This document shows positions 1 to 64,000 of a stretch of DNA of 64,000 nucleotides, piece by piece; positions within the stretch are counted from its first letter, which is position 1, and the number at the start of each line of letters is the position of its first letter. A program made the translations under genes and the position numbers. The notes beneath the pieces are model-generated. The model was not told the origin of the DNA. It saw only the letters and a program-made list of their open reading frames with translations, and made no database searches. This DNA is from Clostridia bacterium (GTDB lineage Bacteria; Bacillota; Clostridia; Christensenellales; UBA1242): contig JAFVWN010000025.1 in assembly GCA_017501645.1 (NCBI GenBank), positions 438 through 64,437 of the forward strand, given 5' to 3'.

Positions 1-1
1 T

Positions 2-1501
2 GCATCTGTTACAAGCGAAAGTATAGGAAAAGATATGAGAAATGATATTTTTAAACATGTTAACTCATTCTCTCATAGTGAACTTGATAAGTTTAGTACA
101 ACAACAATTTTAAATAGGGCTGTTCATGATGTATACCATATTCAAGAAGGAACAAGTCAAATTTTGAGAAATGTTATGAGAATCCCTTTTCTTATTGTTG
201 GTTCTTTAGTTATGGCTCTCTTTGTTGATTTGAAACTTTCATTGATTTTTGTTGTTGTATCACCTATTTTATTAAGTATAGTTTTTATAATCATGAAAAA
301 ATTACAACCACTTCTTAATGAGGGAAAAACAAGACTTGACAGGACAAGTCAAATAACTCGTGAAAATCTCAGTGGTGTAAGAGTAGTTCGTGCTTTTAAT
401 AAACAAAATTTTGAGATTGATAGATTCACAAATGCAAACACTAATCTTTTGCAAAATGAATTAAAACAAGGTTACCTTGCTGCAATACTTCAACCTCTTA
501 TTTATTTAGTTGTAAACATAGCAATTATTGCAGTTATTTACTTTGGTGGAATACAAATTAATATTGGCAATGTTTCTCAAGGAAACCTTTTAGCTTTTAT
601 TAACTACTTTGGACAAATCTCTGCTGCTTTAGTTGCTTTTGCAAGAATTATAACAGTTTTGACAAGAATGAAAATTTCTGCAAACAGAATAGACGAATTA
701 ATGTCTACTAAAAACTCAATAACTTCACCAAGTAAACCAATTACCATTGATATTAATAGTCCTGAATATGGTAAAGTTGTTTTTGAAAATGTTTCATTTT
801 CATATAGTAATTTAAAAGATGTTGTTATCAATCTAAATCTGGAAGTTAACCCTGGTGATACTATTGGTATTATTGGTGGTACTGGTAGTGGTAAAAGTAG
901 TATTGTTAATTTAATTCCAAGGTTTTATGATGCTACAAAAGGTACTGTTTATATAAACGGTCATAATGTAAAAAAATATAATGTTGAAGAACTTAGAAAT
1001 CACATAGGTATAGTTCCTCAAAATCCAACATTATTTTCTGGAACTATAAGAGAAAATCTACGCTGGAGAAAACCAGATGCTACAGATGAAGAAATTATCA
1101 AGGCTCTAAAAATTGCTCAAGCATATGATTTTGTAAAAGAATATCCTGATTTTCTAGACCATCCAGTTCAACGAGGTGGAACAAACTTCTCTGGTGGTCA
1201 AAAACAAAGATTAACAATAGCAAGAGCTCTTGTTGGAAACCCTTCAATTATCATTCTTGATGATAGTACAAGTGCTCTTGATTTTGCAACAGACACAAAA
1301 TTAAGAAAAGCAATAAACACAACACTAACATCAACAACTTTTATTGTTTCTCAAAGAACAAACTCAATAAAAGACGCTGACAAAATTATTGTTATTGATT
1401 CCGGTAATATTCTTGATATTGGAAAACATGAAGAACTTTTAGAAAGATGTTCTTTGTATAAAGAAATTCATGAATCTCAAAATAAGAAGGAGGGTAAATA
1501 A
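2..1501 (+). CDS. ABC exporter half-transporter (TMD-NBD), 5' end cut by the window edge; carries the non-canonical Walker B
   Basis: The frame is open from nt 2 (ASVTSESIGKD precedes the first Met at 35). Exporter-type TMD followed by an NBD: Walker A GGTGSGKSS, signature FSGGQKQR, Walker B IIILDDSTSALD (Asp where the catalytic Glu normally sits). The stop lies 2 nt before the next gene. Confidence 0.9.
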   Translation, partial: ASVTSESIGKDMRNDIFKHVNSFSHSELDKFSTTTILNRAVHDVYHIQEGTSQILRNVMRIPFLIVGSLVMALFVDLKLSLIFVVVSPILLSIVFIIMKKLQPLLNEGKTRLDRTSQITRENLSGVRVVRAFNKQNFEIDRFTNANTNLLQNELKQGYLAAILQPLIYLVVNIAIIAVIYFGGIQINIGNVSQGNLLAFINYFGQISAALVAFARIITVLTRMKISANRIDELMSTKNSITSPSKPITIDINSPEYGKVVFENVSFSYSNLKDVVINLNLEVNPGDTIGIIGGTGSGKSSIVNLIPRFYDATKGTVYINGHNVKKYNVEELRNHIGIVPQNPTLFSGTIRENLRWRKPDATDEEIIKALKIAQAYDFVKEYPDFLDHPVQRGGTNFSGGQKQRLTIARALVGNPSIIILDDSTSALDFATDTKLRKAINTTLTSTTFIVSQRTNSIKDADKIIVIDSGNILDIGKHEELLERCSLYKEIHESQNKKEGK

Positions 1502-1503
1502 TT

Positions 1504-3315
1504 ATGGGAAAATACCTCTCTTCTAAAGAAGTTCGAAGTAAAGAAACAAGAAAGTTTAAATCTAAGTATTTAAAAGGAAAAACTTCTTTCCAAATCATAA
1601 AAAAAGTTTTTAAGTATGCTAAACCATACAGACACTTTATGATTTTAACTTTTGTTTTTGACCTTCTTAGTGCAGTTGCTGAACTTTTAGTACCTATTTT
1701 TATGGGAAAGGCAATTGGCTCAGCAATTGGCCCGGGTAATGTTGATTTTAAAGCTATTACCATTTATTCTTTGATTATGCTTGGTTGTGTTTTGCTTGCA
1801 AGCTTATTTAATGCTCTTGGCACATTATGCATAAACTCATATAACTATAAAGCAACTTACAGAATTAGAGACTTATTGTTTAAAAAAATAAATTCTTTGC
1901 CACTTTCTTACATTGATACAACATCTCACGGAGACTTATTGTCTCGAATGATTAACGATATTGATGTTATGACGGATGGTTTTTTAGAAAGTTTTGCCGC
2001 TTTAATATCTGGAATAATGACAATTATAGGAACTTTAGTTTCTATGCTTATCCTAAATATTCCTCTTGCCTTAATTATAATTATTCTAACACCTCTAAGT
2101 GTTTTAGTTTCTCTGTACATTGTTAACAAGTCAAAAAAATATTTTAAAATGGAAGTTCAAACTCAAGGTGATTTGTCCGGTTATCTTGAAGAATATATTG
2201 CGGGTGAGAGAGTTGTAAAGGCTTTTAACCACGAACCTGAAAGTATTGAAAAATTTAGTAAAATAAATGATGCTTACTATAAAACAGGAGAAAAGTCTCA
2301 ATTTTTTAGTAATCTTTCTATGCCAACAACTAGATTTATTAATGGTATTGTTTATGGTGTAGTAGGATTATTTGGTGCCCTTCAAGCCTTACGGGGGAAT
2401 ATTGATGTTTCAATAATAAGTACATTTCTCTCTTACGCAAATTCTTTTGGAAGACCATTCAATGAAATAAGCAGTAACATTAGTGATATTCAATCTGCAT
2501 TTGCTGCTGCGGGGCGTGTTTTCAATATTCTTGAAGAACCTGATGAAATCAGCGATGAGAATTTACCAGAGTTACTTCATTGTAACGGTGAAGTATCACT
2601 TAAAAATGTAGAGTTCTCATATGTTCCAAAAGTTAAACTTATTCAAAATCTTAACCTTGAAGTTAAACAAGGTATGAAAGTTGCTATTGTTGGCCCTACA
2701 GGTTGTGGAAAATCAACAATCATAAATCTATTGATGAGATTTTATGATGTTAACAACGGTAGTATAAGTGTTAGTGGTAATAACATTAAAGAAATAACAA
2801 GAAGTAGTTTAAGAAATAAATACGGAATGGTTTTACAAGAGACTTGGTTATTTAACGCTACTATTCGTGAAAATATAGCTTATGGAAATCCAAATATTTC
2901 TCTTGATGAAGTTATTGAAGCTGCTAAGCTTACAGGTATCCACGAATTTATTGAAAAGATGCCTCAAAAATATAATACTATGGTTATTGAAGGCGGTAGT
3001 AATTTATCACAAGGTGAAAAACAATTAATGTGTATTGCTCGTATTATGCTTTTAAAACCACCAATGCTTATTCTTGATGAAGCAACTAGTAACATTGATA
3101 CTAGAACAGAAATGAATATCCAAAAAGCATTTAATACAATTATGGAAGGTAGAACATCTTTTATTGTTGCTCATAGGTTATCAACAATAACTAACGCTGA
3201 TGTTATTTTAGTTATGAACAAAGGTAATATTATAGAACAAGGTACTCACGAAGAGTTAATAAGTAAGAAAGGTTTCTATGCTAACCTTTATAATAGTCAG
3301 TTTGTAAAAGTTTAA
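1504..3315 (+). CDS. ABC exporter half-transporter (TMD-NBD), partner subunit with canonical Walker B and deviant signature
   Basis: 603 aa. Walker A GPTGCGKST, signature LSQGEKQL (deviates from LSGGQ), Walker B MLILDEATSNID, H-loop VAHRLST. Tightly coupled to the upstream subunit. Confidence 0.9.
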   Translation: MGKYLSSKEVRSKETRKFKSKYLKGKTSFQIIKKVFKYAKPYRHFMILTFVFDLLSAVAELLVPIFMGKAIGSAIGPGNVDFKAITIYSLIMLGCVLLASLFNALGTLCINSYNYKATYRIRDLLFKKINSLPLSYIDTTSHGDLLSRMINDIDVMTDGFLESFAALISGIMTIIGTLVSMLILNIPLALIIIILTPLSVLVSLYIVNKSKKYFKMEVQTQGDLSGYLEEYIAGERVVKAFNHEPESIEKFSKINDAYYKTGEKSQFFSNLSMPTTRFINGIVYGVVGLFGALQALRGNIDVSIISTFLSYANSFGRPFNEISSNISDIQSAFAAAGRVFNILEEPDEISDENLPELLHCNGEVSLKNVEFSYVPKVKLIQNLNLEVKQGMKVAIVGPTGCGKSTIINLLMRFYDVNNGSISVSGNNIKEITRSSLRNKYGMVLQETWLFNATIRENIAYGNPNISLDEVIEAAKLTGIHEFIEKMPQKYNTMVIEGGSNLSQGEKQLMCIARIMLLKPPMLILDEATSNIDTRTEMNIQKAFNTIMEGRTSFIVAHRLSTITNADVILVMNKGNIIEQGTHEELISKKGFYANLYNSQFVKV

Positions 3316-3350
3316 AAGTAGATATATTTATATATCTACTTTTATTTTAT
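3315..3350 (+). terminator. Intrinsic terminator after the ABC pair
   Basis: AAAGTAGATATA (3315-3326) pairs with TATATCTACTTT (3331-3342): a 10-bp perfect core with a 4-nt loop, followed by a T-rich run. Confidence 0.65.
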
Positions 3351-3588
3351 AAAAATTGAGTTAAAATGTATTTTTTAAGTATGTTTTATTATATGTTTTG
3401 ACAAAATAACTCACTTATTTAACTGTAAGTTTAGTTAATTTTTTATTTTTTTAAGTAGTATAAGTAGGAGGATATGTCAATAAGTTAATAAGTCAAAAAA
3501 TGCTAGATAAATCAAGACATCCTTATTGTTTATAACTTGTTCACATTATTGTTTAAAACTTGTCGAAATTTGACAATAAAGTCAATAA

Positions 3589-4521
3589 CTATTGTTTATA
3601 ACTTTTTATTTTGACATCATTAAAGAAGTAAAAAATGATTTCTTTATATGTTTTTCCTTCGTTCGCTAAGGTTATAGCATACTCTTGAGATAAACCAACA
3701 CCATGACCATATCCCCTTCCACTAAAAGTTATAGTGTTTTCATCTACAGAAATAGAGTCTATAAGGGTTGATTTTAATTTAGTACTACCTATACTTAACC
3801 TAAATTTGTTAGCTGAAATTTCTTTGCCTCCAACAATAAAAGTTTTAGCTCTTCCAGAACTATCTTTCTCTCCTATTTTAAAAGTTGACAAAGATGAAAT
3901 ACTTATTCCTAAATCTCGTAAAGTTGTTAAAATCTCGCTTTTTGTAAACGAATAATACCATTTAAAGTTTTTTGAGTTATTTGTATTTTCATTAGTTTTT
4001 ATTGGTTTTATATACTTAGGTTCTTCTAAAGAATAACCTAAACCATCAGTTGCTGTTGTTGTGTGCCCTCCACTATTCGAATGAAACCAAGCATTTATAT
4101 AATCATTGTCATAATAGACAACAATATCCTTTGTTTCCTTAACAGCTCTTCTAATATTGTCATTTATATAATCTTCATTGTATGCTTGTGCCTCATTAAT
4201 ATCTGTTGAAATGTCAGCTCCTTCATACATTGATGAATCATCTCTTAAAAATTTTAAAGTAAATGTCCTTGCAAGGACAGCTTGTGCTTTAAGGGCTTCT
4301 ATTGGAGCATTGTTACTAATTTCACCAGCGACAACACCTTCTAAATATTTTTCTAAATTAATTTGTTGAAACATTTGACTTTTTGTGTCGAAAAGATTTA
4401 TATTCATAGTCCGCGTCTTTTTTTGGCAAGATGCGAAAAGGAATATTGGAAGAATTATTATCGGCAATAATAGTAATGTTAAAATTCTATTAAATCCAAA
4501 TGTCGTATGATGTTTTTTCAT
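3589..4521 (-). CDS. spoIID: SpoIID/LytB-family protein (sporulation lytic transglycosylase type)
   Basis: Motifs EALKAQAVLARTF, SNSGGHTT and GRGYGHGVGLSQ; N-terminal hydrophobic anchor. The ORF track starts at 4539, but the ATG at 4521 is preceded by GGAG (4527-4530, 5-nt spacer), so I call 4521. Confidence 0.8.
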   Translation of the reverse strand: MKKHHTTFGFNRILTLLLLPIIILPIFLFASCQKKTRTMNINLFDTKSQMFQQINLEKYLEGVVAGEISNNAPIEALKAQAVLARTFTLKFLRDDSSMYEGADISTDINEAQAYNEDYINDNIRRAVKETKDIVVYYDNDYINAWFHSNSGGHTTTATDGLGYSLEEPKYIKPIKTNENTNNSKNFKWYYSFTKSEILTTLRDLGISISSLSTFKIGEKDSSGRAKTFIVGGKEISANKFRLSIGSTKLKSTLIDSISVDENTITFSGRGYGHGVGLSQEYAITLANEGKTYKEIIFYFFNDVKIKSYKQ

Positions 4522-4602
4522 AATATCTCCTTTAGACATAGTTTTAGTTTGTTTGAAAAATTTATACTATTTATTTAATATTTATTGATTACATAGTTTT
4601 AC

Positions 4603-4632
4603 TTGACTAAAGCACAATTTAATTTTTATAAT
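4603..4632 (+). promoter_or_regulatory. Sigma-A-type promoter directly abutting the start codon of the 899-aa LRR gene
   Basis: TTGACT (4603-4608), 18-nt spacer, TATAAT (4627-4632). ATG ATG follows at 4637/4640 and there is no SD in between. Confidence 0.45.
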
Positions 4633-4636
4633 AATT

Positions 4637-7336
4637 ATGATGAAAGCAAAAGATAATAAAATCTTATATTCAGTCATAACTGCAATTGTAATTGTGGTTA
4701 TTTTCGCCTTTGTTTTTGGGCTATTGTTTGTGAAAGATAAAAATAATATTTATATAACGCTATACTCACCTATTGGAAACACAAAACAGGTTATTAAAAC
4801 TTCATCAGGTAGTGAAATTGATAATATGCTTGAGCCTGTTGATGTTGAGGGTTATGAATTTATTGGTTGGTTCTATGATGATGAGTTAACAACTAAAGTT
4901 GAGAAAGGAACAGTTTTTAATAGTAGTAGAATTTTAAAAGCTGGTTACAGTAAAGTTATTAACAAGTCATTAACTCAAGACATAAGTTACAAAGATATTA
5001 CTAATCAAAAATTCTTAACAATAAAAACTTTCGATGGCGTTACCTTAACAAAAGCAGAATTAAAAACTATTCTTCAAAAAGGAGTTAGATATCTTAATCT
5101 TTCAAACGCAGATTTAGAGAAAAAAGTTCTTGACAATGAAATCTTTTTTGGGGAAACAACAATTAAGGAAGTTATCCTTCCAAGGAATGTTGTAAAAATT
5201 GAGAACTATGCGTTTAAAAATTGTTATAACTTAAAGTATGTTAAATTAGGTAACCAAACAATAACTTTAGGAAACAATACTTTTTATAATTGTAAAAATC
5301 TTGAAACATTAGATAATTTAGAAGTTGTTCAAAATTTAGGTCAATCTGTTTTTGAAGGTTGTGATAGTTTGAAAACTTTAAATTTAGGCAAAAATTTAAA
5401 AACAATTGAGCCTAAAGCTTTTTATGGATTGCAACTTAATAACATAACAATAGAAAATGAAAATCCAAACTTTAGAATTACCGGCAATGCTTTATATTCT
5501 TACGATTATCTCAATTTGATATATGTTCCATCAAACTATTCAGGAAGTTTAATTATAAATGAACAAACTCAAAAGGTTTGTGATTTTGCTTTGTATGGAA
5601 CTAAGTTTTTAACAAGTGTAACATTCCCTAATTCTCTTAGTTATATTGGGGATTCGGCGTTTAAAGACTGTAAAAATCTTGAGAAAGTTATATTTAATAG
5701 TGCAAAAAGTTATAAAATCTCAAACTATGCATTTAGTGGTTGTGAAAAGATTAAGCAAATTCAATTTGCAACCGGGCTTGAAAGTATTGGGAAAGAATCT
5801 TTTAGAGATTGTAAAAACATAGAAAATATTGTGTTTAATATATCGACAGCTACAAGTGTGTCAAATATAAATTACATTGGTAATGGAGCTTTTAAAAATT
5901 GTAAAAGCTTAGAATATGTTGTTATTCCTGAAAGTGTTGTTTTTGTAGGTGATGAATTATTTTACGGTTGTTCAAATCTTGAAGGTATAGAACTCTCTTC
6001 AAAAATCACAGAGATTCCAGAAAAAATGTTTTATGAAAATTCTGCTCTTGTTAAAGTTGAGACGGGTAATATTAAAAATATTAATAATTATGCATTTGCT
6101 GAATGTTTAAAACTTACAGATATTGAATCTTTGTTTACAGCAGAAAATATTGGTGTAGGCGCTTTTAAAAATTGTGTTAATTTAAAAACCGTATTGTTTA
6201 ATAATGTTAAAAATATTGGTGATGATTGTTTTGTTAATTGTAAAAGTCTCACTAATGTTTCTTTTGATAATGTAGTAAATTTTGGAGAAAATAGTTTTGC
6301 TTACTGTGAATCGTTAAAAAACTTTAACATTGGTAATAATGTTGAATCTATAAAAGACAGTACTTTTTATTATTGCAAAAACATTGAAAATTATAATTGT
6401 TTAGGGAATAACTATTATGTTTCTATTGAAGGTGTTTTATATGATGTAGATAAAAAAATAATAGTTGCCTATCCTCAAAATAAAAAATATGTAAACTTTA
6501 CAATTAATTCAACTGTTGAGAAAATATTAGATAAAGGTTTATACTTAAATCAGTACTTGTCTAATATTGATGTTGCTGATGGCAATTTGTATTTTTCTAG
6601 TGTTGACGGGATTTTGTTTGATTATAACAAAACAACTCTTTTAAGGTATCCCTGTGGAAAAACACAAACTGAGGTTGTTATTGATTATGATGTAGAAATC
6701 ATTGCTGAATACGCTTTTGCCTTTAATAAACACATTCAAACATTAAAAATTCCTTCAACTGTAAAAGTAATAAATAATAATGCGTTATTTGGTTTAACAT
6801 TTATTGAAACTATAGAAGTTCCATTCGTTGGAAAAACTGTTAGTGAGAATAAATTTATTGGTTATTTTTTTGGGGCAAACAGTTTTGTTTCAAACCACAA
6901 CTATACTCCAGAAACTTTAAAAAATGTTATTGTAACAAATGATACTATGGTTGCAGAATATTGTTTTTATGATGCAACTTCAGTAGAATATGTAGAGTTT
7001 AATAAAGATGTTTACATTGTTGAAAAGTATGCTTTTTATGGTGCTAAATCATTAAAAGAAATATATTTCAACGGAGCAATTAATTCTATAAAAGCAAAAG
7101 CTATATACAATTTGCCAAATTTAAAAACTTTAACTTTTGGTTTTGATAGTTTATTAGTTCTTGACAATAATGCTATCGGTGAATTAACTTATATTATCAA
7201 AGTTTATATTCATAATAAAAATCAAAATGTCCCTCAGGATTTTAGAGGATTTTTAATTTCAAAGTTCTCTAGTGTTTATAGTAAAGCTGGAGATTGGCAA
7301 TGGCAATTTAAAAATAATGTTAAAAATATTTTGTAA
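4637..7336 (+). CDS. BspA-type leucine-rich-repeat surface protein with N-terminal membrane anchor and one B-repeat module
   Basis: 899 aa. N-terminal hydrophobic segment ILYSVITAIVIVVIFAFVFGLLFV. One B-repeat-like module (VEGYEFIGWFYDDELTT...LKAGY). Then many repeats of the type I-x-x-x-AF-x-x-C-x-x-L-x-x-V-x-(IL)P (e.g. IENYAFKNCYNLKYVKLG, IGDSAFKDCKNLEKVIF). Confidence 0.8.
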   Translation: MMKAKDNKILYSVITAIVIVVIFAFVFGLLFVKDKNNIYITLYSPIGNTKQVIKTSSGSEIDNMLEPVDVEGYEFIGWFYDDELTTKVEKGTVFNSSRILKAGYSKVINKSLTQDISYKDITNQKFLTIKTFDGVTLTKAELKTILQKGVRYLNLSNADLEKKVLDNEIFFGETTIKEVILPRNVVKIENYAFKNCYNLKYVKLGNQTITLGNNTFYNCKNLETLDNLEVVQNLGQSVFEGCDSLKTLNLGKNLKTIEPKAFYGLQLNNITIENENPNFRITGNALYSYDYLNLIYVPSNYSGSLIINEQTQKVCDFALYGTKFLTSVTFPNSLSYIGDSAFKDCKNLEKVIFNSAKSYKISNYAFSGCEKIKQIQFATGLESIGKESFRDCKNIENIVFNISTATSVSNINYIGNGAFKNCKSLEYVVIPESVVFVGDELFYGCSNLEGIELSSKITEIPEKMFYENSALVKVETGNIKNINNYAFAECLKLTDIESLFTAENIGVGAFKNCVNLKTVLFNNVKNIGDDCFVNCKSLTNVSFDNVVNFGENSFAYCESLKNFNIGNNVESIKDSTFYYCKNIENYNCLGNNYYVSIEGVLYDVDKKIIVAYPQNKKYVNFTINSTVEKILDKGLYLNQYLSNIDVADGNLYFSSVDGILFDYNKTTLLRYPCGKTQTEVVIDYDVEIIAEYAFAFNKHIQTLKIPSTVKVINNNALFGLTFIETIEVPFVGKTVSENKFIGYFFGANSFVSNHNYTPETLKNVIVTNDTMVAEYCFYDATSVEYVEFNKDVYIVEKYAFYGAKSLKEIYFNGAINSIKAKAIYNLPNLKTLTFGFDSLLVLDNNAIGELTYIIKVYIHNKNQNVPQDFRGFLISKFSSVYSKAGDWQWQFKNNVKNIL

Positions 7337-7390
7337 TTTTGAAAAAATGTGTTAATCTATAATAAATAAAAATAAAGGAGCAAAATTTTT

Positions 7391-8791
7391 ATGAATATAA
7401 GAGTTCCTGATGAATTAAATAGATTAGCACATATTTTTTATTCTAATAATGAAAAGTTATATATTGTTGGTGGTTTTGTAAGAAATCAAATTATGGGATT
7501 CCCAGATAAGTATAATATTGATATTGATGTTTGTAGTTCTGCTAAGCCAGAAAAAATAATATCAATGTTAAAAGATACTGAATTTTCTGTTAGATATATG
7601 AATGAAGATGTAGGCGTATTAGAAATAAAAGGTAACATAAGAGTTGAACATGCAACCTTTAGAAGGGAAAAATACGCCCTACCTGGGGTTCATTTACCAA
7701 ACAATGTAGAATTCGTTGATAATTTAGAAATTGATGCTTTAAGGCGTGATTTTAGGTGTAATGCTATTTATTACGATATTATTAACCAAGAAATTATTGA
7801 TCCTCTTGATGGAATAAAGGATATAGAAAAGAAAATCATAAGGACAACAGAGGAACCAAAAATAGTTTTTGCAAATGATGCAGAAAGAATTTTGAGAATG
7901 GTTAGGTTTGCTGTAACTTTAGGTTTTAAAATTGATAATGAAACATATAATGAAGCCAAAAACAATGTCTTTAAGCTAAAATACATAAGCAACTTTAGAA
8001 AAAGAGAGGAGTTTAGTAAAATTGTTACTGCTGATACAAAATATGACTTCTTAACAGATATAAAATATGCTCATGCAAGAGGTTTAGTATTTTTAGATGA
8101 CTTAGATGCAATAAAGTATATATTACCAGTTCTTAGCGATATTAAAAATAGTGGATTAAAAGCTGACAAAAATAAAACTTTATATGAGCATATTATTAAT
8201 GTTTTTGCTTTGAGTGATAAAGAAGTTAGACTTTCAGCACTATTACATGATGTGGGAAAAGCTAAAGCAAAAATGGAATACGGGAATTTTGCTGGGGCTA
8301 GTGAATTAGCTTCTGTTATAATAGAAAAGAATCTTGGTAGTGAAGGTTTAGGATTTTCTAAAAAAATTACTGAAAGAGTAAAAAATGTGGTTTTTTGTGC
8401 AGATTTTAACAAGTTTGGTATAGAATCTGCAAAAAATATAAAAAGATTTATCATTGAAAACAAAGAGAATTTGTGGTTAATTATTAAACTTCAAAATGCA
8501 ATAAGATTAGAAAAAAGCAATCTAAAAAGAAAGTCAATAAGAGCAAATAGATTAAATAAAATCTATGAAGATATGATAAATAAAGGAACTCCAATGAGTG
8601 TTAGTGATTTGAAAATTAAAGGGGATGTTTTAATAACAAAAATAAAAAATATAAGAGTTAATAAAATATCTCAATTGTTAAAAGAATTGTTATATAAATG
8701 TGTTGATTGGCCTGCATATAATAATCAAGAAGATTTATTAAGATTAGCAAATAAGATAGTATCAAAAAACAAAGAGGAGTATTTATATTAA
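7391..8791 (+). CDS. cca: CCA-adding tRNA nucleotidyltransferase / poly(A) polymerase family with HD domain
   Basis: Motifs GGFVRN, DIDV, RRDFRCNAIYYD, ERILRMVRFA and HD motif LLHDVGK. SD AAGGAG upstream. Confidence 0.85.
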   Translation: MNIRVPDELNRLAHIFYSNNEKLYIVGGFVRNQIMGFPDKYNIDIDVCSSAKPEKIISMLKDTEFSVRYMNEDVGVLEIKGNIRVEHATFRREKYALPGVHLPNNVEFVDNLEIDALRRDFRCNAIYYDIINQEIIDPLDGIKDIEKKIIRTTEEPKIVFANDAERILRMVRFAVTLGFKIDNETYNEAKNNVFKLKYISNFRKREEFSKIVTADTKYDFLTDIKYAHARGLVFLDDLDAIKYILPVLSDIKNSGLKADKNKTLYEHIINVFALSDKEVRLSALLHDVGKAKAKMEYGNFAGASELASVIIEKNLGSEGLGFSKKITERVKNVVFCADFNKFGIESAKNIKRFIIENKENLWLIIKLQNAIRLEKSNLKRKSIRANRLNKIYEDMINKGTPMSVSDLKIKGDVLITKIKNIRVNKISQLLKELLYKCVDWPAYNNQEDLLRLANKIVSKNKEEYLY

Positions 8792-8792
8792 T

Positions 8793-8924
8793 ATGAAAAT
8801 ATTTATGATTTTGTTATGTTTAGGATTATTTAGTGTTTCAGTTTTCTTAATAGCTAAGTATGGAATAAAAAAGAAAGAATCTCAAGAGTATGTGAATGGT
8901 GTATTAGATTCATATGAAAAATAA
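8793..8924 (+). CDS. Candidate 43-aa single-pass membrane peptide (absent from the ORF track)
   Basis: The ATG at 8793 lies 1 nt after the cca stop. Product MKIFMILLCLGLFSVSVFLIAKYGIKKKESQEYVNGVLDSYEK. It ends at TAA 8922-8924, 16 nt before a clean terminator. Confidence 0.35.
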   Translation: MKIFMILLCLGLFSVSVFLIAKYGIKKKESQEYVNGVLDSYEK

Positions 8925-8940
8925 AATTATTAAAGTTATT

Positions 8941-8969
8941 GACGATAGAAAAAACTATCGTCTTTTTTT
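8941..8969 (+). terminator. Intrinsic terminator
   Basis: GACGATAG (8941-8948), loop AAAAAA, CTATCGTC (8955-8962), then T7. Confidence 0.8.
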
Positions 8970-9004
8970 GTATAATTTTTTACAAAAAATGACAAAATAT
9001 AAAT

Positions 9005-10342
9005 ATGAATAAGAATAATACATTTAAAATAATAAATTATATAATAATTACTTTTTGTGTTGTTTCTTTATTGATAAATATATTAAGTGTTGCGGGTGTG
9101 AAAAACGCAAAAACATACGCAAGTAATGTAAAAATAAAGCAAATAGATGTAAAAAACAATAAAAAAGATTTAGCTTTTAAAGAAAACATAGAAGTTTCAA
9201 ATAATATTTCTAAAGATAATGGCTTGGATTTGTATTTTTCATATGATAATAAGTTAATAAATATTGAGAATGAAAAAACAGAGTTTCTAAACTTAAAAAA
9301 TGTAGACACAAATAAAAAAATACAATTAGTAAATTTTTTTATCAAGAATGGATTTTCTAAAGAGAGTTCAATTAATTATGTTTTTCCAGAAATAAAAAAG
9401 ACTGTACAAAATATTGAAAAAAACACAACAAAAAAACCAATAGATTCAAAAATTGAAATCTTAAAAAACACAGGAAATATAAAAATAAAAAATTGCAAAA
9501 ACGGGGTTTTAGTTGATAAAAATATATTATATAATGACATTTTTTACAATTTATCATCAAAAAATAAAAAAATAATAAAATTAAAATTTAATGAAATAAA
9601 ACCAGAGTTTGATATAAATGAATGCGAGATATTTTTAAAAGGCAGTTATAAAACATCTTTTAAAAACAGTAATAATTCAAGAAAAAATAATATTAAAACA
9701 GCATTAAAATCTTTAGATGGTGTAGTTATAATGCCTAATGAGCAGATTAGCTTTAATAGAACCACAGGTGAAAGAAATGAAAAAAATGGTTATCAAAAAG
9801 CAAAAACTATAAAAAATGGAATTTTTGTTCCTGAGTTTGGAGGGGGTGTTTGTCAAGTTAGTACAACACTATATAATACTTGTCTTTTAGCTAATTTAGA
9901 AATTGTTGAGGTTAATCCTCACAGTCTGCCAGTATCTTATGAAAAACCTTGTTTTGATGCTATGGTAAATATGGGAACGAGTGATTTGGTTGTAAAAAAC
10001 AATACAGACAAACCAATAATTATAGCAACTTCAAGCAGTAATGATGAGTGTTTAATAAATGTGTATGGTGTTAAAAATAAATTTAAAATTGTAAGAAAAA
10101 GTGAAATAATAGATAATTTTATACATTTTGACAAAATAAAAACACAAAATTATGAGTTGTATGGATTTGATAAACCGTTAAAAGAAGGTGAGGAAATTGT
10201 GGTTTGTAAAGGTAAGGAAGGTTTTGAAGCTATAGGCGTTTTGGAATATTATATAGATGATGTGTTGGTAAAAACAGAAGTTATAAGAAAAGATATATAT
10301 AAACCAACAAAAGAGGTTGTTTTGGTTGGTGGTGAACAATAA
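9005..10342 (+). CDS. VanW-family protein with N-terminal anchor and C-terminal G5-like segment
   Basis: GGGVCQVSTTLYNTCLLANLEIVE..HS is the VanW core. N-terminal hydrophobic IINYIIITFCVVSLLINILSV. The C-terminal 60 aa resemble a G5 domain (less certain). Confidence 0.75.
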   Translation: MNKNNTFKIINYIIITFCVVSLLINILSVAGVKNAKTYASNVKIKQIDVKNNKKDLAFKENIEVSNNISKDNGLDLYFSYDNKLINIENEKTEFLNLKNVDTNKKIQLVNFFIKNGFSKESSINYVFPEIKKTVQNIEKNTTKKPIDSKIEILKNTGNIKIKNCKNGVLVDKNILYNDIFYNLSSKNKKIIKLKFNEIKPEFDINECEIFLKGSYKTSFKNSNNSRKNNIKTALKSLDGVVIMPNEQISFNRTTGERNEKNGYQKAKTIKNGIFVPEFGGGVCQVSTTLYNTCLLANLEIVEVNPHSLPVSYEKPCFDAMVNMGTSDLVVKNNTDKPIIIATSSSNDECLINVYGVKNKFKIVRKSEIIDNFIHFDKIKTQNYELYGFDKPLKEGEEIVVCKGKEGFEAIGVLEYYIDDVLVKTEVIRKDIYKPTKEVVLVGGEQ

Positions 10343-10363
10343 AATAAAAACAAGCTGTATAAG

Positions 10364-10390
10364 AGAGAGTTTATTCGCTCTCTTTTTTTT
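10364..10390 (+). terminator. Intrinsic terminator after the VanW gene
   Basis: AGAGAGT (10364-10370) pairs with GCTCTCT (10377-10383) across a 6-nt loop, followed by a T-run to 10390. Confidence 0.6.
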
Positions 10391-10770
10391 ATTATATAAG
10401 GGTTTATTTTATAAAAAATCTAGTTTCTGTTTCTTGTTGTTTTCAATAATGATGGTATTTGTGTTGTTGGTATTGAAATACAAACAAGTAAATTTATTAT
10501 TAATTTGTTAAGGTTAGTTCTGGATAAGATTTTATATTATTAATCTGGTCTGTTATTTAAAAGATGGATTATTTGTATAGAGGGTAGGGGTAAAAGGTGG
10601 GTGTATGGTGTCTTTATATTAGATTGATAAGTATTATAGGTTGTTTGGTTGTGATTGCTGAGGCGTGCTGAGACAGAATTTTTAAATAAAAATATATTTT
10701 TAAGTGGGGGTAAAAAGCCCTAAAAACGCCTAGAAAAGCCCTTATTAATTAGTATATAAATTATATAAAA

Positions 10771-10794
10771 TTAAGCCCATAATTATGGGCTTAA
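10771..10794. repeat. Perfect 24-bp palindrome, terminator-like in both directions
   Basis: TTAAGCCCATAATTATGGGCTTAA, flanked by an A-run upstream and a T-run downstream. Confidence 0.6.
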
Positions 10795-10831
10795 TATTTT
10801 TAAAAAAAATCAAAAAAAAGCTTTATTTTGT

Positions 10832-10860
10832 TTGACTATTTTCTTAAAAAATGGTAATAT
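10832..10860 (+). promoter_or_regulatory. Strong sigma-A-type promoter of the giant gene (extended -10, A-tract UP element)
   Basis: TTGACT (10832-10837), 17-nt spacer, TGgTAATAT (10852-10860). Two A8 tracts at 10802-10819 lie just upstream of the -35. Confidence 0.6.
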
Positions 10861-10873
10861 ATATACAAGTGGA

Positions 10874-10898
10874 AAAGCCCTATAAAAAACAGGGTTTT
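10874..10898 (+). promoter_or_regulatory. 5'-proximal stem-loop of the predicted giant-gene mRNA
   Basis: AAAGCCCT (10874-10881) pairs with AGGGTTTT (10891-10898): 8 bp including one G-U, 9-nt loop. It lies about +7 to +32 from the predicted TSS. Confidence 0.4.
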
Positions 10899-11118
10899 CA
10901 GTATTCAAAAATCTTCTATTTGAATATTGATATTTTTCACAAAAACACCCATAAAAACATTAAAAAGCACATAAAATATTGGAGTTTTATGGCATTTTTG
11001 CGGTTTTTCTGGGATTATTTACTGTTTTTCAGTGTCAAAATAAAACAAATTTTGCAATGTTAGTGGTAAATAAAAACAAACTCCAATGAAAAAACTATTT
11101 TTAAAAGGTGGAAAAAGT

Positions 11119-14100
11119 ATGGACAATTCAAAAAGTATTGACCCAGCAACAAAAAAGAAAGGAATGAAGAAATCTGCCAAGGTTACTTTGTTAGTCTTGA
11201 GCATTGTATTCTTCCTTGCTGCAATTGTGACCCCAATTGCTATTTTTGCTGCGCCAAAAGATGATGATCATTACAGTGAAAAGACTGTTGGTGATTTCGT
11301 CTTGAGGTATGACACAACAGAAGGGTATTATGATATCGTGCGTTACATAGGTGATAGCAATGATGTTACAATACCTAGCAGGATTGATGGTAAACCAGTA
11401 AGATATGTTCTTGCAGATGCCTTCAATGCAGAAAAGCGTGCTTCAAACAAAAATATTGAAAGTGTAACAATTGAAGAAGGTATTTCTCAAATTGGTGCTT
11501 CTGCATTTAAAGGTTGTGCGAATATCAAAGAATTGATTTTACCAGAATCAATGACTACAATCGGTAGTAAAGCTTTTGAGGGTTCAGGTATTGAAAAGCT
11601 TACTGTCGGTGATGCTTCTACATTAGTTCTTCTTGAAGACTCTCTTGATGGTGCAACAGAACTTAAGGTTCTTAGCATTTTGAAAGCTTCAAATTCATTG
11701 AAGAGCGGAAGTTTAAGTAATATTTCAGGTACAATTACAGATGTGGAACTTAGCACAGGTGTTGTTGTAGGTGATGGTGCATTTGAAGGACTTAATAATA
11801 TTAAGACTTTAAGTGTTTATAACTATAGCAACTTATCTGTAGATGTTAATGCGTTTGTAAACTCAAACATTACAACATTAAACATTTATTGGGCTGAAGA
11901 TAATCTTACAGAAGCTTTTATGGATAAATTCCAAGGTTTAACAAAATTAACAACAGTAAACCTAGATTCTAAGATTATTAAGATTATGCCAGAGGCTCTT
12001 GCTAAATTTGGTAGTTTAAGTTCTCTTACTATGGGTAATGGTACAGAAATTGACATTTCTTCTTTACCTGCAGGTATTCCGGCTGAAGATTTTGAAATCT
12101 TTATGATTCCTGCTGACGAAGCTGATGCCAATAATCTTACTCTTAACATTACTCACGATTCTGGAATTTCTACTTATGATGTTCTTAGTCAAGATTTCCT
12201 TAATAAATTTGAATACAATAAGATTACTACAGTGAACCTAAGTCCTAAGTTCACTGGAATTGGTACTGCTGCCTTTGAAAGTTATAGTTTGTTGAATAAA
12301 ATAGTATTCGGCGAAAATAGTAATGTTATTAGAATACAAGACGGTGCATTTGGTGCTCCTGAAAGCATTACTGAACTTAAGGTTTATGGACCATCTGATC
12401 CAGAAAACAATTTGTTCAAAGCTTTCAACTATGAATCATCTGCTTATCACACTAGACATTCTTATAATGATAATATTGACTTAGCTGCTTACTATATCGT
12501 ATTAAACTATGGTCTTGGTGCTGAAAACAAACCAGATGCGGGTTCTGTTTCACAAGAAAATATGCAACCAAGACTTGTGCCTATTGGTGAATTAGTTCTT
12601 AACTATTTACCAAAAGATAGTGCAAGTGACCGTATTGCTAGAAACTGGACTCTTACAGGTTGGCAACTTGAAGATGGTACAAAAGTTGAAGATCAACTTA
12701 TGTCTGTTGATTTTGCAAAAAATGCTCAAGGCGTAAGAACAGTATATGCAATTTGGTTACCTGGTGAACAAACTAAGTATCATATTGAATATAGAACTCA
12801 AAACTTAGATGCTGATGGTACAGGTGTAACAAATGATTACACAATCATCAATGAAGGTCCTATTGAGATGTGGGGAACAACAAATGCTTTGGTTGAAGTT
12901 AATAATACATTCACACCAAAAACAATCCCAGGATTCACTCTTGACCTTACAGTTGATGGAACTGTTTCAAGTGGTAATATTTCAGCTGACGAATCATTTG
13001 CTATCAAATTATATTATGTAAGAGATAGCTATGAAGTATCTTTCGATAAGAATGATGCATTAAATTCAGTTACTGAAGCTACTCTTGATTTTACAGGTAT
13101 TGATAATGTTGATGGAAAGGTAAAAGTTTACTATCAAGGTAAATATCCACAACTTCCAACAGCTTCTAGACCTGGTTATGATTTTGATGGTTGGTATATG
13201 TCATCAACTAGCGAAACAAAGATTACTGCTGGTACAAACTTTGAAGGAAATGCTCCAGTAACTCTTGTTGCTAAGTGGACCGGAAAGCAAGTCTCTTATA
13301 CAAAAGAAATTTACTATCAAAACCTTAATGGTGAAGGATACTCACTGGATTCTAGTTCTTCTGCTTCAGCTCTTGTTGATACAATTGTAAGTATCACAGT
13401 TCTTGATAATATTACAGGCTTTGTATATAACGCCAGTGTTGATGGAACATTACAAGAAGCAAGAGTTGATGGTGACGGTTCAACAGTGCTTAGAGTATAT
13501 TATGATAGAATTATATATACTATAAGATATAATCTAAATAAAGGGGAGGGTTCAACAGACCCAGTAGTTGACCCATCAAGTAGTTCAAATAATAAAGCTA
13601 TTAGATATGGTGTTAAATATTCATTCCCAATCGTTACAAGAGAAGGTTATACATTAACAGGTTGGCAAACTCTTGGTGGCACATTTGTAGACGCTAACAC
13701 AACAGTTCTTGCTGGTGAGCTTGATACAAATGATGGACAAGAAACAACTTTATATCAAACATTATATGCTATTTGGGCACCTATTACTTATGATATTACA
13801 TTCAATGGTAATGACAATACTTCAGGTAACACAAATACAATTGAAGATGTAAAGTTTGATCAAAAGGTTGTTATTCCAACAAATGGTTTTGCAAAACAAG
13901 GTAATCACTTCGTTGAGTGGAATACTAATGCTAATGGTGAAGGTGATGCATTCACTATTGGTCAAGAAGTTTCTAACCTAACTGCAACACAAGATGATAT
14001 TATTGAATTGTTTGCTATTTGGGCTCCAAACACATACACTGTTAAGTTTGATGCAAACAACTCTAGTGCTATTGGTGAAATGGATGACCTTCCAATGACT

Positions 14101-17100
14101 TATGGTGAGAAGAAAAACTTACCAAGCGTTGGTTTTAGAGTTACTGGTTACACATTCTCAGGTTGGAATGCAAACAAGACTGGTGACGGTTTATCATATG
14201 TTGATGAACAAGAAATTGAAAATCTTACATATGAAAATAATATTACAGTTACACTTTATGCAATGTGGACAGTAAACACTTACACAATTGTATTTAATGG
14301 TAACGGTACAGATACAACAACTGATGGAAAAGAAATGAAACCAATTGCTTCAATCCCATACGCAGGTGAGGGAAGTGAAGTAACTCTTACAGAAAATACT
14401 TTTGTAAGAACTGGTTATACTTTCAACGGTTGGAATTTAGCAACTGATGGAACATTAGCTTCTTATGCAGATAAACAAACAGTTTCTGCGTTAACTACAG
14501 AAAATAATGCAACAGTTACACTTTATGCTCAATGGACAGTAATCACATATACAGTTACTCTTGATAATGGCTTAAATGATGGTACAGATACAGAAGTTGT
14601 ATATATTCCATATAACAATGTTGCTATTGAAAATCCTTTTGTAAACGAAGGTTATGCATTGGTTGGTTGGGCTGAAACTCTTAATGGTGAGATTATAGCT
14701 AACATTGCTAACTGGCTTGTTGAAAAAACAGAAGCTGACGAAGAGTTAAAACTTTATGCTATTTGGGAAGCAAATGCTGAAACTCCATATTCTGTAGAAT
14801 ATTATCTACAAGATGTTGACGGAAGCTACAATCTTGTTTACCCAACAACAGCTACTGGTTCTAAAAATGATTTATCTGCTCAAACTGGTTCTTTAGTTAC
14901 TGTTACAGATGCAGATGCTAGAAACTTCTTTACAATTCCTGAAGGATATGTATTTGATGAAGACAATGTTAATAACAATAACACAAATGTAAGAATTAGT
15001 GGTCACGGTGATACAGTTATTAAATTGTATTACAAGAGAGCTACTTATACTGTAAACTTTGACCTTAACAAAGCTGACGGTACAACAGGAAGTATTCTTC
15101 CTACAAGTGTAGAAAATATCACTGTTACTTATGGACTTCCATATGTTGTAAATGGTGTATTCGCTGCTCTTACAAGAACTGGTTATGAATTTATTGGTTG
15201 GGCAACTGAAGAAGATAAGACAGTTGCTGTTAATGCTTCAACTGATGTTTATAACAAAACAACAAATTCTACTTTATATGCAATTTGGAAAGCTGGTAAG
15301 ACAACTTACACAGTAGAACACTGGACTGAAAATGTTGATGACAATGGATTTACTCTTCTTGAAGGTAACACAGAAACAATCACAACTGCTGATACAGATG
15401 CTATTGTTTCAGCTCAAGAAAAAGTAATGACTGGTTTTGTATATGCTTCTGGTAATGCGAGTGAAGTTGTTAGCGGTCAAAATAGTGCTGATGAAGCTCT
15501 TGTATTAAAATTGTATTATACAAGAACAACAATTGATATCATCATCAAGGTTGAAGGTGAAGAGATTGTTAAAGAAGAAGTTAAGTTTGGTCAAGTTGTT
15601 GAAATTGAAGATCTTGTTGCTGAAGAACCTACTAAAGATGGTTACACATTCACTGGTTGGGTAGATTCAAATGGTGATCTTGTTACTAATGTTACAGCAG
15701 GAACTGAAGATATCGAGATCAATGCAACATTTGAAGAAAATGAATATGACTTCATAATTGTTCCAAACTTCTCAGTTGCATCAACATTTAAGAGAGTTTA
15801 CTCTTTCGTTGATGGAAAGAAGAAAGCTAAATATACACAAACTCTTAACTTAGCTAATGCAGCTGCTGGTCTTGAGAGAACAGGATATACATTCCTTGGT
15901 TTCGCTTATACAAGCAATGCTGTTGAAGCAGACTACAAAGTTACAGATGATAACTTTAGTGCTGTTCCTGTTGAGACATTAGTTAAAAATGCTCCGGGAG
16001 CAAGACCTCCATATCCAGCAACAAGTATTAACTTATTTGCTGTATGGCAAATTAACAGTTACACACTTACTTACCAACACGAAACACAAACTGTTGGTGG
16101 GGAAGAAGTTGAATTTAACTCAGTTGTAACTTTAAAAGACGAAAAGACATTCACAAAAACTGGTTGGGCTTACACACAATGGGAAGATCAAGATGGCAAT
16201 CTATATAATATTTATAAAGATGGCGAACTTAACACATTTGTAATGCCTGCAAAAGACCTTGTTCTTACTCCAGTATGGATTGCAAACACTTACAAAGTTG
16301 TTTATAACAGCAATCCATTCACCGTTACATTAAACGGTGAACCAGTTGCAAGAAATCCTATCAATAGTGTTGAAGATGCGACATTCACTTATGATAGCGA
16401 AGCTACTTTGGCAACAAATAATTATGTATTAACTGGTTATAAGTTTGCAGGTTGGAACACTCAGGCAGACGGTAAGGGTTCTAGCTATCAAGCAGGTGCT
16501 AAACTTGCTGCAAGTGTTGTTAATAACTACTATATTAACGGACTTGAAGATGGTACTCTCAACCTTTATGCGACTTGGACAGCTAAAGAGTATACACTTT
16601 ATGTAAATGCTAACTACGCTGGTGCTTCTACAGCACAAAAACAAGTAACATTAAAATATGACCAAGAATACACATTAAACAATAATAATGAAGAAATTTC
16701 ATTATCTCGTACAGGTCACACTCTAATTGGTTGGAGTGCAACTGAAGGAAGTACATCTGTTGATACTGGTTTAGGTATTGGTGATGTAATTTCTAACAAG
16801 GCTACTGGTGAAGAAGATAGCATAAGCTTTACAATCTATGCTGTTTGGGAAACAATTTCTGGTATTAAGTATACTACTGAATACTATAAACAAAACTTAA
16901 ACGGTGAATATGAACTTGATTCAAGTGCAACTACTGAAGGTGCTGGTGTATTCGGTGCTACAGCAAATGCAGTTATCAAGACATTCAATGGATTTACTTA
17001 TAATGAAGGTTATGCAGAAGAACTTATTTCAGCTTCTATCCCAGCTAACGATTATGAGTTAACATTAAAAGTTTACTACACAAGAAACACTTATACAGTT

Positions 17101-20100
17101 AAGTTTGATTTAAATGAAGGTGATAAGACTGGTTCAATCACAACAGGTGCGGTTGCTGATATTGAAGATGTAATGTATCAAGCAGAAATTGGTACTCTTG
17201 CAACTCCAGAAAAGAACGGTTACACATTCTTAGGTTGGTTCACTGATGCTGAAAATGGTGAACTAATCACTGCACAAACAACTTATACTTGGTATAATGA
17301 AACAACAAAAACTCTTTACGCTCATTGGGAAGCTAAAGAGGATACAACATTTATCGTTTACCATAGATTACAAAATCTAAACGATAATGAGTATCCAGCT
17401 CTTGCAAGTCTAGATGGAACGGAATTTAAAGAAATTCTTAACGGTACTACAGACACAGACATTGTTCTCGATGATATAAAGAATGAATACACTGGATTCA
17501 CATATAGCTTCTCAATTCCTGAGAATTTAGGTGCTATTGTTGGTAACGGTGATACAACAATTCAACTTCACTACACTAGAAACTCTTATACTCTTACATT
17601 AAATAAAGAGACAGGTATTAATAGTGTTAGTGCTACAGTAACTCCAACTGCAACTCTAGAAGGAAATGTTTATACAATTAAATATGATGCTAATGTTGTA
17701 TTAAACGCTGTTGCTTCACAAGGTTACACAGTTGATGCGTTCTATAAAGAAACAGCAACTCACGCTAATGAATTTAAGATGGGTGCTGAAAATATTGTTC
17801 TTACAGCAAAAGCTATTGCTAATAAGTACGAAATTGTATTTGATGCGAATACAGGTACTACTACAGCAACAGAACTTGCATTTGAGAAAGCTTACAATGA
17901 GACAATTACAACTCTTGCAAGTACAGCATTTGCAAAAGTTGGTTATAATTTCATTGGTTATTCATTAACAGCTTCTGCAACTACTGCTAGCTATAATGCT
18001 GGTGCAGTTGTTGAAGTTTCTGCTCTTGCTATTGCTGATAATAAAGCTGAAGGAACAACTGACAAACAAACAATTACACTTTACGCAATTTATACACCAA
18101 TTCAATTTACAATTGTTTATGATGGTAATGGACACACTGGTGGAACAGCAATGTCAAATTCTGTATTCACTTACGACCAAGATGCTATCTTAAAATTAAA
18201 CACTTATAAGAGAACTGGTTATACATTCGAAGGTTGGGCAACTTCTCCTAAGGGTGCTAAGGCTTATGAAGATGGTGCTAATGTTAAGAATATTGTAAAT
18301 ACAGCTCAAGAGAAAACTCTTTACGCGGTATGGCAAGCTAAGACATACACTGTAACATTTGACCTTAACTATGATGGAAGTACAGCTCTTACAAAAGAAT
18401 TTACTGTTGATGGTACAAACAACACTCTTGAGGACATTCAAGTTAGAACAGGTTACACATTCAAGGGTTGGGCTAAGACTAGAACAGTAGTTACTGCAGA
18501 TGAATTAATGTCTGCAAATGCAAATGTTGGTAATACATTAAGTGCAGATGGCGAAGATATTACTGTCTATGCTATTTGGGAAGCTAAGACATTCACTGTT
18601 TCATACAACGGAAATGGTGGTGAAGGTGTTACTGCTTCATCTAACTTCACTTATGACCAAATCAATGCTTTAGCTGAAAACGGCTATACAAGAATTGGTT
18701 ATAACTTCGCTGGTTGGAACACAAAAGCAAATGGTGAAGGTGAAACATATGTTGCTGGTTTTGAAAGTAGAAATACATTCTTCAATAACGGCGAAGGTGT
18801 TACACTTTATGCTATGTGGAACGAAAGTGATGGTATTACTTACAAGGTAGAACACTATCAAGAAAGCATTACAGAAGATGGTTCTCTTGCATTCTCACTA
18901 GCTGCTACTGACAACCTTTCTGGTAAGACTGGAGATTCAGTTACTGCTACTCCAAGAAACTACACAGGATTCACTTATCAAGCATCTTATGAAGAAGGTC
19001 AATTTGAAACAATTGCTTCTGGTACAATTCTTGCTGATGGTTCATTAGTTCTTAAACTTTACTATACAAGAAACATATACACAATCAGCTTTGATAATGG
19101 TATTGCTGAGGATGCTGTACTTACTGGTACAATTGGTGCTACACCAGATGATATCACTATTAAGTATGGTGCTAAGTATGGTACTCTTGCTGGTATTGAT
19201 AGACAAGGTTATACATTCGCTGGTTGGTATACTGCTGATGATGCTAAGATTGCAGAGACTGACACATACGAATTAACTACAAACAGCACATTATATGCTA
19301 AATTTACAGCAAATGATGTTAGCTATGTTATTAACTTCTACAAACAAAATATTGATTTAACATATCCTCAAACTCCAACACAAGTTATTGATACATTAAC
19401 TGCTAAAGCAGATTCAACAATTGAAGTTGGAACACAAGGTATTGTTTGGGAAGGTTACACAACTCCTAATGCTCAAGAAATTCTTGTTAGAGCTGATGGA
19501 ACAACAGTTGTTACATTCAACTATGCAATTATTTCTTACAGCTTAACATTAAACACTCAAGAAGGTGTTGATACATTCATTGCTGAATCAAGTAATGGTG
19601 GTATTGAAGAACTTTCTGCTGGTGTTTACAAAGTTTACTACGGAGCAAACATCACTTTAACAGCAACTGCTCTTAAGGGATATACTCTTGGTAACTTAAT
19701 GAATGGTGAAGAAACTCAATCTGCAACATTCACAATGGGTGCTAACGATATGGTTGTTACTGCAACTGCAACAGCAAACACATACACAATCGTATATAAT
19801 GCTGGTACAGGAAGCGTTGACACTGCTATTGAAAGCGCAACAGTTAAGTACAACACAAATGTTACTTTGAGTAATGGTAACGGGTTCAGTAAAGAAGGCT
19901 TTAAGTTTGCTGGTTGGGCATTCACAAGCGGTGCTACATCAAACAACTTTGCAAGTGGTGCTCACATTACTGGTGCTGACTTAATTTCTAAGGCATACAA
20001 TGCTGGTGTTCAAGGTGTAACTTCAACTTATGCAGATACAACTATTACACTTTATGCTGTATGGTCTTATAACACATTCACATTGACTTACACTTATGAC

Positions 20101-23100
20101 GGACAAGATATTAGTGAAGAATACACATTTGATTCTAAGCAAACTCTAAAAGGTGATAACACATTCTCTAAGACTGGTTACCACTACGAAGAGTGGGTAG
20201 ATGTTGACAATGATAGTCAAAAATACGCAGTTGGTGGCGAATTTACAGTTCCTGCTAGAAATGTAACTCTTACTCCTGTTTGGATTAAGAACCAATATAC
20301 AATCGTGTATAACGGTAATGGTGCTGATAGTGGTGAAGTTGCTAACTCTACACACACTTATGACGAAGCTAAGAACTTAAATAAAAATGAGTTCAAGAAA
20401 ACTGGTTATCATTTCGGTGGTTGGTCATATAATGGCGAAACTTATCAAGATGAAGAATCAGTAATGAACTTAACATCAGTTAAGGATGACACAATTACTA
20501 TTACAATTATTTGGGCTCCTAATACTGATACAGAATACAAGATTTACCATGTTGTTGAAAATGTTTCAAATGCTCCTGTAACATTTGAACCAGAAACTGG
20601 ATTTATCTTGATTGCAAACTCTACTGAAACACACAAGGGTGTAACAGATGGAGAGGTTAACGCTCTTAATGTATCTGTTTACTTCACTGATGGTGTTTAC
20701 AATGGTGGACTTGTTGGATTTACTTATAGTGAATCATTAACAACATCTAAACCTGGTAAAAAGACTGGTACAATTGCTCCTGATGGCTCACTTGAACTTG
20801 TTCTTTACTACACAAGAAACATTTACACAATGTCATTTGTAACTCCTGCTGATATCACTGGTGGTTCAATGGCTAGTGTAAGATATATGTATGAAGCTGT
20901 TGTTTCTCTTCCTGACTGCGGATTTGAAAAGACAGGTTATAGCTTCAAGAACTGGGTAATTGATGGAACATCTTATAATGTTGGTGATGCTTACACAATT
21001 ACAGCTGATGTTTCAGTAAGTGCAGTATTTGATGCTGATACATATACAGTTACTCTTGATAAGCAAAGCGGTGTAGGTGGAGATACTACAATTTCTGCAA
21101 CATATGATGCAGTTATCGAAGACTTATCTTCTGTTCCTACAAGAGCTGGTTATACATTCCAAGGTTACTTCACTGGTACTTCTGGTAGTGGTGTAAAATA
21201 CTTTGATAAAGATGGTAAGGCAGTTGAATCAACTTGGAAGTTTGTTGACGATACAACTTTATACGCAAGCTGGACTCAAAATGATTACGATATTACATTT
21301 GATAAGGAAGGCGGAGAAGATGGTGATGATACAGTTGGTGTTACTTATGGTGACGCATTAAAACCTATCAATCCACCAAGAAGAGATGGTTACACATTTG
21401 ATGGTTATTACTATAATAAGACAGAAGATGGTGTTACAAGCTCTACTAAATACTTCAACGCTGACGGTTCAGTTACAGATAAAGATGCTGATGGTGACTT
21501 AACAGATGAAGTTTGGGATATTCCTGGTGATGCAACACTTGATGCGAAGTGGATTGCAAACAACTACACTGTTAACTATGATGCTAACGGTGGTAATGGT
21601 ACAACAAACCCAACTAACCATACTTATGACACTGCTTCAAGTTTGGCTATGAATAGCTTTACTTACACAGGTTATACATTCCAAAATTGGAATACACAAA
21701 GAGACGGTTTAGGAACTACTTATACAGAAGGTTCAAGCGTTTCTACATTAGTAAAAGACCCTGATGGTTCTATTACATTATTCGCTATTTGGAAAGCTAA
21801 TACTTATACAATCACTCTTGCTTTATTAGATGCAGATATCGCAAACGGTGCTGTATTAGGTACAACTACAACTACTGCAACCTTTGATAAAGTTCCTGAG
21901 AGCATTTCAACTGTTGCAACTAAAGTAGGTTATACACTTGCTGGTTACTATGATGAAAGCGGTAGAACTTGCTACATTGATGGTACAGGTAAAGGTGTTG
22001 TAGCTTGGGATATTGCTAGAGATACTACTCTTTACGCAAGATTCACTCAAGCATTAGTTGATTATGTAGTTAACTATTATAAGATGGATTTATATGGTAA
22101 CTACTCAGCTACTCCAACAGAATCTATCGTACTTAAAGCAGAAGCTGATAGTACACAAACAATTAAGCCTGCTCCTACAAAAGAAGATTACACAGGCTTC
22201 ATTAAACCAGCCGACAAGGCTGATGTTAAGATTAATGCTGACGGTTCTACAGTTGTTAACTTCCAATATGCTAGAAGCCAATACACATTAACACTTAACA
22301 AACAAACAGGTATTTCAAGCTTTACTGCAAGTTCTGCAGATAGTACTATAACAGGCGATAAAGTTTATTATGGCGCTACAGTAGTTCTTAATGTTGAAGC
22401 TGTTGCAGGTTATACATTTGCTGGATATGTAGTTGGTAATTCTTCAATTGAACAACCAGACACATTCACAATGACAGAAGACTTAACTGTTTCTGCAAAA
22501 GCAACTCCAAACAACTATACATTGAGAGTTCATCCAAACTTCCCAGATGCTGGAGTTGAATATATAGATGTTGAGTTGACTTATGAAGTTAACTTCACAT
22601 TCGAAAACAACGCAGATGTTGATTACTACTTCGAATATGCAGGTTACACATTACAAGGTTGGTCAACAACTGCTACTGGTTCAGTAGAGTATGAAATTAA
22701 CGAAACTGTTAAAAACTTAACAACATTAAAAGATGGTGTAGTTAACATTTATGCTATTTGGAAAGCAAATACAAATACACAATATGTTGTAGAACACTAT
22801 CTCGAAACTTTAACTGCTGGTACATTTGCTACTCCAGTTGATGATGAAACAAGATTCACATATACTGGAACAACTGATACAACAGCAACTGCTACTCCTA
22901 ACGATTATGCTGGTTTTGCTTACAAAACTGGTTATGAATTAGAAGTTCTTTCTGCTAATATCAACGGTGATGGCTCAACAGTTCTTAAACTTTACTATCT
23001 AAGAGAATCTTACACTGTAAGCTTCGATACTAACTTAGGTGGTACAACTGGTACACTTAATAGTGCAGAACCTGAATCTATTGATGTTCTATATGGTGCA

Positions 23101-26100
23101 ACTTATTACGATAAGCTTCCAACAGATCTTGATAGAAATGGTTATACACTTGATGGTTGGTACTATGTTGATGCAGCTACTCTTAAGAGTGCTATTCCAA
23201 CAAACGGTGTTAAGGTTAACGAAACAACAACTCTTGATACAGCTGATGACTTAGTTCTATTTGCTATTTGGGATGCAGAAGAGACAACTGTTTATAAGAT
23301 TAACCACTACACTCAAGGTACTGATGGTATATTCAACTTCAAAGAGACAACAACTCACGCAGGAATGACTGATACAACTGCTACAGTAGTTCCATTAACA
23401 ATCAGTGGTTTCTCTTATGATGAGACTGTTGAAGGTACTGTAAAAGACCTTACAATCCATGGTGATGGTACTACAGTTCTTAAACTTTACTATGTAAGAC
23501 AAGAGTACAAAGTAACTCGTGATGGTAGCGACCTTGGTACATACAAGTTCGGTACTGAAGTTTCTAAGACTCTTCCTACAAGAACAGGTTATACATTCAA
23601 AGATTTCACAATTGTGTTATCTACTGAAGGTTTAACATTAACTATCAACTATGATAAAACAGCTGGTACATTCACATTCAATATGCCAGCATCTAATGTA
23701 ACTCTTACATCTAACTATGATGAAAACACTTACTTCGTTGTATTCAACGGAAACGGTGCTACAGATGGTTCAATGGATAATCAAGAGTTCAAATACACTG
23801 AATCAAAAGCGTTAACTCGTAATGCTTATGAAAGAAGTGGTTACACATTTGGTGGCTGGGCTCTTACAGCTGACGGTGAACAAAAGTACACTGATGGTGC
23901 TACAGTTCAAAGTCTTGCTTCTGGCCAAGGTGATGAGTTTGAAATCTTCGCTACTTGGATTCCTAAATCATTCAACATTACTTTCCATGGTAATGGTGGA
24001 ACATCTAGTGGAGCTTCAAGTTATAGTGATGACTACACATTTGCAAGTAATGAAACTCTTGCGGTAAATACTTTCGGTAAAACTGGTTACACATTCCAAG
24101 GTTGGGATACTGCTGAAGCTGGTACTGAAGTTAAGTATGCTGACAGAGATGTTGTAAGCAAGATTACAACTTACCAAGCAACAATGTCATTATATGCAGT
24201 TTGGAAAGCTAACCAATACACAGTTGTTTACTCAGGTAATGGTGCAACTTCTGGTGAAATGCCAAACAGTGTATTCACATATGACACTCCTGCAAACTTA
24301 AGCCTTAACAAATATGTTAAAACTGGTTATACATTCCAAGGTTGGTCTTTAACTGAGGGTGGTAGCGTTGCATACAGCAATGGTGGTACAGTTTCTACAC
24401 TTGCTCCAAGCGGTATCGTTACACTTCACGCAGTTTGGGCAGCTGATGATGATATTAAGTACACAATTAACTACTATCTACAAGATATGAATGCAAGTGG
24501 TACAGCTCTTGTTGACACTTACACATTCTTCGATAGCGAAACTCTTCTTGATGGTGTTGCAAACGGTACAATCAATGCTAGAGAAAAATCAATTCACTTA
24601 GCATTATCAAGTTCAGTTTATGTATCATTGGTTGACGGATTAATTTATGATTCTGCTAAGACAGAAGCAATTAATAAATTCGAAACAACAAACCTTGACC
24701 CAAGTGGTGCTCAAGTCTTTGAAATTTACTTCACAAGACAATCTTACACAGTAACATATGCTGGTAACCAAAATACTACTGGTTCTATGGCAGTTGAAAC
24801 ATACTACTATGAAGCAGAGTTCCAAGTTAAAGCAAATGGTTTTGTAAGAAATGGTTACACATTCTCTACATGGAATGATGGTACAAATGATATTGCTGTA
24901 GGTTCTAACTATAAAGTTGAAACTGCAAACATTATCTTCACTGCTAAATGGAATGTTAATAAGTACAAAGTTATCTATAACCAAGGTAATGGTACTGGTG
25001 CTATTGAATCTCAAGAATTTGCATTCAACGATTCAGCCGTTCAATTATCTAATGGTACAGGAATGGTTAGACCTGGTTACACATTCATTGGCTGGTCTAT
25101 TGATAACAACCTAACAGTTGAGCTTGCTCATACAACTACTCACACAGGTGAAAACATTGTTACAACTGCTGGTGTAGCTGTTCCATATGCTCCAACTGAT
25201 ATCACTTTATATGCTGTATTTGAGGCTAACAAGAATACTCAATATAAAGTTGAACACTATCAACAAAATGTAAGTGATTTATCTCAATACACATTAATTG
25301 AGAAAGACACTCAAACATTAACAGGTACAACTGATACTCTTACAAATGCTACTGCAAAAACTTATACTGGTTTTGAAGCAAAAGCATTTGCACAAGCTAA
25401 TATCAGTGGTGAAACTACAACTGTTATTAAGATTTACTATGATAGACTTTCATACAATTTAACAATTACTATGAGTGCTAAAGGTATTAAATCTATTACA
25501 GCTAGTGGTTCTAGAACTGAAGAAACAGCAACAAGCGGAACATTCAGTGTTCTTTACGGAAGTTCTGTAACAGTTACTGCAGTTCTTAGCAAAGGTTACA
25601 TCTTCAATGGTTGGTATGAAGGTGAAACTAAAGTAAGCACAGATGAAAATCTTGTTTACACAATTGAAGAAATGGGTGCTAGTGATGTTACATTAATGGC
25701 AAAAGCTACTCCTATTACATTCGCAATTATCTTAGATGCTAATAACGGTACTCCAATTGATGGTGTAAGCGCTAATACATCTATGACATATGATGCTGAA
25801 TCAACTCTTGTTCAAGCATTTGAAAGAGATGGTTACAGCTTCGAAGGTTATAGCTTAACAAAGACTGCTACAACTGGTGAGTTTAAAGTTGGTACAGTAA
25901 GTGTTGCTCAAGTTAACACATTATTCGACAACTATAACGAAACAGATGAAGCTACAACAATTTATGCTATCTGGGATGCTAACACATATACTCTCACTTA
26001 TGATGCAGGTGATGGTGCTGAAGGCGACCTAGAGACAACTGTTGACTTTGATCAAACTATAGCAATCCACACAGCTGTTTCTAAGACAGGTTACACATTC

Positions 26101-29100
26101 AAGGGTTGGAGCAAAGATGGTTCTACTGTAATTGCTACAATCACTGGTTCTATGACTGGTGAAGCTCTTGTTAAAGCTTATGGAATTTCTGCACCATATG
26201 CTGAAACTGAAGTAATCGCTCTTGTAGCTGTTTGGGAAGCAAACAAAGATACTAAGTACACAATTAAGTACTATCAACAAAACACAGCTCTTTCAACAGA
26301 CCTTAAAGATTATGTTGAAGTAACAGCTGACAGAAAAGTTCTTTCTGGTGAAACTGATACAGCTATTGGAACAGTTACTCCAGGTATTGATTACAATGGA
26401 TTTGTAACTCCTGCTGCTAAAGATGGTGGAACAATCGCTGCTGATGGTTCAACAGTAATAGAATTCTACTATGCAAGAAGAACATTAACTGTTACATTTG
26501 ATAGTAACGCTAATAGTGTAACTCCACAACCAACAATCGCTGGTTCAATGGAGAACAAGACATATACTTACGGAACAACTGCTAAGCTTGAAAACAACGG
26601 ATATACTGCTACTTATATTGATGGAAACAGCAATACAGTAACATATAGCTTCGTTGGTTGGGCAACTACAAATGGCGGTTCTGTAACATATGCAAACCTT
26701 GCAGATATCGATAAGATTGTTGTTGACTTAAGTGCAACAAACGAAAACGCAACTGCTCTTACAATTACTTTATATGCTGTATGGTCACAAGATAGTGCAT
26801 CTTACACTATTGAGATTATGAAACCAGCAATTGATGCAAACGGTAAATTAATCACAGACAAATATGATGTAGTTGAAAAGGTTATGACAGATGCTGAACC
26901 AAATCAAACAATTACTATCAACCCTGCTGATTATGTAAATGATATAGATACTCTTGGATTTACATATGATGAGTCTAAGACAGGAGTTGCAAACCTCACA
27001 AAGATGGTTGCTGCTGATGGTTCAACTAAGTTCACTATTTATACAACAAGAAATCATTACACTGCAACATTCTATGCTAATAATGGTACAGAAGCAACTG
27101 TTGAGCATATTATCTACTTCGGTGCAAATATTAGAAACACAATTGCGATACGAGACGATAAAGTATTCACATACACTGGACACTACTTCGTAGAGTGGGC
27201 AGTAGGTGTTGATGGAAGTGGTGAATATGTTAACATTTCTAGTATGGATGGTTCTACAGAAACAGTTAAGACAGACTTAAATGTTGAAGCTGTTTGGGCA
27301 CAAAATGCATATAAGATTGTATTTAGTGCTAACCTTGGTACAAACGGTGCAAACTATGATGCTTCTAAAGCAGAAATCAACACTACTTATGAAGAATCAA
27401 TTGATGCTCCGGGTGCTAACTTCTATGTAAGAACTGGACATAAACAAGCTAACTGGATTTATGGACCAAGTCAAACTCCATTCACAATTGAAACTGCAGG
27501 TACATCAATTCCTGTTGCAACAATTGTTGATAACTTAGGAATGGCTACAGCAAATCAAACAACTCAAACAATTACAATTTATGCTAATTGGGTTGCTAAT
27601 GAATATACAGTTACTTATAACATCAACACATTAAGTGGTACAGACAAAACTGAAAGTTCAACATTCTCATATGACCCAAGCAACAACGCAACTGTTGTGC
27701 TTGCTGATGCTAACACATTTGAGTATGCTAACTACACACTTGATGGTTGGAAGTTAACAGATACTGATGGTTCATACAACTACAGAGTTGGTGCTACTGT
27801 AAAAGCTAATGAAATTATCGCCGCTGCTGGTATGACTGACACTCCAGGAACAATTAACTTATTTGCTCACTGGACACCAAACGAATATACAATCACTGTT
27901 GAAACACTTCTCAATACTCAAGCAAACACTGTTTGCGGTACTGCTAACATTACTGCAATCAATGGCTCTGCAATTGCAGGAGTTAAATCACAATTAATTG
28001 TATACTCTTCATACAACTATGCTACTAAAGCAGAAACTGTTACTAAGTTTACAATCACATATACAACTTCTACAGGTTATAGCTTTGTTGGTCTATATGC
28101 TAATGAAGTAACAGAAGGCAACAAGATTGCTGATGCTACATCTATTAATATGTATGGTGCTAACACTACAATCTACGCTGTATATGATGCTCTTGAACCA
28201 ACTCTTACACTTTCAGCTACTGACGCATCAGTAAATGCAAGTGAATGGGCTGGAATTAAGGGTGTAGCAGATCACGGATTTACATTAAGTGGAAAGACTG
28301 CTAGTAAGACTGTAACATTCGATACATCTTATGGCACTCTACCATCACCAACAAGAGATGGTTATAGCTTCGCTGGTTGGTTCAATGGTGAAACTGAAAT
28401 CAAGACTGATGACACTGTTAAGATTGTTGACGACACAACATTCGTAGCTAAGTGGGTTGCTAACACATACAACATTGTATTCAAAGCAGGCACAGGCGCT
28501 ACAGGTAATGATGTTACTGTATCTGGTAGATATGATGGTACAATCACAACTCCAGGTAATGTATTTGCTAAGACAGGTTATACATTAGTTGGTTATAAAC
28601 ACAATGACGCTGGTACTGAAGCTACTTACGGTGTTGGTACTACAGCTAGTGTTACAGAAATAGCTAACACAGCACATAAGACAACTGCTAGTGCTGAAGC
28701 TATTGAAATTATCTTATTTGCTCACTACACTGCAAATACTTATACTGTTAAGTTCGATAAGAACAACGGTACAATTGTTTACAAAGGAAGCTATACTGAG
28801 ACATACGAAGCAACTTACGACAAACCAATCGTTCTTAATGTTATGATTGATAGCGTTGTTCGTGCTGGTTATGACTTCGCTGGCTTCAAAGTAAGCACAA
28901 CTGGTGCAACTCTTCAACTTACTGAAGCATTACAAAATGTTGCAACAGAACAAGATGCAGTTGTTACATTAACTGCTCAATGGGCTAGACACTCTAACTA
29001 CACATTAACACTCGAATCTAACAATACTGTTGGCGGAAGTGTTGTAGTAAGCGGTACTGACCCAGAAAGCGCAACAGCTACTAAACTTGCATTCGAACAA

Positions 29101-32100
29101 GAGTTTACAGCAATTGCTAGACCAAATGCTGGATACCACTTCGTTGCTTGGTATAAAGGATCTGTTGCAGAAGCTAATAAGATTACAGGTGCTAACGCAA
29201 CATACACTGCAACAATGCCTGCACTTGCTACAAATGATGGCACTTACAAGCTAATTGCAGACTTTGAGAAAGACACCTACACAATTAATATTGTTAATAA
29301 GGTATTTATTAATAATAATGAAGCTACTGATAAGCTTTCAAGCTTCTCTGTAACTGTAAATAACAATAAACCTATCTTCGAAGAAAATATCACATTCAGT
29401 GTTGTTTCTAAGGCAGATGGTTACAAATTAACTGGCTACTACACAGATGTTGCTTGCACAGCTAATAAGATTGCTGATGTTGATGGTGCATATATAGTTG
29501 CTGCTCAAGCTTCTAATAACGCAACAATCAATGTATACGCAAGATTTGATGCTATCACTTATACAGTTGAGTTCGCTGTACTTGAAGGTCAAGGTTCAAT
29601 AACTGGTACAACTTCATTCACAGCCACTTATGATGTTGAATACTCTGCAGGTGATTACATTACTGGTGCTACAAGAACTGGTTATGCATTCGCTGGTTGG
29701 AAGGTTGACGCTAATACTACTATCACTGATGGTAAGATTAAGAACTTAACAACTGCAGAAGAAACAGTAACATTAACTGCTGTTTGGACAGCTAATAAAT
29801 ATACAGTTAACTTCAATTCAAATAAACCTACAACTGCTACTAACACAGTTACAGGTACAATGAACGCACAAGAGTTCGAATATGAAGTTGAAGAAGCTAT
29901 TAATACCAACACATTCAAATTGACTGGTTGGACATTCGATAGTTGGAACACAAATGCAAACGGTTCTGGTACTAAGTTTGCTGATGGTGCTAAGCTTTCA
30001 ACACTTATCACTTCTGGTTCAACTACATTATATGCACAATGGACTGTTAATAAATATAATGTAACTCTTTATAACAACCATAGTGCTACAGACTCAACAG
30101 TATTCAAGACTATTGAGCAAACATTTGATTCTAAGTATGTTCTTGAAGATACAACTAGAGAAGGTTATACATTCAACGGTTGGTTCACTTCTAGAACTGG
30201 TGGAACTCAAGTAACTGAAGAAACAATGGTAAGCACTGCTGATGACCACGACTTGTTTGCACAATGGACAGTAAATAGTTACAACTTAACTGTTCACATC
30301 TACACTCAAGTTGGTTCAAACACTGCTGAGAAGGAAACAACTGGCGGTTCAGTTAAGGCTGCAACAACTGTTAACTTCGGTACAACTACACAAATGACTG
30401 CGACAGCATCTACTGGTTATTCATTTGCTGGTTGGTATGTTGGTGATGGTGTAACAACTGCGTTCACTGATGTTAACACAACTAACCCAATTGAAACAGC
30501 TCCAATGGTTACTGCTGGTCTTGTGTATACAGCTCTATTCACAGCAAACACTTATACAATTGAGTTCGCTGAGAACGGAGGTACATTCACATTTGCTACT
30601 GGTGCTACTAACACATATACAGCAACTTACAGTGTTTCTGTAAATGTAAGTGACATCATTACAGATGCTACAAGAGCTGGTTATGACTTTGCTAACTTCT
30701 TAGGAAGTGATGGAAAGACATACACATTAGAGTCAGTTCTTCTTAACTTAGCTTCTGCACAAGGTGCTAAAGTTACATTAACTGCAGGATGGGATATCCA
30801 CTCTAACTACACCTTAGGCGTTGCTGTAGACCCTACAGGTAGTGGTACAGCTGAAATTACAGCTACAACAGGAACAATTGCTGGAAATAAGATTTCTGCA
30901 ACTGGCGTAACATACAACAGTGATGTAACAGTTAAGGCTACTGCTAATGCTGGTTACCACTTCGTTGGTTGGTACGATGGTGATACTCAAAAATCTACTT
31001 CTGCAACTTACAACTTCAAGATGCCAGCACTTAGTGCAAACAATGGTGCTTACAACTTAGTTGCTAGGTTTGAAAAGAATGGATACAAATTATCTGTAAA
31101 TGCTAAGACATATATTGATGGTGCTGAAAGTTCTACTTATGTTGGTGGTACAGTAAGTGCTAACAAGACTGATGTTGTACTTGGTGATGTAGTAACTCTT
31201 ACAGCTACTGAAAAAGCAGGTTATACATTTACAGGTTGGTTCACTGACCCAGCTTGCTCAAAGGCTATTGATGGTAATACATACACAATCCCTGCATCTG
31301 GTGATGAAGGTTCAACTGTTTCATTATATGCTAAGTTTGTTGCTAACACTTACACAGTAACATATCACGCAAATAATGGTACTGATGCAACTTCTACATC
31401 AACATTTGTTTATAACAAAGCAGGTTCATTAACTGCAAACACTTATACACTTCAAGGTTACTACTTCACTGGTTGGTCAACTGTTGAAGATGGCACAAAG
31501 GTTTACAATGATAAACACGCTATCTCTGCAGATGCTCCACTTGCAGAAGAAGGAAATGTTGACTTATATGCTGTTTGGGAAGTTAATAAGTATTCAATTT
31601 ACTTTGGTACAAATGATGCTACTCCAACTGAAGGTTCTTACACTGACAATATCGTAACTGACAACGGTAACGATCAATACAAGAAAGGACATCATATCAC
31701 TTCTTGGAATGCCCTTGAAGATGGTTCTGGAAAGACATTTGAACTAAGCACTCAAGTTTCTGTTAAAGAAATTGCTGATGCTGTTGGTATGAGTAATGGT
31801 AATGCTTCTAAGCAAGAAATCATTCTTTACCCAGTATTCGTAGCAAACACTTATACATTGATTTACAACTCTAACTATCCAACAGACCCAGAAACAAAGA
31901 CAAATGCAACAAAGACTGGTGCAACTATCATATATACAGCTAATGCTAATACAAACACAACTCTTGAAACTGCTGTAGGTGCTGGTTTCGCTTACGAAGG
32001 TTCATCTCTTGATAGCTGGAAGATTTCAGGTACAGAAGCAACTTACCCAGTAGGCTCTGCTCAATCTGTTCTTGCAATTATCGAAGCTGCTAATGTTGTT

Positions 32101-35100
32101 GATACAAACGAGGCTGAAATCAATCTTGACGCTATTTGGTCTTACATTGACTATACATTAACAGTTACAAATGTATATGTTGGTGCACAAAATGCAACAA
32201 CACTTGCAGCTGCTGTAACTGGTGATGTAGGTGGTACAAGCACAGGTTCTGGTACTTATAGAAATATAGATACTGCAACATTAACTGCTACACCTAAGAC
32301 TGGATACACATTCATTGGTTGGTTCAATACTGCTAATGACGAAAAACTTTCTGCAGGTACTGGCGCTAACAACTCATTCGAGTACGATATGCCAGCTGCA
32401 AATGTAGCAATCTATGCTAAATTCCAAATCAATACTTACACTCTCACAATCAATACATATACTAAGTATGGTACTGAAACTGACAAGGCAAGTGTTGAAG
32501 GCGGAACAATCTCTTCTGGTCTAGTAACTCTCACTCGTAACGAAAATGTTTACACTGCTGATATTTACTATGGCAAGACAGTTAACCTAACAGCTAACAC
32601 TGTATCAGGTTACACATTCGCTGGTTGGTTCAAAGCTTCTACTGCAACTGGTGAGGGAGATACAACTTCTCCAATCACAACAGATGCAATGGTTGTTGGC
32701 GGATTAACATACAGCGCACTCTTTACAGCTAATGAATATGATGTGAAGATTTACACTTATGTACAAGTCGGTGGTAATGCTGCTGTTGAAAGTGCTATTG
32801 GTGGTACAGCTACAGGTGCTGGCAAAGTAATTCTTACTAAGACAACACAAATGACTGCTTCTGCTAATGACGGATTCACATTCGCTGGTTGGTACAAAGG
32901 AAAGGGCGTAGCTACTGAGTACGCAGACGCAACTCCTGCAACAACTGAAGCAATGACAACTGCAGGTCAAGAGTACACAGCTCTCTTCACTGCTAACTTA
33001 TACACAGTAACAATTAATAGTGCTGTTGGTGGTACTGGTATTATTGGTACAACTGGCACATTAAAAGAAAAATCTTACTACATTGTGACATCAGCTCTTG
33101 CTCCTCAATCTGTAACAGTTACAGCTACTGCTAGTGAAGGTTACACATTTGATGGTTGGAATGATGAATCTGGTGAAGTTGCTGACGAAACTAAGGCAAC
33201 ATACACATTCACAATGCCAGCTAAGAGCATCACATTAACTCCTAAGTTCACAATTAACCAATATGCATTAACTATTAATGTCATGACTCAATTTGGTTCT
33301 CAATACACAACTGAAACCGTTGGTGGTACAGTTACAGGTGCTGGAAACTATGATTATGGTGCTGTTGCTTCAATGGTAGCAACTCCTAATAGTAACTACA
33401 CATTCGTTGGTTGGTACAAGGGAACAACAGTAGATAAGAATAGCTCAGCTTACTCTACATCTGCTGAAGCTAGTGCAGAGGCTATGGGTATTAACGGATT
33501 AACTTATACCGCATTATTCAAAGCTACTGATTACACAGCAACAATCTACTCATACTTAACAACAGGCAATGGCGATCCTGCTCTAACAGCTATGGATGTT
33601 ACAGTAACTAATGCGTTTGCAACAGTTAACAAGTCTACAGCTACTTGGACAACAGAAATCCCATTAACTAAGAGCATTACTCTTAAAGCTGCTGAAAATG
33701 CTAAGTATAGTTTCGCTGGTTGGTATACTGGCAATGGCGTAAGTGGTTCTCCAATTACTACAGAATTAACTTACACACTTGCACAAGCATCAACTAACAC
33801 TAACGAGCAAACAATTACTGCTCACTTCACAGCTAATCAATTTGATGTTGTACTTGCTTTAGGTACAGGCGTTAAATCACTTAGCTACAAACTTGGTGTA
33901 AATGGTGAACAACAAGTTACATCACAAACAACAATCTCTGTTGCTTATGGTGAAACTCTTAAGATTACAGCTGTTAACGAGGCTGGATATCATATCACTT
34001 CATTTACAGCAAACAAGACAATTTCTGGTTTAGGAAATAATGGTGCAACAATCACTTATAACTTAACAGAAGGTGCAACAATCACTGCTAATGCTGAAAG
34101 AGATGTTTATGACATTTTAATCAACACTTACACTGATGGCGTTTCTGCTTCTGCTGGTGGTACAATAAGTGCTACAGTTGCTGGAAAGAATGCAACTATT
34201 ACTTCTGGTAAGATTTCAGGTGTTGTATTTGAACAAGAGGTTGGCTTAACTGCTACAGCAAATGCTGGATACCACTTCGTTGGATTCTTCACAGATGCTG
34301 ACTTAACTGACTCTCGTGATGTTCCATTCAATATGCCTGCTCTTGCAAACAATGGAGATACTTATACAATTTATGCTTCATTTGAAACTAATACTTACAA
34401 CCTAACTGTTGAAAGCTATACTAATGGTGTTGCTTCTACAGACGGTGGTAATGTAACTGGCAACAAGTCAAATGTTGTTGAAGGTACAAGTGTTACAGTA
34501 TCTGCTACACCTAGCGTTGGTTACCACTTCGTTGGTTGGTATGATACAACAGACTTCGCAAACGCATCTGCTAAGTCAACAAGTACTTCATACACATTCA
34601 CTCTTGACAATAAGTTAACAAATAACGAGCATAATAAGACATATACTCTATATGCAAACTTCCAAGTTAATAAGTATATCATTTCTGTAAATGCAAATAC
34701 TGGAGCTCTTGCTCAAGGAACAACTGCAACAAGTGCAGAACTTGCATACACAGATAATTATACAACTCTTTCTACAACATCATTTACTAAGACAGGTTAC
34801 TCACTCGTAGGCTTCGCAACAGCTGCCGCTGGTGATGTTGTTTACGATTGTGCTAAGGCTTACTCAGTTGCTACAATGGCAACAAATGCTAAATCTAATG
34901 CACACTCAAGCTCTACACAAACTATTACTATTTACTGCGTATGGTCTTCTAACTCTTACAACTTCAATGTTGTAGTTTATACAAAGGTTGGAAACTCTAC
35001 TACAGTTAATAATGATGGTGGTAGCGTTACTGCTCCATCAACAATCAAGTTTGACGGAACAGTTACAATGAGCGCTTCTGCAAATAGCGGTTACAAGTTC

Positions 35101-38100
35101 GTAGGCTTCTACACTGATAACACATTTGCTGAATCTTCTAAACTTGCAGGAAATACTTCTGCTAAGTGTACAAGTGTTGACGGATTAACACAATACGCAT
35201 TATTTGAAGCAGAAATGAACACATTGACTGTATACTTACAACCACAAGTTGCAGACCTTGGTGTAACACTTTCTACTGGTAATGCTTCATATACATTTGC
35301 ATATGATAGTGCTAATTACAAATACACAGTTTCAATTCCTACATCTGTATCTCTAAACATCAGCGCTTCTGCTATTGTAGATTACAAGTTTGATGCTTGG
35401 TATACTGGTAACGGTGTTGTATCTGGAAACAAAGTTGACGGAGCAACTCGTGAAGGATTGACAACAACTAAGATGACTGCTGGTGGTTTAACATATACAT
35501 TAAGTTATGTTTCTAAGACATACAACCTTGTATACAACCTAGACTACTCAGTAGTAGACAATAAGAGTGAAGGTACATTAACTGATGCTCTTGAGCCAAT
35601 TACACTTTCATCTAAGATGAATAACACTGCTGTAACTTACACTCTAAACGGTGACGCATTCAAAACAGCATTAACTGCTAAGGGATTAGCTCTTGCAGGT
35701 TGGAAAGTTGCAAATACTGGTGCTTCTGCTGACTACTCAGCTAACCAAAGCGGACTTAGCGCATCTAGTCTAGCTGAAAAAGCTGGTGTTCGTGGAACTG
35801 ACGGTGCTACAATCAACTTATATGCAGTTCTTGAATCAAAGACAGTAGATATCGCAGTTGATTCTAACAATACAACTGCTGGTACAGCTAAGATTACTTA
35901 TGTTGAGGGCGGTGCAGTATCTCTTAACAGTGTGAACACAGAAATTTACACAATTGACACTGCAACAAACACTGCTACAGCTAATACATTCAAAGCATTA
36001 GCAACAGTAAACAGTGGTTACCACTTCGCAGAATGGTCTTCAAGCGACACAACTCTTGAAATCAACAAAGCAATTGAGGTTTCAGGAAACAGCTACACAG
36101 CTAGCTTCACAATTAATAGTTATGACATTTCATTCAGCGTTGTAACTTATAAGAATGCGACTGAAACAGACGCAACAAATGTTGGTGGTACAATTACTCC
36201 TAACACATCTGGTTCTTATAACTACAAAGCAGAAATTGAATTAGTAGCAACACAAAATACTGGCTATACATTTATGGGTTGGTTCACAAATGCTAACTGT
36301 ACAACTTCAGCTGAAGTTACTACAACAGCAAGTGGCAACACTCATACAGGTACATACACTGTTCCAGTAGCTGGTGACAATGGTGCAGACATTAGCCTAT
36401 TTGCTAAGTTTGTTGCAAACACTTACGAGATTACATTCTCTGCAGTAGATGCTACATCTTGGACAAATACTACAGGATTTGATGCTGTAACTGGTGGCTA
36501 CAAGAAGACATACTATTACAACAGTGCTCTTGATGGCACTCTTCCTACACCTACTAGAACAGGACACGCATTTGACGGCTGGTTCACTTCTGCAACTGGC
36601 GGTACAAAAGTAAATGGTGGAGACATTGTTAAAGTAACAACAAACACTACTTACTATGCACAATGGACTGTAACAAACTTTAATGTAACATTAATTGCTT
36701 ACACTAAGAACTATGCAGGTGAAATCACACAATCTACTGATGGTTGTCAAACATTAACTGGTGGTCAAGGTTACGACTTCGGTACATCTGTTACTGTAAG
36801 TGCTGTAGCTAAGGCTGGTTACTCATTCGGCGGTTGGTTCGAAGGAACAGACTTCACTGGTACTCCAGTAGAAGATGCAACTTCTTACACATTTGTAATG
36901 CCTGCTAAGGATGTAACAATCAACGCATTGTTTACAATCAATCAATACAATGTTACTGTAAAAGCTAGATATCAAGGTGCTACAGACGCAACAACACTTG
37001 CAAATCTTGCAGATGATACTACTGGTATTGCTTACAAGACTTTAACAGGTGCTGGAAAATACTTCTTTGGTACAGCGGTAACATTAGTTGCTTCAGCTAA
37101 CGCTAATTACTCATTTGTTGGTTGGTATACAGATGAAGCTTGCACAACTGAACTTAACCTAAATGGTAGTGCAGACGCAACTTCAACTTCATACGCATTC
37201 AATATGACTTCAGTAGACCAAACTATCTATGCGAAGTTTGTAATTAACCGTGTTGAGGTTACTGTAGGTGCTTACTATAAAGTAGCTACAAACAATGTTC
37301 TTGGAAATGCTCAATCTGGTGAAGATATGGGTACTGCAAGAATTAATAAAGTTCTCACTTCTAGTGATGTAACAAATACAGCAACTGCTACAAATGTTGC
37401 TTCTGGTTACATCCTATACGGAACAAGCACTGCAATTACATTAATTGCTAAGACAGTAAGCGGAGTTCCTTATGTAGGTACTTGGCACACAGATACTACA
37501 TTTGCTACAACAACAGATGCAACAGTATCTAGCTCTAAGGTTTCAGCATACGCATTATTCATTCCTGCAGCATATACATTATCTGCTGAGGTATATGGAT
37601 TATCTGCTACAGATGCTGGTACATTAAGTACAACTCTTGCTGAGAATGTTGGTGGTACTGTAACAGGTGCAGGTTCAACATATCACGGTCAAGCAAGAAC
37701 TCTTACTGCAACTCCAACAACAGGTTATGTATTTGAAGGATGGTACACAAATCCTACTTGTACATCAGCTGTTACTACTGGTGTTACAGAAAATACAGTA
37801 GTTGTTACTGTAACAAGCGCAACAACAATCTATGCTAAATTCGTACAAGCACAATACACTTTAACTCTTGCTCCTAGATTCCAAAGTCCTAACGCATCAA
37901 ACGGACTAAATGCTCTAGAAACAGGAACTACAGGTGGTACAGTTGCTATTGTTGATAACGAATACATTACATTCGATAACGAAACATATAAGTACACAGT
38001 TTATCATGGTCAAGAATTTGTAATCTCAGCTACTCCAATAACTGGTTACAGATTTGACGGTTGGTTCTCTAATGATGCTTGTACAACAAGCATAACAGTT

Positions 38101-41100
38101 ACTGGCAACAAAGTTACATTAACTGCAAATAGAGAAATCTACGCTAAGTTCACAGCAACTCAATATACATTGACATTAAATGCAATGTATCAAAGTGCTA
38201 AGAACGCAACAGAGTTAAATGCTCTTGCTAAAGATGATACTGGAAACATTGTTTCTGTAAGTGGTGCAGGTAATTACTACTTCGACCAAGTAATCACTCT
38301 TACTGCTGATGCAGAGGCAGATGGTTACACATTCAATGGTTGGTTCACTTCTGCTGATTGCATCGGTACTCCTGTATGCGCAACTGAAGAATATGAATAC
38401 ACAACAACTAAAGCAGATGTAACACTTTGGGCTAAATATACTCAAACTCAATATACAGTTACTGTTGTTGAGAAAGTATCTGGAGGCACAAATGTTAATG
38501 GCTTAACTGCTCCATATGTAACAATTGACACAATTGATACAGCTTCTGCTACCGTATACTACGGAAAGACTAGAGAACTTAAAGCTGTTTATAACAGCAC
38601 ACAATTTGTATTTGGCGGTTGGTTCGCAGATGAGGCTTGTGCTAATTCTCTTGGAACTGGAACAACATACTCTCCAACAATCACTTCAAATACAACAATC
38701 TATGCTAAGTTCACTCAAGCTCAATATACATTAACTGCTAAATCAGTTTACACTTCTGGTGATATGATTAGTAGCAACACTAATGCTACTGAGGGTGTTA
38801 TCGGTGGTACTGTAGCTGGTGCAGGTACAGTGTACTATGGATTAACATTGACACTTACTGCAACCCCTGCTACTGGATACTCATTTATTGGTTGGTATAA
38901 CGGCGGAACAACTATTGCTCCAAGTGAAACTGGCACAAACGCACTATCTACTGAAGATAGTTACACTGTAACAATGACTGCTGATAAGACAATTCTTGGT
39001 TACTTCAAGGCTAATAATTACACAATCACTGTTGTAACTATGACTCAAGAAGAAAACAATGGTGGAATTACACAAACTACAAATGGTTGGGCAGGTTCTT
39101 CTACATCAACAACATTTGTAACTAGTGCAACTTACCGTTACAAACTAAGCAATGTTAAACTTGGTAAAGTTTCAGGCACAACTTGGAACGAAAACGAGTA
39201 CAGCTTCGTTGGTTACTATACTGATGCAGATTGTACAGCTCAATTCAGTAATGATATTAACGCATCAATTGAAATTACTGAAAACAAGACTTACTACGCA
39301 TTATTCTCAAGAGCAAGCTTCACAGTTACTGCTGTTGAAAAATACAAACAATCTAAGAATGTTAACACTCTTGGTGACTTAAAGACTGGTAATACAGCTG
39401 GTACAGTAAGTGCAACAACTACTACAGTTTACTATGGTAGTGATACAACTCTTACAGCAACAGCTAATGATGGTTACACATTCAAAGGTTGGTATTCTAA
39501 CAGTAATTGCTCAACAAGAATTACAACTAATACAAGTTATACTGTTTCTAATGTAACAAGCAATACTGAAGTGTTCGCTTACTTCGTTGAAACACCATAC
39601 ACTGTAGAATTAGTTGGTATGTATCAATCAGCAAAAGATGCTCAAAACTTGAACGCTCTTGCTAAAGATACAAGCGCTGTAGCAGGCACTGTTTCTACAA
39701 CAACTACTGCATACAACGATAATGATGGAGTTTCTGGATTCTTCGCTGGATACAACATCTCTATTGTAGCTGCTAATAAGACTGGCTATCACTTCGTTGC
39801 TTGGTACGACAATGAAGCTTGTACAAGCAATGTTGCAAATGAAGCTACTTCAGTTTACACAGTACAAACTTCTGGCAACAAATTGTATGCTAAGTTCGTA
39901 CAAAATCAATACACAGTTACTGCAACTGCAAGATTCCAAAAAGCAACAGCAGTAACAACACTTGCAGACCTTGCAACTGGAACTACTGGTGGTTCACTCG
40001 CTGGTTCTCCAGCTCTCAACAATGCTAGTGGTGTATATACTGTAGGTATCTATCACGGATTCTCAGTAACTCTTACAGCTACTGCAAATGCTGGCTACTC
40101 ATTCATTGGCTGGTATAATAATAGTAATTGTGACGAGGGTGAGGTAACTACTAACCCAAGAACAGTTACTGCAACTGCAAATGTAGAACTTTATGCTAAG
40201 TTTGTACACAAGTCTTACACAATTACTGGTACAGCAGCATATAAAGATTCTGCAACTATTAACACATTAAAAGACGCTGTTGTTGGAACAACAGGTGGAA
40301 CCATTTCTGGTGCTGGTGCTGTTTACCATAGTCAAAGCAGATCATTAACTGCAAATGCTAACTCAGGTTACACATTTGTTGGTTGGTATTCTAATAGTAC
40401 TTGCTCTACAGCTATCACATCTACTGGTATCTACTCAGTAAATGACAACATGTTGACAATTAGTGGAATGACTGACAATGTTACAGCTTATGCATTGTTT
40501 GTTAAGACACCATACACAATCTCTGCTGCTGCAAGATTTGATGATGGTTCATCAATAACAAGCACTAACGGATTGACAGGTTCATTCACTGGCGGAACTG
40601 CAACAATTAACACAACTGCATACTCAGGTTATGGATTAACTGGTTACTTCCCAGGATACACAATCTCAGCTACTGCTGTAGGTGTTAAGGATGCAAGCAA
40701 CAATGAAGTATTTAGATTCACAGGTTGGTATGATACATCTGCTTGTGATGGTACTGCATTAAGCACTTCTGCTTCATACACTAACTACTCTAAGAAGCCT
40801 TCTAATGAAACAATCTACGCATTGTTCACTCGTGTATCTTACACATTAACAATCAGCGCTAAGTATCAAGCTGCTACAAACGCAACTACTTATGCTAGCC
40901 TTGCATCAGGCGAAACTGGTGGTACAGTTTCTGGCGGTGGAAGTGCTCTCTACGGAGCAACTCAATCTGCAACAGCTTCTGCTGAGACAGGTTATACATT
41001 CGTTGGTTGGTACAATGCTTCAGGTGTTGAACTTGCAACAACTGCAACATACACACCTACAATGACAGCAGACTTAAGTATTTATGCTAAGTTTGTAATC

Positions 41101-44100
41101 AATAAAGTTGCTGTAACTCTTAACAGTATGTTTAGAGCTCCAAGCAGTGCAACTGCAATAGCAACTAACCCTACAGTTGGAACAACAGGTGGTTCTGTAG
41201 AATCAACAATGTTCACTGACCAAACTGTTCTATCTACAGCAAAGACAACTGTATCTCATGGTAAGACTGGTTATATCTTATATGGCACAGCTCCTACTAT
41301 TACAACAACTCCTGCTGACAACTACGCTCACGCAGGTAACTTCACAACGAGTGGCAACTCTTATACCGCATATGCTGGTGCAGGTATTACAAGTGCAACT
41401 GCAATTTACTCTAGATTTGATGCTCAAACTTATACAGTAAATGTTAAGGTTTACACTAGTGCAGTAACAACTGGCGGTGCAGGTACTGCAACTGAAAGTA
41501 CTACAGGTGGTACAGTAAGTCCAGTGACTAAGAACTTCTACATCTTTGGTGGTGCAAATGTTCTTGGCTCATTCACTACTACACCTAAGACTGCTAATGG
41601 TTATGTATTTGATGGTTGGTATAATTCAACAACATTCAATTCAGCTAATAAGATAACAACTTTTGCTGGAACTGAAGCTGGTGCTACTCATACAATCTAT
41701 GCATTATTTAGACCAGACACATTATCTGTAACAGTTACAGCTCTTGCTCAAAATGCGACTGGTAAATCAACACTTTCTACATCTCTAGTAGCTGGTGGTG
41801 GTACAGTAACAGGTTCAAGTACATCATATGCTTACGGACAATCTGTAACAGTAACTGCTCAAGCTAATACTGGTTATGTATTCAAGGGTTGGTATAGTGA
41901 TAGCACTTGTGCAACATTAAAATCTAATGATGCATCATACACATTCACATTGACAGCTACAACAAATCTATATGCTAAATTCGTAACAGCACAATATACA
42001 ATCACAACTGTTGTTCGTGGTGAAAATGCTTCAAGCCCAACAGCTTTAAGCGGAACTAAGAGCAATGGTGTTGGTGGTTCTATCACTGGTGCTGGAACAT
42101 ACTATATCGGTACAGGTTCTGCGTTCGAGGTAACTCTTGGTGCAACTCCTGATTCTGGATATAAGTTCATTAACTGGTACAGCAACGAAGATTGTAGTAA
42201 TACAACTTCAAATGTAATTACTTCTACAACTGCTGGTGCTTCTATTACAGTATACGGTTACTTCACAACAGGTACTTATACAGTAACATTTGACCCACAA
42301 GGTGGTTCTGTAACTCCAACAACTATGACTCTTTATAGACATACTGGAACAGTTGCAGTTCCAACAGCTACAAGAAGTGCTTACACATTTGCTGGTTGGT
42401 TCACTCAAACTGGCGGTGCTGGTGACCAAGTTACAAATGCTGTTGTTTCTGGTTATACAGATACAACATTCTACGCTCATTGGTATGCAAATATCAGTGT
42501 GACTGTAAACGGAATTAATAGAACTCCTGAATCAATGCACGGTTCAACAGTTACAACTCAAACATTAACTGCAGGTAACAACACTGCATCTGGTAATACA
42601 AATACTCTCAAGAGTATTACAGCTAAGACTGTAACAGGTTACACATTTGTAGGTTGGTACAGGTCAACAACAATTTCTTCTGCTAACTTATTAGGAAGCA
42701 ATGCTACTCTTAATATTACTAGCACAGGAAGCTTGACATACTACGCATACTACACACCAAATGCAACAACAGTGTCTATGAAAGTTTATTATCTCAATAA
42801 CACTGTATACACACAAGGTGTTACTGGTGGTAATGCAACAGTTAAGATTGGTTCAACAACTGTTACACCTTCTGGTTCAGATGGTGCATACACATTCACA
42901 ACTTACTATAATGGTGCTTATGTGATTACTGCAGCTGCTAACGCTAACTATGAGGCATATGGCTTCAACACTAATGCTACAGCTACACCAACTACTGCTA
43001 GCACAGTTGCTTCAAGCTATACATTAACTCAAAACGGTGCAGCTACTGCAAATAATGTACAAGTTCTATTTAGAGGTAAACAAATTACTGTTTCATTCAA
43101 TGCAAACGGTAAGACTGGCGTAACAATGCCAAGCAATGTAACTGTAAGATACGGTACTACTGCTACTGCTACTCTAAGCTTCAACGCTTATGCAGTAACT
43201 AACTATCAACATCTTGGATTTAACAAATCTTCATCTGCAACAACTGCATCAATTGCAAGAAGTGCTGTTACATCTAATGCTACAGTTTCATTCTTAGTAA
43301 ATACAGACAATGTTTCAATTTCTGGAACAAACGGTACTGTATATGCTGTATGGTCACAAGCTTATGTTTGGGCTGTTGCTAAGAACAGTTCTGGTACAGA
43401 ACTTGCTCTTGACTCATTTGTTCGTGGATACAATACTGTTGAAGCTGCTATCACAGCTATTAATGGTAACTCATCTGCTGCAAGTGGTATTGTTACAGTT
43501 GTTAAGAGTGTTGGTATGACAACTGCTGTTACAATTTCTAAACCAATTGACTTAACAGCAACTAATGCATCTAACACAATTACTGTTTCATCAACAGCTA
43601 ACTTCGTTGTTAACGCAACTCTCAATGTTTACGGCGTAACAATTGCTGGTACTACAACTGCTACTAACGGTTTATTTGATGTAAATGCCGCTACACTTAC
43701 ATTCGGTAAGTCTGGCACAACTACTACACTTTCTGGTGTAACTGCTACTAATATCTTCTTTGCAGACGCATCTACAAGTAAGGTAAATATTACAACAGCT
43801 ACAATCACAAGTTGTAAGACTGGTGCTAACGGTACTTATGGTTCAATTATTAACTTAACTAGTGGTGCAACTGGTACTATGACAAATACAACAATCTCTG
43901 GACATAACGCTGTAGGTGTTACAATGTTTAACATCAACGCAAGTACACTCACAGTTAGTGGTGGTACAATTGGTAGCACAACAAGTGCGAACACAGCATC
44001 AGGTTCAAGCTTTGAAGCTATCTTCTACAACACTAACGGTACATTAACTATTAGCAACTCAACAACTATCATCAGTAATGATTATAGAGTTGACTACGCT

Positions 44101-44145
44101 ACTGGCGACAATGCTACAAATGATGTAGATGCTGAGATTTCTTAA
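11119..44145 (+). CDS. Giant (~11,000 aa) repeat-built surface/adhesin-like protein: signal/anchor, BspA-type LRR, B-repeat and MucBP-like modules, divergent B-repeat array, beta-helix-like C-terminus
   Basis: The frame is uninterrupted from 11086 to TAA at 44143-44145. The ATG at 11086 has no SD. The ATG at 11119 is preceded by AAAGGTGG (11104-11111, 7-nt spacer). My manual count gives about 100 modules with the G-[YH]-x-[FL]-x-G-W signature and at least 16 modules ending (L/V/I)-Y-Y-x-R. A promoter lies upstream and a clean terminator downstream. Confidence 0.95.
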   Translation: MDNSKSIDPATKKKGMKKSAKVTLLVLSIVFFLAAIVTPIAIFAAPKDDDHYSEKTVGDFVLRYDTTEGYYDIVRYIGDSNDVTIPSRIDGKPVRYVLADAFNAEKRASNKNIESVTIEEGISQIGASAFKGCANIKELILPESMTTIGSKAFEGSGIEKLTVGDASTLVLLEDSLDGATELKVLSILKASNSLKSGSLSNISGTITDVELSTGVVVGDGAFEGLNNIKTLSVYNYSNLSVDVNAFVNSNITTLNIYWAEDNLTEAFMDKFQGLTKLTTVNLDSKIIKIMPEALAKFGSLSSLTMGNGTEIDISSLPAGIPAEDFEIFMIPADEADANNLTLNITHDSGISTYDVLSQDFLNKFEYNKITTVNLSPKFTGIGTAAFESYSLLNKIVFGENSNVIRIQDGAFGAPESITELKVYGPSDPENNLFKAFNYESSAYHTRHSYNDNIDLAAYYIVLNYGLGAENKPDAGSVSQENMQPRLVPIGELVLNYLPKDSASDRIARNWTLTGWQLEDGTKVEDQLMSVDFAKNAQGVRTVYAIWLPGEQTKYHIEYRTQNLDADGTGVTNDYTIINEGPIEMWGTTNALVEVNNTFTPKTIPGFTLDLTVDGTVSSGNISADESFAIKLYYVRDSYEVSFDKNDALNSVTEATLDFTGIDNVDGKVKVYYQGKYPQLPTASRPGYDFDGWYMSSTSETKITAGTNFEGNAPVTLVAKWTGKQVSYTKEIYYQNLNGEGYSLDSSSSASALVDTIVSITVLDNITGFVYNASVDGTLQEARVDGDGSTVLRVYYDRIIYTIRYNLNKGEGSTDPVVDPSSSSNNKAIRYGVKYSFPIVTREGYTLTGWQTLGGTFVDANTTVLAGELDTNDGQETTLYQTLYAIWAPITYDITFNGNDNTSGNTNTIEDVKFDQKVVIPTNGFAKQGNHFVEWNTNANGEGDAFTIGQEVSNLTATQDDIIELFAIWAPNTYTVKFDANNSSAIGEMDDLPMTYGEKKNLPSVGFRVTGYTFSGWNANKTGDGLSYVDEQEIENLTYENNITVTLYAMWTVNTYTIVFNGNGTDTTTDGKEMKPIASIPYAGEGSEVTLTENTFVRTGYTFNGWNLATDGTLASYADKQTVSALTTENNATVTLYAQWTVITYTVTLDNGLNDGTDTEVVYIPYNNVAIENPFVNEGYALVGWAETLNGEIIANIANWLVEKTEADEELKLYAIWEANAETPYSVEYYLQDVDGSYNLVYPTTATGSKNDLSAQTGSLVTVTDADARNFFTIPEGYVFDEDNVNNNNTNVRISGHGDTVIKLYYKRATYTVNFDLNKADGTTGSILPTSVENITVTYGLPYVVNGVFAALTRTGYEFIGWATEEDKTVAVNASTDVYNKTTNSTLYAIWKAGKTTYTVEHWTENVDDNGFTLLEGNTETITTADTDAIVSAQEKVMTGFVYASGNASEVVSGQNSADEALVLKLYYTRTTIDIIIKVEGEEIVKEEVKFGQVVEIEDLVAEEPTKDGYTFTGWVDSNGDLVTNVTAGTEDIEINATFEENEYDFIIVPNFSVASTFKRVYSFVDGKKKAKYTQTLNLANAAAGLERTGYTFLGFAYTSNAVEADYKVTDDNFSAVPVETLVKNAPGARPPYPATSINLFAVWQINSYTLTYQHETQTVGGEEVEFNSVVTLKDEKTFTKTGWAYTQWEDQDGNLYNIYKDGELNTFVMPAKDLVLTPVWIANTYKVVYNSNPFTVTLNGEPVARNPINSVEDATFTYDSEATLATNNYVLTGYKFAGWNTQADGKGSSYQAGAKLAASVVNNYYINGLEDGTLNLYATWTAKEYTLYVNANYAGASTAQKQVTLKYDQEYTLNNNNEEISLSRTGHTLIGWSATEGSTSVDTGLGIGDVISNKATGEEDSISFTIYAVWETISGIKYTTEYYKQNLNGEYELDSSATTEGAGVFGATANAVIKTFNGFTYNEGYAEELISASIPANDYELTLKVYYTRNTYTVKFDLNEGDKTGSITTGAVADIEDVMYQAEIGTLATPEKNGYTFLGWFTDAENGELITAQTTYTWYNETTKTLYAHWEAKEDTTFIVYHRLQNLNDNEYPALASLDGTEFKEILNGTTDTDIVLDDIKNEYTGFTYSFSIPENLGAIVGNGDTTIQLHYTRNSYTLTLNKETGINSVSATVTPTATLEGNVYTIKYDANVVLNAVASQGYTVDAFYKETATHANEFKMGAENIVLTAKAIANKYEIVFDANTGTTTATELAFEKAYNETITTLASTAFAKVGYNFIGYSLTASATTASYNAGAVVEVSALAIADNKAEGTTDKQTITLYAIYTPIQFTIVYDGNGHTGGTAMSNSVFTYDQDAILKLNTYKRTGYTFEGWATSPKGAKAYEDGANVKNIVNTAQEKTLYAVWQAKTYTVTFDLNYDGSTALTKEFTVDGTNNTLEDIQVRTGYTFKGWAKTRTVVTADELMSANANVGNTLSADGEDITVYAIWEAKTFTVSYNGNGGEGVTASSNFTYDQINALAENGYTRIGYNFAGWNTKANGEGETYVAGFESRNTFFNNGEGVTLYAMWNESDGITYKVEHYQESITEDGSLAFSLAATDNLSGKTGDSVTATPRNYTGFTYQASYEEGQFETIASGTILADGSLVLKLYYTRNIYTISFDNGIAEDAVLTGTIGATPDDITIKYGAKYGTLAGIDRQGYTFAGWYTADDAKIAETDTYELTTNSTLYAKFTANDVSYVINFYKQNIDLTYPQTPTQVIDTLTAKADSTIEVGTQGIVWEGYTTPNAQEILVRADGTTVVTFNYAIISYSLTLNTQEGVDTFIAESSNGGIEELSAGVYKVYYGANITLTATALKGYTLGNLMNGEETQSATFTMGANDMVVTATATANTYTIVYNAGTGSVDTAIESATVKYNTNVTLSNGNGFSKEGFKFAGWAFTSGATSNNFASGAHITGADLISKAYNAGVQGVTSTYADTTITLYAVWSYNTFTLTYTYDGQDISEEYTFDSKQTLKGDNTFSKTGYHYEEWVDVDNDSQKYAVGGEFTVPARNVTLTPVWIKNQYTIVYNGNGADSGEVANSTHTYDEAKNLNKNEFKKTGYHFGGWSYNGETYQDEESVMNLTSVKDDTITITIIWAPNTDTEYKIYHVVENVSNAPVTFEPETGFILIANSTETHKGVTDGEVNALNVSVYFTDGVYNGGLVGFTYSESLTTSKPGKKTGTIAPDGSLELVLYYTRNIYTMSFVTPADITGGSMASVRYMYEAVVSLPDCGFEKTGYSFKNWVIDGTSYNVGDAYTITADVSVSAVFDADTYTVTLDKQSGVGGDTTISATYDAVIEDLSSVPTRAGYTFQGYFTGTSGSGVKYFDKDGKAVESTWKFVDDTTLYASWTQNDYDITFDKEGGEDGDDTVGVTYGDALKPINPPRRDGYTFDGYYYNKTEDGVTSSTKYFNADGSVTDKDADGDLTDEVWDIPGDATLDAKWIANNYTVNYDANGGNGTTNPTNHTYDTASSLAMNSFTYTGYTFQNWNTQRDGLGTTYTEGSSVSTLVKDPDGSITLFAIWKANTYTITLALLDADIANGAVLGTTTTTATFDKVPESISTVATKVGYTLAGYYDESGRTCYIDGTGKGVVAWDIARDTTLYARFTQALVDYVVNYYKMDLYGNYSATPTESIVLKAEADSTQTIKPAPTKEDYTGFIKPADKADVKINADGSTVVNFQYARSQYTLTLNKQTGISSFTASSADSTITGDKVYYGATVVLNVEAVAGYTFAGYVVGNSSIEQPDTFTMTEDLTVSAKATPNNYTLRVHPNFPDAGVEYIDVELTYEVNFTFENNADVDYYFEYAGYTLQGWSTTATGSVEYEINETVKNLTTLKDGVVNIYAIWKANTNTQYVVEHYLETLTAGTFATPVDDETRFTYTGTTDTTATATPNDYAGFAYKTGYELEVLSANINGDGSTVLKLYYLRESYTVSFDTNLGGTTGTLNSAEPESIDVLYGATYYDKLPTDLDRNGYTLDGWYYVDAATLKSAIPTNGVKVNETTTLDTADDLVLFAIWDAEETTVYKINHYTQGTDGIFNFKETTTHAGMTDTTATVVPLTISGFSYDETVEGTVKDLTIHGDGTTVLKLYYVRQEYKVTRDGSDLGTYKFGTEVSKTLPTRTGYTFKDFTIVLSTEGLTLTINYDKTAGTFTFNMPASNVTLTSNYDENTYFVVFNGNGATDGSMDNQEFKYTESKALTRNAYERSGYTFGGWALTADGEQKYTDGATVQSLASGQGDEFEIFATWIPKSFNITFHGNGGTSSGASSYSDDYTFASNETLAVNTFGKTGYTFQGWDTAEAGTEVKYADRDVVSKITTYQATMSLYAVWKANQYTVVYSGNGATSGEMPNSVFTYDTPANLSLNKYVKTGYTFQGWSLTEGGSVAYSNGGTVSTLAPSGIVTLHAVWAADDDIKYTINYYLQDMNASGTALVDTYTFFDSETLLDGVANGTINAREKSIHLALSSSVYVSLVDGLIYDSAKTEAINKFETTNLDPSGAQVFEIYFTRQSYTVTYAGNQNTTGSMAVETYYYEAEFQVKANGFVRNGYTFSTWNDGTNDIAVGSNYKVETANIIFTAKWNVNKYKVIYNQGNGTGAIESQEFAFNDSAVQLSNGTGMVRPGYTFIGWSIDNNLTVELAHTTTHTGENIVTTAGVAVPYAPTDITLYAVFEANKNTQYKVEHYQQNVSDLSQYTLIEKDTQTLTGTTDTLTNATAKTYTGFEAKAFAQANISGETTTVIKIYYDRLSYNLTITMSAKGIKSITASGSRTEETATSGTFSVLYGSSVTVTAVLSKGYIFNGWYEGETKVSTDENLVYTIEEMGASDVTLMAKATPITFAIILDANNGTPIDGVSANTSMTYDAESTLVQAFERDGYSFEGYSLTKTATTGEFKVGTVSVAQVNTLFDNYNETDEATTIYAIWDANTYTLTYDAGDGAEGDLETTVDFDQTIAIHTAVSKTGYTFKGWSKDGSTVIATITGSMTGEALVKAYGISAPYAETEVIALVAVWEANKDTKYTIKYYQQNTALSTDLKDYVEVTADRKVLSGETDTAIGTVTPGIDYNGFVTPAAKDGGTIAADGSTVIEFYYARRTLTVTFDSNANSVTPQPTIAGSMENKTYTYGTTAKLENNGYTATYIDGNSNTVTYSFVGWATTNGGSVTYANLADIDKIVVDLSATNENATALTITLYAVWSQDSASYTIEIMKPAIDANGKLITDKYDVVEKVMTDAEPNQTITINPADYVNDIDTLGFTYDESKTGVANLTKMVAADGSTKFTIYTTRNHYTATFYANNGTEATVEHIIYFGANIRNTIAIRDDKVFTYTGHYFVEWAVGVDGSGEYVNISSMDGSTETVKTDLNVEAVWAQNAYKIVFSANLGTNGANYDASKAEINTTYEESIDAPGANFYVRTGHKQANWIYGPSQTPFTIETAGTSIPVATIVDNLGMATANQTTQTITIYANWVANEYTVTYNINTLSGTDKTESSTFSYDPSNNATVVLADANTFEYANYTLDGWKLTDTDGSYNYRVGATVKANEIIAAAGMTDTPGTINLFAHWTPNEYTITVETLLNTQANTVCGTANITAINGSAIAGVKSQLIVYSSYNYATKAETVTKFTITYTTSTGYSFVGLYANEVTEGNKIADATSINMYGANTTIYAVYDALEPTLTLSATDASVNASEWAGIKGVADHGFTLSGKTASKTVTFDTSYGTLPSPTRDGYSFAGWFNGETEIKTDDTVKIVDDTTFVAKWVANTYNIVFKAGTGATGNDVTVSGRYDGTITTPGNVFAKTGYTLVGYKHNDAGTEATYGVGTTASVTEIANTAHKTTASAEAIEIILFAHYTANTYTVKFDKNNGTIVYKGSYTETYEATYDKPIVLNVMIDSVVRAGYDFAGFKVSTTGATLQLTEALQNVATEQDAVVTLTAQWARHSNYTLTLESNNTVGGSVVVSGTDPESATATKLAFEQEFTAIARPNAGYHFVAWYKGSVAEANKITGANATYTATMPALATNDGTYKLIADFEKDTYTINIVNKVFINNNEATDKLSSFSVTVNNNKPIFEENITFSVVSKADGYKLTGYYTDVACTANKIADVDGAYIVAAQASNNATINVYARFDAITYTVEFAVLEGQGSITGTTSFTATYDVEYSAGDYITGATRTGYAFAGWKVDANTTITDGKIKNLTTAEETVTLTAVWTANKYTVNFNSNKPTTATNTVTGTMNAQEFEYEVEEAINTNTFKLTGWTFDSWNTNANGSGTKFADGAKLSTLITSGSTTLYAQWTVNKYNVTLYNNHSATDSTVFKTIEQTFDSKYVLEDTTREGYTFNGWFTSRTGGTQVTEETMVSTADDHDLFAQWTVNSYNLTVHIYTQVGSNTAEKETTGGSVKAATTVNFGTTTQMTATASTGYSFAGWYVGDGVTTAFTDVNTTNPIETAPMVTAGLVYTALFTANTYTIEFAENGGTFTFATGATNTYTATYSVSVNVSDIITDATRAGYDFANFLGSDGKTYTLESVLLNLASAQGAKVTLTAGWDIHSNYTLGVAVDPTGSGTAEITATTGTIAGNKISATGVTYNSDVTVKATANAGYHFVGWYDGDTQKSTSATYNFKMPALSANNGAYNLVARFEKNGYKLSVNAKTYIDGAESSTYVGGTVSANKTDVVLGDVVTLTATEKAGYTFTGWFTDPACSKAIDGNTYTIPASGDEGSTVSLYAKFVANTYTVTYHANNGTDATSTSTFVYNKAGSLTANTYTLQGYYFTGWSTVEDGTKVYNDKHAISADAPLAEEGNVDLYAVWEVNKYSIYFGTNDATPTEGSYTDNIVTDNGNDQYKKGHHITSWNALEDGSGKTFELSTQVSVKEIADAVGMSNGNASKQEIILYPVFVANTYTLIYNSNYPTDPETKTNATKTGATIIYTANANTNTTLETAVGAGFAYEGSSLDSWKISGTEATYPVGSAQSVLAIIEAANVVDTNEAEINLDAIWSYIDYTLTVTNVYVGAQNATTLAAAVTGDVGGTSTGSGTYRNIDTATLTATPKTGYTFIGWFNTANDEKLSAGTGANNSFEYDMPAANVAIYAKFQINTYTLTINTYTKYGTETDKASVEGGTISSGLVTLTRNENVYTADIYYGKTVNLTANTVSGYTFAGWFKASTATGEGDTTSPITTDAMVVGGLTYSALFTANEYDVKIYTYVQVGGNAAVESAIGGTATGAGKVILTKTTQMTASANDGFTFAGWYKGKGVATEYADATPATTEAMTTAGQEYTALFTANLYTVTINSAVGGTGIIGTTGTLKEKSYYIVTSALAPQSVTVTATASEGYTFDGWNDESGEVADETKATYTFTMPAKSITLTPKFTINQYALTINVMTQFGSQYTTETVGGTVTGAGNYDYGAVASMVATPNSNYTFVGWYKGTTVDKNSSAYSTSAEASAEAMGINGLTYTALFKATDYTATIYSYLTTGNGDPALTAMDVTVTNAFATVNKSTATWTTEIPLTKSITLKAAENAKYSFAGWYTGNGVSGSPITTELTYTLAQASTNTNEQTITAHFTANQFDVVLALGTGVKSLSYKLGVNGEQQVTSQTTISVAYGETLKITAVNEAGYHITSFTANKTISGLGNNGATITYNLTEGATITANAERDVYDILINTYTDGVSASAGGTISATVAGKNATITSGKISGVVFEQEVGLTATANAGYHFVGFFTDADLTDSRDVPFNMPALANNGDTYTIYASFETNTYNLTVESYTNGVASTDGGNVTGNKSNVVEGTSVTVSATPSVGYHFVGWYDTTDFANASAKSTSTSYTFTLDNKLTNNEHNKTYTLYANFQVNKYIISVNANTGALAQGTTATSAELAYTDNYTTLSTTSFTKTGYSLVGFATAAAGDVVYDCAKAYSVATMATNAKSNAHSSSTQTITIYCVWSSNSYNFNVVVYTKVGNSTTVNNDGGSVTAPSTIKFDGTVTMSASANSGYKFVGFYTDNTFAESSKLAGNTSAKCTSVDGLTQYALFEAEMNTLTVYLQPQVADLGVTLSTGNASYTFAYDSANYKYTVSIPTSVSLNISASAIVDYKFDAWYTGNGVVSGNKVDGATREGLTTTKMTAGGLTYTLSYVSKTYNLVYNLDYSVVDNKSEGTLTDALEPITLSSKMNNTAVTYTLNGDAFKTALTAKGLALAGWKVANTGASADYSANQSGLSASSLAEKAGVRGTDGATINLYAVLESKTVDIAVDSNNTTAGTAKITYVEGGAVSLNSVNTEIYTIDTATNTATANTFKALATVNSGYHFAEWSSSDTTLEINKAIEVSGNSYTASFTINSYDISFSVVTYKNATETDATNVGGTITPNTSGSYNYKAEIELVATQNTGYTFMGWFTNANCTTSAEVTTTASGNTHTGTYTVPVAGDNGADISLFAKFVANTYEITFSAVDATSWTNTTGFDAVTGGYKKTYYYNSALDGTLPTPTRTGHAFDGWFTSATGGTKVNGGDIVKVTTNTTYYAQWTVTNFNVTLIAYTKNYAGEITQSTDGCQTLTGGQGYDFGTSVTVSAVAKAGYSFGGWFEGTDFTGTPVEDATSYTFVMPAKDVTINALFTINQYNVTVKARYQGATDATTLANLADDTTGIAYKTLTGAGKYFFGTAVTLVASANANYSFVGWYTDEACTTELNLNGSADATSTSYAFNMTSVDQTIYAKFVINRVEVTVGAYYKVATNNVLGNAQSGEDMGTARINKVLTSSDVTNTATATNVASGYILYGTSTAITLIAKTVSGVPYVGTWHTDTTFATTTDATVSSSKVSAYALFIPAAYTLSAEVYGLSATDAGTLSTTLAENVGGTVTGAGSTYHGQARTLTATPTTGYVFEGWYTNPTCTSAVTTGVTENTVVVTVTSATTIYAKFVQAQYTLTLAPRFQSPNASNGLNALETGTTGGTVAIVDNEYITFDNETYKYTVYHGQEFVISATPITGYRFDGWFSNDACTTSITVTGNKVTLTANREIYAKFTATQYTLTLNAMYQSAKNATELNALAKDDTGNIVSVSGAGNYYFDQVITLTADAEADGYTFNGWFTSADCIGTPVCATEEYEYTTTKADVTLWAKYTQTQYTVTVVEKVSGGTNVNGLTAPYVTIDTIDTASATVYYGKTRELKAVYNSTQFVFGGWFADEACANSLGTGTTYSPTITSNTTIYAKFTQAQYTLTAKSVYTSGDMISSNTNATEGVIGGTVAGAGTVYYGLTLTLTATPATGYSFIGWYNGGTTIAPSETGTNALSTEDSYTVTMTADKTILGYFKANNYTITVVTMTQEENNGGITQTTNGWAGSSTSTTFVTSATYRYKLSNVKLGKVSGTTWNENEYSFVGYYTDADCTAQFSNDINASIEITENKTYYALFSRASFTVTAVEKYKQSKNVNTLGDLKTGNTAGTVSATTTTVYYGSDTTLTATANDGYTFKGWYSNSNCSTRITTNTSYTVSNVTSNTEVFAYFVETPYTVELVGMYQSAKDAQNLNALAKDTSAVAGTVSTTTTAYNDNDGVSGFFAGYNISIVAANKTGYHFVAWYDNEACTSNVANEATSVYTVQTSGNKLYAKFVQNQYTVTATARFQKATAVTTLADLATGTTGGSLAGSPALNNASGVYTVGIYHGFSVTLTATANAGYSFIGWYNNSNCDEGEVTTNPRTVTATANVELYAKFVHKSYTITGTAAYKDSATINTLKDAVVGTTGGTISGAGAVYHSQSRSLTANANSGYTFVGWYSNSTCSTAITSTGIYSVNDNMLTISGMTDNVTAYALFVKTPYTISAAARFDDGSSITSTNGLTGSFTGGTATINTTAYSGYGLTGYFPGYTISATAVGVKDASNNEVFRFTGWYDTSACDGTALSTSASYTNYSKKPSNETIYALFTRVSYTLTISAKYQAATNATTYASLASGETGGTVSGGGSALYGATQSATASAETGYTFVGWYNASGVELATTATYTPTMTADLSIYAKFVINKVAVTLNSMFRAPSSATAIATNPTVGTTGGSVESTMFTDQTVLSTAKTTVSHGKTGYILYGTAPTITTTPADNYAHAGNFTTSGNSYTAYAGAGITSATAIYSRFDAQTYTVNVKVYTSAVTTGGAGTATESTTGGTVSPVTKNFYIFGGANVLGSFTTTPKTANGYVFDGWYNSTTFNSANKITTFAGTEAGATHTIYALFRPDTLSVTVTALAQNATGKSTLSTSLVAGGGTVTGSSTSYAYGQSVTVTAQANTGYVFKGWYSDSTCATLKSNDASYTFTLTATTNLYAKFVTAQYTITTVVRGENASSPTALSGTKSNGVGGSITGAGTYYIGTGSAFEVTLGATPDSGYKFINWYSNEDCSNTTSNVITSTTAGASITVYGYFTTGTYTVTFDPQGGSVTPTTMTLYRHTGTVAVPTATRSAYTFAGWFTQTGGAGDQVTNAVVSGYTDTTFYAHWYANISVTVNGINRTPESMHGSTVTTQTLTAGNNTASGNTNTLKSITAKTVTGYTFVGWYRSTTISSANLLGSNATLNITSTGSLTYYAYYTPNATTVSMKVYYLNNTVYTQGVTGGNATVKIGSTTVTPSGSDGAYTFTTYYNGAYVITAAANANYEAYGFNTNATATPTTASTVASSYTLTQNGAATANNVQVLFRGKQITVSFNANGKTGVTMPSNVTVRYGTTATATLSFNAYAVTNYQHLGFNKSSSATTASIARSAVTSNATVSFLVNTDNVSISGTNGTVYAVWSQAYVWAVAKNSSGTELALDSFVRGYNTVEAAITAINGNSSAASGIVTVVKSVGMTTAVTISKPIDLTATNASNTITVSSTANFVVNATLNVYGVTIAGTTTATNGLFDVNAATLTFGKSGTTTTLSGVTATNIFFADASTSKVNITTATITSCKTGANGTYGSIINLTSGATGTMTNTTISGHNAVGVTMFNINASTLTVSGGTIGSTTSANTASGSSFEAIFYNTNGTLTISNSTTIISNDYRVDYATGDNATNDVDAEIS
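11182..11253 (+). other. Hydrophobic signal/anchor segment of the giant protein
   Basis: KKKGMKKSAK is followed by VTLLVLSIVFFLAAIVTPIAIFAA and then PKDDD. I-F-A|A is a possible signal-peptidase site. Confidence 0.7.
11290..12440 (+). repeat. BspA-type leucine-rich-repeat region of the giant protein
   Basis: IESVTIEEGISQIGASAFKGCANIKELILPESMTTIGSKAFEGS and further degenerate repeats of the same type. Boundaries are approximate. Confidence 0.7.
12640..28998 (+). repeat. Mixed array of canonical B-repeat modules (~70-80 aa, ...GYTFxGW...LYAxW..N.YTV.F) and MucBP-like modules (~90 aa, Y.VEHY.Q...LKLYYTR..Y), with occasional divergent B-repeats
   Basis: Read from the translation: e.g. RTGYTFNGWNLATDG...LYAQWTVITYTVTLD and YKVEHYQESITEDG...LKLYYTRNIYTISFD. 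Boundaries are approximate. Confidence 0.75.
28999..43350 (+). repeat. Array dominated by divergent B-repeat modules (~90-95 aa, Y.LT(V/I)......GG.V.G.G.Y..G..V.L.A....GY.F.GWY), with a few canonical B-repeats interspersed up to ~36660
   Basis: e.g. YTLTLESNNTVGGSVVVSG...ARPNAGYHFVAWYKG...LIADFEKDTY. The stretch 36670-42270 is an uninterrupted run of about 19 such modules. Confidence 0.7.
43360..44142 (+). other. C-terminal beta-helix-like / PMP-like cap of the giant protein
   Basis: Short T/S/G/N-rich repeats with alternating hydrophobics: TLTFGKSGTTTTLSGVTATNIFFADAS, TMTNTTISGHNAVGVTMFNINASTLTVSGGTIG. The protein ends ...DYATGDNATNDVDAEIS with no hydrophobic tail. Confidence 0.5.
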
Positions 44146-44180
44146 TCTTGTAAAACTTGCAAAATTTGTTTAGTAATAAA

Positions 44181-44209
44181 AGAGACGGTCAAAAGCCGTC
44201 TCTTTTTTG
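44181..44209 (+). terminator. Intrinsic terminator of the giant gene
   Basis: AGAGACGG (44181-44188), loop TCAAAAG, CCGTCTCT (44196-44203), then T-run. It lies 36 nt after the stop. Confidence 0.85.
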
Positions 44210-44376
44210 TTGTAAAATTTAAGAATTTTGTTTTAAATTATAAAAACGATTGGGGAAAATTCGTTGCAAGGGTGGGGAAACAAATAAAACATAAAAAACA
44301 GTTTATTAGTTTAGTTGGTTTTTTGTTGAGAGAACTTCACTTTTTGGGTTGCAAAGGTTAAAAATCAAAAGAATAC

Positions 44377-44405
44377 TTTACATTTTATTGTGTGGGTGCT
44401 AAAAT
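44377..44405 (+). promoter_or_regulatory. Sigma-A-type promoter of leuS (extended -10)
   Basis: TTTACA (44377-44382), 17-nt spacer, TGcTAAAAT (44397-44405). Confidence 0.55.
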
Positions 44406-44456
44406 AAAAGAAAATAGTTGATAAATCTATTAATAAATACAAAGAGGCTGAAATTT

Positions 44457-46871
44457 ATGCGTGATTATAAACATATAGAAATTGAAAATAAATGGAAAAA
44501 ATATTGGCAAGACAATCAAACTTTTAAAACTGATGTTTGGGATTTTTCTAAGCCAAAATTTTATGCTCTAGATATGTTCCCATATCCATCTGGTTCAAAC
44601 CTTCATGCAGGGCACCCAGTTGGATATACAGCAACTGATATTGTTGCGAGAATGAAAAGAATGCAAGGTTATAATGTTTTGCACCCAATGGGATTTGACT
44701 CTTTTGGTCTTCCAGCTGAGCAATATGCAGTTGATACAGGAAACCACCCAGACGGATTTACTCAAAAGAATGTAAAAATCATTTCTCGTCAATTGTTTGA
44801 CCTTGGTTTCTCTTATGATTGGGAGAGGGAATTTTGCACAAGTGACCCAAGTTATTATAAGTGGACTCAATGGATTTTCAAAAAGCTTTATAATGATGGG
44901 CTTGCTAGATGTGTAGAAATGCCTGTAAACTGGTGTGAAGGTCTTGGTTGCGTTCTTGCAAATGATGAAATTATTGACGGTAAAAGTGAAAGAGGTGGAT
45001 TCCCTGTTGTTAGAAAGAATATGAAACAGTGGATAATTGATACTCCTAAGTTTGCAGATAGACTTCTTGAAGGGTTAAATGAAATTGATTGGCCAGAGTC
45101 TACAAAAACAATGCAAAGAAACTGGATTGGTAAGTCTACTGGTGTTGAAGTTGACTTTGATTTGGTTGGTGGTGGCTCTTTCTCTATTTATACAACTTGT
45201 ATTGAAACAATTTATGGTATTACATTTATGGTTATGGCGCCAGAAAGCAAGCTTGTAGACGAATTAAAACCAAGGATTAAAAACTGGCAAGAAGTTGAAG
45301 AATATCGTAAAGAAACAGCAAAATTAAGCGAATTTGACCGTACCGAGCTTAACAAAGGCAAGACTGGTGTTAAACTTGATGGAGTTTTTGCTATAAACCC
45401 AGTAAACGGGAGAGAAGTTCCTGTATTTATTGGCGATTTTGTACTTGCAAGTTATGGTACTGGTGCAGTTATGGCTGTTCCGTCTCACGATCAAAGAGAT
45501 TTTGAGTATGCAATTGTTCATAACATTCCAATGATTCAAGTTATTGATGGTGCAGATGTTAGTAAGAAAGCATTTGAAAAGCAAGATTACTTAGGTAAAG
45601 GTTGTAAACTTCTTAACAGTGAAGAGTTTACAGGTCTTACTGTTGAAGAGGCAAAAGAAGCAATAACTGAAAAACTTGTAAAAATGGGAAGGGGCAGAAA
45701 GAAAAACAACTATAAACTTCGTGAGTGGATTTTTGCTCGTCAAAGATATTGGGGTGAACCTATTCCTGTTGTTCATTTTGAAGATGGTACAACAAAAGCC
45801 CTTGAAGATAAAGATTTACCACTTATTCTTCCTGTTCTTGACGATTATAAACCTGCAAAAGACGGAAACAGTCCTCTTGCGAAAGCTACTGACTGGGTAA
45901 ATGTTGTTGTTGATGGCAAAAAGGCAAAAAGAGAAACAAGCACAATGCCGGGAAGTGCTGGTTCAAGCTGGTATTTCTTAAGATATATTGACCCTAAGAA
46001 TGACAATGAGTTCGCAAATCAAGAACTTTTGAAACACTGGATGCCTGTAGACCTTTATGTTGGTGGTCCAGAGCACGCAGTTGGACACCTATTATATTCT
46101 CGTGTATGGAACAATTATTTGTTTGATAAAGGACTTGTTCCAGTAAAAGAACCATTTAAAAAACTTGTACACCAAGGTATGTTGCTTGGTGCTAACGGTA
46201 TAAAGATGGGTAAGAGATATCCTAAGTATGTTGTTGGAACTGACGAAACTGTTCAAAAGTTCGGTGCAGATAGCTTAAGACTTTATGAAATGTTTATGAG
46301 TCCTCTTGAAGAGGCTAAACTTTGGAGTGATAGCGGTATTGTTGCTGCAAGAAAGTTCCTTGATAGAATTTATCGTATCTATCAAGAAAAGAATATTACT
46401 GAAGAAAATTCAGGAGAACTTAAGACTATTTATAACCAAACAGTTAAAAAGGTTACTGAAGATTATGAAACTCTAAACTTTAACACTGCAATTTCTCAAA
46501 TGATGATATTCATTAATGCTGTTGCTAAAGTTAATGATTTCCCAAGAGAATATGCTGAAGGTTTTGTGAAATTATTAAACCCAATTTGTCCATTTATTAC
46601 AGAAGAGTTGTGGGAAGAGCTTGGTCATAATAATACTGTTTCTTATGAATCTTGGCCAACTTATGACGCAAAAGCTTTAGTTCAAGATGAAATTGATTTA
46701 CCTGTTCAAATTCTTGGAAAAATGAGAGGCACAATCAAGGTTAATGTAAAAGCTTCACAGGATGAAGTTGTAAAATTGGCTATTGAAAATGCTGAAATAG
46801 CTAAATTTGTGACAGGAGATATCAAAAAAGTCATTTATGTTCCTGGAAGAATTTTAAACTTAATAGTATAA
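44457..46871 (+). CDS. leuS: Leucine--tRNA ligase
   Basis: MRDYKHIEIENKWKKYW..., HIGH-region LHAGHPVGY, KMSKS-region KMGKR, and a CP1 editing domain. The ORF track starts at TTG 44418. The ATG at 44457 has SD AAGAGG 9 nt upstream. Confidence 0.95.
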   Translation: MRDYKHIEIENKWKKYWQDNQTFKTDVWDFSKPKFYALDMFPYPSGSNLHAGHPVGYTATDIVARMKRMQGYNVLHPMGFDSFGLPAEQYAVDTGNHPDGFTQKNVKIISRQLFDLGFSYDWEREFCTSDPSYYKWTQWIFKKLYNDGLARCVEMPVNWCEGLGCVLANDEIIDGKSERGGFPVVRKNMKQWIIDTPKFADRLLEGLNEIDWPESTKTMQRNWIGKSTGVEVDFDLVGGGSFSIYTTCIETIYGITFMVMAPESKLVDELKPRIKNWQEVEEYRKETAKLSEFDRTELNKGKTGVKLDGVFAINPVNGREVPVFIGDFVLASYGTGAVMAVPSHDQRDFEYAIVHNIPMIQVIDGADVSKKAFEKQDYLGKGCKLLNSEEFTGLTVEEAKEAITEKLVKMGRGRKKNNYKLREWIFARQRYWGEPIPVVHFEDGTTKALEDKDLPLILPVLDDYKPAKDGNSPLAKATDWVNVVVDGKKAKRETSTMPGSAGSSWYFLRYIDPKNDNEFANQELLKHWMPVDLYVGGPEHAVGHLLYSRVWNNYLFDKGLVPVKEPFKKLVHQGMLLGANGIKMGKRYPKYVVGTDETVQKFGADSLRLYEMFMSPLEEAKLWSDSGIVAARKFLDRIYRIYQEKNITEENSGELKTIYNQTVKKVTEDYETLNFNTAISQMMIFINAVAKVNDFPREYAEGFVKLLNPICPFITEELWEELGHNNTVSYESWPTYDAKALVQDEIDLPVQILGKMRGTIKVNVKASQDEVVKLAIENAEIAKFVTGDIKKVIYVPGRILNLIV

Positions 46872-46889
46872 TTTCTTTAGGGGGAAGAA

Positions 46890-47495
46890 ATGCAAAAAGC
46901 AAAAAAATTATTATTTAGTGCAAGTATTTTAGAGTTAATGCTTGCTGTAGTGCTCTTAATTTTTGACGGTTTCTATTCTGCAAACTGGTTATCTTCGCTA
47001 GAAGGTGACTTGACGGGAAGAATAGTAATCACTTGTGTACTATTTGTTTTGTCGGTTGCCTTCGCTGTTGATGGCGTTCTTGCTTTAAGGTATTCAAGAG
47101 CGAGTGATGAAACATTAAAAAAATGTCAAAAGGCAAGAGTTCTAATGGGGATTGCGTTTGTTGTGATCGCTATTACTGCATACATTTTATTGTGTGTAAT
47201 CGTAACAAAGAAGCAAGGTGCAGAAGTCTTTGTATTGGTTTTTAGTTTTTTTGTGTCTATAGCAGTGGCTGTTTTGAACATAAAAAGTGCTGTTGATATG
47301 AATAAACCAGAAGAACCAAAACAAATTGTAACTTCGCAAGTTGTTAAACCACAAGTTGTGTCCCCAAAACGAAATGATATTGACGGACTCATCCAAAGGC
47401 TTGATTCTCTTGCTGTTTTAAGAGAAAGAGGGCTTATAACAGAGGAAGAGTTTGAAAAGTTTAGAACGGAAGTTTTAAACAGCTATAAGGATTAA
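46890..47495 (+). CDS. Membrane protein with C-terminal SHOCT domain
   Basis: About four hydrophobic segments, then IDGLIQRLDSLAVLRERGLITEEEFEKFRTEVL (SHOCT-type short C-terminal domain). Confidence 0.65.
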   Translation: MQKAKKLLFSASILELMLAVVLLIFDGFYSANWLSSLEGDLTGRIVITCVLFVLSVAFAVDGVLALRYSRASDETLKKCQKARVLMGIAFVVIAITAYILLCVIVTKKQGAEVFVLVFSFFVSIAVAVLNIKSAVDMNKPEEPKQIVTSQVVKPQVVSPKRNDIDGLIQRLDSLAVLRERGLITEEEFEKFRTEVLNSYKD

Positions 47496-47518
47496 TTATT
47501 AAAAAGGAGAAATAAGTT

Positions 47519-48307
47519 ATGGAGAGAACCAAAAATAAATTTTATGTTGCAACATCTGTTTTAGAATTTGTATTTGCATCAATTTGTGTATTGTATTCAT
47601 TAATTTTAATTATAGGAATGGCAACAGGAACTCTTTCTGAAACAATAAAAACTGATTTACTAGCAGAGTATGGTAGTGCTACCCCAGAAATGCTTGAAGC
47701 TTTACAGATGGTAAACTCAATGATAATAACAATGATTGTGTTTATGGTTGGTTCATCTGCTGTTATGTATGTTTCTGGTGTATACTTCTTAAAATATTCA
47801 AATCTTACAGACCAAGAAGCTGATGAAAAGTGGGGAAAATGTCTAGGTTGGACTATTACTGCATATTTCTTTGGTGGCCTTTTACTTGGTGGTCTTGCAA
47901 CTGCAGGTTTGTGTGCTGTTCAAGCGAAACAAAGAGAAAGAGTTGTTGGTGGAACTGCTAATTGGACCACATCAACAGGAAAAACTGTTAATATGAGTAC
48001 TGGAGTTGTTGAACAAGAAGATGTTTTAGCACCTGAAAATCTTGAGAAGATAAGAGTTAGGCTTGAGAAATTAAAAGCACTAAAAGATACGGGAGCTATT
48101 AGTGAGGAAGAGTTTGAATCATTAAGAGCAAAGACAATGGCTGGTCTTACTCCTAAAAAAGAAGAGCCGAAGGTTAATCCAGAAGATGAAAAACTTGCAA
48201 GAATGACTGAAAGGCTTAATAAGTTAACAGCTCTTAAAGAGTCTGGTGCAATAAGCGAAGAAGAGTATGCTTCACTAAGAGAAAAAGTTATTAACGAAAC
48301 AAAATAA
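47519..48307 (+). CDS. Membrane protein with two C-terminal SHOCT domains
   Basis: Hydrophobic N-terminal half, then LEKLKALKDTGAISEEEFESLRAK and LNKLTALKESGAISEEEYASLREK. Confidence 0.65.
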   Translation: MERTKNKFYVATSVLEFVFASICVLYSLILIIGMATGTLSETIKTDLLAEYGSATPEMLEALQMVNSMIITMIVFMVGSSAVMYVSGVYFLKYSNLTDQEADEKWGKCLGWTITAYFFGGLLLGGLATAGLCAVQAKQRERVVGGTANWTTSTGKTVNMSTGVVEQEDVLAPENLEKIRVRLEKLKALKDTGAISEEEFESLRAKTMAGLTPKKEEPKVNPEDEKLARMTERLNKLTALKESGAISEEEYASLREKVINETK

Positions 48308-48317
48308 TAAAATAAAA

Positions 48318-48348
48318 AGACACTTCTATAAACGAAGTGCCTTTTTTA
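48318..48348. terminator. Bidirectional terminator between convergent genes
   Basis: AGACACTTC (48318-48326) pairs with GAAGTGCCT (48334-48342): 9 bp with one mismatch. T-run downstream and A-run upstream. Confidence 0.6.
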
Positions 48349-48349
48349 T

Positions 48350-48904
48350 TTATATACTTAATTGAAGTTTGTTTTTTAGAGGTGTTGATATAAACTCGAA
48401 ATATAGCTCAGTTATGCAATATGTGAAGCAGGGAACAAGACTGTCAAAAACAAGGTCAGCAGGGTCAACAAATCTTCCTGTTGGTAAAACCCCTTGAAGA
48501 AGTTCAATTATAATAGCGAATATTAATCCAATAAGAGCTGGGTTGTTTTTTAGTAATAGTTTATCTGTCTTGTCTATAAAGTGTTGTTTTGCAAAGCAGA
48601 TAACCCCAATAGGAATTGTGAGGGCAAAGTTAATAAAGAAATTATGAAAACTCATACCGTCTGCAAAATTAAACTCAAAGAAGCTGTGGTTTTGAGGGGG
48701 TTCTATGTATAAATGAGTGGTTGAAAGTCTGGCATTAAAGAGTGTTAAGAACAATGCTAAAACTAGAAATAGGGTTTGCCAAACATCAATTATAAAAAGT
48801 TTTGTGTATTTTTTTTGACTTTTTATATAGAATAATAATATAAGTGGTACAAAGGCGAAAAGCCCAATATATAAAGGAATAAACAGGTTTATGGATATTT
48901 TCAT
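48350..48904 (-). CDS. VanZ-like family membrane protein
   Basis: A multi-pass hydrophobic protein with ELLQGVLPTGRFVDPADLVFDSL, which resembles the VanZ-like core. The ATG at 48904 has GGAGG (48910-48914) 5 nt upstream. The ORF track starts at TTG 48916. Confidence 0.5.
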   Translation of the reverse strand: MKISINLFIPLYIGLFAFVPLILLFYIKSQKKYTKLFIIDVWQTLFLVLALFLTLFNARLSTTHLYIEPPQNHSFFEFNFADGMSFHNFFINFALTIPIGVICFAKQHFIDKTDKLLLKNNPALIGLIFAIIIELLQGVLPTGRFVDPADLVFDSLVPCFTYCITELYFEFISTPLKNKLQLSI

Positions 48905-48949
48905 TTGTGCCTCCAAGATATGGTCAAGAAAAAAGTAAGAAAATTATTC

Positions 48950-48978
48950 TTGACAAATTCGATTATCAATATTATAAT
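48950..48978 (+). promoter_or_regulatory. Consensus sigma-A promoter of the aspS-gatCAB leader
   Basis: TTGACA (48950-48955), 17-nt spacer, TATAAT (48973-48978). Confidence 0.7.
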
Positions 48979-49008
48979 ATGAATATCACGAAAAAGGAAA
49001 CAAAATCA

Positions 49009-49059
49009 ATGACATTTATTCAAATTAATAACAACAATAATAATCTTTTGAACACATAA
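49009..49059 (+). CDS. Candidate Asn-rich leader peptide MTFIQINNNNNNLLNT
   Basis: AAGGAAA (48994-49000) lies 8 nt before the ATG at 49009. The ORF has 16 codons, with six consecutive Asn codons at 49027-49044 plus one more, and ends at TAA 49057-49059. It lies between a promoter and a terminator. Confidence 0.5.
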   Translation: MTFIQINNNNNNLLNT

Positions 49060-49102
49060 AGTTATGGGTTGTTATTGTCATTGTAAAAAATAAAGTAAAT
49101 TC

Positions 49103-49141
49103 AAGAACTTTTTGGCAATCACCCAAAAAGTTCTTTTTTTT
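49103..49141 (+). terminator. Leader terminator (attenuator) upstream of aspS
   Basis: AAGAACTTTTTGG (49103-49115), loop CAATCAC, CCAAAAAGTTCTT (49123-49135): a 13-bp perfect stem followed by a T-run to 49141. It sits 40 nt upstream of the aspS ATG and inside the transcription unit. Confidence 0.8.
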
Positions 49142-49180
49142 GGAAAAAAATCAAAAAACAATTTTTAAGGAGATAAAATT

Positions 49181-50473
49181 ATGGAACAAAAAATTAAAGA
49201 TTTAAAAGTAGGAGAAGTTGAAGTCGAAGGGTGGCTTGATAGGGTTCGAGACCAAAAGAGTATGCTTTTCGTAATCATCAAAGACCGTTCAGGTAAATTA
49301 CAAATTACAGTGGAAAAAGAAAAGACGCCAGAAATAGCAAAAACATTAACTTCTTTAATGACTGACAGTTTTATTAGAGTAAAAGGTTTGCTTGTTGAGA
49401 GTCCTTGTGTTAAACTAGGTGGTGTGGAATTATATCCAACAGAAGTTGAAGTATTAAGTAGTGCAAAAGTAAGCCCAATAGGAGAGGAAAGTAGCATTGA
49501 CCAAAGACTTGACTATAGATGGATTGACCTTCGTGATTCTAAGAAAAGATTAATTTTCGAGGTGCAAACAATATTTGTCCACGCAATGAGAAAGTTTTTA
49601 ATGGAAAGAGATTTCATTGAGGTTCACTGTCCAACAATTTCTGGTCAAGAAAGTGAAAGTGGTGCAGGTGTTTTTGAAGTTAAGTATTTTGACCAAAAAG
49701 CATATTTAATTCAAAGCCCACAATTCTATAAACAAATGGCAATTGCAAGCGGATTTGAAAAAGTATTTATCGCAACTCCTATTTATAGAGCGGAAAAATC
49801 ATTTACAAAACAACACGCAACAGAATTTTCTGGTTTTGACCTTGAATTTTCTGGAGTTAAAGATGTTGAAGATGTAATGAAGATGGAAGAAGAGCTTATT
49901 GAGGCAGGCATTAGAGCTGTTAAAGAAAAACTTGGAGATAGAGTTAAAGCAGAACTCGGTGTAGATATTGTTGTTCCAAAACTTCCATTCCCAAGACTCA
50001 CAATGAAAGAGGTTTATGAAATTCTTGATGAAGAGTGTGATTATCCTCTTGATGAAGGTGATGACCTTGATAGAGAAGCTGAAAAACTTTTAACAGAGTA
50101 TATGCAAAAGAAGACGGGACATCAATTCTTCTTCGTAAAAGAATATCCAGCGGGGGTTAGACCTTTCTATTCAATGAAGAAAGAAGATGACCCAGAGTAT
50201 ACAAAAACTTATGACTTATATTTCAAAGATGTTGAGATTACAAGTGGTGCTCAAAGAGAACACAGAGCAGACATATTAGCAGAGCAAATTAGAGAAAAAG
50301 GAATTGACCCTAAAACTATGGAAGAGGGGTACATTGATTTCTTTAAATATGGATGCCCACCACACGGTGGTTTTGGTCTTGGTTTAGACAGAATTACAAT
50401 GCTACTTTTAGACCTTCCAACAATAAAAGAGGCTATGTTTGTATTCCGTGGCCCAGACAGAATTAAACCTTAG
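49181..50473 (+). CDS. aspS: Aspartate--tRNA ligase, short archaeal/type-2 form (probably non-discriminating)
   Basis: 430 aa (the bacterial-type enzyme with its insertion domain is about 590 aa). N-terminal OB fold, class II motifs YRAEKSFT..HATEF and GGFGLGLDRITMLL. Directly upstream of gatCAB. Confidence 0.9.
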   Translation: MEQKIKDLKVGEVEVEGWLDRVRDQKSMLFVIIKDRSGKLQITVEKEKTPEIAKTLTSLMTDSFIRVKGLLVESPCVKLGGVELYPTEVEVLSSAKVSPIGEESSIDQRLDYRWIDLRDSKKRLIFEVQTIFVHAMRKFLMERDFIEVHCPTISGQESESGAGVFEVKYFDQKAYLIQSPQFYKQMAIASGFEKVFIATPIYRAEKSFTKQHATEFSGFDLEFSGVKDVEDVMKMEEELIEAGIRAVKEKLGDRVKAELGVDIVVPKLPFPRLTMKEVYEILDEECDYPLDEGDDLDREAEKLLTEYMQKKTGHQFFFVKEYPAGVRPFYSMKKEDDPEYTKTYDLYFKDVEITSGAQREHRADILAEQIREKGIDPKTMEEGYIDFFKYGCPPHGGFGLGLDRITMLLLDLPTIKEAMFVFRGPDRIKP

Positions 50474-50484
50474 GAGAGAAAAGA

Positions 50485-50772
50485 ATGAAAACTGTAACAA
50501 GTGAAGACATTAAACACTTAGCTTCATTATCAGCACTAGATTTTGATGAGGAAAAAATTGAAGAATTTAAAGGCGAGTTTGAAAGTATTTTGGGTTTTGT
50601 TGACCAAATAGCAAATGCAAAAATTGAGGGCGTTGATACTTTTAATAGAAGCGTTCCCGTTGCACAGCTTAGAGAAGACGAAGCAAAAGAAAGTGCTCCT
50701 GTTGAAGTACTTTTGAAAAATGCTCCAAAACAAAGAAAAGGGTATTTCAATGTACCAAAGGTGGTAGACTAA
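50485..50772 (+). CDS. gatC: Asp/Glu-tRNA amidotransferase subunit C
   Basis: 95 aa; IKHLASLSALDFDEEKIEEFKGEFESILGFVDQI is typical of GatC. Confidence 0.9.
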   Translation: MKTVTSEDIKHLASLSALDFDEEKIEEFKGEFESILGFVDQIANAKIEGVDTFNRSVPVAQLREDEAKESAPVEVLLKNAPKQRKGYFNVPKVVD

Positions 50773-52193
50773 TGGATATAAAATCACTTAGTATAGAAGA
50801 ACTTGTAAAAAAGATAAAATCAAAAGAATTTTCTGCTAAAGAAGTTACAAAATATTATCTTGCAAACATTGAGAAATATAAAGGTAAAAATGCAGTTTTA
50901 GAGGTTTTTGAAGATGCTGTTGAAATAGCGGAAGATATCGATAGAAAAATCGCTTCTGGGGCGGATTTGGGCTTGCTTGCGGGTGTTCCTGTTATCATTA
51001 AAGACAATATGCTTTACGAGGGTAAAAAGTGTACTTGTGCATCTAAATTTTTGAAAGATTATGTGTCACAATACACTTCTACTGCTGTTCAAAAACTTAT
51101 TGACCAAGATGCTGTGATTATTGGTAGAGCAAATATGGACGAGTTTGCTATGGGTGGTTCTTGTGAACACTCTGCTTTTGGTGCTTGTAAGAATGCCTAT
51201 GATGACACTAGAGTTTCTGGTGGTTCAAGTGGCGGAAGTGCTGTTGCGGTTGCTCTTGATATGTGTGCGTTTGCTCTTGGTAGTGATACTGGTGGGTCTA
51301 TTCGTCAACCTTCAAGCTTTAACGGGATGGTTGGACTTAAGCCTACTTACGGAAGAGTTTCAAGATATGGCTTAGTTGCGTTTGCTTCAAGCCTTGACCA
51401 AATTGGACCAATCACCAAAAGTGTTGAAGATGCAAAACTTGTTTTAAAAGTTATTGCAGGTAAAGACATCAATGACCAAACAACAGCGGATGAGCCTTTA
51501 GTGGACTCTAAACCAGTTAATTTAAAAGGGTTAAAGTTTGGTGTTATTAGTCAAGTAGATAAAGTTGCTAAGAACAGTAAATATTATGCAATATATAAAG
51601 ATATTGAAAAGAAACTTGCTCTTGCAGGTGCAGATATTGTTTCTGTGGATATTCCAGAATATGAGTTGTCATTATCTTCATATTATGTTATTCAACCAGC
51701 AGAAGCAACATCTAACCTTGGAAGATTTGATGGTGTAAAATACACAACAAGAGCAGGTGATGTAAGCGGAATTAATGACCTTTATAAAAAGTCAAGAACT
51801 GAAGGTTTTGGTGATGAAGTAAAAAGAAGAATTATGCTAGGAAACTTTGCTCTTTCTAGCGGTTACTATGATGCTTATTACAAAAACGCAAAAAGGGTTC
51901 AAAAATTATTAAAAACAAAGTTTGAAGAAGCATTTAAGAAAGTTGATGCAATAATAATGCCTACAACTTATGGTGAGGCTTTTGAAATTGGTTCAAAAAC
52001 AAAAGACCCTGTAAGTATGTATGCGGAAGATATGTTTACAATTGTTGCAAACCTTGCTGGAGTTCCTGCAGTTAGTGTTCCTTGCGGAAAGGGAGAAAGT
52101 GGACTTCCATTAGGATTGCAGGTTGTTGGCAAGCATTTTGACGATTTAAGACTTTTAGAAATCACAAAAGAAATTCAAAAGGAGATAAAATAA
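50772..52193 (+). CDS. gatA: Asp/Glu-tRNA amidotransferase subunit A
   Basis: Amidase signature GGSSGGSAVAVA...GSDTGGSIRQP. The start overlaps the gatC stop (TAATG). Confidence 0.95.
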   Translation: MDIKSLSIEELVKKIKSKEFSAKEVTKYYLANIEKYKGKNAVLEVFEDAVEIAEDIDRKIASGADLGLLAGVPVIIKDNMLYEGKKCTCASKFLKDYVSQYTSTAVQKLIDQDAVIIGRANMDEFAMGGSCEHSAFGACKNAYDDTRVSGGSSGGSAVAVALDMCAFALGSDTGGSIRQPSSFNGMVGLKPTYGRVSRYGLVAFASSLDQIGPITKSVEDAKLVLKVIAGKDINDQTTADEPLVDSKPVNLKGLKFGVISQVDKVAKNSKYYAIYKDIEKKLALAGADIVSVDIPEYELSLSSYYVIQPAEATSNLGRFDGVKYTTRAGDVSGINDLYKKSRTEGFGDEVKRRIMLGNFALSSGYYDAYYKNAKRVQKLLKTKFEEAFKKVDAIIMPTTYGEAFEIGSKTKDPVSMYAEDMFTIVANLAGVPAVSVPCGKGESGLPLGLQVVGKHFDDLRLLEITKEIQKEIK

Positions 52194-53629
52194 TGTTTGA
52201 GGATTATGACATTGTTATTGGTTTAGAGGTGCACGCAGAATTAAAGACAAAAACTAAAGTTTTTTGTTCTTGTAAAAATGAATTTGGAAGCGAGCCAAAC
52301 TCTAACTGTTGTCCTGTTTGTGTTGGGCTTCCGGGGGCGTTGCCAGTTCTTAACAAAAAAGCAGTTGAACTCACAATAAAAGCTGGTCATACTATTGGTT
52401 CAAGCATTTCTCCAATTGCTGTTTTTGAAAGAAAAAACTACTTCTATCCAGACCTTGCTAAAGCATACCAAATAAGTCAGCTTGAAAGACCTATTTGCGT
52501 TGGGGGAAGCATTACTCTTGATAGCGGGAAAGTGATAAGAATTAACAGAATTCACCTTGAAGAAGATGCTGGTAAACTTGTGCATAAAAACGACAAGATT
52601 GGTACTCTTATTGACTATAACAGAGGTGGTGTTCCATTGATTGAAATGGTAACAGAACCTGACATTTCAAGTGCTGAAGAGGCTGTTGAATTTTTAATGA
52701 AATACAGAAGCAACCTTGTTTTTGGTGATATTGCAGATTGTAAAATGGAGCAAGGTGGAATGCGTTGTGATGTTAACCTTTCTGTTAAGAAAAAAGGCTC
52801 AAGTGTTTTAGGAACTAGAACAGAAATGAAGAACCTAAACTCTTTCAAGATGGTTCAAAGAGCTATTGAGTTTGAAGCAAGAAGACAAGTTGAAGAAATA
52901 GAAGCTGGAAAAACTATTGTTCAGGAAACTAGAAAATGGGACGACAACAGAGGAAGAAGCTTTGCTATGCGTTCTAAAGAAGAGGCTCAAGACTATAGAT
53001 ATTTTCCAGACCCAGATATTTTGTCTGTAGAAATTAGTGAAGATGTTGTTAACAGCATCAAAAAGACACTTCCTGAACTTTCTCATCAAAAGAAACTTAG
53101 ATATATTGAAGAACTTGGACTCCCTGCGTATGATGCAAAGATATTGACAAGCGAGAAATATATTTGTGAGTATTTTGAAAAAGTTCTTGATAAGGTTAAA
53201 AACCCAAAAATTGTTTCTAACTGGGTTATGACAGAGGTTCTTGCAAAATGTAAAGAACAAGCTGTTGAAAGTTTAGAAGAAGTTATTTCTGTTAAAAACT
53301 TGGCATATATTATCAATGCGGTTCAAGATAAAGAAATTACAAGGATAAACGGTAAAGAACTTTTTGAAGATGCCTGTTACAGTGAGTTTGATGCAGAGGA
53401 GGAAGCAAAATCTAGGGGAATGGTTGTAAAAATGAGCGACCAAGACCTTGAAAAGTTTATTGGTGAAGTAATGGAAGAAAACCGCTCTGCTGTTGCAGAT
53501 TACAAAGACAACCCTGTAAAAGTTGAAAACTTTTTTATTGGAAGCCTTATGAAGAAAACTCAAGGAAAGGCAAATGTTGAGAAAGCAAGACCTATTATTC
53601 ACGAACTTTTGGAAAGGTCTGTTAGGTAA
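52193..53629 (+). CDS. gatB: Asp/Glu-tRNA amidotransferase subunit B
   Basis: IGLEVHAEL..KVFC.C, NRIHLEEDAGK and a C-terminal YqeY-like tail. The start overlaps the gatA stop (TAATG). Confidence 0.95.
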   Translation: MFEDYDIVIGLEVHAELKTKTKVFCSCKNEFGSEPNSNCCPVCVGLPGALPVLNKKAVELTIKAGHTIGSSISPIAVFERKNYFYPDLAKAYQISQLERPICVGGSITLDSGKVIRINRIHLEEDAGKLVHKNDKIGTLIDYNRGGVPLIEMVTEPDISSAEEAVEFLMKYRSNLVFGDIADCKMEQGGMRCDVNLSVKKKGSSVLGTRTEMKNLNSFKMVQRAIEFEARRQVEEIEAGKTIVQETRKWDDNRGRSFAMRSKEEAQDYRYFPDPDILSVEISEDVVNSIKKTLPELSHQKKLRYIEELGLPAYDAKILTSEKYICEYFEKVLDKVKNPKIVSNWVMTEVLAKCKEQAVESLEEVISVKNLAYIINAVQDKEITRINGKELFEDACYSEFDAEEEAKSRGMVVKMSDQDLEKFIGEVMEENRSAVADYKDNPVKVENFFIGSLMKKTQGKANVEKARPIIHELLERSVR

Positions 53630-53721
53630 TTAAAACTTTTTTTAAAAAACTTTATTAAAATAGTTTGATTTTTTCATAAAATATTATATACTTGAATAAG
53701 AATATAATGGAGGTAGGAACT

Positions 53722-53946
53722 ATGGCAAAATCTAGATCAGATTATTTTGGACTTGGATACCTTGTAAGTGTTATTCTTGCAATTATTCCAGTAACATCTT
53801 GGATTTGTGGTTTTGTTACAAGATTCATGGAAGGTAAAATCGTTGCTGGTCTTATTAGACTTATTTTTGGTTTCACAATCGTTTGGATTATTGACCTTAT
53901 CATGATGATTTTCAGCAAGCACATTTTAAGACTATTGAACATTTAG
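53722..53946 (+). CDS. Small (74 aa) two-pass membrane protein, unknown function
   Basis: The ATG at 53722 has GGAGG 8 nt upstream (the ORF track starts at TTG 53692). Two hydrophobic segments. Confidence 0.5.
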   Translation: MAKSRSDYFGLGYLVSVILAIIPVTSWICGFVTRFMEGKIVAGLIRLIFGFTIVWIIDLIMMIFSKHILRLLNI

Positions 53947-53963
53947 TCCCTAAAAAACAAAAA

Positions 53964-53996
53964 AGAGTGCTCAACTTTTGTTGAGTGCTTTTTTTC
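53964..53996 (+). terminator. Intrinsic terminator ending the aspS-gat transcription unit
   Basis: GAGTGCTCAAC / GTTGAGTGCTT stem (CTCAAC/GTTGAG core plus wobble pairs), TTTT loop, then a T-run. Confidence 0.6.
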
Positions 53997-54053
53997 TTTG
54001 ATTAATTTTGATAAAAAGTGTAAAAAAGATAATTGTAAAGGAAGCAGGGGGTT

Positions 54054-54082
54054 GCATAAAAAGTTTAAGTTGCTACAAACTA
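54054..54082 (+). promoter_or_regulatory. Possible forespore (sigma-G/F-like) promoter of the germinant receptor operon
   Basis: GCATA (54054-54058), 17-nt spacer, CAAACTA (54076-54082). This resembles the Bacillus sigma-G pattern GHATR-N17/18-CATxxTA as I recall it. It lies 22 nt before the GTG start. Confidence 0.3.
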
Positions 54083-54104
54083 AAATAAAAAAAGGTTTTA
54101 GATT

Positions 54105-55586
54105 GTGGCGACAAAAAAGGATATAACTCAAAAAATATTGGATTTATTTAATAAAAATGCGGAGGTTGTGGTTCGTAAATTTTTTGTTTGTGAAAAACAT
54201 ATCAACCTCTTTTTTATTGATTGTCTAATAAATAAAGAACTTTTTGCAAGCGGTATAATTGGAGGAATAAACAAGCTTGAAGAAAGCAAAGGTTCAAAAG
54301 AAAAAATAATAGATAAACTTGAAAAAGAATTAATTGCTGTTTCAACAATAAAAAGAATAAAAGAAGAAAAAGAGATACAAGAAGAAATCTTTAACGGTGG
54401 GGTAATTATTCAAATTGAAGGGGAAGAATGGTTGCTTGCCGTTAACACTGCAGGGTATTCAAAAAGGGCAATAACAGAGCCACCAACAGCGAGCGTTGTT
54501 CGTGGACCACGAGAGGGTTTTATTGAGGATATAGAAACAAATATCAGTCTTATTAGGCGAAGATTAAAAACACCAAGCCTTGCAATAAAAAGGCTTACGG
54601 TGGGGGAGAGAACAAACACAAGCATTGCTCTTGTTTATCTTGATGATATAGTAAATCATAAAGTGGTGAAAGAGCTTGAAAAAAATATAAAAAGCATTGA
54701 TATTGATGGTGTTATTGATTCTTATTATCTTGAAGAGTTATTGACAAAAAGTTCAAGTAAATTCTTCAAAAAGTTAGGAAATACAGAAAAACCAGATGTT
54801 TTAACAGCAAAAATTTTAGAGGGGCGAGTTGGAATAATTGTTGACGGTTCGCCAATAGTTCTTTCTGCACCATTTATTTTGTTTGAAGATATGCAGTCGC
54901 CCGGGGATTACTATGATATTCCGCAAAGAACAAGTTTTGTAAGATTTGTGCGTTTTGTGGGACTTATTCTTGCAATACTTTTGCCGGGAATGTATGTTGC
55001 TCTTCAAAGTTATCATTATAGGGTGTTGCCAATCAACTTTTTAATAAGTTTGCTTAGTAGTATAGAAGGGATAAGTTTTCCGCCTATACTTGAAATACTT
55101 TTTGTGTTGTTTTTGTTTGAAATACTTAATGAAGCAAGTGTTCGTATGCCAAAACAACTTGGTATGGCACTTTCCATTATTGGTGCTTTAGTTCTTGGAG
55201 ATACTGCTGTTCAAGCAGGAATTATAACTCCGCCAAGTATAGTAGTTGTTGCAATTTCAGGAATAACCTTATACATTATTCCAAACGAGTCAAGCGAAGC
55301 GAGTCTTTTAAGAACACTGTTTACAATAGTTGGTGGAGTCGCTGGGTTTTATGGGATATTTTTAGGCTTTATTATTCTTGCAACTCATCTTGTGTCGATT
55401 CAGTCTTATTTTGCCCCATATATGGCACCATATGCTCCAAGTGTGGATATTGATAAGAAAGATGGATTTACTAAAAAGCCTCTTTCATATATGTCTACTC
55501 GTCCGCAAAGTTTAAGGATAAAAAACATAATTCGTCAGCGGTCAAAAACGAAAAGTCAAGGAGGAAATGCAGATGGAGTTAACTAA
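54105..55586 (+). CDS. Spore germination protein, GerA (A-subunit) family
   Basis: TEPPTASVVRGPREGFIEDIETNISLIRRRL followed by a multi-pass C-terminal membrane domain. GTG start. Confidence 0.85.
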   Translation: MATKKDITQKILDLFNKNAEVVVRKFFVCEKHINLFFIDCLINKELFASGIIGGINKLEESKGSKEKIIDKLEKELIAVSTIKRIKEEKEIQEEIFNGGVIIQIEGEEWLLAVNTAGYSKRAITEPPTASVVRGPREGFIEDIETNISLIRRRLKTPSLAIKRLTVGERTNTSIALVYLDDIVNHKVVKELEKNIKSIDIDGVIDSYYLEELLTKSSSKFFKKLGNTEKPDVLTAKILEGRVGIIVDGSPIVLSAPFILFEDMQSPGDYYDIPQRTSFVRFVRFVGLILAILLPGMYVALQSYHYRVLPINFLISLLSSIEGISFPPILEILFVLFLFEILNEASVRMPKQLGMALSIIGALVLGDTAVQAGIITPPSIVVVAISGITLYIIPNESSEASLLRTLFTIVGGVAGFYGIFLGFIILATHLVSIQSYFAPYMAPYAPSVDIDKKDGFTKKPLSYMSTRPQSLRIKNIIRQRSKTKSQGGNADGVN

Positions 55587-56754
55587 AAGGCAAGCGCTGT
55601 TTTTAATTACCATTTGTTTTGTTGCAAACAAAGTTCAAAGGCTTCCAAGCTTGGTTTCTTCTGCTCTTGGCAGGCACGGATTTTTGGTGTTTTTTGCTAT
55701 GGGGGTTATTGATGTTTTATTTTTATTACTAGCACTACTTTTTAACAAAAATAACAGAGGAAAAACAACTTATCAAATTTGCAAAACTGCAGGTGGAAAA
55801 TTTTATGCAAAAATTATATATGTGCTACTTGGAATATATTATCTAGCAAATGCACTGCTTCCGTATGAGGCGGTTCACGACCTTTTTGCAAACATTCTTT
55901 TTGACTTTTTGTCTTGGGAAACCTATAGTTTGGTTTTTGCAATAACAGTATTTTTTGTTGCGAACAGAAGGCTTAAAAATATTGGACGATTGGGTGAAAT
56001 CTTTTATTACACAATTGCTTTAAGTTTTATTGTACTTTTAGTCCTTGGTGCGACAACAACAAACTATCAAAGAACACTTCCATTTGCAGACCTAGAAGCA
56101 AAAATGCTTATTGATACTTGTTTAACATACAGCTTATGGTTTGGCGATTTTTTAATAATCTATATGATTGTTGGAAAGGTCAAAGAAGATGGCAAAAAAC
56201 TTGGCTGGCAAATAATTTTGATGTACAGTATTTGTGTTATTGTGATTAGTTTTGCGTATATTGTTTTTTACGGATTATATGAGCATTTGAGTCCAAGTCA
56301 AAACAGTTTAATTAGTTCAATTTCTCAATTTTCGCTTTTGAATTTAGAAATAGGTAGAATTGATTGGTTTTTTGTTCTCTTTTTTCAAATTGGAACGGTT
56401 GTTGCGAGTGGAGTATACTTACACCTTGCAAGCCAAAGTTTTCAAGAAGTGTTTGGAATAAAAGACAAAAAATACATTGTGCTTGTTTTGGTGGCTCTTA
56501 TTTATATTGCGGATATTTTTGTGTTTAAGAGCATACAAGAAGGGGTTTCTATAATTGCTTTTATAAGCAAATATTTTGCAATAAGTATGATATTGTTTAT
56601 GCCTATAATTCTGCTTATTACAGAGATTGTTGCAAACAAAAAAACACTAAAAAAGTATAATTTTGATAAATATCAAATTCTTTATCAAAAAAACAAACAG
56701 CCTCAAAAAGAGCCAAGAAAAGAGCTGAAAGAAAAGGAGGCTGTAAGTGAATAA
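55573..56754 (+). CDS. Spore germination protein, GerAB-type permease subunit
   Basis: A polytopic protein of about 390 aa in the operon B position. AAGGAGG (55558-55564) lies 8 nt before the ATG at 55573 (the track start at 55567 is only 2 nt from the SD). Confidence 0.75.
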   Translation: MELTKRQALFLITICFVANKVQRLPSLVSSALGRHGFLVFFAMGVIDVLFLLLALLFNKNNRGKTTYQICKTAGGKFYAKIIYVLLGIYYLANALLPYEAVHDLFANILFDFLSWETYSLVFAITVFFVANRRLKNIGRLGEIFYYTIALSFIVLLVLGATTTNYQRTLPFADLEAKMLIDTCLTYSLWFGDFLIIYMIVGKVKEDGKKLGWQIILMYSICVIVISFAYIVFYGLYEHLSPSQNSLISSISQFSLLNLEIGRIDWFFVLFFQIGTVVASGVYLHLASQSFQEVFGIKDKKYIVLVLVALIYIADIFVFKSIQEGVSIIAFISKYFAISMILFMPIILLITEIVANKKTLKKYNFDKYQILYQKNKQPQKEPRKELKEKEAVSE

Positions 56755-58006
56755 AGTTATTGATTTTTTAAAGAAGAGAGTTTGGATAATAATTCTTATT
56801 GCTGGAATACTTTTTATTCCTCAAAGTTTTAACTATCAGGCAAAAATCAATATGCGTGTTTTAGTAACGGGTATTGGAATAGACAAAACAGAAAATGGGT
56901 ATGAGGTTACTGCACAGGTAATTATGCCAACTCCCGGAAGCGAGTCTGGAGGAAGTGGGGCAAGGCTTGACTTTATTAGTGAAACAGGTGAAAGCATAAG
57001 TGAAGGAGTGCAAAAAATTGCATATAAAATAGGAAAAACAGCAGGGCTTTCTCACGCAGGATTTGTGATTGTTGGCGAAAATGTTTTAGAGGAAAATCTT
57101 GTTACGCTCTTAGACTTTTTTGCAAGAGATGCAAAGGTAAATCCCTCTCTTATGTTATTAATTTGCGAAGGAAACGCAAAAGATACACTTGAACAAACAG
57201 GGAAACTTGAGCTTTCAGTTGGTGTGGACTTGCAAAAGGTTTTTATTTATAAGCAAAGTTCGTTAAATGGTTTAGTTATGCCAATTGAGGAGTTTATAAA
57301 TGCAACTTTTGGAATTTCTAAAAGTTCGATAGCAAGCGGAATAACAATTGCTCCAGAGGGTGAAGAAAACACATCTTCAAAAGCTCAAAATGAATCTGGC
57401 GGAAATGAACAAGAAGGTTCTTCACAAGGCTCAAATCAAACGCAAGCAAAGAATGCAAGAATAAAGTTCTATAATGAGATTTATTATTTTAAAGACGGAA
57501 AATATATTGGTAAACTTGATGAAGAATATCAAATCTTGGGTGTATTTTTCACAGATAAAACAGCCAACAATGGTGAGTTTAAAATAAGTGGAGTTACTGG
57601 AGGTATTTTAGAAGACGCAACAGTAGGTGTGTCTTTTACAGACAAAAAAGCATCAACAAAAGTCAAGTTTAAAAATGGAAAACCAACATTCACTTTTAAT
57701 ATAAAAATAAAAGACATAAAAATAACTGAAATGCTAAACAATGATAAGCCTTCAGTTAATCTTTATAATAAAATGGATAAAGAAACAATGAATGTTATAA
57801 AAGAAAAAATCAAAGAAGAAGTTCAAAATTTCATAATTTCAGCTTTTGAACAAGCTAAAGCTGATGGTGTTGATATTTTTGATGTTGGGGAGAAAATGTA
57901 TCAAACAAAAACTAAAGAGTGGAAAAAGTTTTATGATGAGTATGGTGATAATTATCTAAAAAATCTTGATGTTAAGGTCAATGTTGAGATTTTGAATATT
58001 AATTAA
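56747..58006 (+). CDS. Spore germination protein, Ger(x)C family
   Basis: VTGIGIDKTENGYEVTAQVIMP is typical of the GerAC N-domain. GTG start with AAGGAGG 6 nt upstream; it overlaps the B subunit by 8 nt. Confidence 0.75.
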   Translation: MNKVIDFLKKRVWIIILIAGILFIPQSFNYQAKINMRVLVTGIGIDKTENGYEVTAQVIMPTPGSESGGSGARLDFISETGESISEGVQKIAYKIGKTAGLSHAGFVIVGENVLEENLVTLLDFFARDAKVNPSLMLLICEGNAKDTLEQTGKLELSVGVDLQKVFIYKQSSLNGLVMPIEEFINATFGISKSSIASGITIAPEGEENTSSKAQNESGGNEQEGSSQGSNQTQAKNARIKFYNEIYYFKDGKYIGKLDEEYQILGVFFTDKTANNGEFKISGVTGGILEDATVGVSFTDKKASTKVKFKNGKPTFTFNIKIKDIKITEMLNNDKPSVNLYNKMDKETMNVIKEKIKEEVQNFIISAFEQAKADGVDIFDVGEKMYQTKTKEWKKFYDEYGDNYLKNLDVKVNVEILNIN

Positions 58007-58016
58007 AATTAACAAA

Positions 58017-58050
58017 ACAAAAAGCGAACAATTAAGTTCGCTTTTTATTT
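58017..58050. terminator. Bidirectional terminator between the ger operon and the convergent ATPase gene
   Basis: AAAGCGAAC (58021-58029), loop AATTAA, GTTCGCTTT (58036-58044). T-rich on both strands. Confidence 0.65.
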
Positions 58051-60761
58051 TAAATCTTGATTCTCTCAAATAACTTATAAATAATATTTATGATTGTTGG
58101 AGAAAGTATTGCAAGTATTACCATAAATAATTTTTGAGTAAGTGTTGTGATGGCTAGCCCAAAGAAACCAGGGAAGAATATAATTCCAAACAAACAACAC
58201 AAGCTCATAACTATAAACAAGATGCTTGTAAGAGCTGTCCAAGGCTTGCAAAGTCTAATAAGAAGACCAAGGCCTGTAAATGTAAGAACTATTGTTGACA
58301 TTGTGCTTAAAATGTCAGTAACTGACTTGCCAATTGTTCCCTCAGTTAAATAGATAAACAAATAGACAGCACAAATGTTAAGAATTAATGTAATTGCACC
58401 CGGCAAAGCATTTCTAATAAGGTTATAGATAAATTTACCGCTTATCGGTTTATCATTTGGCAAGAATGCCAAGAAGAATGAAGGAATACCAATTACAAAG
58501 CTTTCAAGAAGAAGCATTTGTGTTGTGGTTAGAGGATATGTCTTTCTTAAAATCAAGCAGATTATTGAGAATACAATAGTGAATATTGTTTTCATAAAGA
58601 ATAGTGCTGAAGATTTTTGGACATTGTTAATAACTCTTCGACCCTCAAGAACAGTTTCTGGCATACTTCCAAAATCACTGTTAAGAAGTACCATATGTGA
58701 AACGCTTCTTACAGCTTCACTACCGCTCGCCATAGCGATAGAGCAGTCAGCTTCTTTAAGAGCAAGAATATCGTTTACACCATCACCAGTCATTGCGACA
58801 GTGTTTCCAGCAGACTTAATTGCTTTAATTAAGATTGCTTTTTGTTCAGGTGTAACTCTTCCAAAAACGGTGTATTTGTTAGCAGCCGCAATAACTTGTT
58901 TTTCGTTTAGGCCTTCAAGGTTAATAAATGATTCTGTATTGTCAACACCAACTCTTTTAGCAATTTCTGCAACTGTTAATGGGTTGTCACCAGAAATAAT
59001 TTTAACCTTAACGCCGTTGTTTTTGAACCATTCAATAGTTGAAACAGCGTCATCACGAATGCGGTCTTCCAAAATAAGAAGAGCAATAGGTGTTCTGTTT
59101 GATGGTGGGTTGTCCTTTACAATATTTGCAGTAGAGTGGGCAAGGAGTAGAACTCTATAACCATCTTTTGCGTATTGTTCAACCATATTATTTAGTTTTG
59201 CATCATCACAATTAGGAAGTACAAATTCAGGAGCACCCATAATATAAGTTCCAGAGTTTTCAAAAGTTACAGCGCTTAGTTTTCTTGAACTTGAGAATGG
59301 GACAGTTGCTACTGGTTTTAATTCTTTATTGTAACCAAAGTAGTTGATTAAGGCTTGACTAGTTTGGTTATTGTCCCCAAGAGCAGAGAGCATTGAGCCC
59401 ATAATTCTCTTGAGTGTGTATTGAGTGTTATTAAGTTGCAAGCAGTTAAACACTTTCATTGTACCATCAGTGATAGTACCAGTTTTATCAAGACAAAGTA
59501 CATTTACACGAGCAAGCATTTCAACACAGTATAAGTCTTGAACAAGTGCTTTTCTTCTTGCAAGTTTGATTACCGATACAGTAAGTGCTACAGAGCAGAG
59601 AAGGAACATTCCTGCTGGAATCATTCCAATTATAGAGCCTGCAGTTTGAGTAATTGTGTCAACTATACTTTTTGTACTTGCATAGTTGTTTAGGTACATT
59701 AGTATTGCAATTGGAATAATGATAATACCAATTACTTTAATAATGAATTGAAGAGAAGTGAAAAGTTCGCTTTTTGGTTTCTTATATTGTTTAGCTTTAG
59801 CTGCAAGTTGTTGAACATAGTTGTTTTTACCAACCTTGTCAACTCTTGCTTTACAGTGTCCGCTTACAACGAATGAACCAGCGTAAATAGTGTCGCCAAT
59901 TTTCTTTTTTATTGGTAAGCTTTCACCGGTAAGCATACTTTCGTTAACTTCAATTGTTCCGTCAACAACGGTGCTGTCCGCAACAATTTGTTTTCCGTTT
60001 GAAAGCACAAGAATGTCATCAATAACAACCTCGCTCATTGTTATTGTTTGTTCAATTCCGTCTCGTATAACTTTAACGGCAGGAGCGGTTAAGAGCGACA
60101 GTTTTTCAATGGTTTTCTTAGCTTTAATTTCTTGGATAATACCAATAGTGGTGTTTATTATGATTATAACCATAAATAAACAATTTGACCAAGCTCCAAC
60201 ACAAATAAGACTTATGGCAATCGCAAGACATAAAATGTTGAAGAATGTTACAGTGTTTTCAAAGAAAATCTTCTTGTATGTCTTAACGCTCTCATTTGGA
60301 GTAAAGTTTGTTTGACCTTTGTCAACTCTTTCTTGAACTTGTTCGCTTGAAAGGCCAGTATTTGGGTCTGTTTTTACTCTTTTTACTCTAATAGGTTTTG
60401 CTACTTCTTGGTCTTTTTTCTTAGAACGCCCTTTTTTCTTTTTAGAGTTGTCTGCCTCTTGGTCTTTCTTTGCTTTTGAAGAAATATTTTTTGACTTGTT
60501 CTCCATAGCAACTTCAGTTTCGACAGGTTCAAGAGATAAAGCTTTGCCTTCAGTTACCGTTTTTACAGGTGCATCAGCTTTTTCTTCAGGTTTATCTTTT
60601 TCTATCCCTTTAGTTTTAGACGCTTTCGCCTTTTTCTTTTGAACAGGCTTAGTTTCTTCTATATCTTTAGGAGGATTTTCGCTTGCAGAAACCTCTTTAT
60701 CTTCAGGTTCTGCAGAAGTCATAACATCCTCTATTTTTACTTGTTTACCTTTTGGTGCCAT
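58050..60761 (-). CDS. Cation-translocating P-type ATPase (P2-like) with ~135-aa Lys/Glu-rich N-terminal extension
   Basis: DKTGTITDG phosphorylation motif, TGES, TGDGVNDILALKEADCSIAM, and about 10 TM segments. The TM4 motif is IPAGM rather than PEGL. Confidence 0.9.
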   Translation of the reverse strand: MAPKGKQVKIEDVMTSAEPEDKEVSASENPPKDIEETKPVQKKKAKASKTKGIEKDKPEEKADAPVKTVTEGKALSLEPVETEVAMENKSKNISSKAKKDQEADNSKKKKGRSKKKDQEVAKPIRVKRVKTDPNTGLSSEQVQERVDKGQTNFTPNESVKTYKKIFFENTVTFFNILCLAIAISLICVGAWSNCLFMVIIIINTTIGIIQEIKAKKTIEKLSLLTAPAVKVIRDGIEQTITMSEVVIDDILVLSNGKQIVADSTVVDGTIEVNESMLTGESLPIKKKIGDTIYAGSFVVSGHCKARVDKVGKNNYVQQLAAKAKQYKKPKSELFTSLQFIIKVIGIIIIPIAILMYLNNYASTKSIVDTITQTAGSIIGMIPAGMFLLCSVALTVSVIKLARRKALVQDLYCVEMLARVNVLCLDKTGTITDGTMKVFNCLQLNNTQYTLKRIMGSMLSALGDNNQTSQALINYFGYNKELKPVATVPFSSSRKLSAVTFENSGTYIMGAPEFVLPNCDDAKLNNMVEQYAKDGYRVLLLAHSTANIVKDNPPSNRTPIALLILEDRIRDDAVSTIEWFKNNGVKVKIISGDNPLTVAEIAKRVGVDNTESFINLEGLNEKQVIAAANKYTVFGRVTPEQKAILIKAIKSAGNTVAMTGDGVNDILALKEADCSIAMASGSEAVRSVSHMVLLNSDFGSMPETVLEGRRVINNVQKSSALFFMKTIFTIVFSIICLILRKTYPLTTTQMLLLESFVIGIPSFFLAFLPNDKPISGKFIYNLIRNALPGAITLILNICAVYLFIYLTEGTIGKSVTDILSTMSTIVLTFTGLGLLIRLCKPWTALTSILFIVMSLCCLFGIIFFPGFFGLAITTLTQKLFMVILAILSPTIINIIYKLFERIKI

Positions 60762-60804
60762 TTCTTCTCCTTCGATATTAAATCGTATTGAAATACAATT
60801 AAAT

Positions 60805-60832
60805 ATTATAATATATATAACAAATTTGTCAA
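60805..60832 (-). promoter_or_regulatory. Sigma-A-type promoter of the ATPase gene
   Basis: On the minus strand: TTGACA (60832-60827), 16-nt spacer, TATAAT (60810-60805). Confidence 0.5.
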
Positions 60833-60893
60833 CAATATGAGCGTTTTAAATAATAAAGTTTTGATGAAATTTGAGTAAAAAACAAACAAATAC

Positions 60894-60922
60894 TTGCAAA
60901 ATGAAAAAGAACTTGCTATAAT
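60894..60922 (+). promoter_or_regulatory. Sigma-A-type promoter of rpsF-ssb-rpsR (extended -10)
   Basis: TTGCAA (60894-60899), 17-nt spacer, TGcTATAAT (60914-60922). Confidence 0.6.
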
Positions 60923-61011
60923 AAGCACAACAATTCCTTGCATTGTTATTTTTTTGTGTGTAAAACTGAGGAAATATCAATGCCGAATGAGTCCAAAAGG
61001 AGGGTAAAAAT

Positions 61012-61296
61012 ATGAAGACATACGAACTTTTATATATCATTGATTCAACTGTTGCTGATGATAAAAAAGAAGAAATCATCACAAAAGTTAAAACTATTGT
61101 TGAAGAAAATGGTGGAAAAGCTGGTGAGATCGACAAGTGGGGCGTTCGTAAGTATGCATATCCTATCGATTATAAAACCGAAGGATACTATGTTCTTATG
61201 AGTTTTGAAGCACCTGCAACTGTACCACAAATGCTTGAAAGTCAAATGTTAATCATGGAAGGCGTTGTTCGTCACATGGTTACATTTAAGAACTAA
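61012..61296 (+). CDS. rpsF: 30S ribosomal protein S6
   Basis: MKTYELLYIID...WGVRKYAYPI..EGYYVLM. SD AAGGAGG upstream. Confidence 0.95.
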   Translation: MKTYELLYIIDSTVADDKKEEIITKVKTIVEENGGKAGEIDKWGVRKYAYPIDYKTEGYYVLMSFEAPATVPQMLESQMLIMEGVVRHMVTFKN

Positions 61297-61326
61297 TTTT
61301 TTAAGTTTTAAAAAGAGGAAAATTTT

Positions 61327-61743
61327 ATGAATAAAGTTATTTTAATTGGCAATCTTGCTAAAGACCCTGAACTTACAACAACTAACAATGGTGTTTCTTT
61401 ATGTAAATTTACTATTGCTGTTCCTCGTCGTTTCGCTGGTAATGATGGTGAAAGAGAAGCCGATTTCCTTCCAGTTATCGTGTGGAGAGGTCAAGCAGAC
61501 AACTGTTATAAATACTTGAAGAAAGGTAGCAAAGCTGCTATTTCTGGTAGTGTTCAAACAAGATCTTACGAAAGTACAGACGGGCAAAGAAGATATATCA
61601 CTGAAATTGTTGCTGATGAAGTTGAGTTTTTAAGCACTAAAAATGGCGGAGATGACGAAGCTTTTGAAAAGCCTATTAATGAGGGCAAGAAAGATGTCGT
61701 TTCTAAGTTTGAGCCTATTGATGATGACAATCTTCCATTCTAA
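61327..61743 (+). CDS. ssb: Single-stranded DNA-binding protein
   Basis: [18 protein letters not shown] fold and an acidic tail ending DDDNLPF. Confidence 0.95.
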
Positions 61744-61769
61744 TATTATCAATTTATAAGGAGAAAATT

Positions 61770-62045
61770 ATGAAAAAGCAAGTTAAGAATAACAATAATG
61801 CTTCTTATGATGATAAAAACCCAAAGAAAGTTAGAAAGAGCCCAAAGAAAGTTTGTGCTTTTTGTAATGAAAAGATTGAAGCTATCGATTACAAAGATAC
61901 AGCTCGTCTTAAAAAATATATGACAGAAAAGGGTAAAATCATCCCAAGAAGAACTACTGGTGTTTGTGCTAAGCACCAAAGAGAGCTTACAAATGCTATA
62001 AAGAGAGCTAGAGTTATGGCTCTTCTTCCATACAAAAACAACTAG
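61770..62045 (+). CDS. rpsR: 30S ribosomal protein S18
   Basis: VCAFC..IDYKD...[32 protein letters not shown]. Confidence 0.95.
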
Positions 62046-62083
62046 AGGGCGAATTTCACCCATCTAACATTGTTAACAAAAAC

Positions 62084-62133
62084 AATCCCAAACAGTTATT
62101 TATGTCTAATAAACGCCTGCTTGGGATTTTTTT
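62084..62133 (+). terminator. Probable rpsR terminator (large-loop hairpin plus T-run)
   Basis: AATCCCAA (62084-62091) pairs with TTGGGATT (62121-62128), with 3 more inner pairs, followed by a T-run to 62133. Confidence 0.5.
62090..62114 (+). repeat. 25-nt perfect direct repeat, copy 1
   Basis: AAACAGTTATTTATGTCTAATAAAC, identical to 62194-62218. Confidence 0.85.
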
Positions 62134-62161
62134 GTTGCCTCGTTATATGGGCAAACTTCGC

Positions 62162-62197
62162 CCTCTAGTACTATAGATGTGTTGGAGGGAACGAAAC
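62162..62197 (+). repeat. Direct repeat unit A (14-nt identical core plus related G-rich tail)
   Basis: CCTCTAGTACTATA (62162-62175) followed by GATGTGTTGGAGGGAACGAAAC. Confidence 0.75.
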
Positions 62198-62218
62198 AGT
62201 TATTTATGTCTAATAAAC
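62194..62218 (+). repeat. 25-nt perfect direct repeat, copy 2
   Basis: AAACAGTTATTTATGTCTAATAAAC, identical to 62090-62114. Confidence 0.85.
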
Positions 62219-62503
62219 TTGAGCATTAATTTGGATATAGGTTTCTTCTTAAAATCTTTATCTAAAAATGAAGAAGAGTTGTTGTAAAAATTGGTTAAGA
62301 GCAAACTGGTAGCAGATTGGGAATTATTTTAGATTCAAAAGGCGAAAACAAGGTTCTTCGTAGTATCTAGATGTTACACGAAAGGTTCTTGATTTGCGAC
62401 TTTTGGGCTAAAAGAAACCCAAGGTGCGTGTTATAGTCCGCCGGTTCGGTAGAGAGGCGGAATTAGTTTACCCGCCGAGCCTTGAGCAAAAACTAAACTA
62501 TGT

Positions 62504-62545
62504 CCTCTAGTACTATAATAGGTTGGGGAGAGGAAACGCAAACTC
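62504..62545 (+). repeat. Direct repeat unit B (14-nt identical core plus related G-rich tail)
   Basis: CCTCTAGTACTATA (62504-62517) followed by ATAGGTTGGGGAGAGGAAACGCAAAC. Confidence 0.75.
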
Positions 62546-62584
62546 GACCCTTTAGTGTGAGAGTTTGGTAATAGACATATAAAA

Positions 62585-62614
62585 AACACAGGATAATAAG
62601 TCTTGTGTTTTTTT
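62585..62614 (+). terminator. Intrinsic terminator inside the ORF-free region (end of an unannotated transcript?)
   Basis: AACACAGG (62585-62592) pairs with CTTGTGTT (62602-62609) with one G-U pair and a 9-nt loop, followed by a T-run to 62614. Confidence 0.6.
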
Positions 62615-62680
62615 GTGGCACAATAGTGTTAAAAAGAGGTTTAAAAAGGTGAAAAAAATTAAAACAACCCTTGTTTTTGT

Positions 62681-62709
62681 TTGGAGATTTTAAAAATATT
62701 GTATATAAT
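62681..62709 (+). promoter_or_regulatory. Possible promoter of the last surface-protein gene
   Basis: TTGGAG (62681-62686), 17-nt spacer, TATAAT (62704-62709). Confidence 0.4.
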
Positions 62710-62737
62710 AATAAGTGTGAAGGTATAAACTAAAGAG

Positions 62738-62851
62738 AAGGGGCTGAGAGCTTTTATAATCTCCCCCTTTGGTGCAAGCACCACCTTTCCCCCGTCCGGA
62801 GGAACCAAGAAAAATGGATTTTTTATTTTTTTTGGTTACGGAGTAAGGGGG
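62738..62851 (+). promoter_or_regulatory. Structured 5' leader with three consecutive hairpins built on G-runs and C-runs
   Basis: Hairpin A is 62738-62769 (AAGGGG..GAGA / TCTC CCCCTT). Hairpin B is 62770-62783 (TGGTG CAAG CACCA). Hairpin C is 62789-62851 (CCCCC, TCCG, AACCAA / TTGGTT, CGGA, GGGGG) and is followed by CTTGTTTTG. Confidence 0.35.
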
Positions 62852-62885
62852 CTTGTTTTGTAGAGAGATAAAAGAGGAGAAAGGA

Positions 62886-64000
62886 ATGAAAAAACTAAAA
62901 GCAATTTTAAGTTTTGTATTTGCTCTAGGTATAATATGTCTAGGCTTTTCTTTTGCATTTAATTTTGATACTAAAATTACTGCAAGTGCATTATCGCAAA
63001 CAGAAATTGTTGAAAATATTATGAATGGTGAGTGCGTAGAAAAAGGCGGTGCAATCTATTTATCTGCTGGCTCAACCTATAATATGAGTGGTGGAGAGAT
63101 AAGTGGACACTTTGCAGAAAAAGGCGGAGCTTTATATATAAGTGATGGTGCAGTATTTACAATGACAGGCGGAACAATCACTGGCAACTATGCAAAATAT
63201 GGCGGAGCAATCTATGTTGCAAATGGTGGTGAATGTTATATCAACGGAGGAACAATTACTGGAAACTATGGAATGAATGCCCCGGCAATTTATGTTGAAA
63301 CTGGTGGATTATTACAAGTAAGTGACGAAGCCCTAGTTGATGGAAATATCTTTTTAGAAAAGACAACACCAATTAATGTTTATGTTGACGGAACACTTGC
63401 AAAAACAATCAATGCTGGTGGTGAAAGTTATACTCTAAAAGAGGCAGATATGCCACTTGATTATGAACATTGTTGTGGATATTTTTTAGATAGTGAACTT
63501 AGAACAACAATAAAGAATGATACAATAGATTTAACCTCCGTAGGAGAAGAGATAACCTTTACACCAAGAACAGCAACGGCAGGCAGTGAAGGTATAAATA
63601 TTTATACAAGAACAGCAAATCCGGAAAGCGATTTTTCTTTTACTTATGATTCATCTACTCAAACATATAAAATAGGATTATCAAACAAGGATGTGGAAGG
63701 TATTGTTGTATTACCAAAAGAATATGATAATGTGCAGACTAGCATTGATTATACCAATCAGGGAATCTCTCTCTTTGAATTTAATAATGAGGTAAATTTA
63801 TGTTTACAGTCTGGAGTTTTAACAATTCCCGAATGTGCATTTTTTTATGTATACAATCTCAAAAGTATTACAATTCCAGACAGTGTCACAAGTATAGGGT
63901 ATGGAGCATTCGGTGGTTGCAATGGCTTAACAAGTGTAATAATACCGGATGGTGTAACAAGTATAGGGGATTTTGCTTTTCAGTCTTGCACTGGGTTAAC
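62886..64000 (+). CDS. Surface protein with signal peptide, PMP-like GGAIY beta-helix repeats and BspA-type LRR; 3' end beyond the window
   Basis: The ATG at 62886 follows the SD GAGGAG. Product starts MKKLKAILSFVFALGIICLGFSFA, then GGAIYLSAG..MSGGEISGHFAEKGGALYIS..MTGGTITGNYAKYGGAIYVANGG, then IPECAFFYVYNLKSITIPDSVTSIGYGAFGGCNGLTSVIIPDGVTSIGDFAFQSC. It is missing from the ORF track because it has no stop in the window. Confidence 0.85.
   Translation, partial: MKKLKAILSFVFALGIICLGFSFAFNFDTKITASALSQTEIVENIMNGECVEKGGAIYLSAGSTYNMSGGEISGHFAEKGGALYISDGAVFTMTGGTITGNYAKYGGAIYVANGGECYINGGTITGNYGMNAPAIYVETGGLLQVSDEALVDGNIFLEKTTPINVYVDGTLAKTINAGGESYTLKEADMPLDYEHCCGYFLDSELRTTIKNDTIDLTSVGEEITFTPRTATAGSEGINIYTRTANPESDFSFTYDSSTQTYKIGLSNKDVEGIVVLPKEYDNVQTSIDYTNQGISLFEFNNEVNLCLQSGVLTIPECAFFYVYNLKSITIPDSVTSIGYGAFGGCNGLTSVIIPDGVTSIGDFAFQSCTGL

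Follow-up and report, generated by a model that had tools for sequence, protein, structure and literature searches.

The giant protein encoded in the window (the whole 64,000-nucleotide stretch of DNA analysed here) ends in a domain that, judged by comparison with its relatives, is genuine and conserved and not a product of drift. This domain, the cap, constitutes by sequence a very small unannotated family, absent from both Pfam and NCBIfam, and is modelled as a non-enzymatic-looking parallel beta-helix of the pectate-lyase/tailspike (right-handed) fold class. We favour, at a probability of roughly one half, an arrangement in which the N-terminal anchor would stay uncleaved and hold the protein, the beta-helix being its free distal tip.

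The bacterium that encodes it is a spore-forming member of the gut Clostridia, uncultured and related to Christensenellales/Candidatus Onthoplasma. The giant ORF occupies positions 11086 to 44145 of the + strand (11,019 aa as listed). The ATG at 11119-11121 (M12 of the ORF) is probably the true start codon, because a Shine-Dalgarno sequence (AAGGTGG, 11105-11111, + strand) lies upstream of it with a 7-nt spacer and because both this site and the MD... protein start are conserved in an ortholog fragment (L082/P0005). The same AAGGTGGA and ATG GAC arrangement is present in that fragment, and its protein alignment begins at the same Met. From this start the product would be about 11,008 aa and 1.18 MDa. 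A promoter-like site (TTGACT-17-TAATAT with TG; 10832-10860, + strand) is supported by its consensus alone, such sites being as numerous as shuffling predicts; two hairpins (10361-10386 and 10770-10795) lie upstream of it. Beginning 36 nt after the stop, a G+C-rich hairpin, AGAGACGG-TCAAAAG-CCGTCTCT, followed by the T-run TTTTT, was read directly from the sequence (44181-44203, + strand); it is terminator-like and suggests a monocistronic unit. No Rfam family matched anywhere in the window. Stop-free, collinear orthologs in two related loci, L081 (48% identity over about 3,600 aa) and L023 (36% over about 3,400 aa), identify the ORF as a real gene; given these orthologs and the absence of DNA tandem repeats from the ORF, an assembly artefact was rejected.

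Most of the protein is repetitive. A BspA-type leucine-rich-repeat (LRR) region of about 580 aa (aa 57-634; 11254-12987, + strand) was matched by Pfam LRR_5 in three stretches (E 2.4e-29), and 147 LRR_5 relatives were found. The stalk follows (aa 635-10746; 12988-43323, + strand), its extent defined by a repeat HMM trained on the giant protein itself, with 98 Flg_new/Flg_new_2 units and about 16 repeat-sized gaps. The repeats are of the Listeria-Bacteroides, InlB B-repeat type, with a median spacing of 93 aa and about 100-115 diverged units in all, and are individually orthologous between species. At cut-offs of E<=0.1-1, Pfam returned LRR_5, a weak LRR_8, Flg_new, Flg_new_2, and a sub-threshold STIV_turret_1st match (E 0.14, aa 204-265) across aa 1-10000 and 10321-11019, the intervening aa 10001-10320 being covered by the local repeat HMM; NCBIfam returned List_Bact_rpt and sub-threshold LRR adhesin matches and nothing else. 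With a single type of stalk domain repeated in a long array, a separate domain at its end, and an export signal, the protein falls, by its predicted domains, among fibrillar adhesins, with adhesion itself putative.

A preliminary description of this DNA had reported a change of character near the C-terminus, with a beta-helix-like module from position 43360 onward. The change is borne out: the repeat HMM stops at aa 10746, and T/S/N/G/A content rises from 50% in the stalk to 63% beyond it. The module is likewise real but starts about 12 residues earlier, at 43324. As delimited here, the cap comprises aa 10747-11019 (43324-44142, + strand; 273 aa, 27.5 kDa, pI 4.55), the only C-terminal block unmatched by the repeat HMM. 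It contains TISGHNAVGVTMFNINASTLTVSGGTIG at aa 10936-10963 (nt 43891-43974), and the protein C-terminus reads ...DYRVDYATGDNATNDVDAEIS, with an acidic end, ...NDVDAEIS.

An exhaustive HMMER search of 1.84 billion representative proteins yielded three genuine relatives of the cap (E 5.8e-23, 4e-16, and 5e-4); a fourth listed match, P0003, was discarded as a repetitive, unrelated protein. Two further relatives were located in DNA collections by tblastn, in L081 (9e-82 / 7e-85) and L023 (1.5e-52). The cap follows Flg_new repeats in the five relatives with upstream sequence, and all six family members end within 15 residues of the protein C-terminus. Scanned with the cap HMM, neither the window nor 1.37 Mb of related genomes showed a further copy, and GTDB representative genomes yielded no match to the cap. 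Word-index protein searches with the cap alone or with the cap alignment also returned no relatives, a result that is not evidence of absence because the exhaustive HMMER search did find them; T/S/G-rich words probably swamped the index. The cap had no sequence match in Pfam, NCBIfam, or the PDB, none of the six members had one in Pfam, and the cap belongs to no described family (Beta_helix PF13229, Pectate_lyase_3, PbH1, and similar). A profile search of the PDB gave nothing credible, only one spurious WD-like match (E 0.04).

The alignment of the six members has 15 invariant columns, in which the only charged residue is one Arg; no Asp, Glu, or Lys is invariant. Charged residues and His account for 22 of the 273 positions, and the cap is acidic (pI 4.4-4.6). 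Identity to L081 is 66% in the cap as compared with 37-58% in stalk blocks of equal length, a difference that we count as functional constraint on the cap; relative to L023, cap conservation is no higher than that of the stalk.

Modelled with AlphaFold2 from a four-sequence alignment, the cap folds with confidence (pLDDT 87.9, pTM 0.90) into an all-beta structure with an N-terminal helix: a beta-strand, an alpha-helix (model residues 30-39), and then about 24 short strands in repeating groups forming about eight turns of parallel beta-helix, which is the layout of a three-strand-per-turn solenoid capped by a helix at its N-terminal end. Among the top 50 PDB matches listed by Foldseek nearly all, and among the named BFVD matches most, are right-handed beta-helix proteins, and it is from these fold classes that handedness was inferred. 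The best TMq values were 0.51 in the PDB and 0.70 in BFVD, the best E-values 1.6e-2 and 2.3e-3, and identities 5-17%; no match to the model reached E<=0.001. A single-sequence model was poor (pLDDT 50), and its non-significant Foldseek matches served as a trend only. The beta-helix-like character proposed for this end of the protein is thus upheld by a confident model. Similarity to the GGAIY/GGTITGNY repeats in the gene at 62886, which had also been proposed, fared less well, being marginal by hhalign (probability 50%, E 1.6e-4, 106 columns) and by the cap HMM (E 0.048, although the best non-self match among 2,574 ORFs), while a tblastn search of the window with the cap as query (E <= 10) returned nothing in that gene. 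The gene at 62886 approaches the Chlamydia PMP repeat PF02415 (E 0.053) with a score of 14.3 bits, below the cut-off of 20.6; PF02415 has no match to the cap at E<=10.

We searched for any known means of attachment. A regex scan of the whole protein for LPXT[GASN], NPXT[GN], LAXTG, SPXTG, [LI]PXTG, and NPQTN gave zero matches; Gram_pos_anchor (PF00746) had no Pfam match in the scanned protein; and a C-terminal hydrophobic stretch with a basic tail is absent, since a Kyte-Doolittle scan of the whole protein (19-aa window, threshold 1.6) finds aa 33-56 alone. Neither Pfam (aa 1-10000 and 10321-11019, and the cap alone) nor NCBIfam matched SLH, CWB2, GW, choline-binding, LysM, or SH3b modules. 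No ORF with the sortase motif TLxTC occurs in the 64-kb window or in the closest related loci (about 20 kb each). Within the 1.37 Mb of related loci, sortases and LPXTG proteins occur only in distant Bacilli, Lachnospiraceae, and Acutalibacteraceae loci, which are uninformative for the host lineage. C-terminal signals of the T9SS, T1SS, or PEP-CTERM type were rejected on the basis of no matching model, no hydrophobic tail, and the monoderm context. The earlier statement that the protein carries no recognisable wall-sorting or wall-binding module therefore holds across motif, Pfam, NCBIfam, and hydropathy searches, and the check by HMM that had been proposed for the C-terminus turned up no known sorting or anchoring domain.

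Attention thus turns to the N-terminus, where the preliminary description had placed a signal or anchor and the protein's single hydrophobic segment; the segment lies at exactly the coordinates given, 11182-11253, and the signal or anchor is supported, the net +5 tail and the hydrophobic helix after it being features of an export signal. A basic tail (aa 12-32; 11119-11181, + strand), with 7 Lys and 2 Asp for a net charge of +5, is predicted to be cytoplasmic. It precedes the sole hydrophobic segment, VTLLVLSIVFFLAAIVTPIAIFAA (aa 33-56; 11182-11253, + strand), a 24-residue helix flanked by acidic sequence on its C side, which may serve as a signal-anchor or may form the h/c-region of a signal peptide, in which case cleavage could fall at IFA|A. 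A lipoprotein was rejected, as Cys is absent from aa 1-70 and thus no signal peptidase II lipobox exists; YSIRK and KxYKxGKxW signals were rejected, neither being present in the N-terminus.

The fragment P0005 conserves the KKG.KK.AK motif of the basic tail. Its helix has the same 24-residue length and the conserved Pro and ends PIVLFVV-NKTDNK, reading VLFVV-NK where the window protein reads AIFAA-PK, with no small residue at -1/-3. P0005 is a single N-terminal ortholog fragment, from a protein that carries the cap only putatively.

Of the two states, cleaved and uncleaved, between which the preliminary description had not chosen, the uncleaved anchor is favoured because P0005 retains the basic tail and hydrophobic helix but not the IFA|A site. 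The reconstructed arrangement would be as follows: the net +5 tail and the 24-residue helix would drive N-in/C-out insertion via Sec, and the helix, left uncleaved, would act as a type II signal-anchor. The LRR block would then lie at the membrane or within the wall, and about 110 Flg_new domains would extend as a stalk over a few hundred nanometres (the distance of "1 MDa" once suggested for the tip is a mass, not a length). The beta-helix would be the free distal tip, most plausibly binding glycans or surfaces, by a logic that may parallel that of RTX-type giant adhesins, in which the N-terminus provides retention, an extender follows, and a solenoid ends the protein at its C-terminus. In a neighbouring LRR_5 protein (4637-7336), too, the N-terminus carries a long hydrophobic helix; the residues after it are KDKNN, AXA is absent, and no second hydrophobic segment occurs. 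Rarity (three genuine relatives among 1.84 billion proteins), the lack of other copies in the window and in 1.37 Mb of related genomes, acidity, and the single invariant charged residue all speak against the cap as a generic wall anchor.

Several observations run counter to the uncleaved anchor. The window protein fits a Sec/SPI pattern, with its net +5 tail, Pro at -6, and an I-F-A|A sequence obeying the (-3,-1) rule, and its hydrophobic segment is no longer than signal peptides that, in related LRR/Flg_new proteins, are clearly cleavable (as in P0069, ...LPLSAVTAFA|ED). An uncleaved helix would also leave the presumed ligand-binding LRR, whose N-cap begins about 11 residues past it, close to the membrane and beneath the wall. 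In the complete proteins retrieved with LRR_5 followed by Flg_new (P0065, P0069, P0079, P0082, and P0091) a C-terminal TM helix provides the membrane anchor and the LRR is the distal head; in the neighbour at 4637-7336 the order is anchor, Flg_new, LRR. On that pattern the cap occupies the position expected of an anchor. Finally, the evidence from P0005 is that of one fragment, cap conservation relative to L023 is no better than that of the stalk, and the structure model derives from four sequences.

An internalin-B-like organisation is the strongest competitor, though we consider it only a one-in-several prospect. The Sec signal would be cleaved at IFA|A, the LRR would be the distal adhesive head, and the cap would bind a wall glycopolymer or surface partner non-covalently, as a new wall-binding module. 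Along with the cleavage rule and the Pro at -6, it draws on the LRR_5-then-Flg_new proteins, which have cleavable signals and C-terminal anchors and in which Flg_new always lies between anchor and LRR; on the right-handed beta-helix, a fold typical of polysaccharide-binding and -processing proteins; and on the cap being the most conserved block relative to L081. It must accommodate P0005, which lacks a usable cleavage site, and a cap that is acidic, with very few charged residues, extremely rare, and apparently confined to one protein family, whereas real wall-binding modules (SLH, CWB2, GW, LysM) occur on many proteins per genome; nor did we find a precedent for a beta-helix wall anchor. Slightly less probable still is the general proposal that the cap is an unrecognised module for non-covalent attachment to the cell surface, taking the place of a sortase signal or TM anchor on the megadalton fibres of a Christensenellales-like lineage; the LRR would then be a distal head several hundred nm out.

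It is doubtful, but conceivable, that the signal is cleaved and the protein has no specific anchor, being a released or entangled matrix or biofilm fibre, or one held by LRR-partner binding, with the cap as a folding or end-capping domain. No known anchor type was found here, and such proteins have parallels: 1,785 of 3,542 predicted fibrillar adhesin-like proteins have no known anchor, 20% of those having a TM helix (PMC8286594), and Oscillospiraceae giant repeat proteins are reported to be extracellular and anchorless (bioRxiv 10.1101/2023.11.21.568195). Against this stand the conservation in P0005 of a basic tail and helix with no cleavage site, the cap's identity to L081, which exceeds that of the stalk and suggests a role beyond that of a passive terminus, and the presumed cost of shedding a 1.18 MDa protein. 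Very improbable, and rejected for its absence of conserved acidic residues, is a cap acting as an enzyme at the fibre end (a polysaccharide lyase or hydrolase of the pectate-lyase superfamily): lyases, glycosidases, and tailspike depolymerases predominate among its Foldseek neighbours, but at the weak E-values and identities given above, with no sequence match in any of the three databases, so few charged or His residues, and one Arg as the sole invariant charge.

Bacteria related to the Christensenellales are abundant in the gut, associated with health, and poorly represented in culture; to our knowledge, little has been established about how they contact mucus, host cells, and other microbes. 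For a cell of this kind, making a fibre of about 1.2 MDa is a considerable expense, and the end that is attached determines whether the LRR or the beta-helix is presented outward. Known anchors are missing from about half of the predicted fibrillar adhesin-like proteins (PMC8286594). A solved case would help to annotate the group, and the cap family could be added to Pfam and NCBIfam. None of these findings overturns current understanding or comes as a surprise.

Among known systems, Listeria internalin B has the order LRR, B-repeat, and C-terminal GW modules, with no sortase signal. The giant protein shares this N-to-C order of LRR, Flg_new-type B-repeats, and a C-terminal module lacking a sortase signal; it differs in having BspA-type LRR_5 and not internalin-type repeats, about 110 stalk repeats as compared to one, and an acidic beta-helix, its wall binding putative, in place of basic GW/SH3-like repeats. 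RTX-type giant adhesins (LapA, MpIBP, SiiE) combine N-terminal retention, a very long single-type extender, and a C-terminal solenoid or ligand-binding distal tip. Their export is by type 1 secretion, with RTX repeats and a plug in the outer membrane, whereas the giant protein has Sec-type export in a monoderm, and Pfam found no RTX or HemolysinCabind match in it. Beta-helix adhesin domains (the L. reuteri SRRP binding region 5nxk, Ag43 4kh3/7koh, and Caldicellulosiruptor tapirin-like 4wa0), which were non-significant Foldseek matches of the low-confidence model, and Chlamydia PMP repeats also employ a right-handed beta-solenoid as a surface-binding element, without significant structural or sequence match to the cap.

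Giant proteins of 10,000-30,000 aa with Listeria-Bacteroides repeats and leucine-rich repeats, and a proposed role in adhesion, have been described from mammalian gut Clostridia (West-Roberts et al. 2023, bioRxiv 10.1101/2023.11.21.568195). The present protein is of the same kind in size, host group, and repeats, and giant LRR/Flg_new proteins in gut Clostridia are thus already reported; that paper describes neither the C-terminal module nor an anchoring logic, and the cap family alone is new. Like the fibrillar adhesins surveyed by Monzon et al. (2021, PMC8286594), among which a missing known anchor is common, the giant protein has a putative adhesive domain, a long stalk array of a single type, and surface export. 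Unlike typical Firmicutes fibrillar adhesins with a C-terminal LPXTG, its sole membrane element is N-terminal, beside the presumed adhesive LRR.

An ORF of 11,019 aa (11086-44145, + strand) in the window is a real gene. Contig L081, from a human-gut metagenome, has a gene whose product is collinear with aa 7420-11019 (48% identity); the product of its counterpart in a MAG locus, L023, is collinear with aa 7829-11018 (36% identity), and neither collinear gene contains a stop codon. The stalk repeats are orthologous one by one across species while diverged from each other, and no DNA tandem repeats were detectable in the gene. No ribosome-binding site precedes the listed start, ATG 11086, whereas ATG 11119 (M12) follows an AAGGTGG Shine-Dalgarno sequence with a 7-nt spacer. 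A matching AAGGTGGA-ATG-GAC arrangement occurs in P0005 (DNA locus L082), an ortholog fragment that covers the N-terminus and comes from a different metagenome, and its alignment to the giant protein begins exactly at M12. The true start is thus probably ATG 11119, which would shorten the listed ORF by 11 residues to about 11,008 aa (1.18 MDa).

The gene looks monocistronic, judging from terminator-like hairpins and a promoter-like site upstream and a hairpin with a T-run 36 nt downstream of the stop. The hairpins (10361-10386 and 10770-10795, the latter palindromic) lie in an unusually long, A+T-rich intergenic region of 740 bp (10343-11085) that has no Rfam match. Several AAAAGCCC-type motifs also occur there. 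Across 12000-44000 the G+C content is 0.34-0.40 within the gene versus 0.24-0.35 in the flanks, and GC skew drifts gradually along the gene from about +0.2-0.3 in the flanks to about 0 or slightly negative; both shifts presumably reflect Thr/Ala/Gly-rich coding.

A repeat HMM trained on the protein's own sequence detected 98 units plus about 16 repeat-sized gaps in the stalk (aa 635-10746), or about 110 repeats at a median spacing of 93 aa. At 3-4 nm per unit, a geometry inferred rather than computed, the stalk would measure roughly 0.35-0.45 micrometres. The only large blocks left unmatched were aa 1-634 and aa 10747-11019, which confirms the change of character described for the last ~260 aa. 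The domain itself begins at nt 43324, 36 nt upstream of the boundary first proposed. Pfam models (aa 1-10000 and 10321-11019) matched LRR_5, weakly LRR_8, Flg_new and Flg_new_2, with one unrelated sub-threshold match; NCBIfam contributed nothing beyond the List_Bact_rpt repeat and LRR adhesin matches below threshold. The preliminary description had reported no wall-sorting or wall-binding module, and this held: the whole protein contains no LPXTG-like pentapeptide, and SLH, CWB2, GW, choline-binding, LysM and Gram_pos_anchor models had no match (NCBIfam, and Pfam over the same residues). The C-terminal ending it gave, ...DYRVDYATGDNATNDVDAEIS, was confirmed by reading the ORF, and a Kyte-Doolittle scan returned the same sole hydrophobic segment (core aa 33-56, nt 11182-11253).

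The C-terminal cap (aa 10747-11019, nt 43324-44142) has no Pfam or NCBIfam match, nor do any of its relatives, and a profile search of PDB sequences gave nothing credible. Searched exhaustively with HMMER, 1.84 billion representative proteins yielded four matches, three of them genuine; P0003 was spurious and was discarded. The first, P0001, is a 165-aa fragment 52% identical to the cap. In P0002 and P0004 the cap is preceded by Flg_new repeats and ends 13-15 residues before the C-terminus. Collinearity of P0002 with the giant protein reaches about 540 aa upstream of the cap, so that the conserved terminal unit takes in the last few specialised repeats. L081, with a cap identity of about 64-67% that varies with the alignment used, and L023 (39%) bring the family to six members; the cap HMM found no further copies in the window and 1.37 Mb of related genomes.

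An AlphaFold2 model of the cap from a single sequence was poor (pLDDT 50); from four sequences it reached pLDDT 87.9 and pTM 0.90. In this second model a strand at the N-terminus is followed by an alpha-helix (model residues 30-39) and then by about 24 short strands that form repeating groups. The listed Foldseek matches in PDB and BFVD were almost all right-handed parallel beta-helix proteins, including tailspikes, PL3/PL6/PL9 lyases, a GH87 glucanase and pectin methylesterases. None was close (best E 1.6e-2 in PDB and 2.3e-3 in BFVD; TMq <=0.51 and <=0.70, respectively; identity 5-17%), and the matches thus support the beta-helix fold class originally suggested but not membership of any described family.

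The cap had also been likened to the repeats of a surface protein gene that runs off the window (62886-64000, +; signal peptide, GGAIY/GGTITGNY beta-helix repeats, then LRR_5); the C-terminus of its product, and with it the anchor, falls outside the window. Those repeats match Chlam_PMP below cut-off (E 0.053). The likeness survives in marginal matches by cap HMM (E 0.048, the best non-self match of 2,574 ORFs) and hhalign (probability 50%, E 1.6e-4, 106 columns) but not by tblastn of the cap against the window, which found nothing in that gene at E <= 10. We read the two as a common beta-helix repeat style, possibly very distantly homologous; relatedness is not demonstrated.

Which end of the protein is attached? 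We favor, at a probability of about 0.5, an N-terminal hydrophobic helix that would be left uncleaved as a membrane anchor, with the cap as distal tip at the free far end. The helix is the protein's sole membrane-interacting element, and its flanks, a tail of net charge +5 before it and an acidic stretch after it, predict an N-in/C-out orientation. P0005 keeps the basic tail (KKG.KK.AK) as well as the 24-residue helix, including the Pro within it. Another surface protein encoded in the window, a BspA-type LRR_5 protein of 899 aa (4637-7336, +), also looks N-terminally anchored: a long hydrophobic helix (aa ~9-32) is followed by KDKNN with no AXA site, and the protein has no other hydrophobic segment and no C-terminal anchor.

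A less probable alternative is that the signal is cleaved and the cap serves as a non-covalent anchor. IFA|A, preceded by Pro at -6, makes a textbook cleavage site, and relatives such as P0069 have clearly cleavable signals at least as long as this segment. Complete LRR_5-then-Flg_new proteins (P0065, P0069, P0079, P0082, P0091) are anchored by a C-terminal TM helix, and the 4637-7336 protein runs from anchor through a single Flg_new-like repeat (aa 47-100; sub-threshold in Pfam at E 8.9e-5) to LRR. Flg_new thus normally lies between anchor and LRR head, so that the giant protein's anchor would be expected at the cap end. Were the N-terminal anchor uncleaved, about 11 residues would separate the membrane from the LRR N-cap, which would then lie beneath the wall. 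Against cleavage, the helix ends PIVLFVV-NKTDNK in P0005 (PIAIFAA-PKDDD in the window protein), without any residue allowed at -1. If orthologs are assumed to share one retention mechanism, an anchor works in both proteins and cleavage in only one. The cap's rarity and its confinement to a single protein family are also unlike generic wall-binding modules. Block conservation is only a mild guide: no other 273-aa block is as well conserved against L081 as the cap (66%; others 37-58%), but against L023 the cap is average (39%; others 27-45%). Cleavage with the protein released, or held some other way, is unlikely. That the cap is an enzyme is very improbable, since charged and His residues together account for only 22 of the 273 in this acidic module (pI 4.55), and the sole charged column among 15 invariant ones in the six-member alignment is the Arg of a terminal R.VY..G motif. 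The original observation on the protein is confirmed, and the interpretation given with it is supported.

No sortase, glycosyltransferase or accessory Sec gene lies adjacent to the giant gene. Immediately downstream is leuS (44418-46871), its product at most 78-79% identical to proteins of animal and human gut MAGs labelled Candidatus Onthoplasma (Christensenellaceae per NCBI), uncultured Christensenella or Clostridia. Firmicutes commonly regulate their aminoacyl-tRNA synthetase genes through T-boxes, so it is mildly unexpected that no T-box leader or other Rfam family was found upstream of leuS (44146-44417; whole 64 kb searched at gathering thresholds). Directly after leuS are two adjacent multi-pass membrane proteins (46890-47495 and 47519-48307, +), each with a C-terminal SHOCT motif. 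In L023 the giant gene (2-9871) likewise lies directly upstream of leuS (10001-12415); none of ~78 other related loci (L001-L080) has it there, indicating a patchy distribution among close relatives. Because the window encodes GerA, GerB and GerC spore-germination proteins, SpoIID, and a VanW and G5 protein, the host is a walled, sporulating Clostridia bacterium. The GerA/spore permease/GerAC germination-receptor operon (54105-58006, +) and SpoIID homologue (3589-4539, -) mark a spore-former despite the '-plasma' naming of its relatives.

The new elements are the beta-helix cap family, small and unannotated, and a specific either/or on the topology of the giant protein that can be tested. Neither this class of protein nor the 'missing anchor' problem is new. 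Gut Clostridia proteins of 10,000-30,000 aa with Listeria-Bacteroides repeats and LRRs, the class to which the giant protein belongs, were noted by West-Roberts et al. (bioRxiv 10.1101/2023.11.21.568195), and about half of predicted fibrillar adhesin-like proteins (1,785/3,542) have no known anchor, with TM helices in only 20% of these (Monzon et al., PMC8286594).

Follow-up and report, generated by a model that had tools for sequence, protein, structure and literature searches.

Leader-peptide attenuation is a textbook mechanism, exemplified in enterobacteria by the classical attenuators trpL, hisL, pheL, leuL, thrL and ilvL, and in the pheM-pheST system of E. coli it controls an aminoacyl-tRNA synthetase operon. 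Leader-peptide attenuators keyed to His have been described in Bacilli, upstream of a hisS paralogue and hisZ (PMC2965389), and before his operons of the B. cereus group, of five Eubacteriales species (mostly Peptostreptococcaceae) and of Erysipelotrichales (PMC9413887). The operon considered here, aspS-gatCAB, has a described counterpart in Clostridium acetobutylicum, where it is reported to be preceded by the NT-box, an Asn-specifier T-box leader (Rfam RF00230; Saad et al. 2012 and 2013, as cited in PMC4206432 and PMC4574755) described as having dual specificity (PMC4574755). A literature search that left most subscription journals outside its reach returned no description of an Asn leader peptide or attenuator, and no described example of leader-peptide control over tRNA-dependent amino acid synthesis by a non-discriminating (ND) AspRS and GatCAB.

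We have analysed computationally a 64-kb stretch of DNA, hereafter the window, in which the leader of an ND-aspS-gatCAB operon, encoding the indirect route to Asn-tRNA(Asn), is probably a ribosome-mediated transcription attenuator that senses Asn-tRNA(Asn). An Asn-keyed leader-peptide attenuator had been proposed at this position in a preliminary description of the window; the features on which that proposal was built are present, ten orthologous leaders keep the codon run, the terminator and alternative pairings, and comparison of these loci strongly supports the attenuator interpretation. At the sequence level, the leader combines the hallmarks of a classical attenuator: an ORF with a Shine-Dalgarno (SD) sequence, tandem cognate codons, a terminator, and an antiterminator and anti-antiterminator overlapping the codons.

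All of the elements lie on the forward strand. A sigma-70-type promoter at 48950-48978, with TTGACA (48950-48955) and TATAAT (48973-48978) separated by a 17-nt spacer, is the sole 12/12 match within 48300-50000 and would start transcription at ~48985. It is followed by an SD-like AAGGAAA (48994-49000) and by a leader ORF of 16 codons plus stop (49009-49059, with ATG at 49009 and TAA at 49057-49059) encoding MTFIQINNNNNNLLNT. Six Asn codons, AAT AAC AAC AAT AAT AAT, occupy 49027-49044, a seventh (AAC) lies at 49051-49053, and the ORF holds no Asp codon. Downstream, an intrinsic terminator at 49103-49141 (-13.8 kcal/mol) consists of a 13-bp stem, AAGAACUUUUUGG/CCAAAAAGUUCUU, with four G-C pairs (49103-49115 with 49123-49135), a 7-nt loop, CAAUCAC (49116-49122), and a U-tract encoded by a T-run that reaches 49141. 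Every element from the promoter to the aspS start sits where the preliminary description had placed it.

The regulated genes had been named as an archaeal-type AspRS and GatCAB, an assignment that profile matches bear out. The aspS gene (49181-50473), preceded by the SD AAGGAG at 49167-49172, encodes an archaeal-type non-discriminating aspartate--tRNA(Asn) ligase of 430 aa (NF003483, 449 bits against a cut-off of 353), identical to MBR2909052.1 from a MAG labelled Clostridia bacterium. It is followed by gatC (50485-50772; TIGR00135, 83 bits against 47), gatA (50772-52193; TIGR00132, 558 bits against 481) and gatB (52193-53629; NF004012, 592 bits against 338), and the first terminator-like hairpin past gatB, at 53960-53995, probably marks the end of the operon. 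The amino acid encoded by the run is the one carried by the tRNA that this operon serves to charge. Ahead of the neighbouring leuS there is neither a Leu-codon leader nor a T-box.

Base composition (34% G+C overall, 78% A+T in the aspS spacer) lends some plausibility to the view that nothing is regulated here, the ORF having arisen by chance in AT-rich DNA and the hairpin being no more than a stabilizing 5' structure or a terminator that is leaky or constitutive. The preliminary description had itself cautioned that AAT/AAC runs may arise by chance. For the six-Asn run this caution does not hold, the run being far beyond chance: no other AAY run in the window, whichever the strand, reaches five codons, a first-order Markov model gives 0.045 runs of at least five and 0.000 runs of at least six per window, and an ATG ORF of 30 codons or fewer with six or more Asn in seven codons appeared in none of 20,000 composition-matched Markov versions of the A-rich intergenic region. 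For mixed runs the caution stands, since an NDNNND run lies inside a gene, out of frame, at 47719-47736, so that RAY runs of six can occur by chance; apart from it, neither the rest of the window nor the sequence flanking the related loci yielded a second N/D-rich leader. The gene upstream of the aspS leader is divergent, and the terminator at 49103-49141 therefore serves no upstream gene, a further argument against an unregulated hairpin.

Ten further distinct loci, with AspRS 67-95% identical to that of the window, display the same succession of promoter, ATG mini-ORF, in-frame N or N/D run, terminator and aspS-gatCAB, and together with the window they constitute the comparison family of 11 leaders. 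The nearest, L081 (AspRS 95% identical to the window), has the leader MAFIRINNNNNNSLNT; the others are MIFKTNNNNNNSL in L082 (80%), MMHVNNNDNNDF in L084 (79%), MRFSLNNGNNNAILNT in L214 (75%), MITLINNNDNNNDNTI in L086 (74%), MTTLRNNNDNNNDDTI in L087 (75%), MITLVNNNDNNNNNAI in L089 (73%), MFTLVNNNDNNNDNTI in L001 (76%), MIFEINNDNNNLFNTL in L002 (73%) and MTTLFCVINNNNNNNTATRLV in L003 (67%). TTGACA-N16-18-TATAAT or a near match stands ahead of all ten, and a GGA/GGAG motif precedes the leader ATG in 10 of the 11 leaders, at an unusually large distance in L001; L002 has none, and its leader ORF looks leaderless. The orthologous ORFs span 12-21 codons, and each includes five to nine N/D codons that vary between AAU and AAC or between A and G at the first position. 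Because the spacing from ATG to run is 12, 15, 18 or 24 nt among the 11 leaders, the run is always in frame. The Asn run of several relatives is interspersed with one to three Asp codons (GAC/GAU); these may add sensing of Asp-tRNA(Asp), the other product of ND-AspRS or, alternatively, may owe their presence to nothing more than pairing of the G and C of GAC with the switch segment described below. All 11 leaders have a terminator, with differing stem sequences. The spacers of the 11 loci are otherwise unalignable and yet the architecture is kept, which would not be expected of a chance ORF.

Between the ORF and the terminator lies a switch segment, R2 (UGGGUUGUUAUUGUCAUUG; 49065-49084), that has three alternative partners: the Asn codons together with the start codon, the end of the ORF, and the terminator apex. 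In the anti-antiterminator hairpin, P1, the 5' strand is made up of the regulatory codons (49027-49044) and the start-codon region (49008-49014), with 49028-49035 pairing with 49068-49075 and 49008-49014 with 49076-49083; the pairing of Asn codons 49027-49035 with 49068-49076, already pointed out in the preliminary description, is thus real, and it is conserved among the leaders. A further option for R2 is a small stop-codon hairpin (49051-49058 with 49063-49070). In the antiterminator, positions 49065-49080 of R2 pair with the apex at 49113-49125, made up of the loop and the three nt that flank it on either arm. This duplex (-11.9 kcal/mol) was matched by 5 of 500 shuffles; in the window, with the ORF masked and transcription no further than the top of the 3' arm, it is the fold of lowest free energy. 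The leader RNA as a whole folds better than its shuffles (z = -4.0). An antiterminator directed at the apex and upper 3' arm, where classical attenuators engage the whole 5' arm, is unusual, and in principle it would leave the lower part of the terminator stem able to form a pseudoknot.

The R2 core, UGGGUU(G/U)UUAUUG(U/C)C, is kept in 9 of the 11 leaders, L002 having a close variant, GGGUUUUGUUGUC, and L003 no equivalent. P1 and the terminator appear in the minimum-free-energy folds of 10/11 leaders, and the R2-apex duplex reaches -10 to -22 kcal/mol in 10/11; shuffles did as well in 0-8 of 500 cases for eight of these ten and in 15 and 40 for the other two, and R2 paired with the apexes of T-box-leader terminators, as a control, at only about -2 kcal/mol. 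When folding was restricted so that the ORF was masked and no more than the top 4 nt of the 3' arm was exposed, all ten gave the antiterminator as their minimum-free-energy structure. The mutually exclusive pairings of R2, with the ORF or with the apex, are therefore conserved in 10/11 leaders, L003 having a variant with a different antiterminator. A terminator loop complementary to R2 in 10/11 leaders is again at odds with an absence of regulation, which we consider highly improbable.

A different antiterminator within the same attenuator had been put forward in the preliminary description, namely 49055-49063, over the stop codon, paired with 49106-49114 in the 5' arm of the terminator. The complementarity exists as described, pairing at eight of nine positions with -5.7 kcal/mol in the window and equalled by 5 of 300 shuffles, but it is not conserved: in L081, despite 95% AspRS identity, a G-to-A change removes the sole G-C pair and leaves -0.4 kcal/mol, and in the other eight leaders the values (0 to -2.1 kcal/mol) are indistinguishable from those of shuffles and weak beside the R2-apex pairing. 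It is very unlikely that this pairing is the antiterminator. Pairing of the spacer between R2 and the terminator with the 5' arm was also considered and rejected, being no better and likewise unconserved.

The preliminary description had suggested comparing related leaders for conserved runs and compensatory changes, and both were found, the latter in R2, in the ORF and in the stop-codon hairpin. Position 6 of R2 is G in the window and L081, pairing with C in both the ORF and the loop, and is U in the other leaders, where its loop partner is A and the ORF offers either A or no partner; a change from AAU to AAC in the ORF goes with CAU to CGU in R2; and three pairs of the stop-codon hairpin are changed on both sides. 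This covariation amounts to few events, R2 being highly conserved and the 11 related sequences representing about six to seven lineages. When the leaders were aligned by plain MAFFT, RNAalifold recovered only the small stop-codon hairpin, since the lengths of ORF and loop differ between subgroups and put P1, antiterminator and terminator out of register; the pairings were accordingly assessed by per-sequence folds anchored on R2. A scan of metagenome DNA for the pattern AATAAYRAYAAYAAY-N10-40-TGGGTTKT returned at least 120 unrelated contigs, with neither AspRS nor GatCAB encoded among the matches listed; the 12 contigs inspected by eye all contained an (AAT)n-ACTGCAATTGGGTTGTCACC repeat element.

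The relatives of these loci place the leader peptide beside a well-known RNA sensor. A neighbour-joining tree of AspRS groups the leader-peptide loci in a single clade, whose sister clade has AAC (Asn) specifier T-boxes (L008, L088, L090 and L211; Rfam 116-143 bits), and aspS-gatCAB is present at all four of those loci as at all 11 leader-peptide loci. More distant loci with GAC-type (Asp) specifier T-boxes have no gatCAB: L212 has aspS alone, with the specifier confirmed by Rfam alignment, and in L004-type loci, whose GAC specifiers were read by pattern match only (L004 giving no T-box hit at the Rfam threshold), aspS is followed by a second class-IIb synthetase gene, which in L004 is asnS (615 bits). 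Given that this operon stands behind an Asn-specifier T-box in sister lineages, the leader peptide appears to replace a T-box, as the preliminary description had suspected.

A degenerate T-box or another known riboswitch might be suspected at a locus whose close relatives carry T-boxes ahead of the same operon, and the preliminary description had regarded a T-box as one of the findings that would speak against a leader peptide. None is present: searching the 64-kb window with all 4227 models of Rfam 15 gave zero matches at the gathering score, T-box included, while the same search detected T-boxes at 116-151 bits in L088, L090, L211, L212 and L008. A relaxed search of 48850-49250 gave no T-box at E<=10, the best sub-threshold match being PyrR (23.7 bits against 54, E = 0.38), and no Rfam family matched seven of the orthologous leader-peptide loci. 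The T-box motif GGUGGNACC is absent from the leader, as is the combination of Stem I, specifier loop and conserved T-box sequence (AGGGUGGNACCGCG) in an antiterminator bulge, and at ~157 nt the leader is too short for Stem I plus antiterminator. We give a T-box remnant or known riboswitch almost no credence.

With an assumed footprint, a ribosome stalled on the run would leave RNA free from no more than 6 nt past the stop codon in all ten leaders, exposing R2 wholly or minus its first one to three nt. The stop codon lies 0-13 nt ahead of R2 in every leader having R2. The gap from stop codon to GGG is 1-7 nt in eight leaders, which, for the same assumed footprint, makes masking by a ribosome at the stop codon plausible; in L082 and L084 a gap of 11-14 nt separates the stop codon from R2, which a terminating ribosome would not mask.

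Might the tract act as RNA alone, with some factor or ligand, possibly a protein, switching R2 between the A-rich tract and the apex, the ORF untranslated and the Asn codons serving as the complement of R2? RAY triplets are the exact complement of the U/G-rich R2, and GAC in the run (GGC in L214) pairs with GYC of R2, so that structure alone constrains much of the tract; the SD is, moreover, poor or absent in L001 and L002. On such an account, however, there would be no call for an ATG in frame with the run in 11/11 leaders at four different lengths, each a multiple of three, for a stop codon placed so close before R2 wherever R2 exists, or for an SD in 10/11 leaders, even if its spacing from the ATG is large in L001. 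Seven Asn codons persist in L003 despite an antiterminator of different sequence, the element replaced in the sister clades senses tRNA(Asn), and no known protein-binding or riboswitch family matches, PyrR falling well below its threshold. We therefore regard an untranslated switch as unlikely and favour the ribosome-mediated attenuator.

The attenuator would operate as follows. A strong constitutive promoter would begin the leader transcript at ~48985, and a ribosome would load onto the 16-codon ORF. With Asn-tRNA(Asn) plentiful, the ribosome would reach the stop codon, its leading edge covering the G-rich 5' end of R2, and after its release R2 would fold back on the Asn codons and start codon to give P1; with R2 masked or held in P1, the terminator (49103-49135) would form and transcription would end at ~49141. 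With Asn-tRNA(Asn) scarce, the ribosome would stall within 49027-49044, occupying the 5' strand of P1 but stopping short of R2. The free R2 would then pair with 49113-49125 step by step, taking up the GG of the 5' arm as it emerges, the loop next and finally the CCA of the 3' arm, and because R2 would hold the apex, the terminator stem would be unable to nucleate and RNA polymerase would read into aspS-gatCAB. At equilibrium the terminator is the more stable of the two structures in 8 of 10 leaders, by 1-8 kcal/mol, so that read-through, and with it the predicted response in vivo, would depend on a kinetic head start for the antiterminator.

Compared with described systems, the leader resembles classical attenuators in its short, presumably translated ORF with tandem cognate codons, in its mutually exclusive anti-antiterminator, antiterminator and terminator, and in that the position of the ribosome would decide the fold. 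By target, pheM-pheST is the closest of these, both regulating a synthetase and not the usual biosynthetic pathway. The differences lie in the codons (Asn, with or without Asp), in the target (the machinery of tRNA-dependent Asn synthesis), in the uncultured Clostridia host and in the lack of any sequence or Rfam-model similarity. Like the His attenuators of Firmicutes, one of which also precedes a synthetase (paralogue), it stands where related genomes have T-boxes and is predicted from the same kind of comparative evidence; unlike them, it uses Asn/Asp in place of His codons, precedes different genes, has an unrelated sequence and would be of independent origin. With the Asn T-box leaders (the NT-box, L008, L088, L090 and L211) it shares the operon, the position, the intrinsic-terminator output and tRNA(Asn) charging as the sensed variable, and by analogy with the dual-specificity NT-box the mixed N/D leaders may read two tRNAs. 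It differs in that a ribosome would decode codons, whereas T-box RNA binds uncharged tRNA directly, and in having no Stem I, specifier loop or T-box sequence.

Since ten related gut Clostridia keep this design, and their nearest kin have an Asn T-box at that position, the leader seems to be an Asn form of ribosome-mediated attenuation that has not been described before. More tentatively, and with somewhat less than even confidence, we suggest that it is the first Asn-specific leader-peptide attenuator, that it arose in one uncultured gut Clostridia clade by displacing an ancestral T-box(Asn), and that it monitors the finished product, Asn-tRNA(Asn), because aminoacyl-tRNA is read on the ribosome and not through the acylation state of the tRNA 3' end. 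A T-box would read 3'-end acylation only and would presumably fail to distinguish Asn-tRNA(Asn) from the intermediate Asp-tRNA(Asn), whereas the ribosome would read what EF-Tu delivers. If so, the operon would still be switched on when only mischarged Asp-tRNA(Asn) accumulates, and mixed Asn/Asp runs would let one leader report both products of ND-AspRS.

Annotation pipelines would gain a new class of leader for regions at which Rfam is currently blank. Two sister lineages that have placed one operon under a T-box(Asn) and under an Asn-codon mini-ORF, respectively, offer a clean natural comparison, well suited to asking how one RNA sensor comes to take the place of another, and why. That a sensor based on the ribosome should register nothing but Asn-tRNA(Asn) that has been correctly amidated is a testable point about the physiology of these bacteria.

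The leader elements listed in the preliminary description were all found in place on the forward strand. The promoter (TTGACA at 48950-48955, 17 nt, TATAAT at 48973-48978) is the sole perfect 12/12 match within 48300-50000, and is followed by an SD-like AAGGAAA read in the sequence (48994-49000). A 16-codon ORF extends from the ATG at 49009 to the TAA at 49059 and encodes the peptide MTFIQINNNNNNLLNT, with six Asn codons in a row (49027-49044) and a seventh at 49051-49053; beyond it lies a terminator with a 13-bp stem and a 7-nt loop (49103-49135) and a T-run up to 49141. aspS, starting at 49181, encodes a non-discriminating aspartate--tRNA(Asn) ligase (NCBIfam, 449 bits; cut-off 353); an identical protein, MBR2909052.1, is recorded for a MAG labelled "Clostridia bacterium". 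NCBIfam matches also bore out the earlier assignment of gatC, gatA and gatB downstream, and the four genes are separated by an 11-nt gap or a 1-nt overlap. The first terminator-like hairpin 3' of these genes lies at 53960-53995; an 84-aa ORF with a TTG start, a putative gene without a Pfam match, is situated between gatB and this hairpin (53692-53946, +). Because the gene upstream of the leader, which is VanZ-like, is on the minus strand (48350-48916), the leader terminator serves no upstream gene. The window contains no Rfam match at gathering score, and a permissive search of 48850-49250 gave sub-threshold noise only (best, PyrR, 23.7 bits against 54). No T-box motif was found in the leader region.

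The caution originally attached to the Asn run, that such runs can arise by chance in AT-rich DNA, was pertinent to a window of 34% G+C and a leader spacer of 78% A+T, and the run proved to exceed Markov expectation. No other stretch of five or more AAY codons in a row exists on either strand of the 64-kb window; 200 trials with first-order Markov versions of the window gave 0.045 runs of at least five and none of at least six. The spacer, randomised 20,000 times under a Markov model, never yielded an ATG ORF of at most 30 codons with at least six Asn in seven, and the leader RNA folds four standard deviations better than its own shuffles. Mixed Asn/Asp runs of six are possible by chance, since a run of the type NDNNND, which serves as a control for such runs, occurs out of frame within a SHOCT-domain gene (47719-47736, +).

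Comparative genomics supported the core of the interpretation. Loci of AspRS relatives, drawn from a collection of genomes at species level or retrieved through exact protein look-up, revealed the same architecture in ten further distinct loci (here given L-numbers): a consensus or near-consensus promoter, an ATG mini-ORF with an in-frame Asn or Asn/Asp run, a stop codon, a U/G-rich segment and an intrinsic terminator, followed by aspS-gatCAB. Their AspRS identities to the window and their leader peptides are 95% for L081 (MAFIRINNNNNNSLNT), 80% for L082 (MIFKTNNNNNNSL), 79% for L084 (MMHVNNNDNNDF), 75% for L214 (MRFSLNNGNNNAILNT), 74% for L086 (MITLINNNDNNNDNTI), 75% for L087 (MTTLRNNNDNNNDDTI), 73% for L089 (MITLVNNNDNNNNNAI), 76% for L001 (MFTLVNNNDNNNDNTI), 73% for L002 (MIFEINNDNNNLFNTL) and 67% for L003 (MTTLFCVINNNNNNNTATRLV). 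The run begins 12, 15, 18 or 24 nt from the ATG, so that the frame is kept through every length change, and its codons differ as AAU/AAC or by A/G at the first position. A GGA/GGAG Shine-Dalgarno sequence precedes 10 of the 11 leader ORFs, unusually distant from the ATG in L001; in L002 (5861-5931) the ATG lies 6 nt past the TATAAT box without one, and translation may here start on a leaderless mRNA. No Rfam family matches any of the seven leader-peptide loci searched. L084 likewise has a divergent VanZ-like gene upstream, and local synteny is thus partly kept. A leader pattern scan of JGI metagenomes returned at least 120 contigs (L091-L210). None of the 120 listed has aspS or gat homology, and the 12 of them inspected carry a common repeat, (AAT)n followed by ACTGCAATTGGGTTGTCACCCGGTGGCAGTGGTTATTTTACATG, which swamped the scan and looks like an interspersed repeat, possibly from a eukaryotic host genome.

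The minimum free energy (MFE) fold of 10 of the 11 leaders consists of the terminator and P1, a long and imperfect hairpin formed by pairing of the N/D (Asn/Asp) codons with a segment just 3' of the stop codon, R2 (49065-49084 in the window). Nine leaders share the R2 core UGGGUU(G/U)UUAUUG(U/C)C, and L002 has a close variant of it. In the window, P1 joins 49028-49035 with 49068-49075 and 49008-49014, including the start codon, with 49076-49083, while a small hairpin spans the stop codon (49051-49058 with 49063-49070) and shows both-sided changes at three pairs across the leaders. Covariation is limited, but consistent: at position 6 of R2 the window and L081 have a G that pairs with C in both ORF and loop, and the other leaders have a U whose partner is A in the loop and either A or none in the ORF; a change of AAU to AAC in the ORF accompanies CAU to CGU in R2.

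The core of the preliminary description, an Asn leader-peptide attenuator, is upheld by these comparisons; its proposed antiterminator is not. That pairing, 49055-49063 with 49106-49114, amounts to -5.7 kcal/mol in the window; the 95% relative has -0.4 and the remaining leaders 0 to -2, no better than shuffles, and other spacer segments offered no better alternative. What is conserved instead is a pairing of R2 with the terminator apex, which takes in the entire loop together with two or three nucleotides at the end of the 5' arm and three or four at the start of the 3' arm (49065-49080 with 49113-49125 in the window). Ten of the 11 leaders have energies between -10 and -22 kcal/mol for this duplex; these were matched by 0-8 of 500 shuffles in eight of the ten, and by 15 and 40 in the other two. 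With terminator apexes from seven T-box leaders as partners, R2 averaged about -2, so the loop complementarity is specific to the leader-peptide family. When the leader ORF was masked before folding, to mimic a stalled ribosome, and the 3' arm was exposed for its top four nucleotides only, the antiterminator was the MFE structure in all ten (-9.8 to -21.7); with the full 3' arm exposed, the terminator was favoured in eight of ten, by 1-8 kcal/mol. The switch must therefore be kinetic, like that of other attenuators; pairing of R2 with the GG and loop could begin before the 3' arm exists. L003 (5815-5949) is a variant with seven Asn codons, in which the ORF end CAAGGUUGGUGU pairs with the 5' arm and loop of the terminator (ACAUCAGCCUUG) and, with no ribosome present, the MFE structure is the antiterminated one. 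This arrangement is nearer to the classical one, with a ribosome at the stop codon predicted to mask the antiterminator directly.

Judged from sequence, then, the element is probably an Asn-responsive, ribosome-mediated attenuator, and the exact R2-apex geometry is somewhat better than an even prospect. With plentiful Asn-tRNA(Asn), a ribosome would reach the stop codon and cover the UGGG of R2, the gap between stop and GGG being 1-7 nt in eight leaders (R2 lies 11-14 nt from the stop in two); upon its departure P1 would re-form, the terminator would fold and transcription would end near 49141. With scarce Asn-tRNA(Asn), a ribosome stalled within 49027-49044 would hold the 5' strand of P1 short of R2, allowing R2 to invade the apex and RNA polymerase to continue into aspS-gatCAB. 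Without translation, P1 and the terminator would constitute a default off state, to which L003 may be an exception. Asp codons in the runs could add sensing of Asp-tRNA(Asp), or could owe their presence solely to pairing between the GYC of R2 and the G and C of GAC; L214 has GGC in place of GAC.

Several other features of the window were recorded. Two adjacent SHOCT-domain proteins are encoded at 46890-48307 (+), just upstream along with the divergent VanZ-like gene, and germination genes downstream indicate that the host is a spore former. leuS (ATG 44457; region 44146-46871) has, by eye, a plain promoter and a UTR of about 50 nt, with neither T-box nor leader ORF upstream. A single ORF of 11,019 aa (11086-44145, +), followed by a terminator-like hairpin seen by eye at about 44181-44208, matches BspA-type leucine-rich repeats in its first 500 aa and Listeria-Bacteroides (Flg_new/InlB B-repeat) domains, seemingly in many copies, in a mid-section sample; its product is probably a giant surface adhesin. 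There are no tRNA genes across the 64 kb.

The candidate element works like the classical leader-peptide attenuators, of which pheM-pheST of Escherichia coli is the closest by target. The new features would be the amino-acid specificity, the target class and the mode of disarming the terminator, the use of the apex and 3' arm being unusual. No Asn-keyed leader-peptide attenuator was found in a full-text literature search covering few subscription journals. In Firmicutes, His leader peptides have been predicted to replace T-boxes, both before hisZ and a hisS paralogue in Bacilli (PMC2965389) and before his operons in the B. cereus group, in Erysipelotrichales and in five Eubacteriales species, mostly Peptostreptococcaceae (PMC9413887). 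The tRNA-dependent amidation operon of Clostridium acetobutylicum is, according to Saad et al. (2012 and 2013) as cited in PMC4206432 and PMC4574755, under T-box control that includes a dual-specificity "NT-box".

Bona fide T-boxes (116-143 bits) precede aspS-gatCAB in four further relatives (L088, L090, L211 and L008; AspRS 69-74%), with the Asn codon AAC at the specifier position. The specifier reads GAAC, an overlap of GAA (Glu) and AAC (Asn), in L090 (about 2311-2322), L211 (about 2296-2306) and L008 (about 5700-5711), recalling the two-codon NT-box, and AAAC in L088. L212, with aspS alone, has a T-box of 151 bits whose specifier, read off the Rfam alignment, is the Asp codon GAC. In L004 (5998-8634) an archaeal-type aspS is followed directly by a second class-IIb synthetase gene, which is asnS (615 bits against a cut-off of 414); L005-L007, L009, L010, L012, L016, L018 and L020 have a similar gene order, with the second class-IIb gene directly after aspS in most and no gatCAB at any of these loci. 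Their leaders carry a T-box core motif upstream of aspS, that of L004 having no match at Rfam's threshold. By pattern match only, GAC specifiers appear in L004, L005 and L007 (61% AspRS) and in several 51-55% relatives; among the ten L004-type loci they number six, all those in which the pattern match found a specifier.

An AspRS neighbour-joining tree places the leader-peptide loci in a single clade whose sister is the AAC T-box clade, with L003 basal and L213 (aspS only, without a leader) nested inside. Read from sequence, the regulatory signal thus tracks the operon product across lineages: aspS-gatCAB is keyed to Asn, via T-box or leader peptide, and aspS alone or followed by asnS to Asp. 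The simplest reading is that one lineage exchanged its T-box with an Asn specifier for a leader peptide.

Follow-up and report, generated by a model that had tools for sequence, protein, structure and literature searches.

The DNA downstream of rpsR in the 64,000-nt stretch analysed here (the window) is best explained as the 3'UTR, with terminators, of the rpsF-ssb-rpsR operon in a small clade of uncultured ruminant-gut Clostridia. We read it, with confidence slightly better than even, as a lineage-specific extended terminator or 3'UTR hairpin, designated H, accompanied by an unstable tandem array derived from H. Its main structure, overlooked in the preliminary description of this DNA, is a 129-nt hairpin that is conserved, covaries and takes in both the terminator and the stop codon of rpsR. 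The region is a local curiosity and is neither a known RNA gene nor a jumping element.

The gene rpsR (S18; 61770-62045, + strand, from the ORF list) is the last of its operon and ends with a TAG stop codon at 62043-62045. Pfam labels for S6, SSB and S18 were read on L001, one of 58 related metagenome loci used for comparison, whose locus is identical to that of the window. The locus is placed in the rpsR-dnaB region, with an LRR gene beyond rpsR. The preliminary description had reported a locally GC-rich region without ORFs of at least 60 aa for about 840 bp past rpsR, and every repeat, hairpin and second terminator that it listed is present where it was placed. The largest ORF on either strand of 62046-62885 is 52 aa. 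GC content reaches 0.45-0.49 at 62350-62550, compared with 0.23-0.37 in neighbouring non-coding intervals and up to about 0.43 in adjacent coding sequence.

A conserved hairpin at the end of rpsR

H occupies 62041-62169 on the + strand and comprises a foot stem, a middle stem, an inner terminator stem and an AU apex. It starts inside the last rpsR codon, so that this codon and the stop sit in the foot (62041-62053 / 62157-62169). This foot had been described as a perfect 12-bp inverted repeat (CTAGAGGGCGAA/TTCGCCCTCTAG) that overlaps the rpsR stop and encloses the rpsR terminator. The repeat is perfect but in fact 13 nt long, and stop and terminator both lie within H. It extends to 28-nt arms with 86% complementarity and contains a second pair of 25-nt arms (62079-62103 / 62109-62133). 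The two arm pairs fold as one 129-nt hairpin with a dG of -56.2 kcal/mol (z = -9.9; equalled in 0 of 200 shuffles). The 13-bp foot pairs the end of rpsR with sequence about 115 nt downstream, and H adds to its apex terminator a conserved, covarying lower stem of about 35 bp that reaches into the rpsR ORF.

Two intrinsic terminators are predicted, each a GC-containing hairpin with a U-run at the 3' end of the transcription unit. T1 (62075-62133, + strand) lies inside H, is potentially bidirectional and consists of an A-tract, a stem and a U-run at 62127-62133. Downstream of this U-run come the outer arms on the right side of H (62134-62169). Efficient termination at T1 would leave the outer right arm untranscribed, in which case the conserved outer stems could function solely in read-through RNA or as DNA. 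The second terminator, previously placed at 62585-62614, is real and spans 62581-62614 on the + strand (T2; stem 62581-62593 / 62601-62613, U-run 62608-62614, dG -17.6, z = -6.5). It is conserved in L003, at 97% over 33 nt. Relatives without H have a hairpin of the T1 or T2 type as their only rpsR terminator: T1 resembles those of L048, L054 and L041, and T2 resembles that of L050. L041 keeps the start of the left foot (CTAGAGAGCAAA) as well as its T1-like terminator but is missing the right arm, a remnant that makes the left arm look like native 3'UTR sequence.

The length of H is nearly constant in four diverged lineages (129, 129, 129 and 128 nt), across which rpsR is 81-93% identical at the DNA level and H itself 43-60%. 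Three sequence blocks are conserved, namely the two feet and the apex. The apex block (CAG-TTA-TTTAT-GTCTA-ATAAA-CGC-CTG; 62093-62119, + strand) has columns that are invariant or near-invariant in the four lineages, and no ORF is conserved across it. Such conservation at only 81% rpsR DNA identity is more than a plain terminator needs, and this pattern in the sequence hints at a specific binding partner. The H of L009 folds with z -4.7 and that of L057 with dG -69 and z -11; in L003 the hairpin is weaker (69% paired, z -0.8) and its fold is not significant.

The stem is preserved by compensatory changes, as in structured cis-acting RNA or DNA elements. In the alignment of H, 87.4% of cells are paired versus 42-48% when partners are slid, and there are 19 double-change pairs versus 5-7, a level reached in 0 of 500 shuffles. 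Compensatory double changes affect 22 of the 49 pairs in a six-sequence alignment, a signal that rests on four independent lineages and that template switching can mimic without selection. Pair 7-134, for example, changes from C-G to U-A in L057 together with the last rpsR codon. Likewise, between the window and L008, whose rpsR genes are 99.3% identical, all four differences in H keep or improve pairing, and they include one double change from C-G to A-U. The distribution of H on the rpsR tree is patchy, always at the same site; about four losses are needed to explain it, or else transfer.

Tandem repeats that vary between strains

Downstream of H, the window carries a discrete 342-bp unit (62176-62517, + strand) that varies between strains. 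To the preliminary description, these roughly 340 bp looked like an insertion or duplication unit, and it advised looking for an empty site in relatives; strain comparison bears out a discrete unit that one strain lacks. The window, L001, L002 and L004 all carry the unit, and L007 carries its first part, up to the contig end at window 62346. L005, a contig of the same species, instead reads CCTCTAGTACTATA directly followed by ATAGGTTGGGG: exactly 342 bp are missing, between flanks that are 99.3% and 96.7% identical to the window. L008 has another array at the same junction, a 221-bp tandem repeat of 2.5 copies in place of the 342-bp unit. This array contains four units of 117, 104, 117 and 104 nt in the order Y-X-Y-X; TRF reports two periods, 221 (2.5 copies, 96% match) and 104 (3.6 copies, 66%). 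The number of units beyond H is thus zero in L005, one in the window and four in L008. The locus is accordingly a variable-number tandem repeat, with head-to-tail units whose number differs between strains of one species and flanks that are 93-99% identical.

The boundaries of the 342-bp unit can be slid within a junction repeat. As previously noted, a 14-nt repeat (CCTCTAGTACTATA) occurs exactly at 62162-62175 and 62504-62517. On its own, the 14-mer is weakly beyond chance, with at least two matches in 6 of 100 shuffles when two mismatches are allowed; the repeat extends to 23 nt at 87% identity. Copy 1 of this junction (AAACTTCGCCCTCTAGTACTATA; 62153-62175, + strand) consists of the right foot of H and an ACTATA spacer, the same combination that closes every unit of the L008 array. 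The other direct repeat in the preliminary description, of 25 nt, is also exact (62090-62114 and 62194-62218; chance expectation 0.00).

Judged by their sequence, the array units are shown to be diverged, partly deleted copies of H. They have heads, feet and the terminator-flank sequence TTTTTTTGTTGCC in common: each has a GGAGGG-like head and a CCCTCTAGT foot, the foot of the array units being AAACTnnGnCCTCTAGT, and ACTATA separates one unit from the next. The 342-bp unit begins with an X-type head (62176-62218, + strand), in which the left foot recurs as GGAGGGAACGAA and the 25-nt repeat has its second copy. The interval 62160-62218, which includes this head, is 91.5% identical to the X units of L008. 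Paired with the right foot before it, the head can give a junction hairpin (62157-62195, dG -16.2, z -3.0). The unit ends with a Y-type segment (62441-62517, + strand) that carries copy 2 of the junction repeat (62495-62517) and a GCCGAGCC...CAAAA...AAACT motif (62474-62499) common to the window, the Y units of L008 and the right arm of the L003 hairpin.

Between these ends lies a 222-nt segment specific to window-type strains (62219-62440, + strand), without a match in L003, L008, L009 or elsewhere in the window. Its folding z is -3.1 on the + strand and -3.9 on the - strand, and it holds an 89-nt palindrome centred on TCTAGA (62326-62414; z -4.0 / -3.7). Two GC-rich hairpins singled out earlier, TTGGG-N10-CCCAA (62403-62422) and CCGCC-N13-GGCGG (62438-62460), are present but individually not significant (z = -0.9 for 62430-62490), and we rejected them as an independent domain on the grounds of their folding. 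The tail that follows the unit (62518-62580, + strand) has a G-rich head (GGTTGGGGAGAGG) and a degenerate foot (CCCTTTAGTG), is 97% identical in L008 and looks like a decayed unit.

Alternative explanations

No known RNA or small protein was recognized. The preliminary description could match the region to no RNA family, and a covariance-model search of the whole window gave no Rfam 15 hit at the gathering threshold. Relaxing to E<=10 gave only noise in 61900-63000, where the top score was 27.7 bits and the cut-off 195; L005, L008, L009 and L057 yielded nothing with Rfam, and ARAGORN found no tRNA or tmRNA. A T-box was rejected: AAUUAGUUUACCCGCCG is loosely similar, but Rfam gives no match and no aaRS gene follows. 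A small protein or type I toxin was also rejected, given that no open frame in H or the units is conserved among homologues; L009 and L003 have interruptions in the 24-aa (MSNK...) and 32-aa (...ANFAL) frames. By hand count, differences between the small frames of the window and L057 fall on codon positions 1:2:3 as 5:3:6.

The 342-bp unit, the tail or both might instead be independent trans-acting sRNAs that end at T2, with the variable units as paralogous sRNA genes. This is rather unlikely. The local rise in GC, the strong terminator at the 3' end and the folding of 62170-62620, which is better on the + strand (z -4.4) than on the - strand (-3.1), would all suit such genes, as would a perfect TATAAT at 62514-62519 immediately upstream of the G-rich tail. 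However, this hexamer has neither a -35 element nor a TG extension, becomes TATAAC or TATAGA at other junctions, and is absent in L003, L009 and L057. We rejected it as a promoter because the site is not conserved; in agreement with the preliminary description, the + strand of 62046-62620 contains no sigma-70-like site. The middle segment (62219-62440) is missing from L005 and L008 of the same species and is therefore dispensable, the unit matches no Rfam family, and it offers no sequence variation on which covariation could be judged. Still harder to credit is that the repeats and the indel are artefacts of metagenome assembly. Repeat arrays are prone to mis-assembly and L008 is a single 1.5-kb contig, but L001, L002 and L004, three assemblies made independently from different samples and with different assemblers, all show the full window form, and L007 agrees with it up to window 62346. 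Two further contigs, known from their gene listing alone, share the neighbouring genes of L005, and H recurs in four diverged lineages.

It is distinctly improbable that H and its units are the remains of a mobile or site-specific element, such as an IS-derived MITE, cassettes of an integrase or single-strand DNA recombinase, or att-site scars at the 3' end of rpsR. This explanation would account for a presence/absence difference bounded by direct repeats, the cassette-like alternative contents at one junction, the patchy occurrence of H at a constant site, and terminal inverted repeats flanked by CTAG. Furthermore, the foot GTGCGAAC/GGGCGAA resembles what we take to be the IS5 inverted repeat, GGTGCGAA. 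In the window CTAG stands on both sides of H, an ambiguous case given that CTAG is palindromic; in L057 the flanks are TTAG/CTAA, which are reverse complements and thus a stem rather than a target-site duplication. These flanks and the L041 remnant led us to reject an IS5-like MITE with CTAG duplication. The MITE-like or small-element scar put forward in the preliminary description is not supported: the flanks show no target-site duplication, no recombinase gene is among the screened window ORFs, and no second copy was found in the 64-kb window. The locus is single in the available data. A blastn-short search with the whole region and an inverted-repeat scan of the window returned the locus itself only, and a covariance model (R1, filters off) found no second copy of the H modules in the 64 kb. 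Neither blastn against phages and plasmids nor four IMG/VR scans gave anything real. The pattern TTTATGT..AATAAA..CCTCTAGT, which is blind to L057-type variants, had five hits in GTDB genomes: one inside a MATE-family gene (L015) and four in unrelated taxa, presumed to be chance. The three hits of the GCCGAGCC motif in JGI metagenomes were apparently coding, none in rpsR context, and were taken as chance. No transposase, integrase, RT or HUH gene was found among the screened window ORFs of at least 120 aa; of an 11,019-aa ORF the screen covered the two ends, and of the LRR gene its initial 371 aa, and the ATPase at 58050-60761 was labelled via annotation of related loci only. An attC site was rejected on its core boxes: ATCTAAC fits R'', but GTTATAT fails the R' consensus GTTRRRY, L008 has AAA/TTT in place of AAC/GTT, and no integrase is among the screened window ORFs. 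Finally, the units are copies of H itself, as local duplication would give. Less probable again is that H acts as folded DNA, either a cruciform or a single-strand hairpin, for example as a protein-binding or replication/recombination site between ssb-rpsR and dnaB. The outer stems covary even though they lie beyond the T1 U-run, counts of G-U and A-C pairs reveal no strand preference, the covariance model scores H on both strands (164.7 and 78.2 bits), and the apex and foot blocks are conserved. Against this, L003 is without a strong hairpin, closely related species are without H, and neither a candidate protein nor a matching known site was found; parS and DnaA boxes are, we presume, absent from H. 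The apex TTATGTCTAAT resembles what we take to be the XerD arm of dif, but has no XerC arm or dyad and belongs to a locus in the rpsR-dnaB region, and a dif/Xer site was rejected.

Proposed function and related systems

The reading that we prefer, an extended terminator hairpin with an array derived from it, has three layers. The conserved 128-129-nt hairpin H, with T1 as its apex, would form the first. The second would be a tandem array of H-derived units. The 342-bp piece is one allele of this array, probably added or removed when the 14-23-nt junction repeats recombined or replication slipped between them. T2, similar to the sole rpsR terminator of an H-less relative, would be the third. 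H would act in cis on the operon transcript by terminating transcription and would protect the 3' end of read-through RNA. It may also slow termination of S18 translation, since its foot covers the stop codon. Selection, template-switch 'palindrome correction' or the two together may maintain the pairing of the stem, and the array is probably in the main a by-product of the instability of repeated hairpin DNA.

A bolder proposal, which we regard as unlikely, casts H as a cis-regulatory element not described before, with the stop codon of rpsR as its anchor. A ribosome terminating there would open the 13-bp foot, and this opening would serve as a switch coupling S18 translation to terminator read-through or mRNA decay. 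Alternatively, the melted foot might become available to a specific protein that binds the blocks conserved at apex and foot. Extra units could offer other sequences for pairing and thereby adjust the switch differently in each strain.

Several known systems are similar in part to the preferred reading. The REP, REPIN and BIME elements of Proteobacteria (PMC3116915, PMC3733652, PMC12306157) are likewise extragenic imperfect palindromes just past stop codons, with paired inverted units that form a larger hairpin. The mosaic tandem arrays of BIMEs alternate two unit types, as do the X and Y units of L008. Proposed roles are also alike: ending transcription, protecting the 3' end of the mRNA and stalling ribosomes at the stop codon. 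E. coli REP hairpins near stop codons can stall ribosomes (PMC12306157). However, REPs are 20-40 nt in length, have tens to hundreds of dispersed copies and a cognate RAYT transposase, and carry a GTAG or CGTC tag. The rpsR array, in contrast, has units of 104-342 nt at one locus, ends in CTAGAG rather than either tag, and is accompanied by no RAYT and no Y1/HUH transposase among the screened window ORFs. In addition, the foot of H is tied by pairing to the coding end of a single gene. T2 and the apex of H resemble intrinsic terminators and 3'UTR stabiliser hairpins in having a GC stem and a U-run at the end of an operon. Unlike such terminators and hairpins, H has a conserved AU-rich apex and a lower stem that reaches into the ORF and lies partly downstream of the U-run.

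Intergenic repeats of the VNTR type include mycobacterial MIRUs, the STAR elements of S. aureus and pneumococcal BOX modules, the last with internal modules that are repeated variably and fold into stable hairpins. They share with the rpsR array modular non-coding units, of about 50-120 nt, whose copy number and module make-up vary between strains. These families are multi-locus, whereas the rpsR array is seen at one locus only and its units derive from the adjacent terminator hairpin. Integron attC sites are imperfect palindromes of 60-140 nt with conserved ends and with structure conserved over sequence, and cassette arrays join their units at a fixed junction. H differs from them in its R'/R'' core (GTTRRRY/RYYYAAC), which does not match and is mutated in L008, and in the lack of intI or attI; the units, unlike cassettes, do not code and are copies of each other.

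Hairpin stems can both arise and be repaired through template switching (PMC8794818). Acting at a quasi-palindrome, this process would explain a one-step reverse-complement copy of the upstream flank of the terminator, including the last 5 nt of rpsR, as well as the double 'compensatory' changes between near-identical strains. It is a mutational mechanism rather than a functional class, and the conserved apex and foot blocks are unexplained by it. If the preferred reading is true, the locus provides a natural example of a plain terminator that grows into a long covarying palindrome reaching into the upstream ORF and then spawns an unstable tandem array, and would be useful for studies of hairpin evolution by template switching. 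The finding opens no new field. The conserved blocks and the stop codon in a 13-bp stem would matter more if they regulate S18 output. The array is a possible strain-typing marker for this uncultured lineage of rumen Clostridia.

A conserved hairpin at the 3' end of rpsR

The genes rpsF (61012-61296), ssb (61327-61743) and rpsR (61770-62045) lie on the plus strand, followed by a gene for a BspA-type LRR protein (ATG at 62886). The ORF list contains no frame longer than 52 aa on either strand between rpsR and the LRR gene. All of the repeats noted here in a preliminary description are present and exact. However, the 12-nt inverted repeat is only the foot of a far larger structure which that description missed. 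Folding shows that 62041-62169 forms one 129-nt hairpin, H (ΔG -56.2 kcal/mol, z -9.9); its 13-bp foot starts two bases ahead of the rpsR stop codon, and an intrinsic terminator, T1 (U-run 62127-62133), forms the apex. The proposed second terminator, T2, is likewise real (stem 62581-62593 / 62601-62613, U-run 62608-62614, z -6.5). Two small GC-rich hairpins exist as described, but lack significance on their own.

H is a conserved structure. It measures 129 nt in the window and in the related metagenome loci L003 and L009, which share 43% and 60% ungapped identity with the window over H, and 128 nt in L057. In a five-sequence alignment, 87.4% of cells are paired, and sliding the partners by 1-3 columns lowers this to 42-48%; two-sided changes affect 19 pairs, against 5-7 in the slid controls, and none of 500 shuffles did as well. 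Once L057 is included, double changes are found in 22 of 49 pairs. In L057, the last rpsR codon and stop read GAT TAG rather than AAC TAG and the right foot CTAAT rather than CTAGT, with pair 7-134 preserved through a C-G to U-A change. All four differences between the hairpins of the window and L008 maintain or improve pairing; one of them is a double change from C-G to A-U. Sequence conservation across all four lineages is seen in three blocks: the left foot TAGAGKGCGAAYTTY, the apex CAGTYATTTATG(Y)NAATAAA..CCTG and the right foot AAAYTTCGCCCTCTAR. L003 stands out as weak: it keeps 69% of the pairs, and its folding z is -0.8. Counts of G-U versus A-C pairs favour neither strand.

Two overlapping small frames within H, of 24 aa (MSNKRLLGIFLLPRYMGKLRPLVL, 62102-62176) and 32 aa (...LCLINACLGFFCCLVIWANFAL, 62070-62168), were rejected as coding. 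The 32-aa frame shares the ending ANFAL* with a 21-aa frame in L057; because neither window frame stays open in L009 or L003, this likeness is nucleotide conservation rather than coding.

A strain-variable array in the downstream spacer

Relatives were retrieved through an exact-protein look-up of S18, and contigs encoding the identical protein carry five different downstream forms. The window form recurs in four independent assemblies (L001, L002, L004, L007), with 99.5-100% identity over the stretch covered by each; the L007 contig reaches only window position 62346, within the 342-bp unit (62176-62517). L005, from the same species (99.3% identity upstream, 96.7% downstream), cleanly lacks the 342 bp that separate the two copies of CCTCTAGTACTATA, its junction reading ...CGCCCTCTAGTACTATA|ATAGGTTGGGGAGAGG... 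This empty-site-type evidence bears out the earlier suggestion of an insertion or duplication unit. At the same junction, L008 (99.3% rpsR identity) contains four extra units of 117, 104, 117 and 104 nt, in which TRF detects both 2.5 copies of a 221-bp repeat (96% match) and a 104-nt period (66% match). The G-rich head that opens each unit is TTGGAGAGAAC or TTGGGGAGAGG, and each unit closes in AAACTnnGCCCTCTAGTACTATA.

Sequence comparison indicates that the array units descend from H. In L008, one type, X, matches the right two-thirds of H with 100% identity over 86 nt and has a head in front (GGAGGGAACGAA or GGAGAGAAC) that resembles the left foot AGAGGGCGAA. The other, Y, has the terminator flank TTTTTTTGTTGCCT and foot in common with H, plus an extra motif, CYGCCGAGCC-N5-CAAAA-N3-AAACT, which also occurs in the right arm of the L003 hairpin and at window 62474-62499. 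The 342-bp unit is a mosaic of an X-type head including the second 25-nt repeat (62176-62218), a 222-nt segment found in no other form (62219-62440) and a Y-type 3' end (62441-62517). Within the 222-nt segment is an 89-nt imperfect palindrome centred on TCTAGA (62326-62414; z -4.0 on the plus and -3.7 on the minus strand), the left arm of which has GGCGAA, as does the foot of H. Since the right foot of a unit can pair with the next head, as in the junction hairpin at 62157-62195 (ΔG -16.2, z -3.0), the array can fold in two registers.

L003 and L009 (93% rpsR DNA identity) each carry a single H and then T2. The L003 lineage is covered as far as T2, and a poly-G run at its contig end (4520-4534) is probably a sequencing or assembly artefact. 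Two H lineages, L008 and L009, occur together in sample ERZ27317464 with rpsR DNA identity of 93%. L006 encodes an identical S18 at 90.6% DNA identity, followed by a plain terminator and dnaB. The rpsR DNA tree groups it with L009; it lacks H and the LRR gene, suggesting that the whole rpsR-dnaB spacer was lost or replaced recently. All further S18 relatives examined at 90-95% identity (L016-L056) have a simple terminator after rpsR, T1-like in L048, L054 and L055 and T2-like in L050; L041-43 retain the left-foot start (CTAGAGAGCAAA) and a T1-like terminator, with the right arm missing. Unexpectedly, a near-perfect 128-nt H (ΔG -69, z -11) is present in the most distant relative, L057/L058 (80.8% rpsR DNA and 91% protein identity).

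Classification, origin and possible roles

H and its array add a lineage-restricted new member to a broad class, the extragenic palindrome and terminator repeats with VNTR behaviour. The most economical account of their origin has three steps. A plain rpsR terminator would have gained a reverse-complement copy of the sequence flanking it upstream, which takes in the final five bases of rpsR; replication template switching yields such copies (PMC8794818). The long hairpin would since have been kept paired by selection, template-switch correction, or both. In one species, units would then have multiplied, lost parts and recombined, giving an array before T2 that varies between strains. As L008 has both X-type and Y-type sequence, an array probably existed already in the ancestor from which the window, L005 and L008 descend; L005 would then more likely reflect a deletion across the junction repeats than a site that had never been filled.

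We infer that H would serve in cis for bidirectional termination and 3'-end protection of read-through RNA. It may also slow translation termination, given that the stop codon lies within a 13-bp GC-rich stem; ribosome stalling has been reported for E. coli REP hairpins near stop codons (as cited in PMC12306157). The significance of the stop-codon-anchored hairpin would be greater if it proved to regulate S18 output.

Some observations fit poorly with this account: the right outer arms of H are downstream of the T1 U-run, its apex and foot blocks show more conservation than termination calls for, H is patchy on the rpsR tree, and the 222-nt segment confined to window-type strains has no match in L003, L008, L009 or elsewhere in the window. 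These points keep three other explanations alive. That the region produces an independent sRNA is unlikely. A known ncRNA family, as considered in the preliminary description, is unsupported: Rfam 15 gave zero matches at gathering score across the 64 kb, only noise at E ≤ 10 around the locus and no matches on homologous loci, and ARAGORN found no tRNA or tmRNA. A function of H as a DNA-level hairpin appears highly doubtful.

A site-specific or mobile origin is quite improbable, and on present evidence H and the units are not a mobile element. Multi-copy MITE behaviour is unsupported, with no second copy of any part found in the 64 kb by BLAST or inverted-repeat scan. When a covariance model of H was run on the 64 kb with filters off, H alone scored (164.7 bits on the plus and 78.2 on the minus strand; next match 15 bits). 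Motif-pattern searches across GTDB genomes, JGI metagenomes and IMG/VR turned up only matches regarded as chance, and BLAST against phages and plasmids gave none. The screened window ORFs of at least 120 aa are housekeeping or surface-protein genes, with no transposase, integrase, reverse transcriptase or HUH enzyme among them. We rejected CTAG at the ends of H as a target duplication, as it is part of the stem and the L057 flanks are TTAG/CTAA; an attC site was rejected on the basis of its box requirements.

Other features of the window

Besides rpsF-ssb-rpsR, this 64-kb window, from the genome of a spore-forming member of the Clostridia, encodes gatA/gatB and two aaRS genes. At Rfam gathering score, neither a T-box nor an S6:S18 leader was detected anywhere in it, including the stretches upstream of leuS (44146-44417) and of an Asp/Asn-tRNA synthetase gene (48917-49180). 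A single unbroken ORF of 11,019 aa (11086-44145, plus strand) encodes a giant surface protein, with BspA-type LRR_5, LRR_8 and Listeria-Bacteroides repeats in its N-terminal 1,500 aa and Flg_new and Flg_new_2 repeats in its C-terminal 1,500 aa.

The leader of the BspA-LRR gene (62640-62885) includes the best sigma-70-like site of the area (62682-62709, 10/12 match). After this site comes a GC-rich 5' leader, within which CCCCCGUCCGG...ACGGAGUAAGGGGG surrounds an all-AU hairpin and U-run (z -2.25) that looks like an attenuator. The promoter block is kept in L036, a relative without H, and L005 has changes that disrupt the outer stem of the leader.
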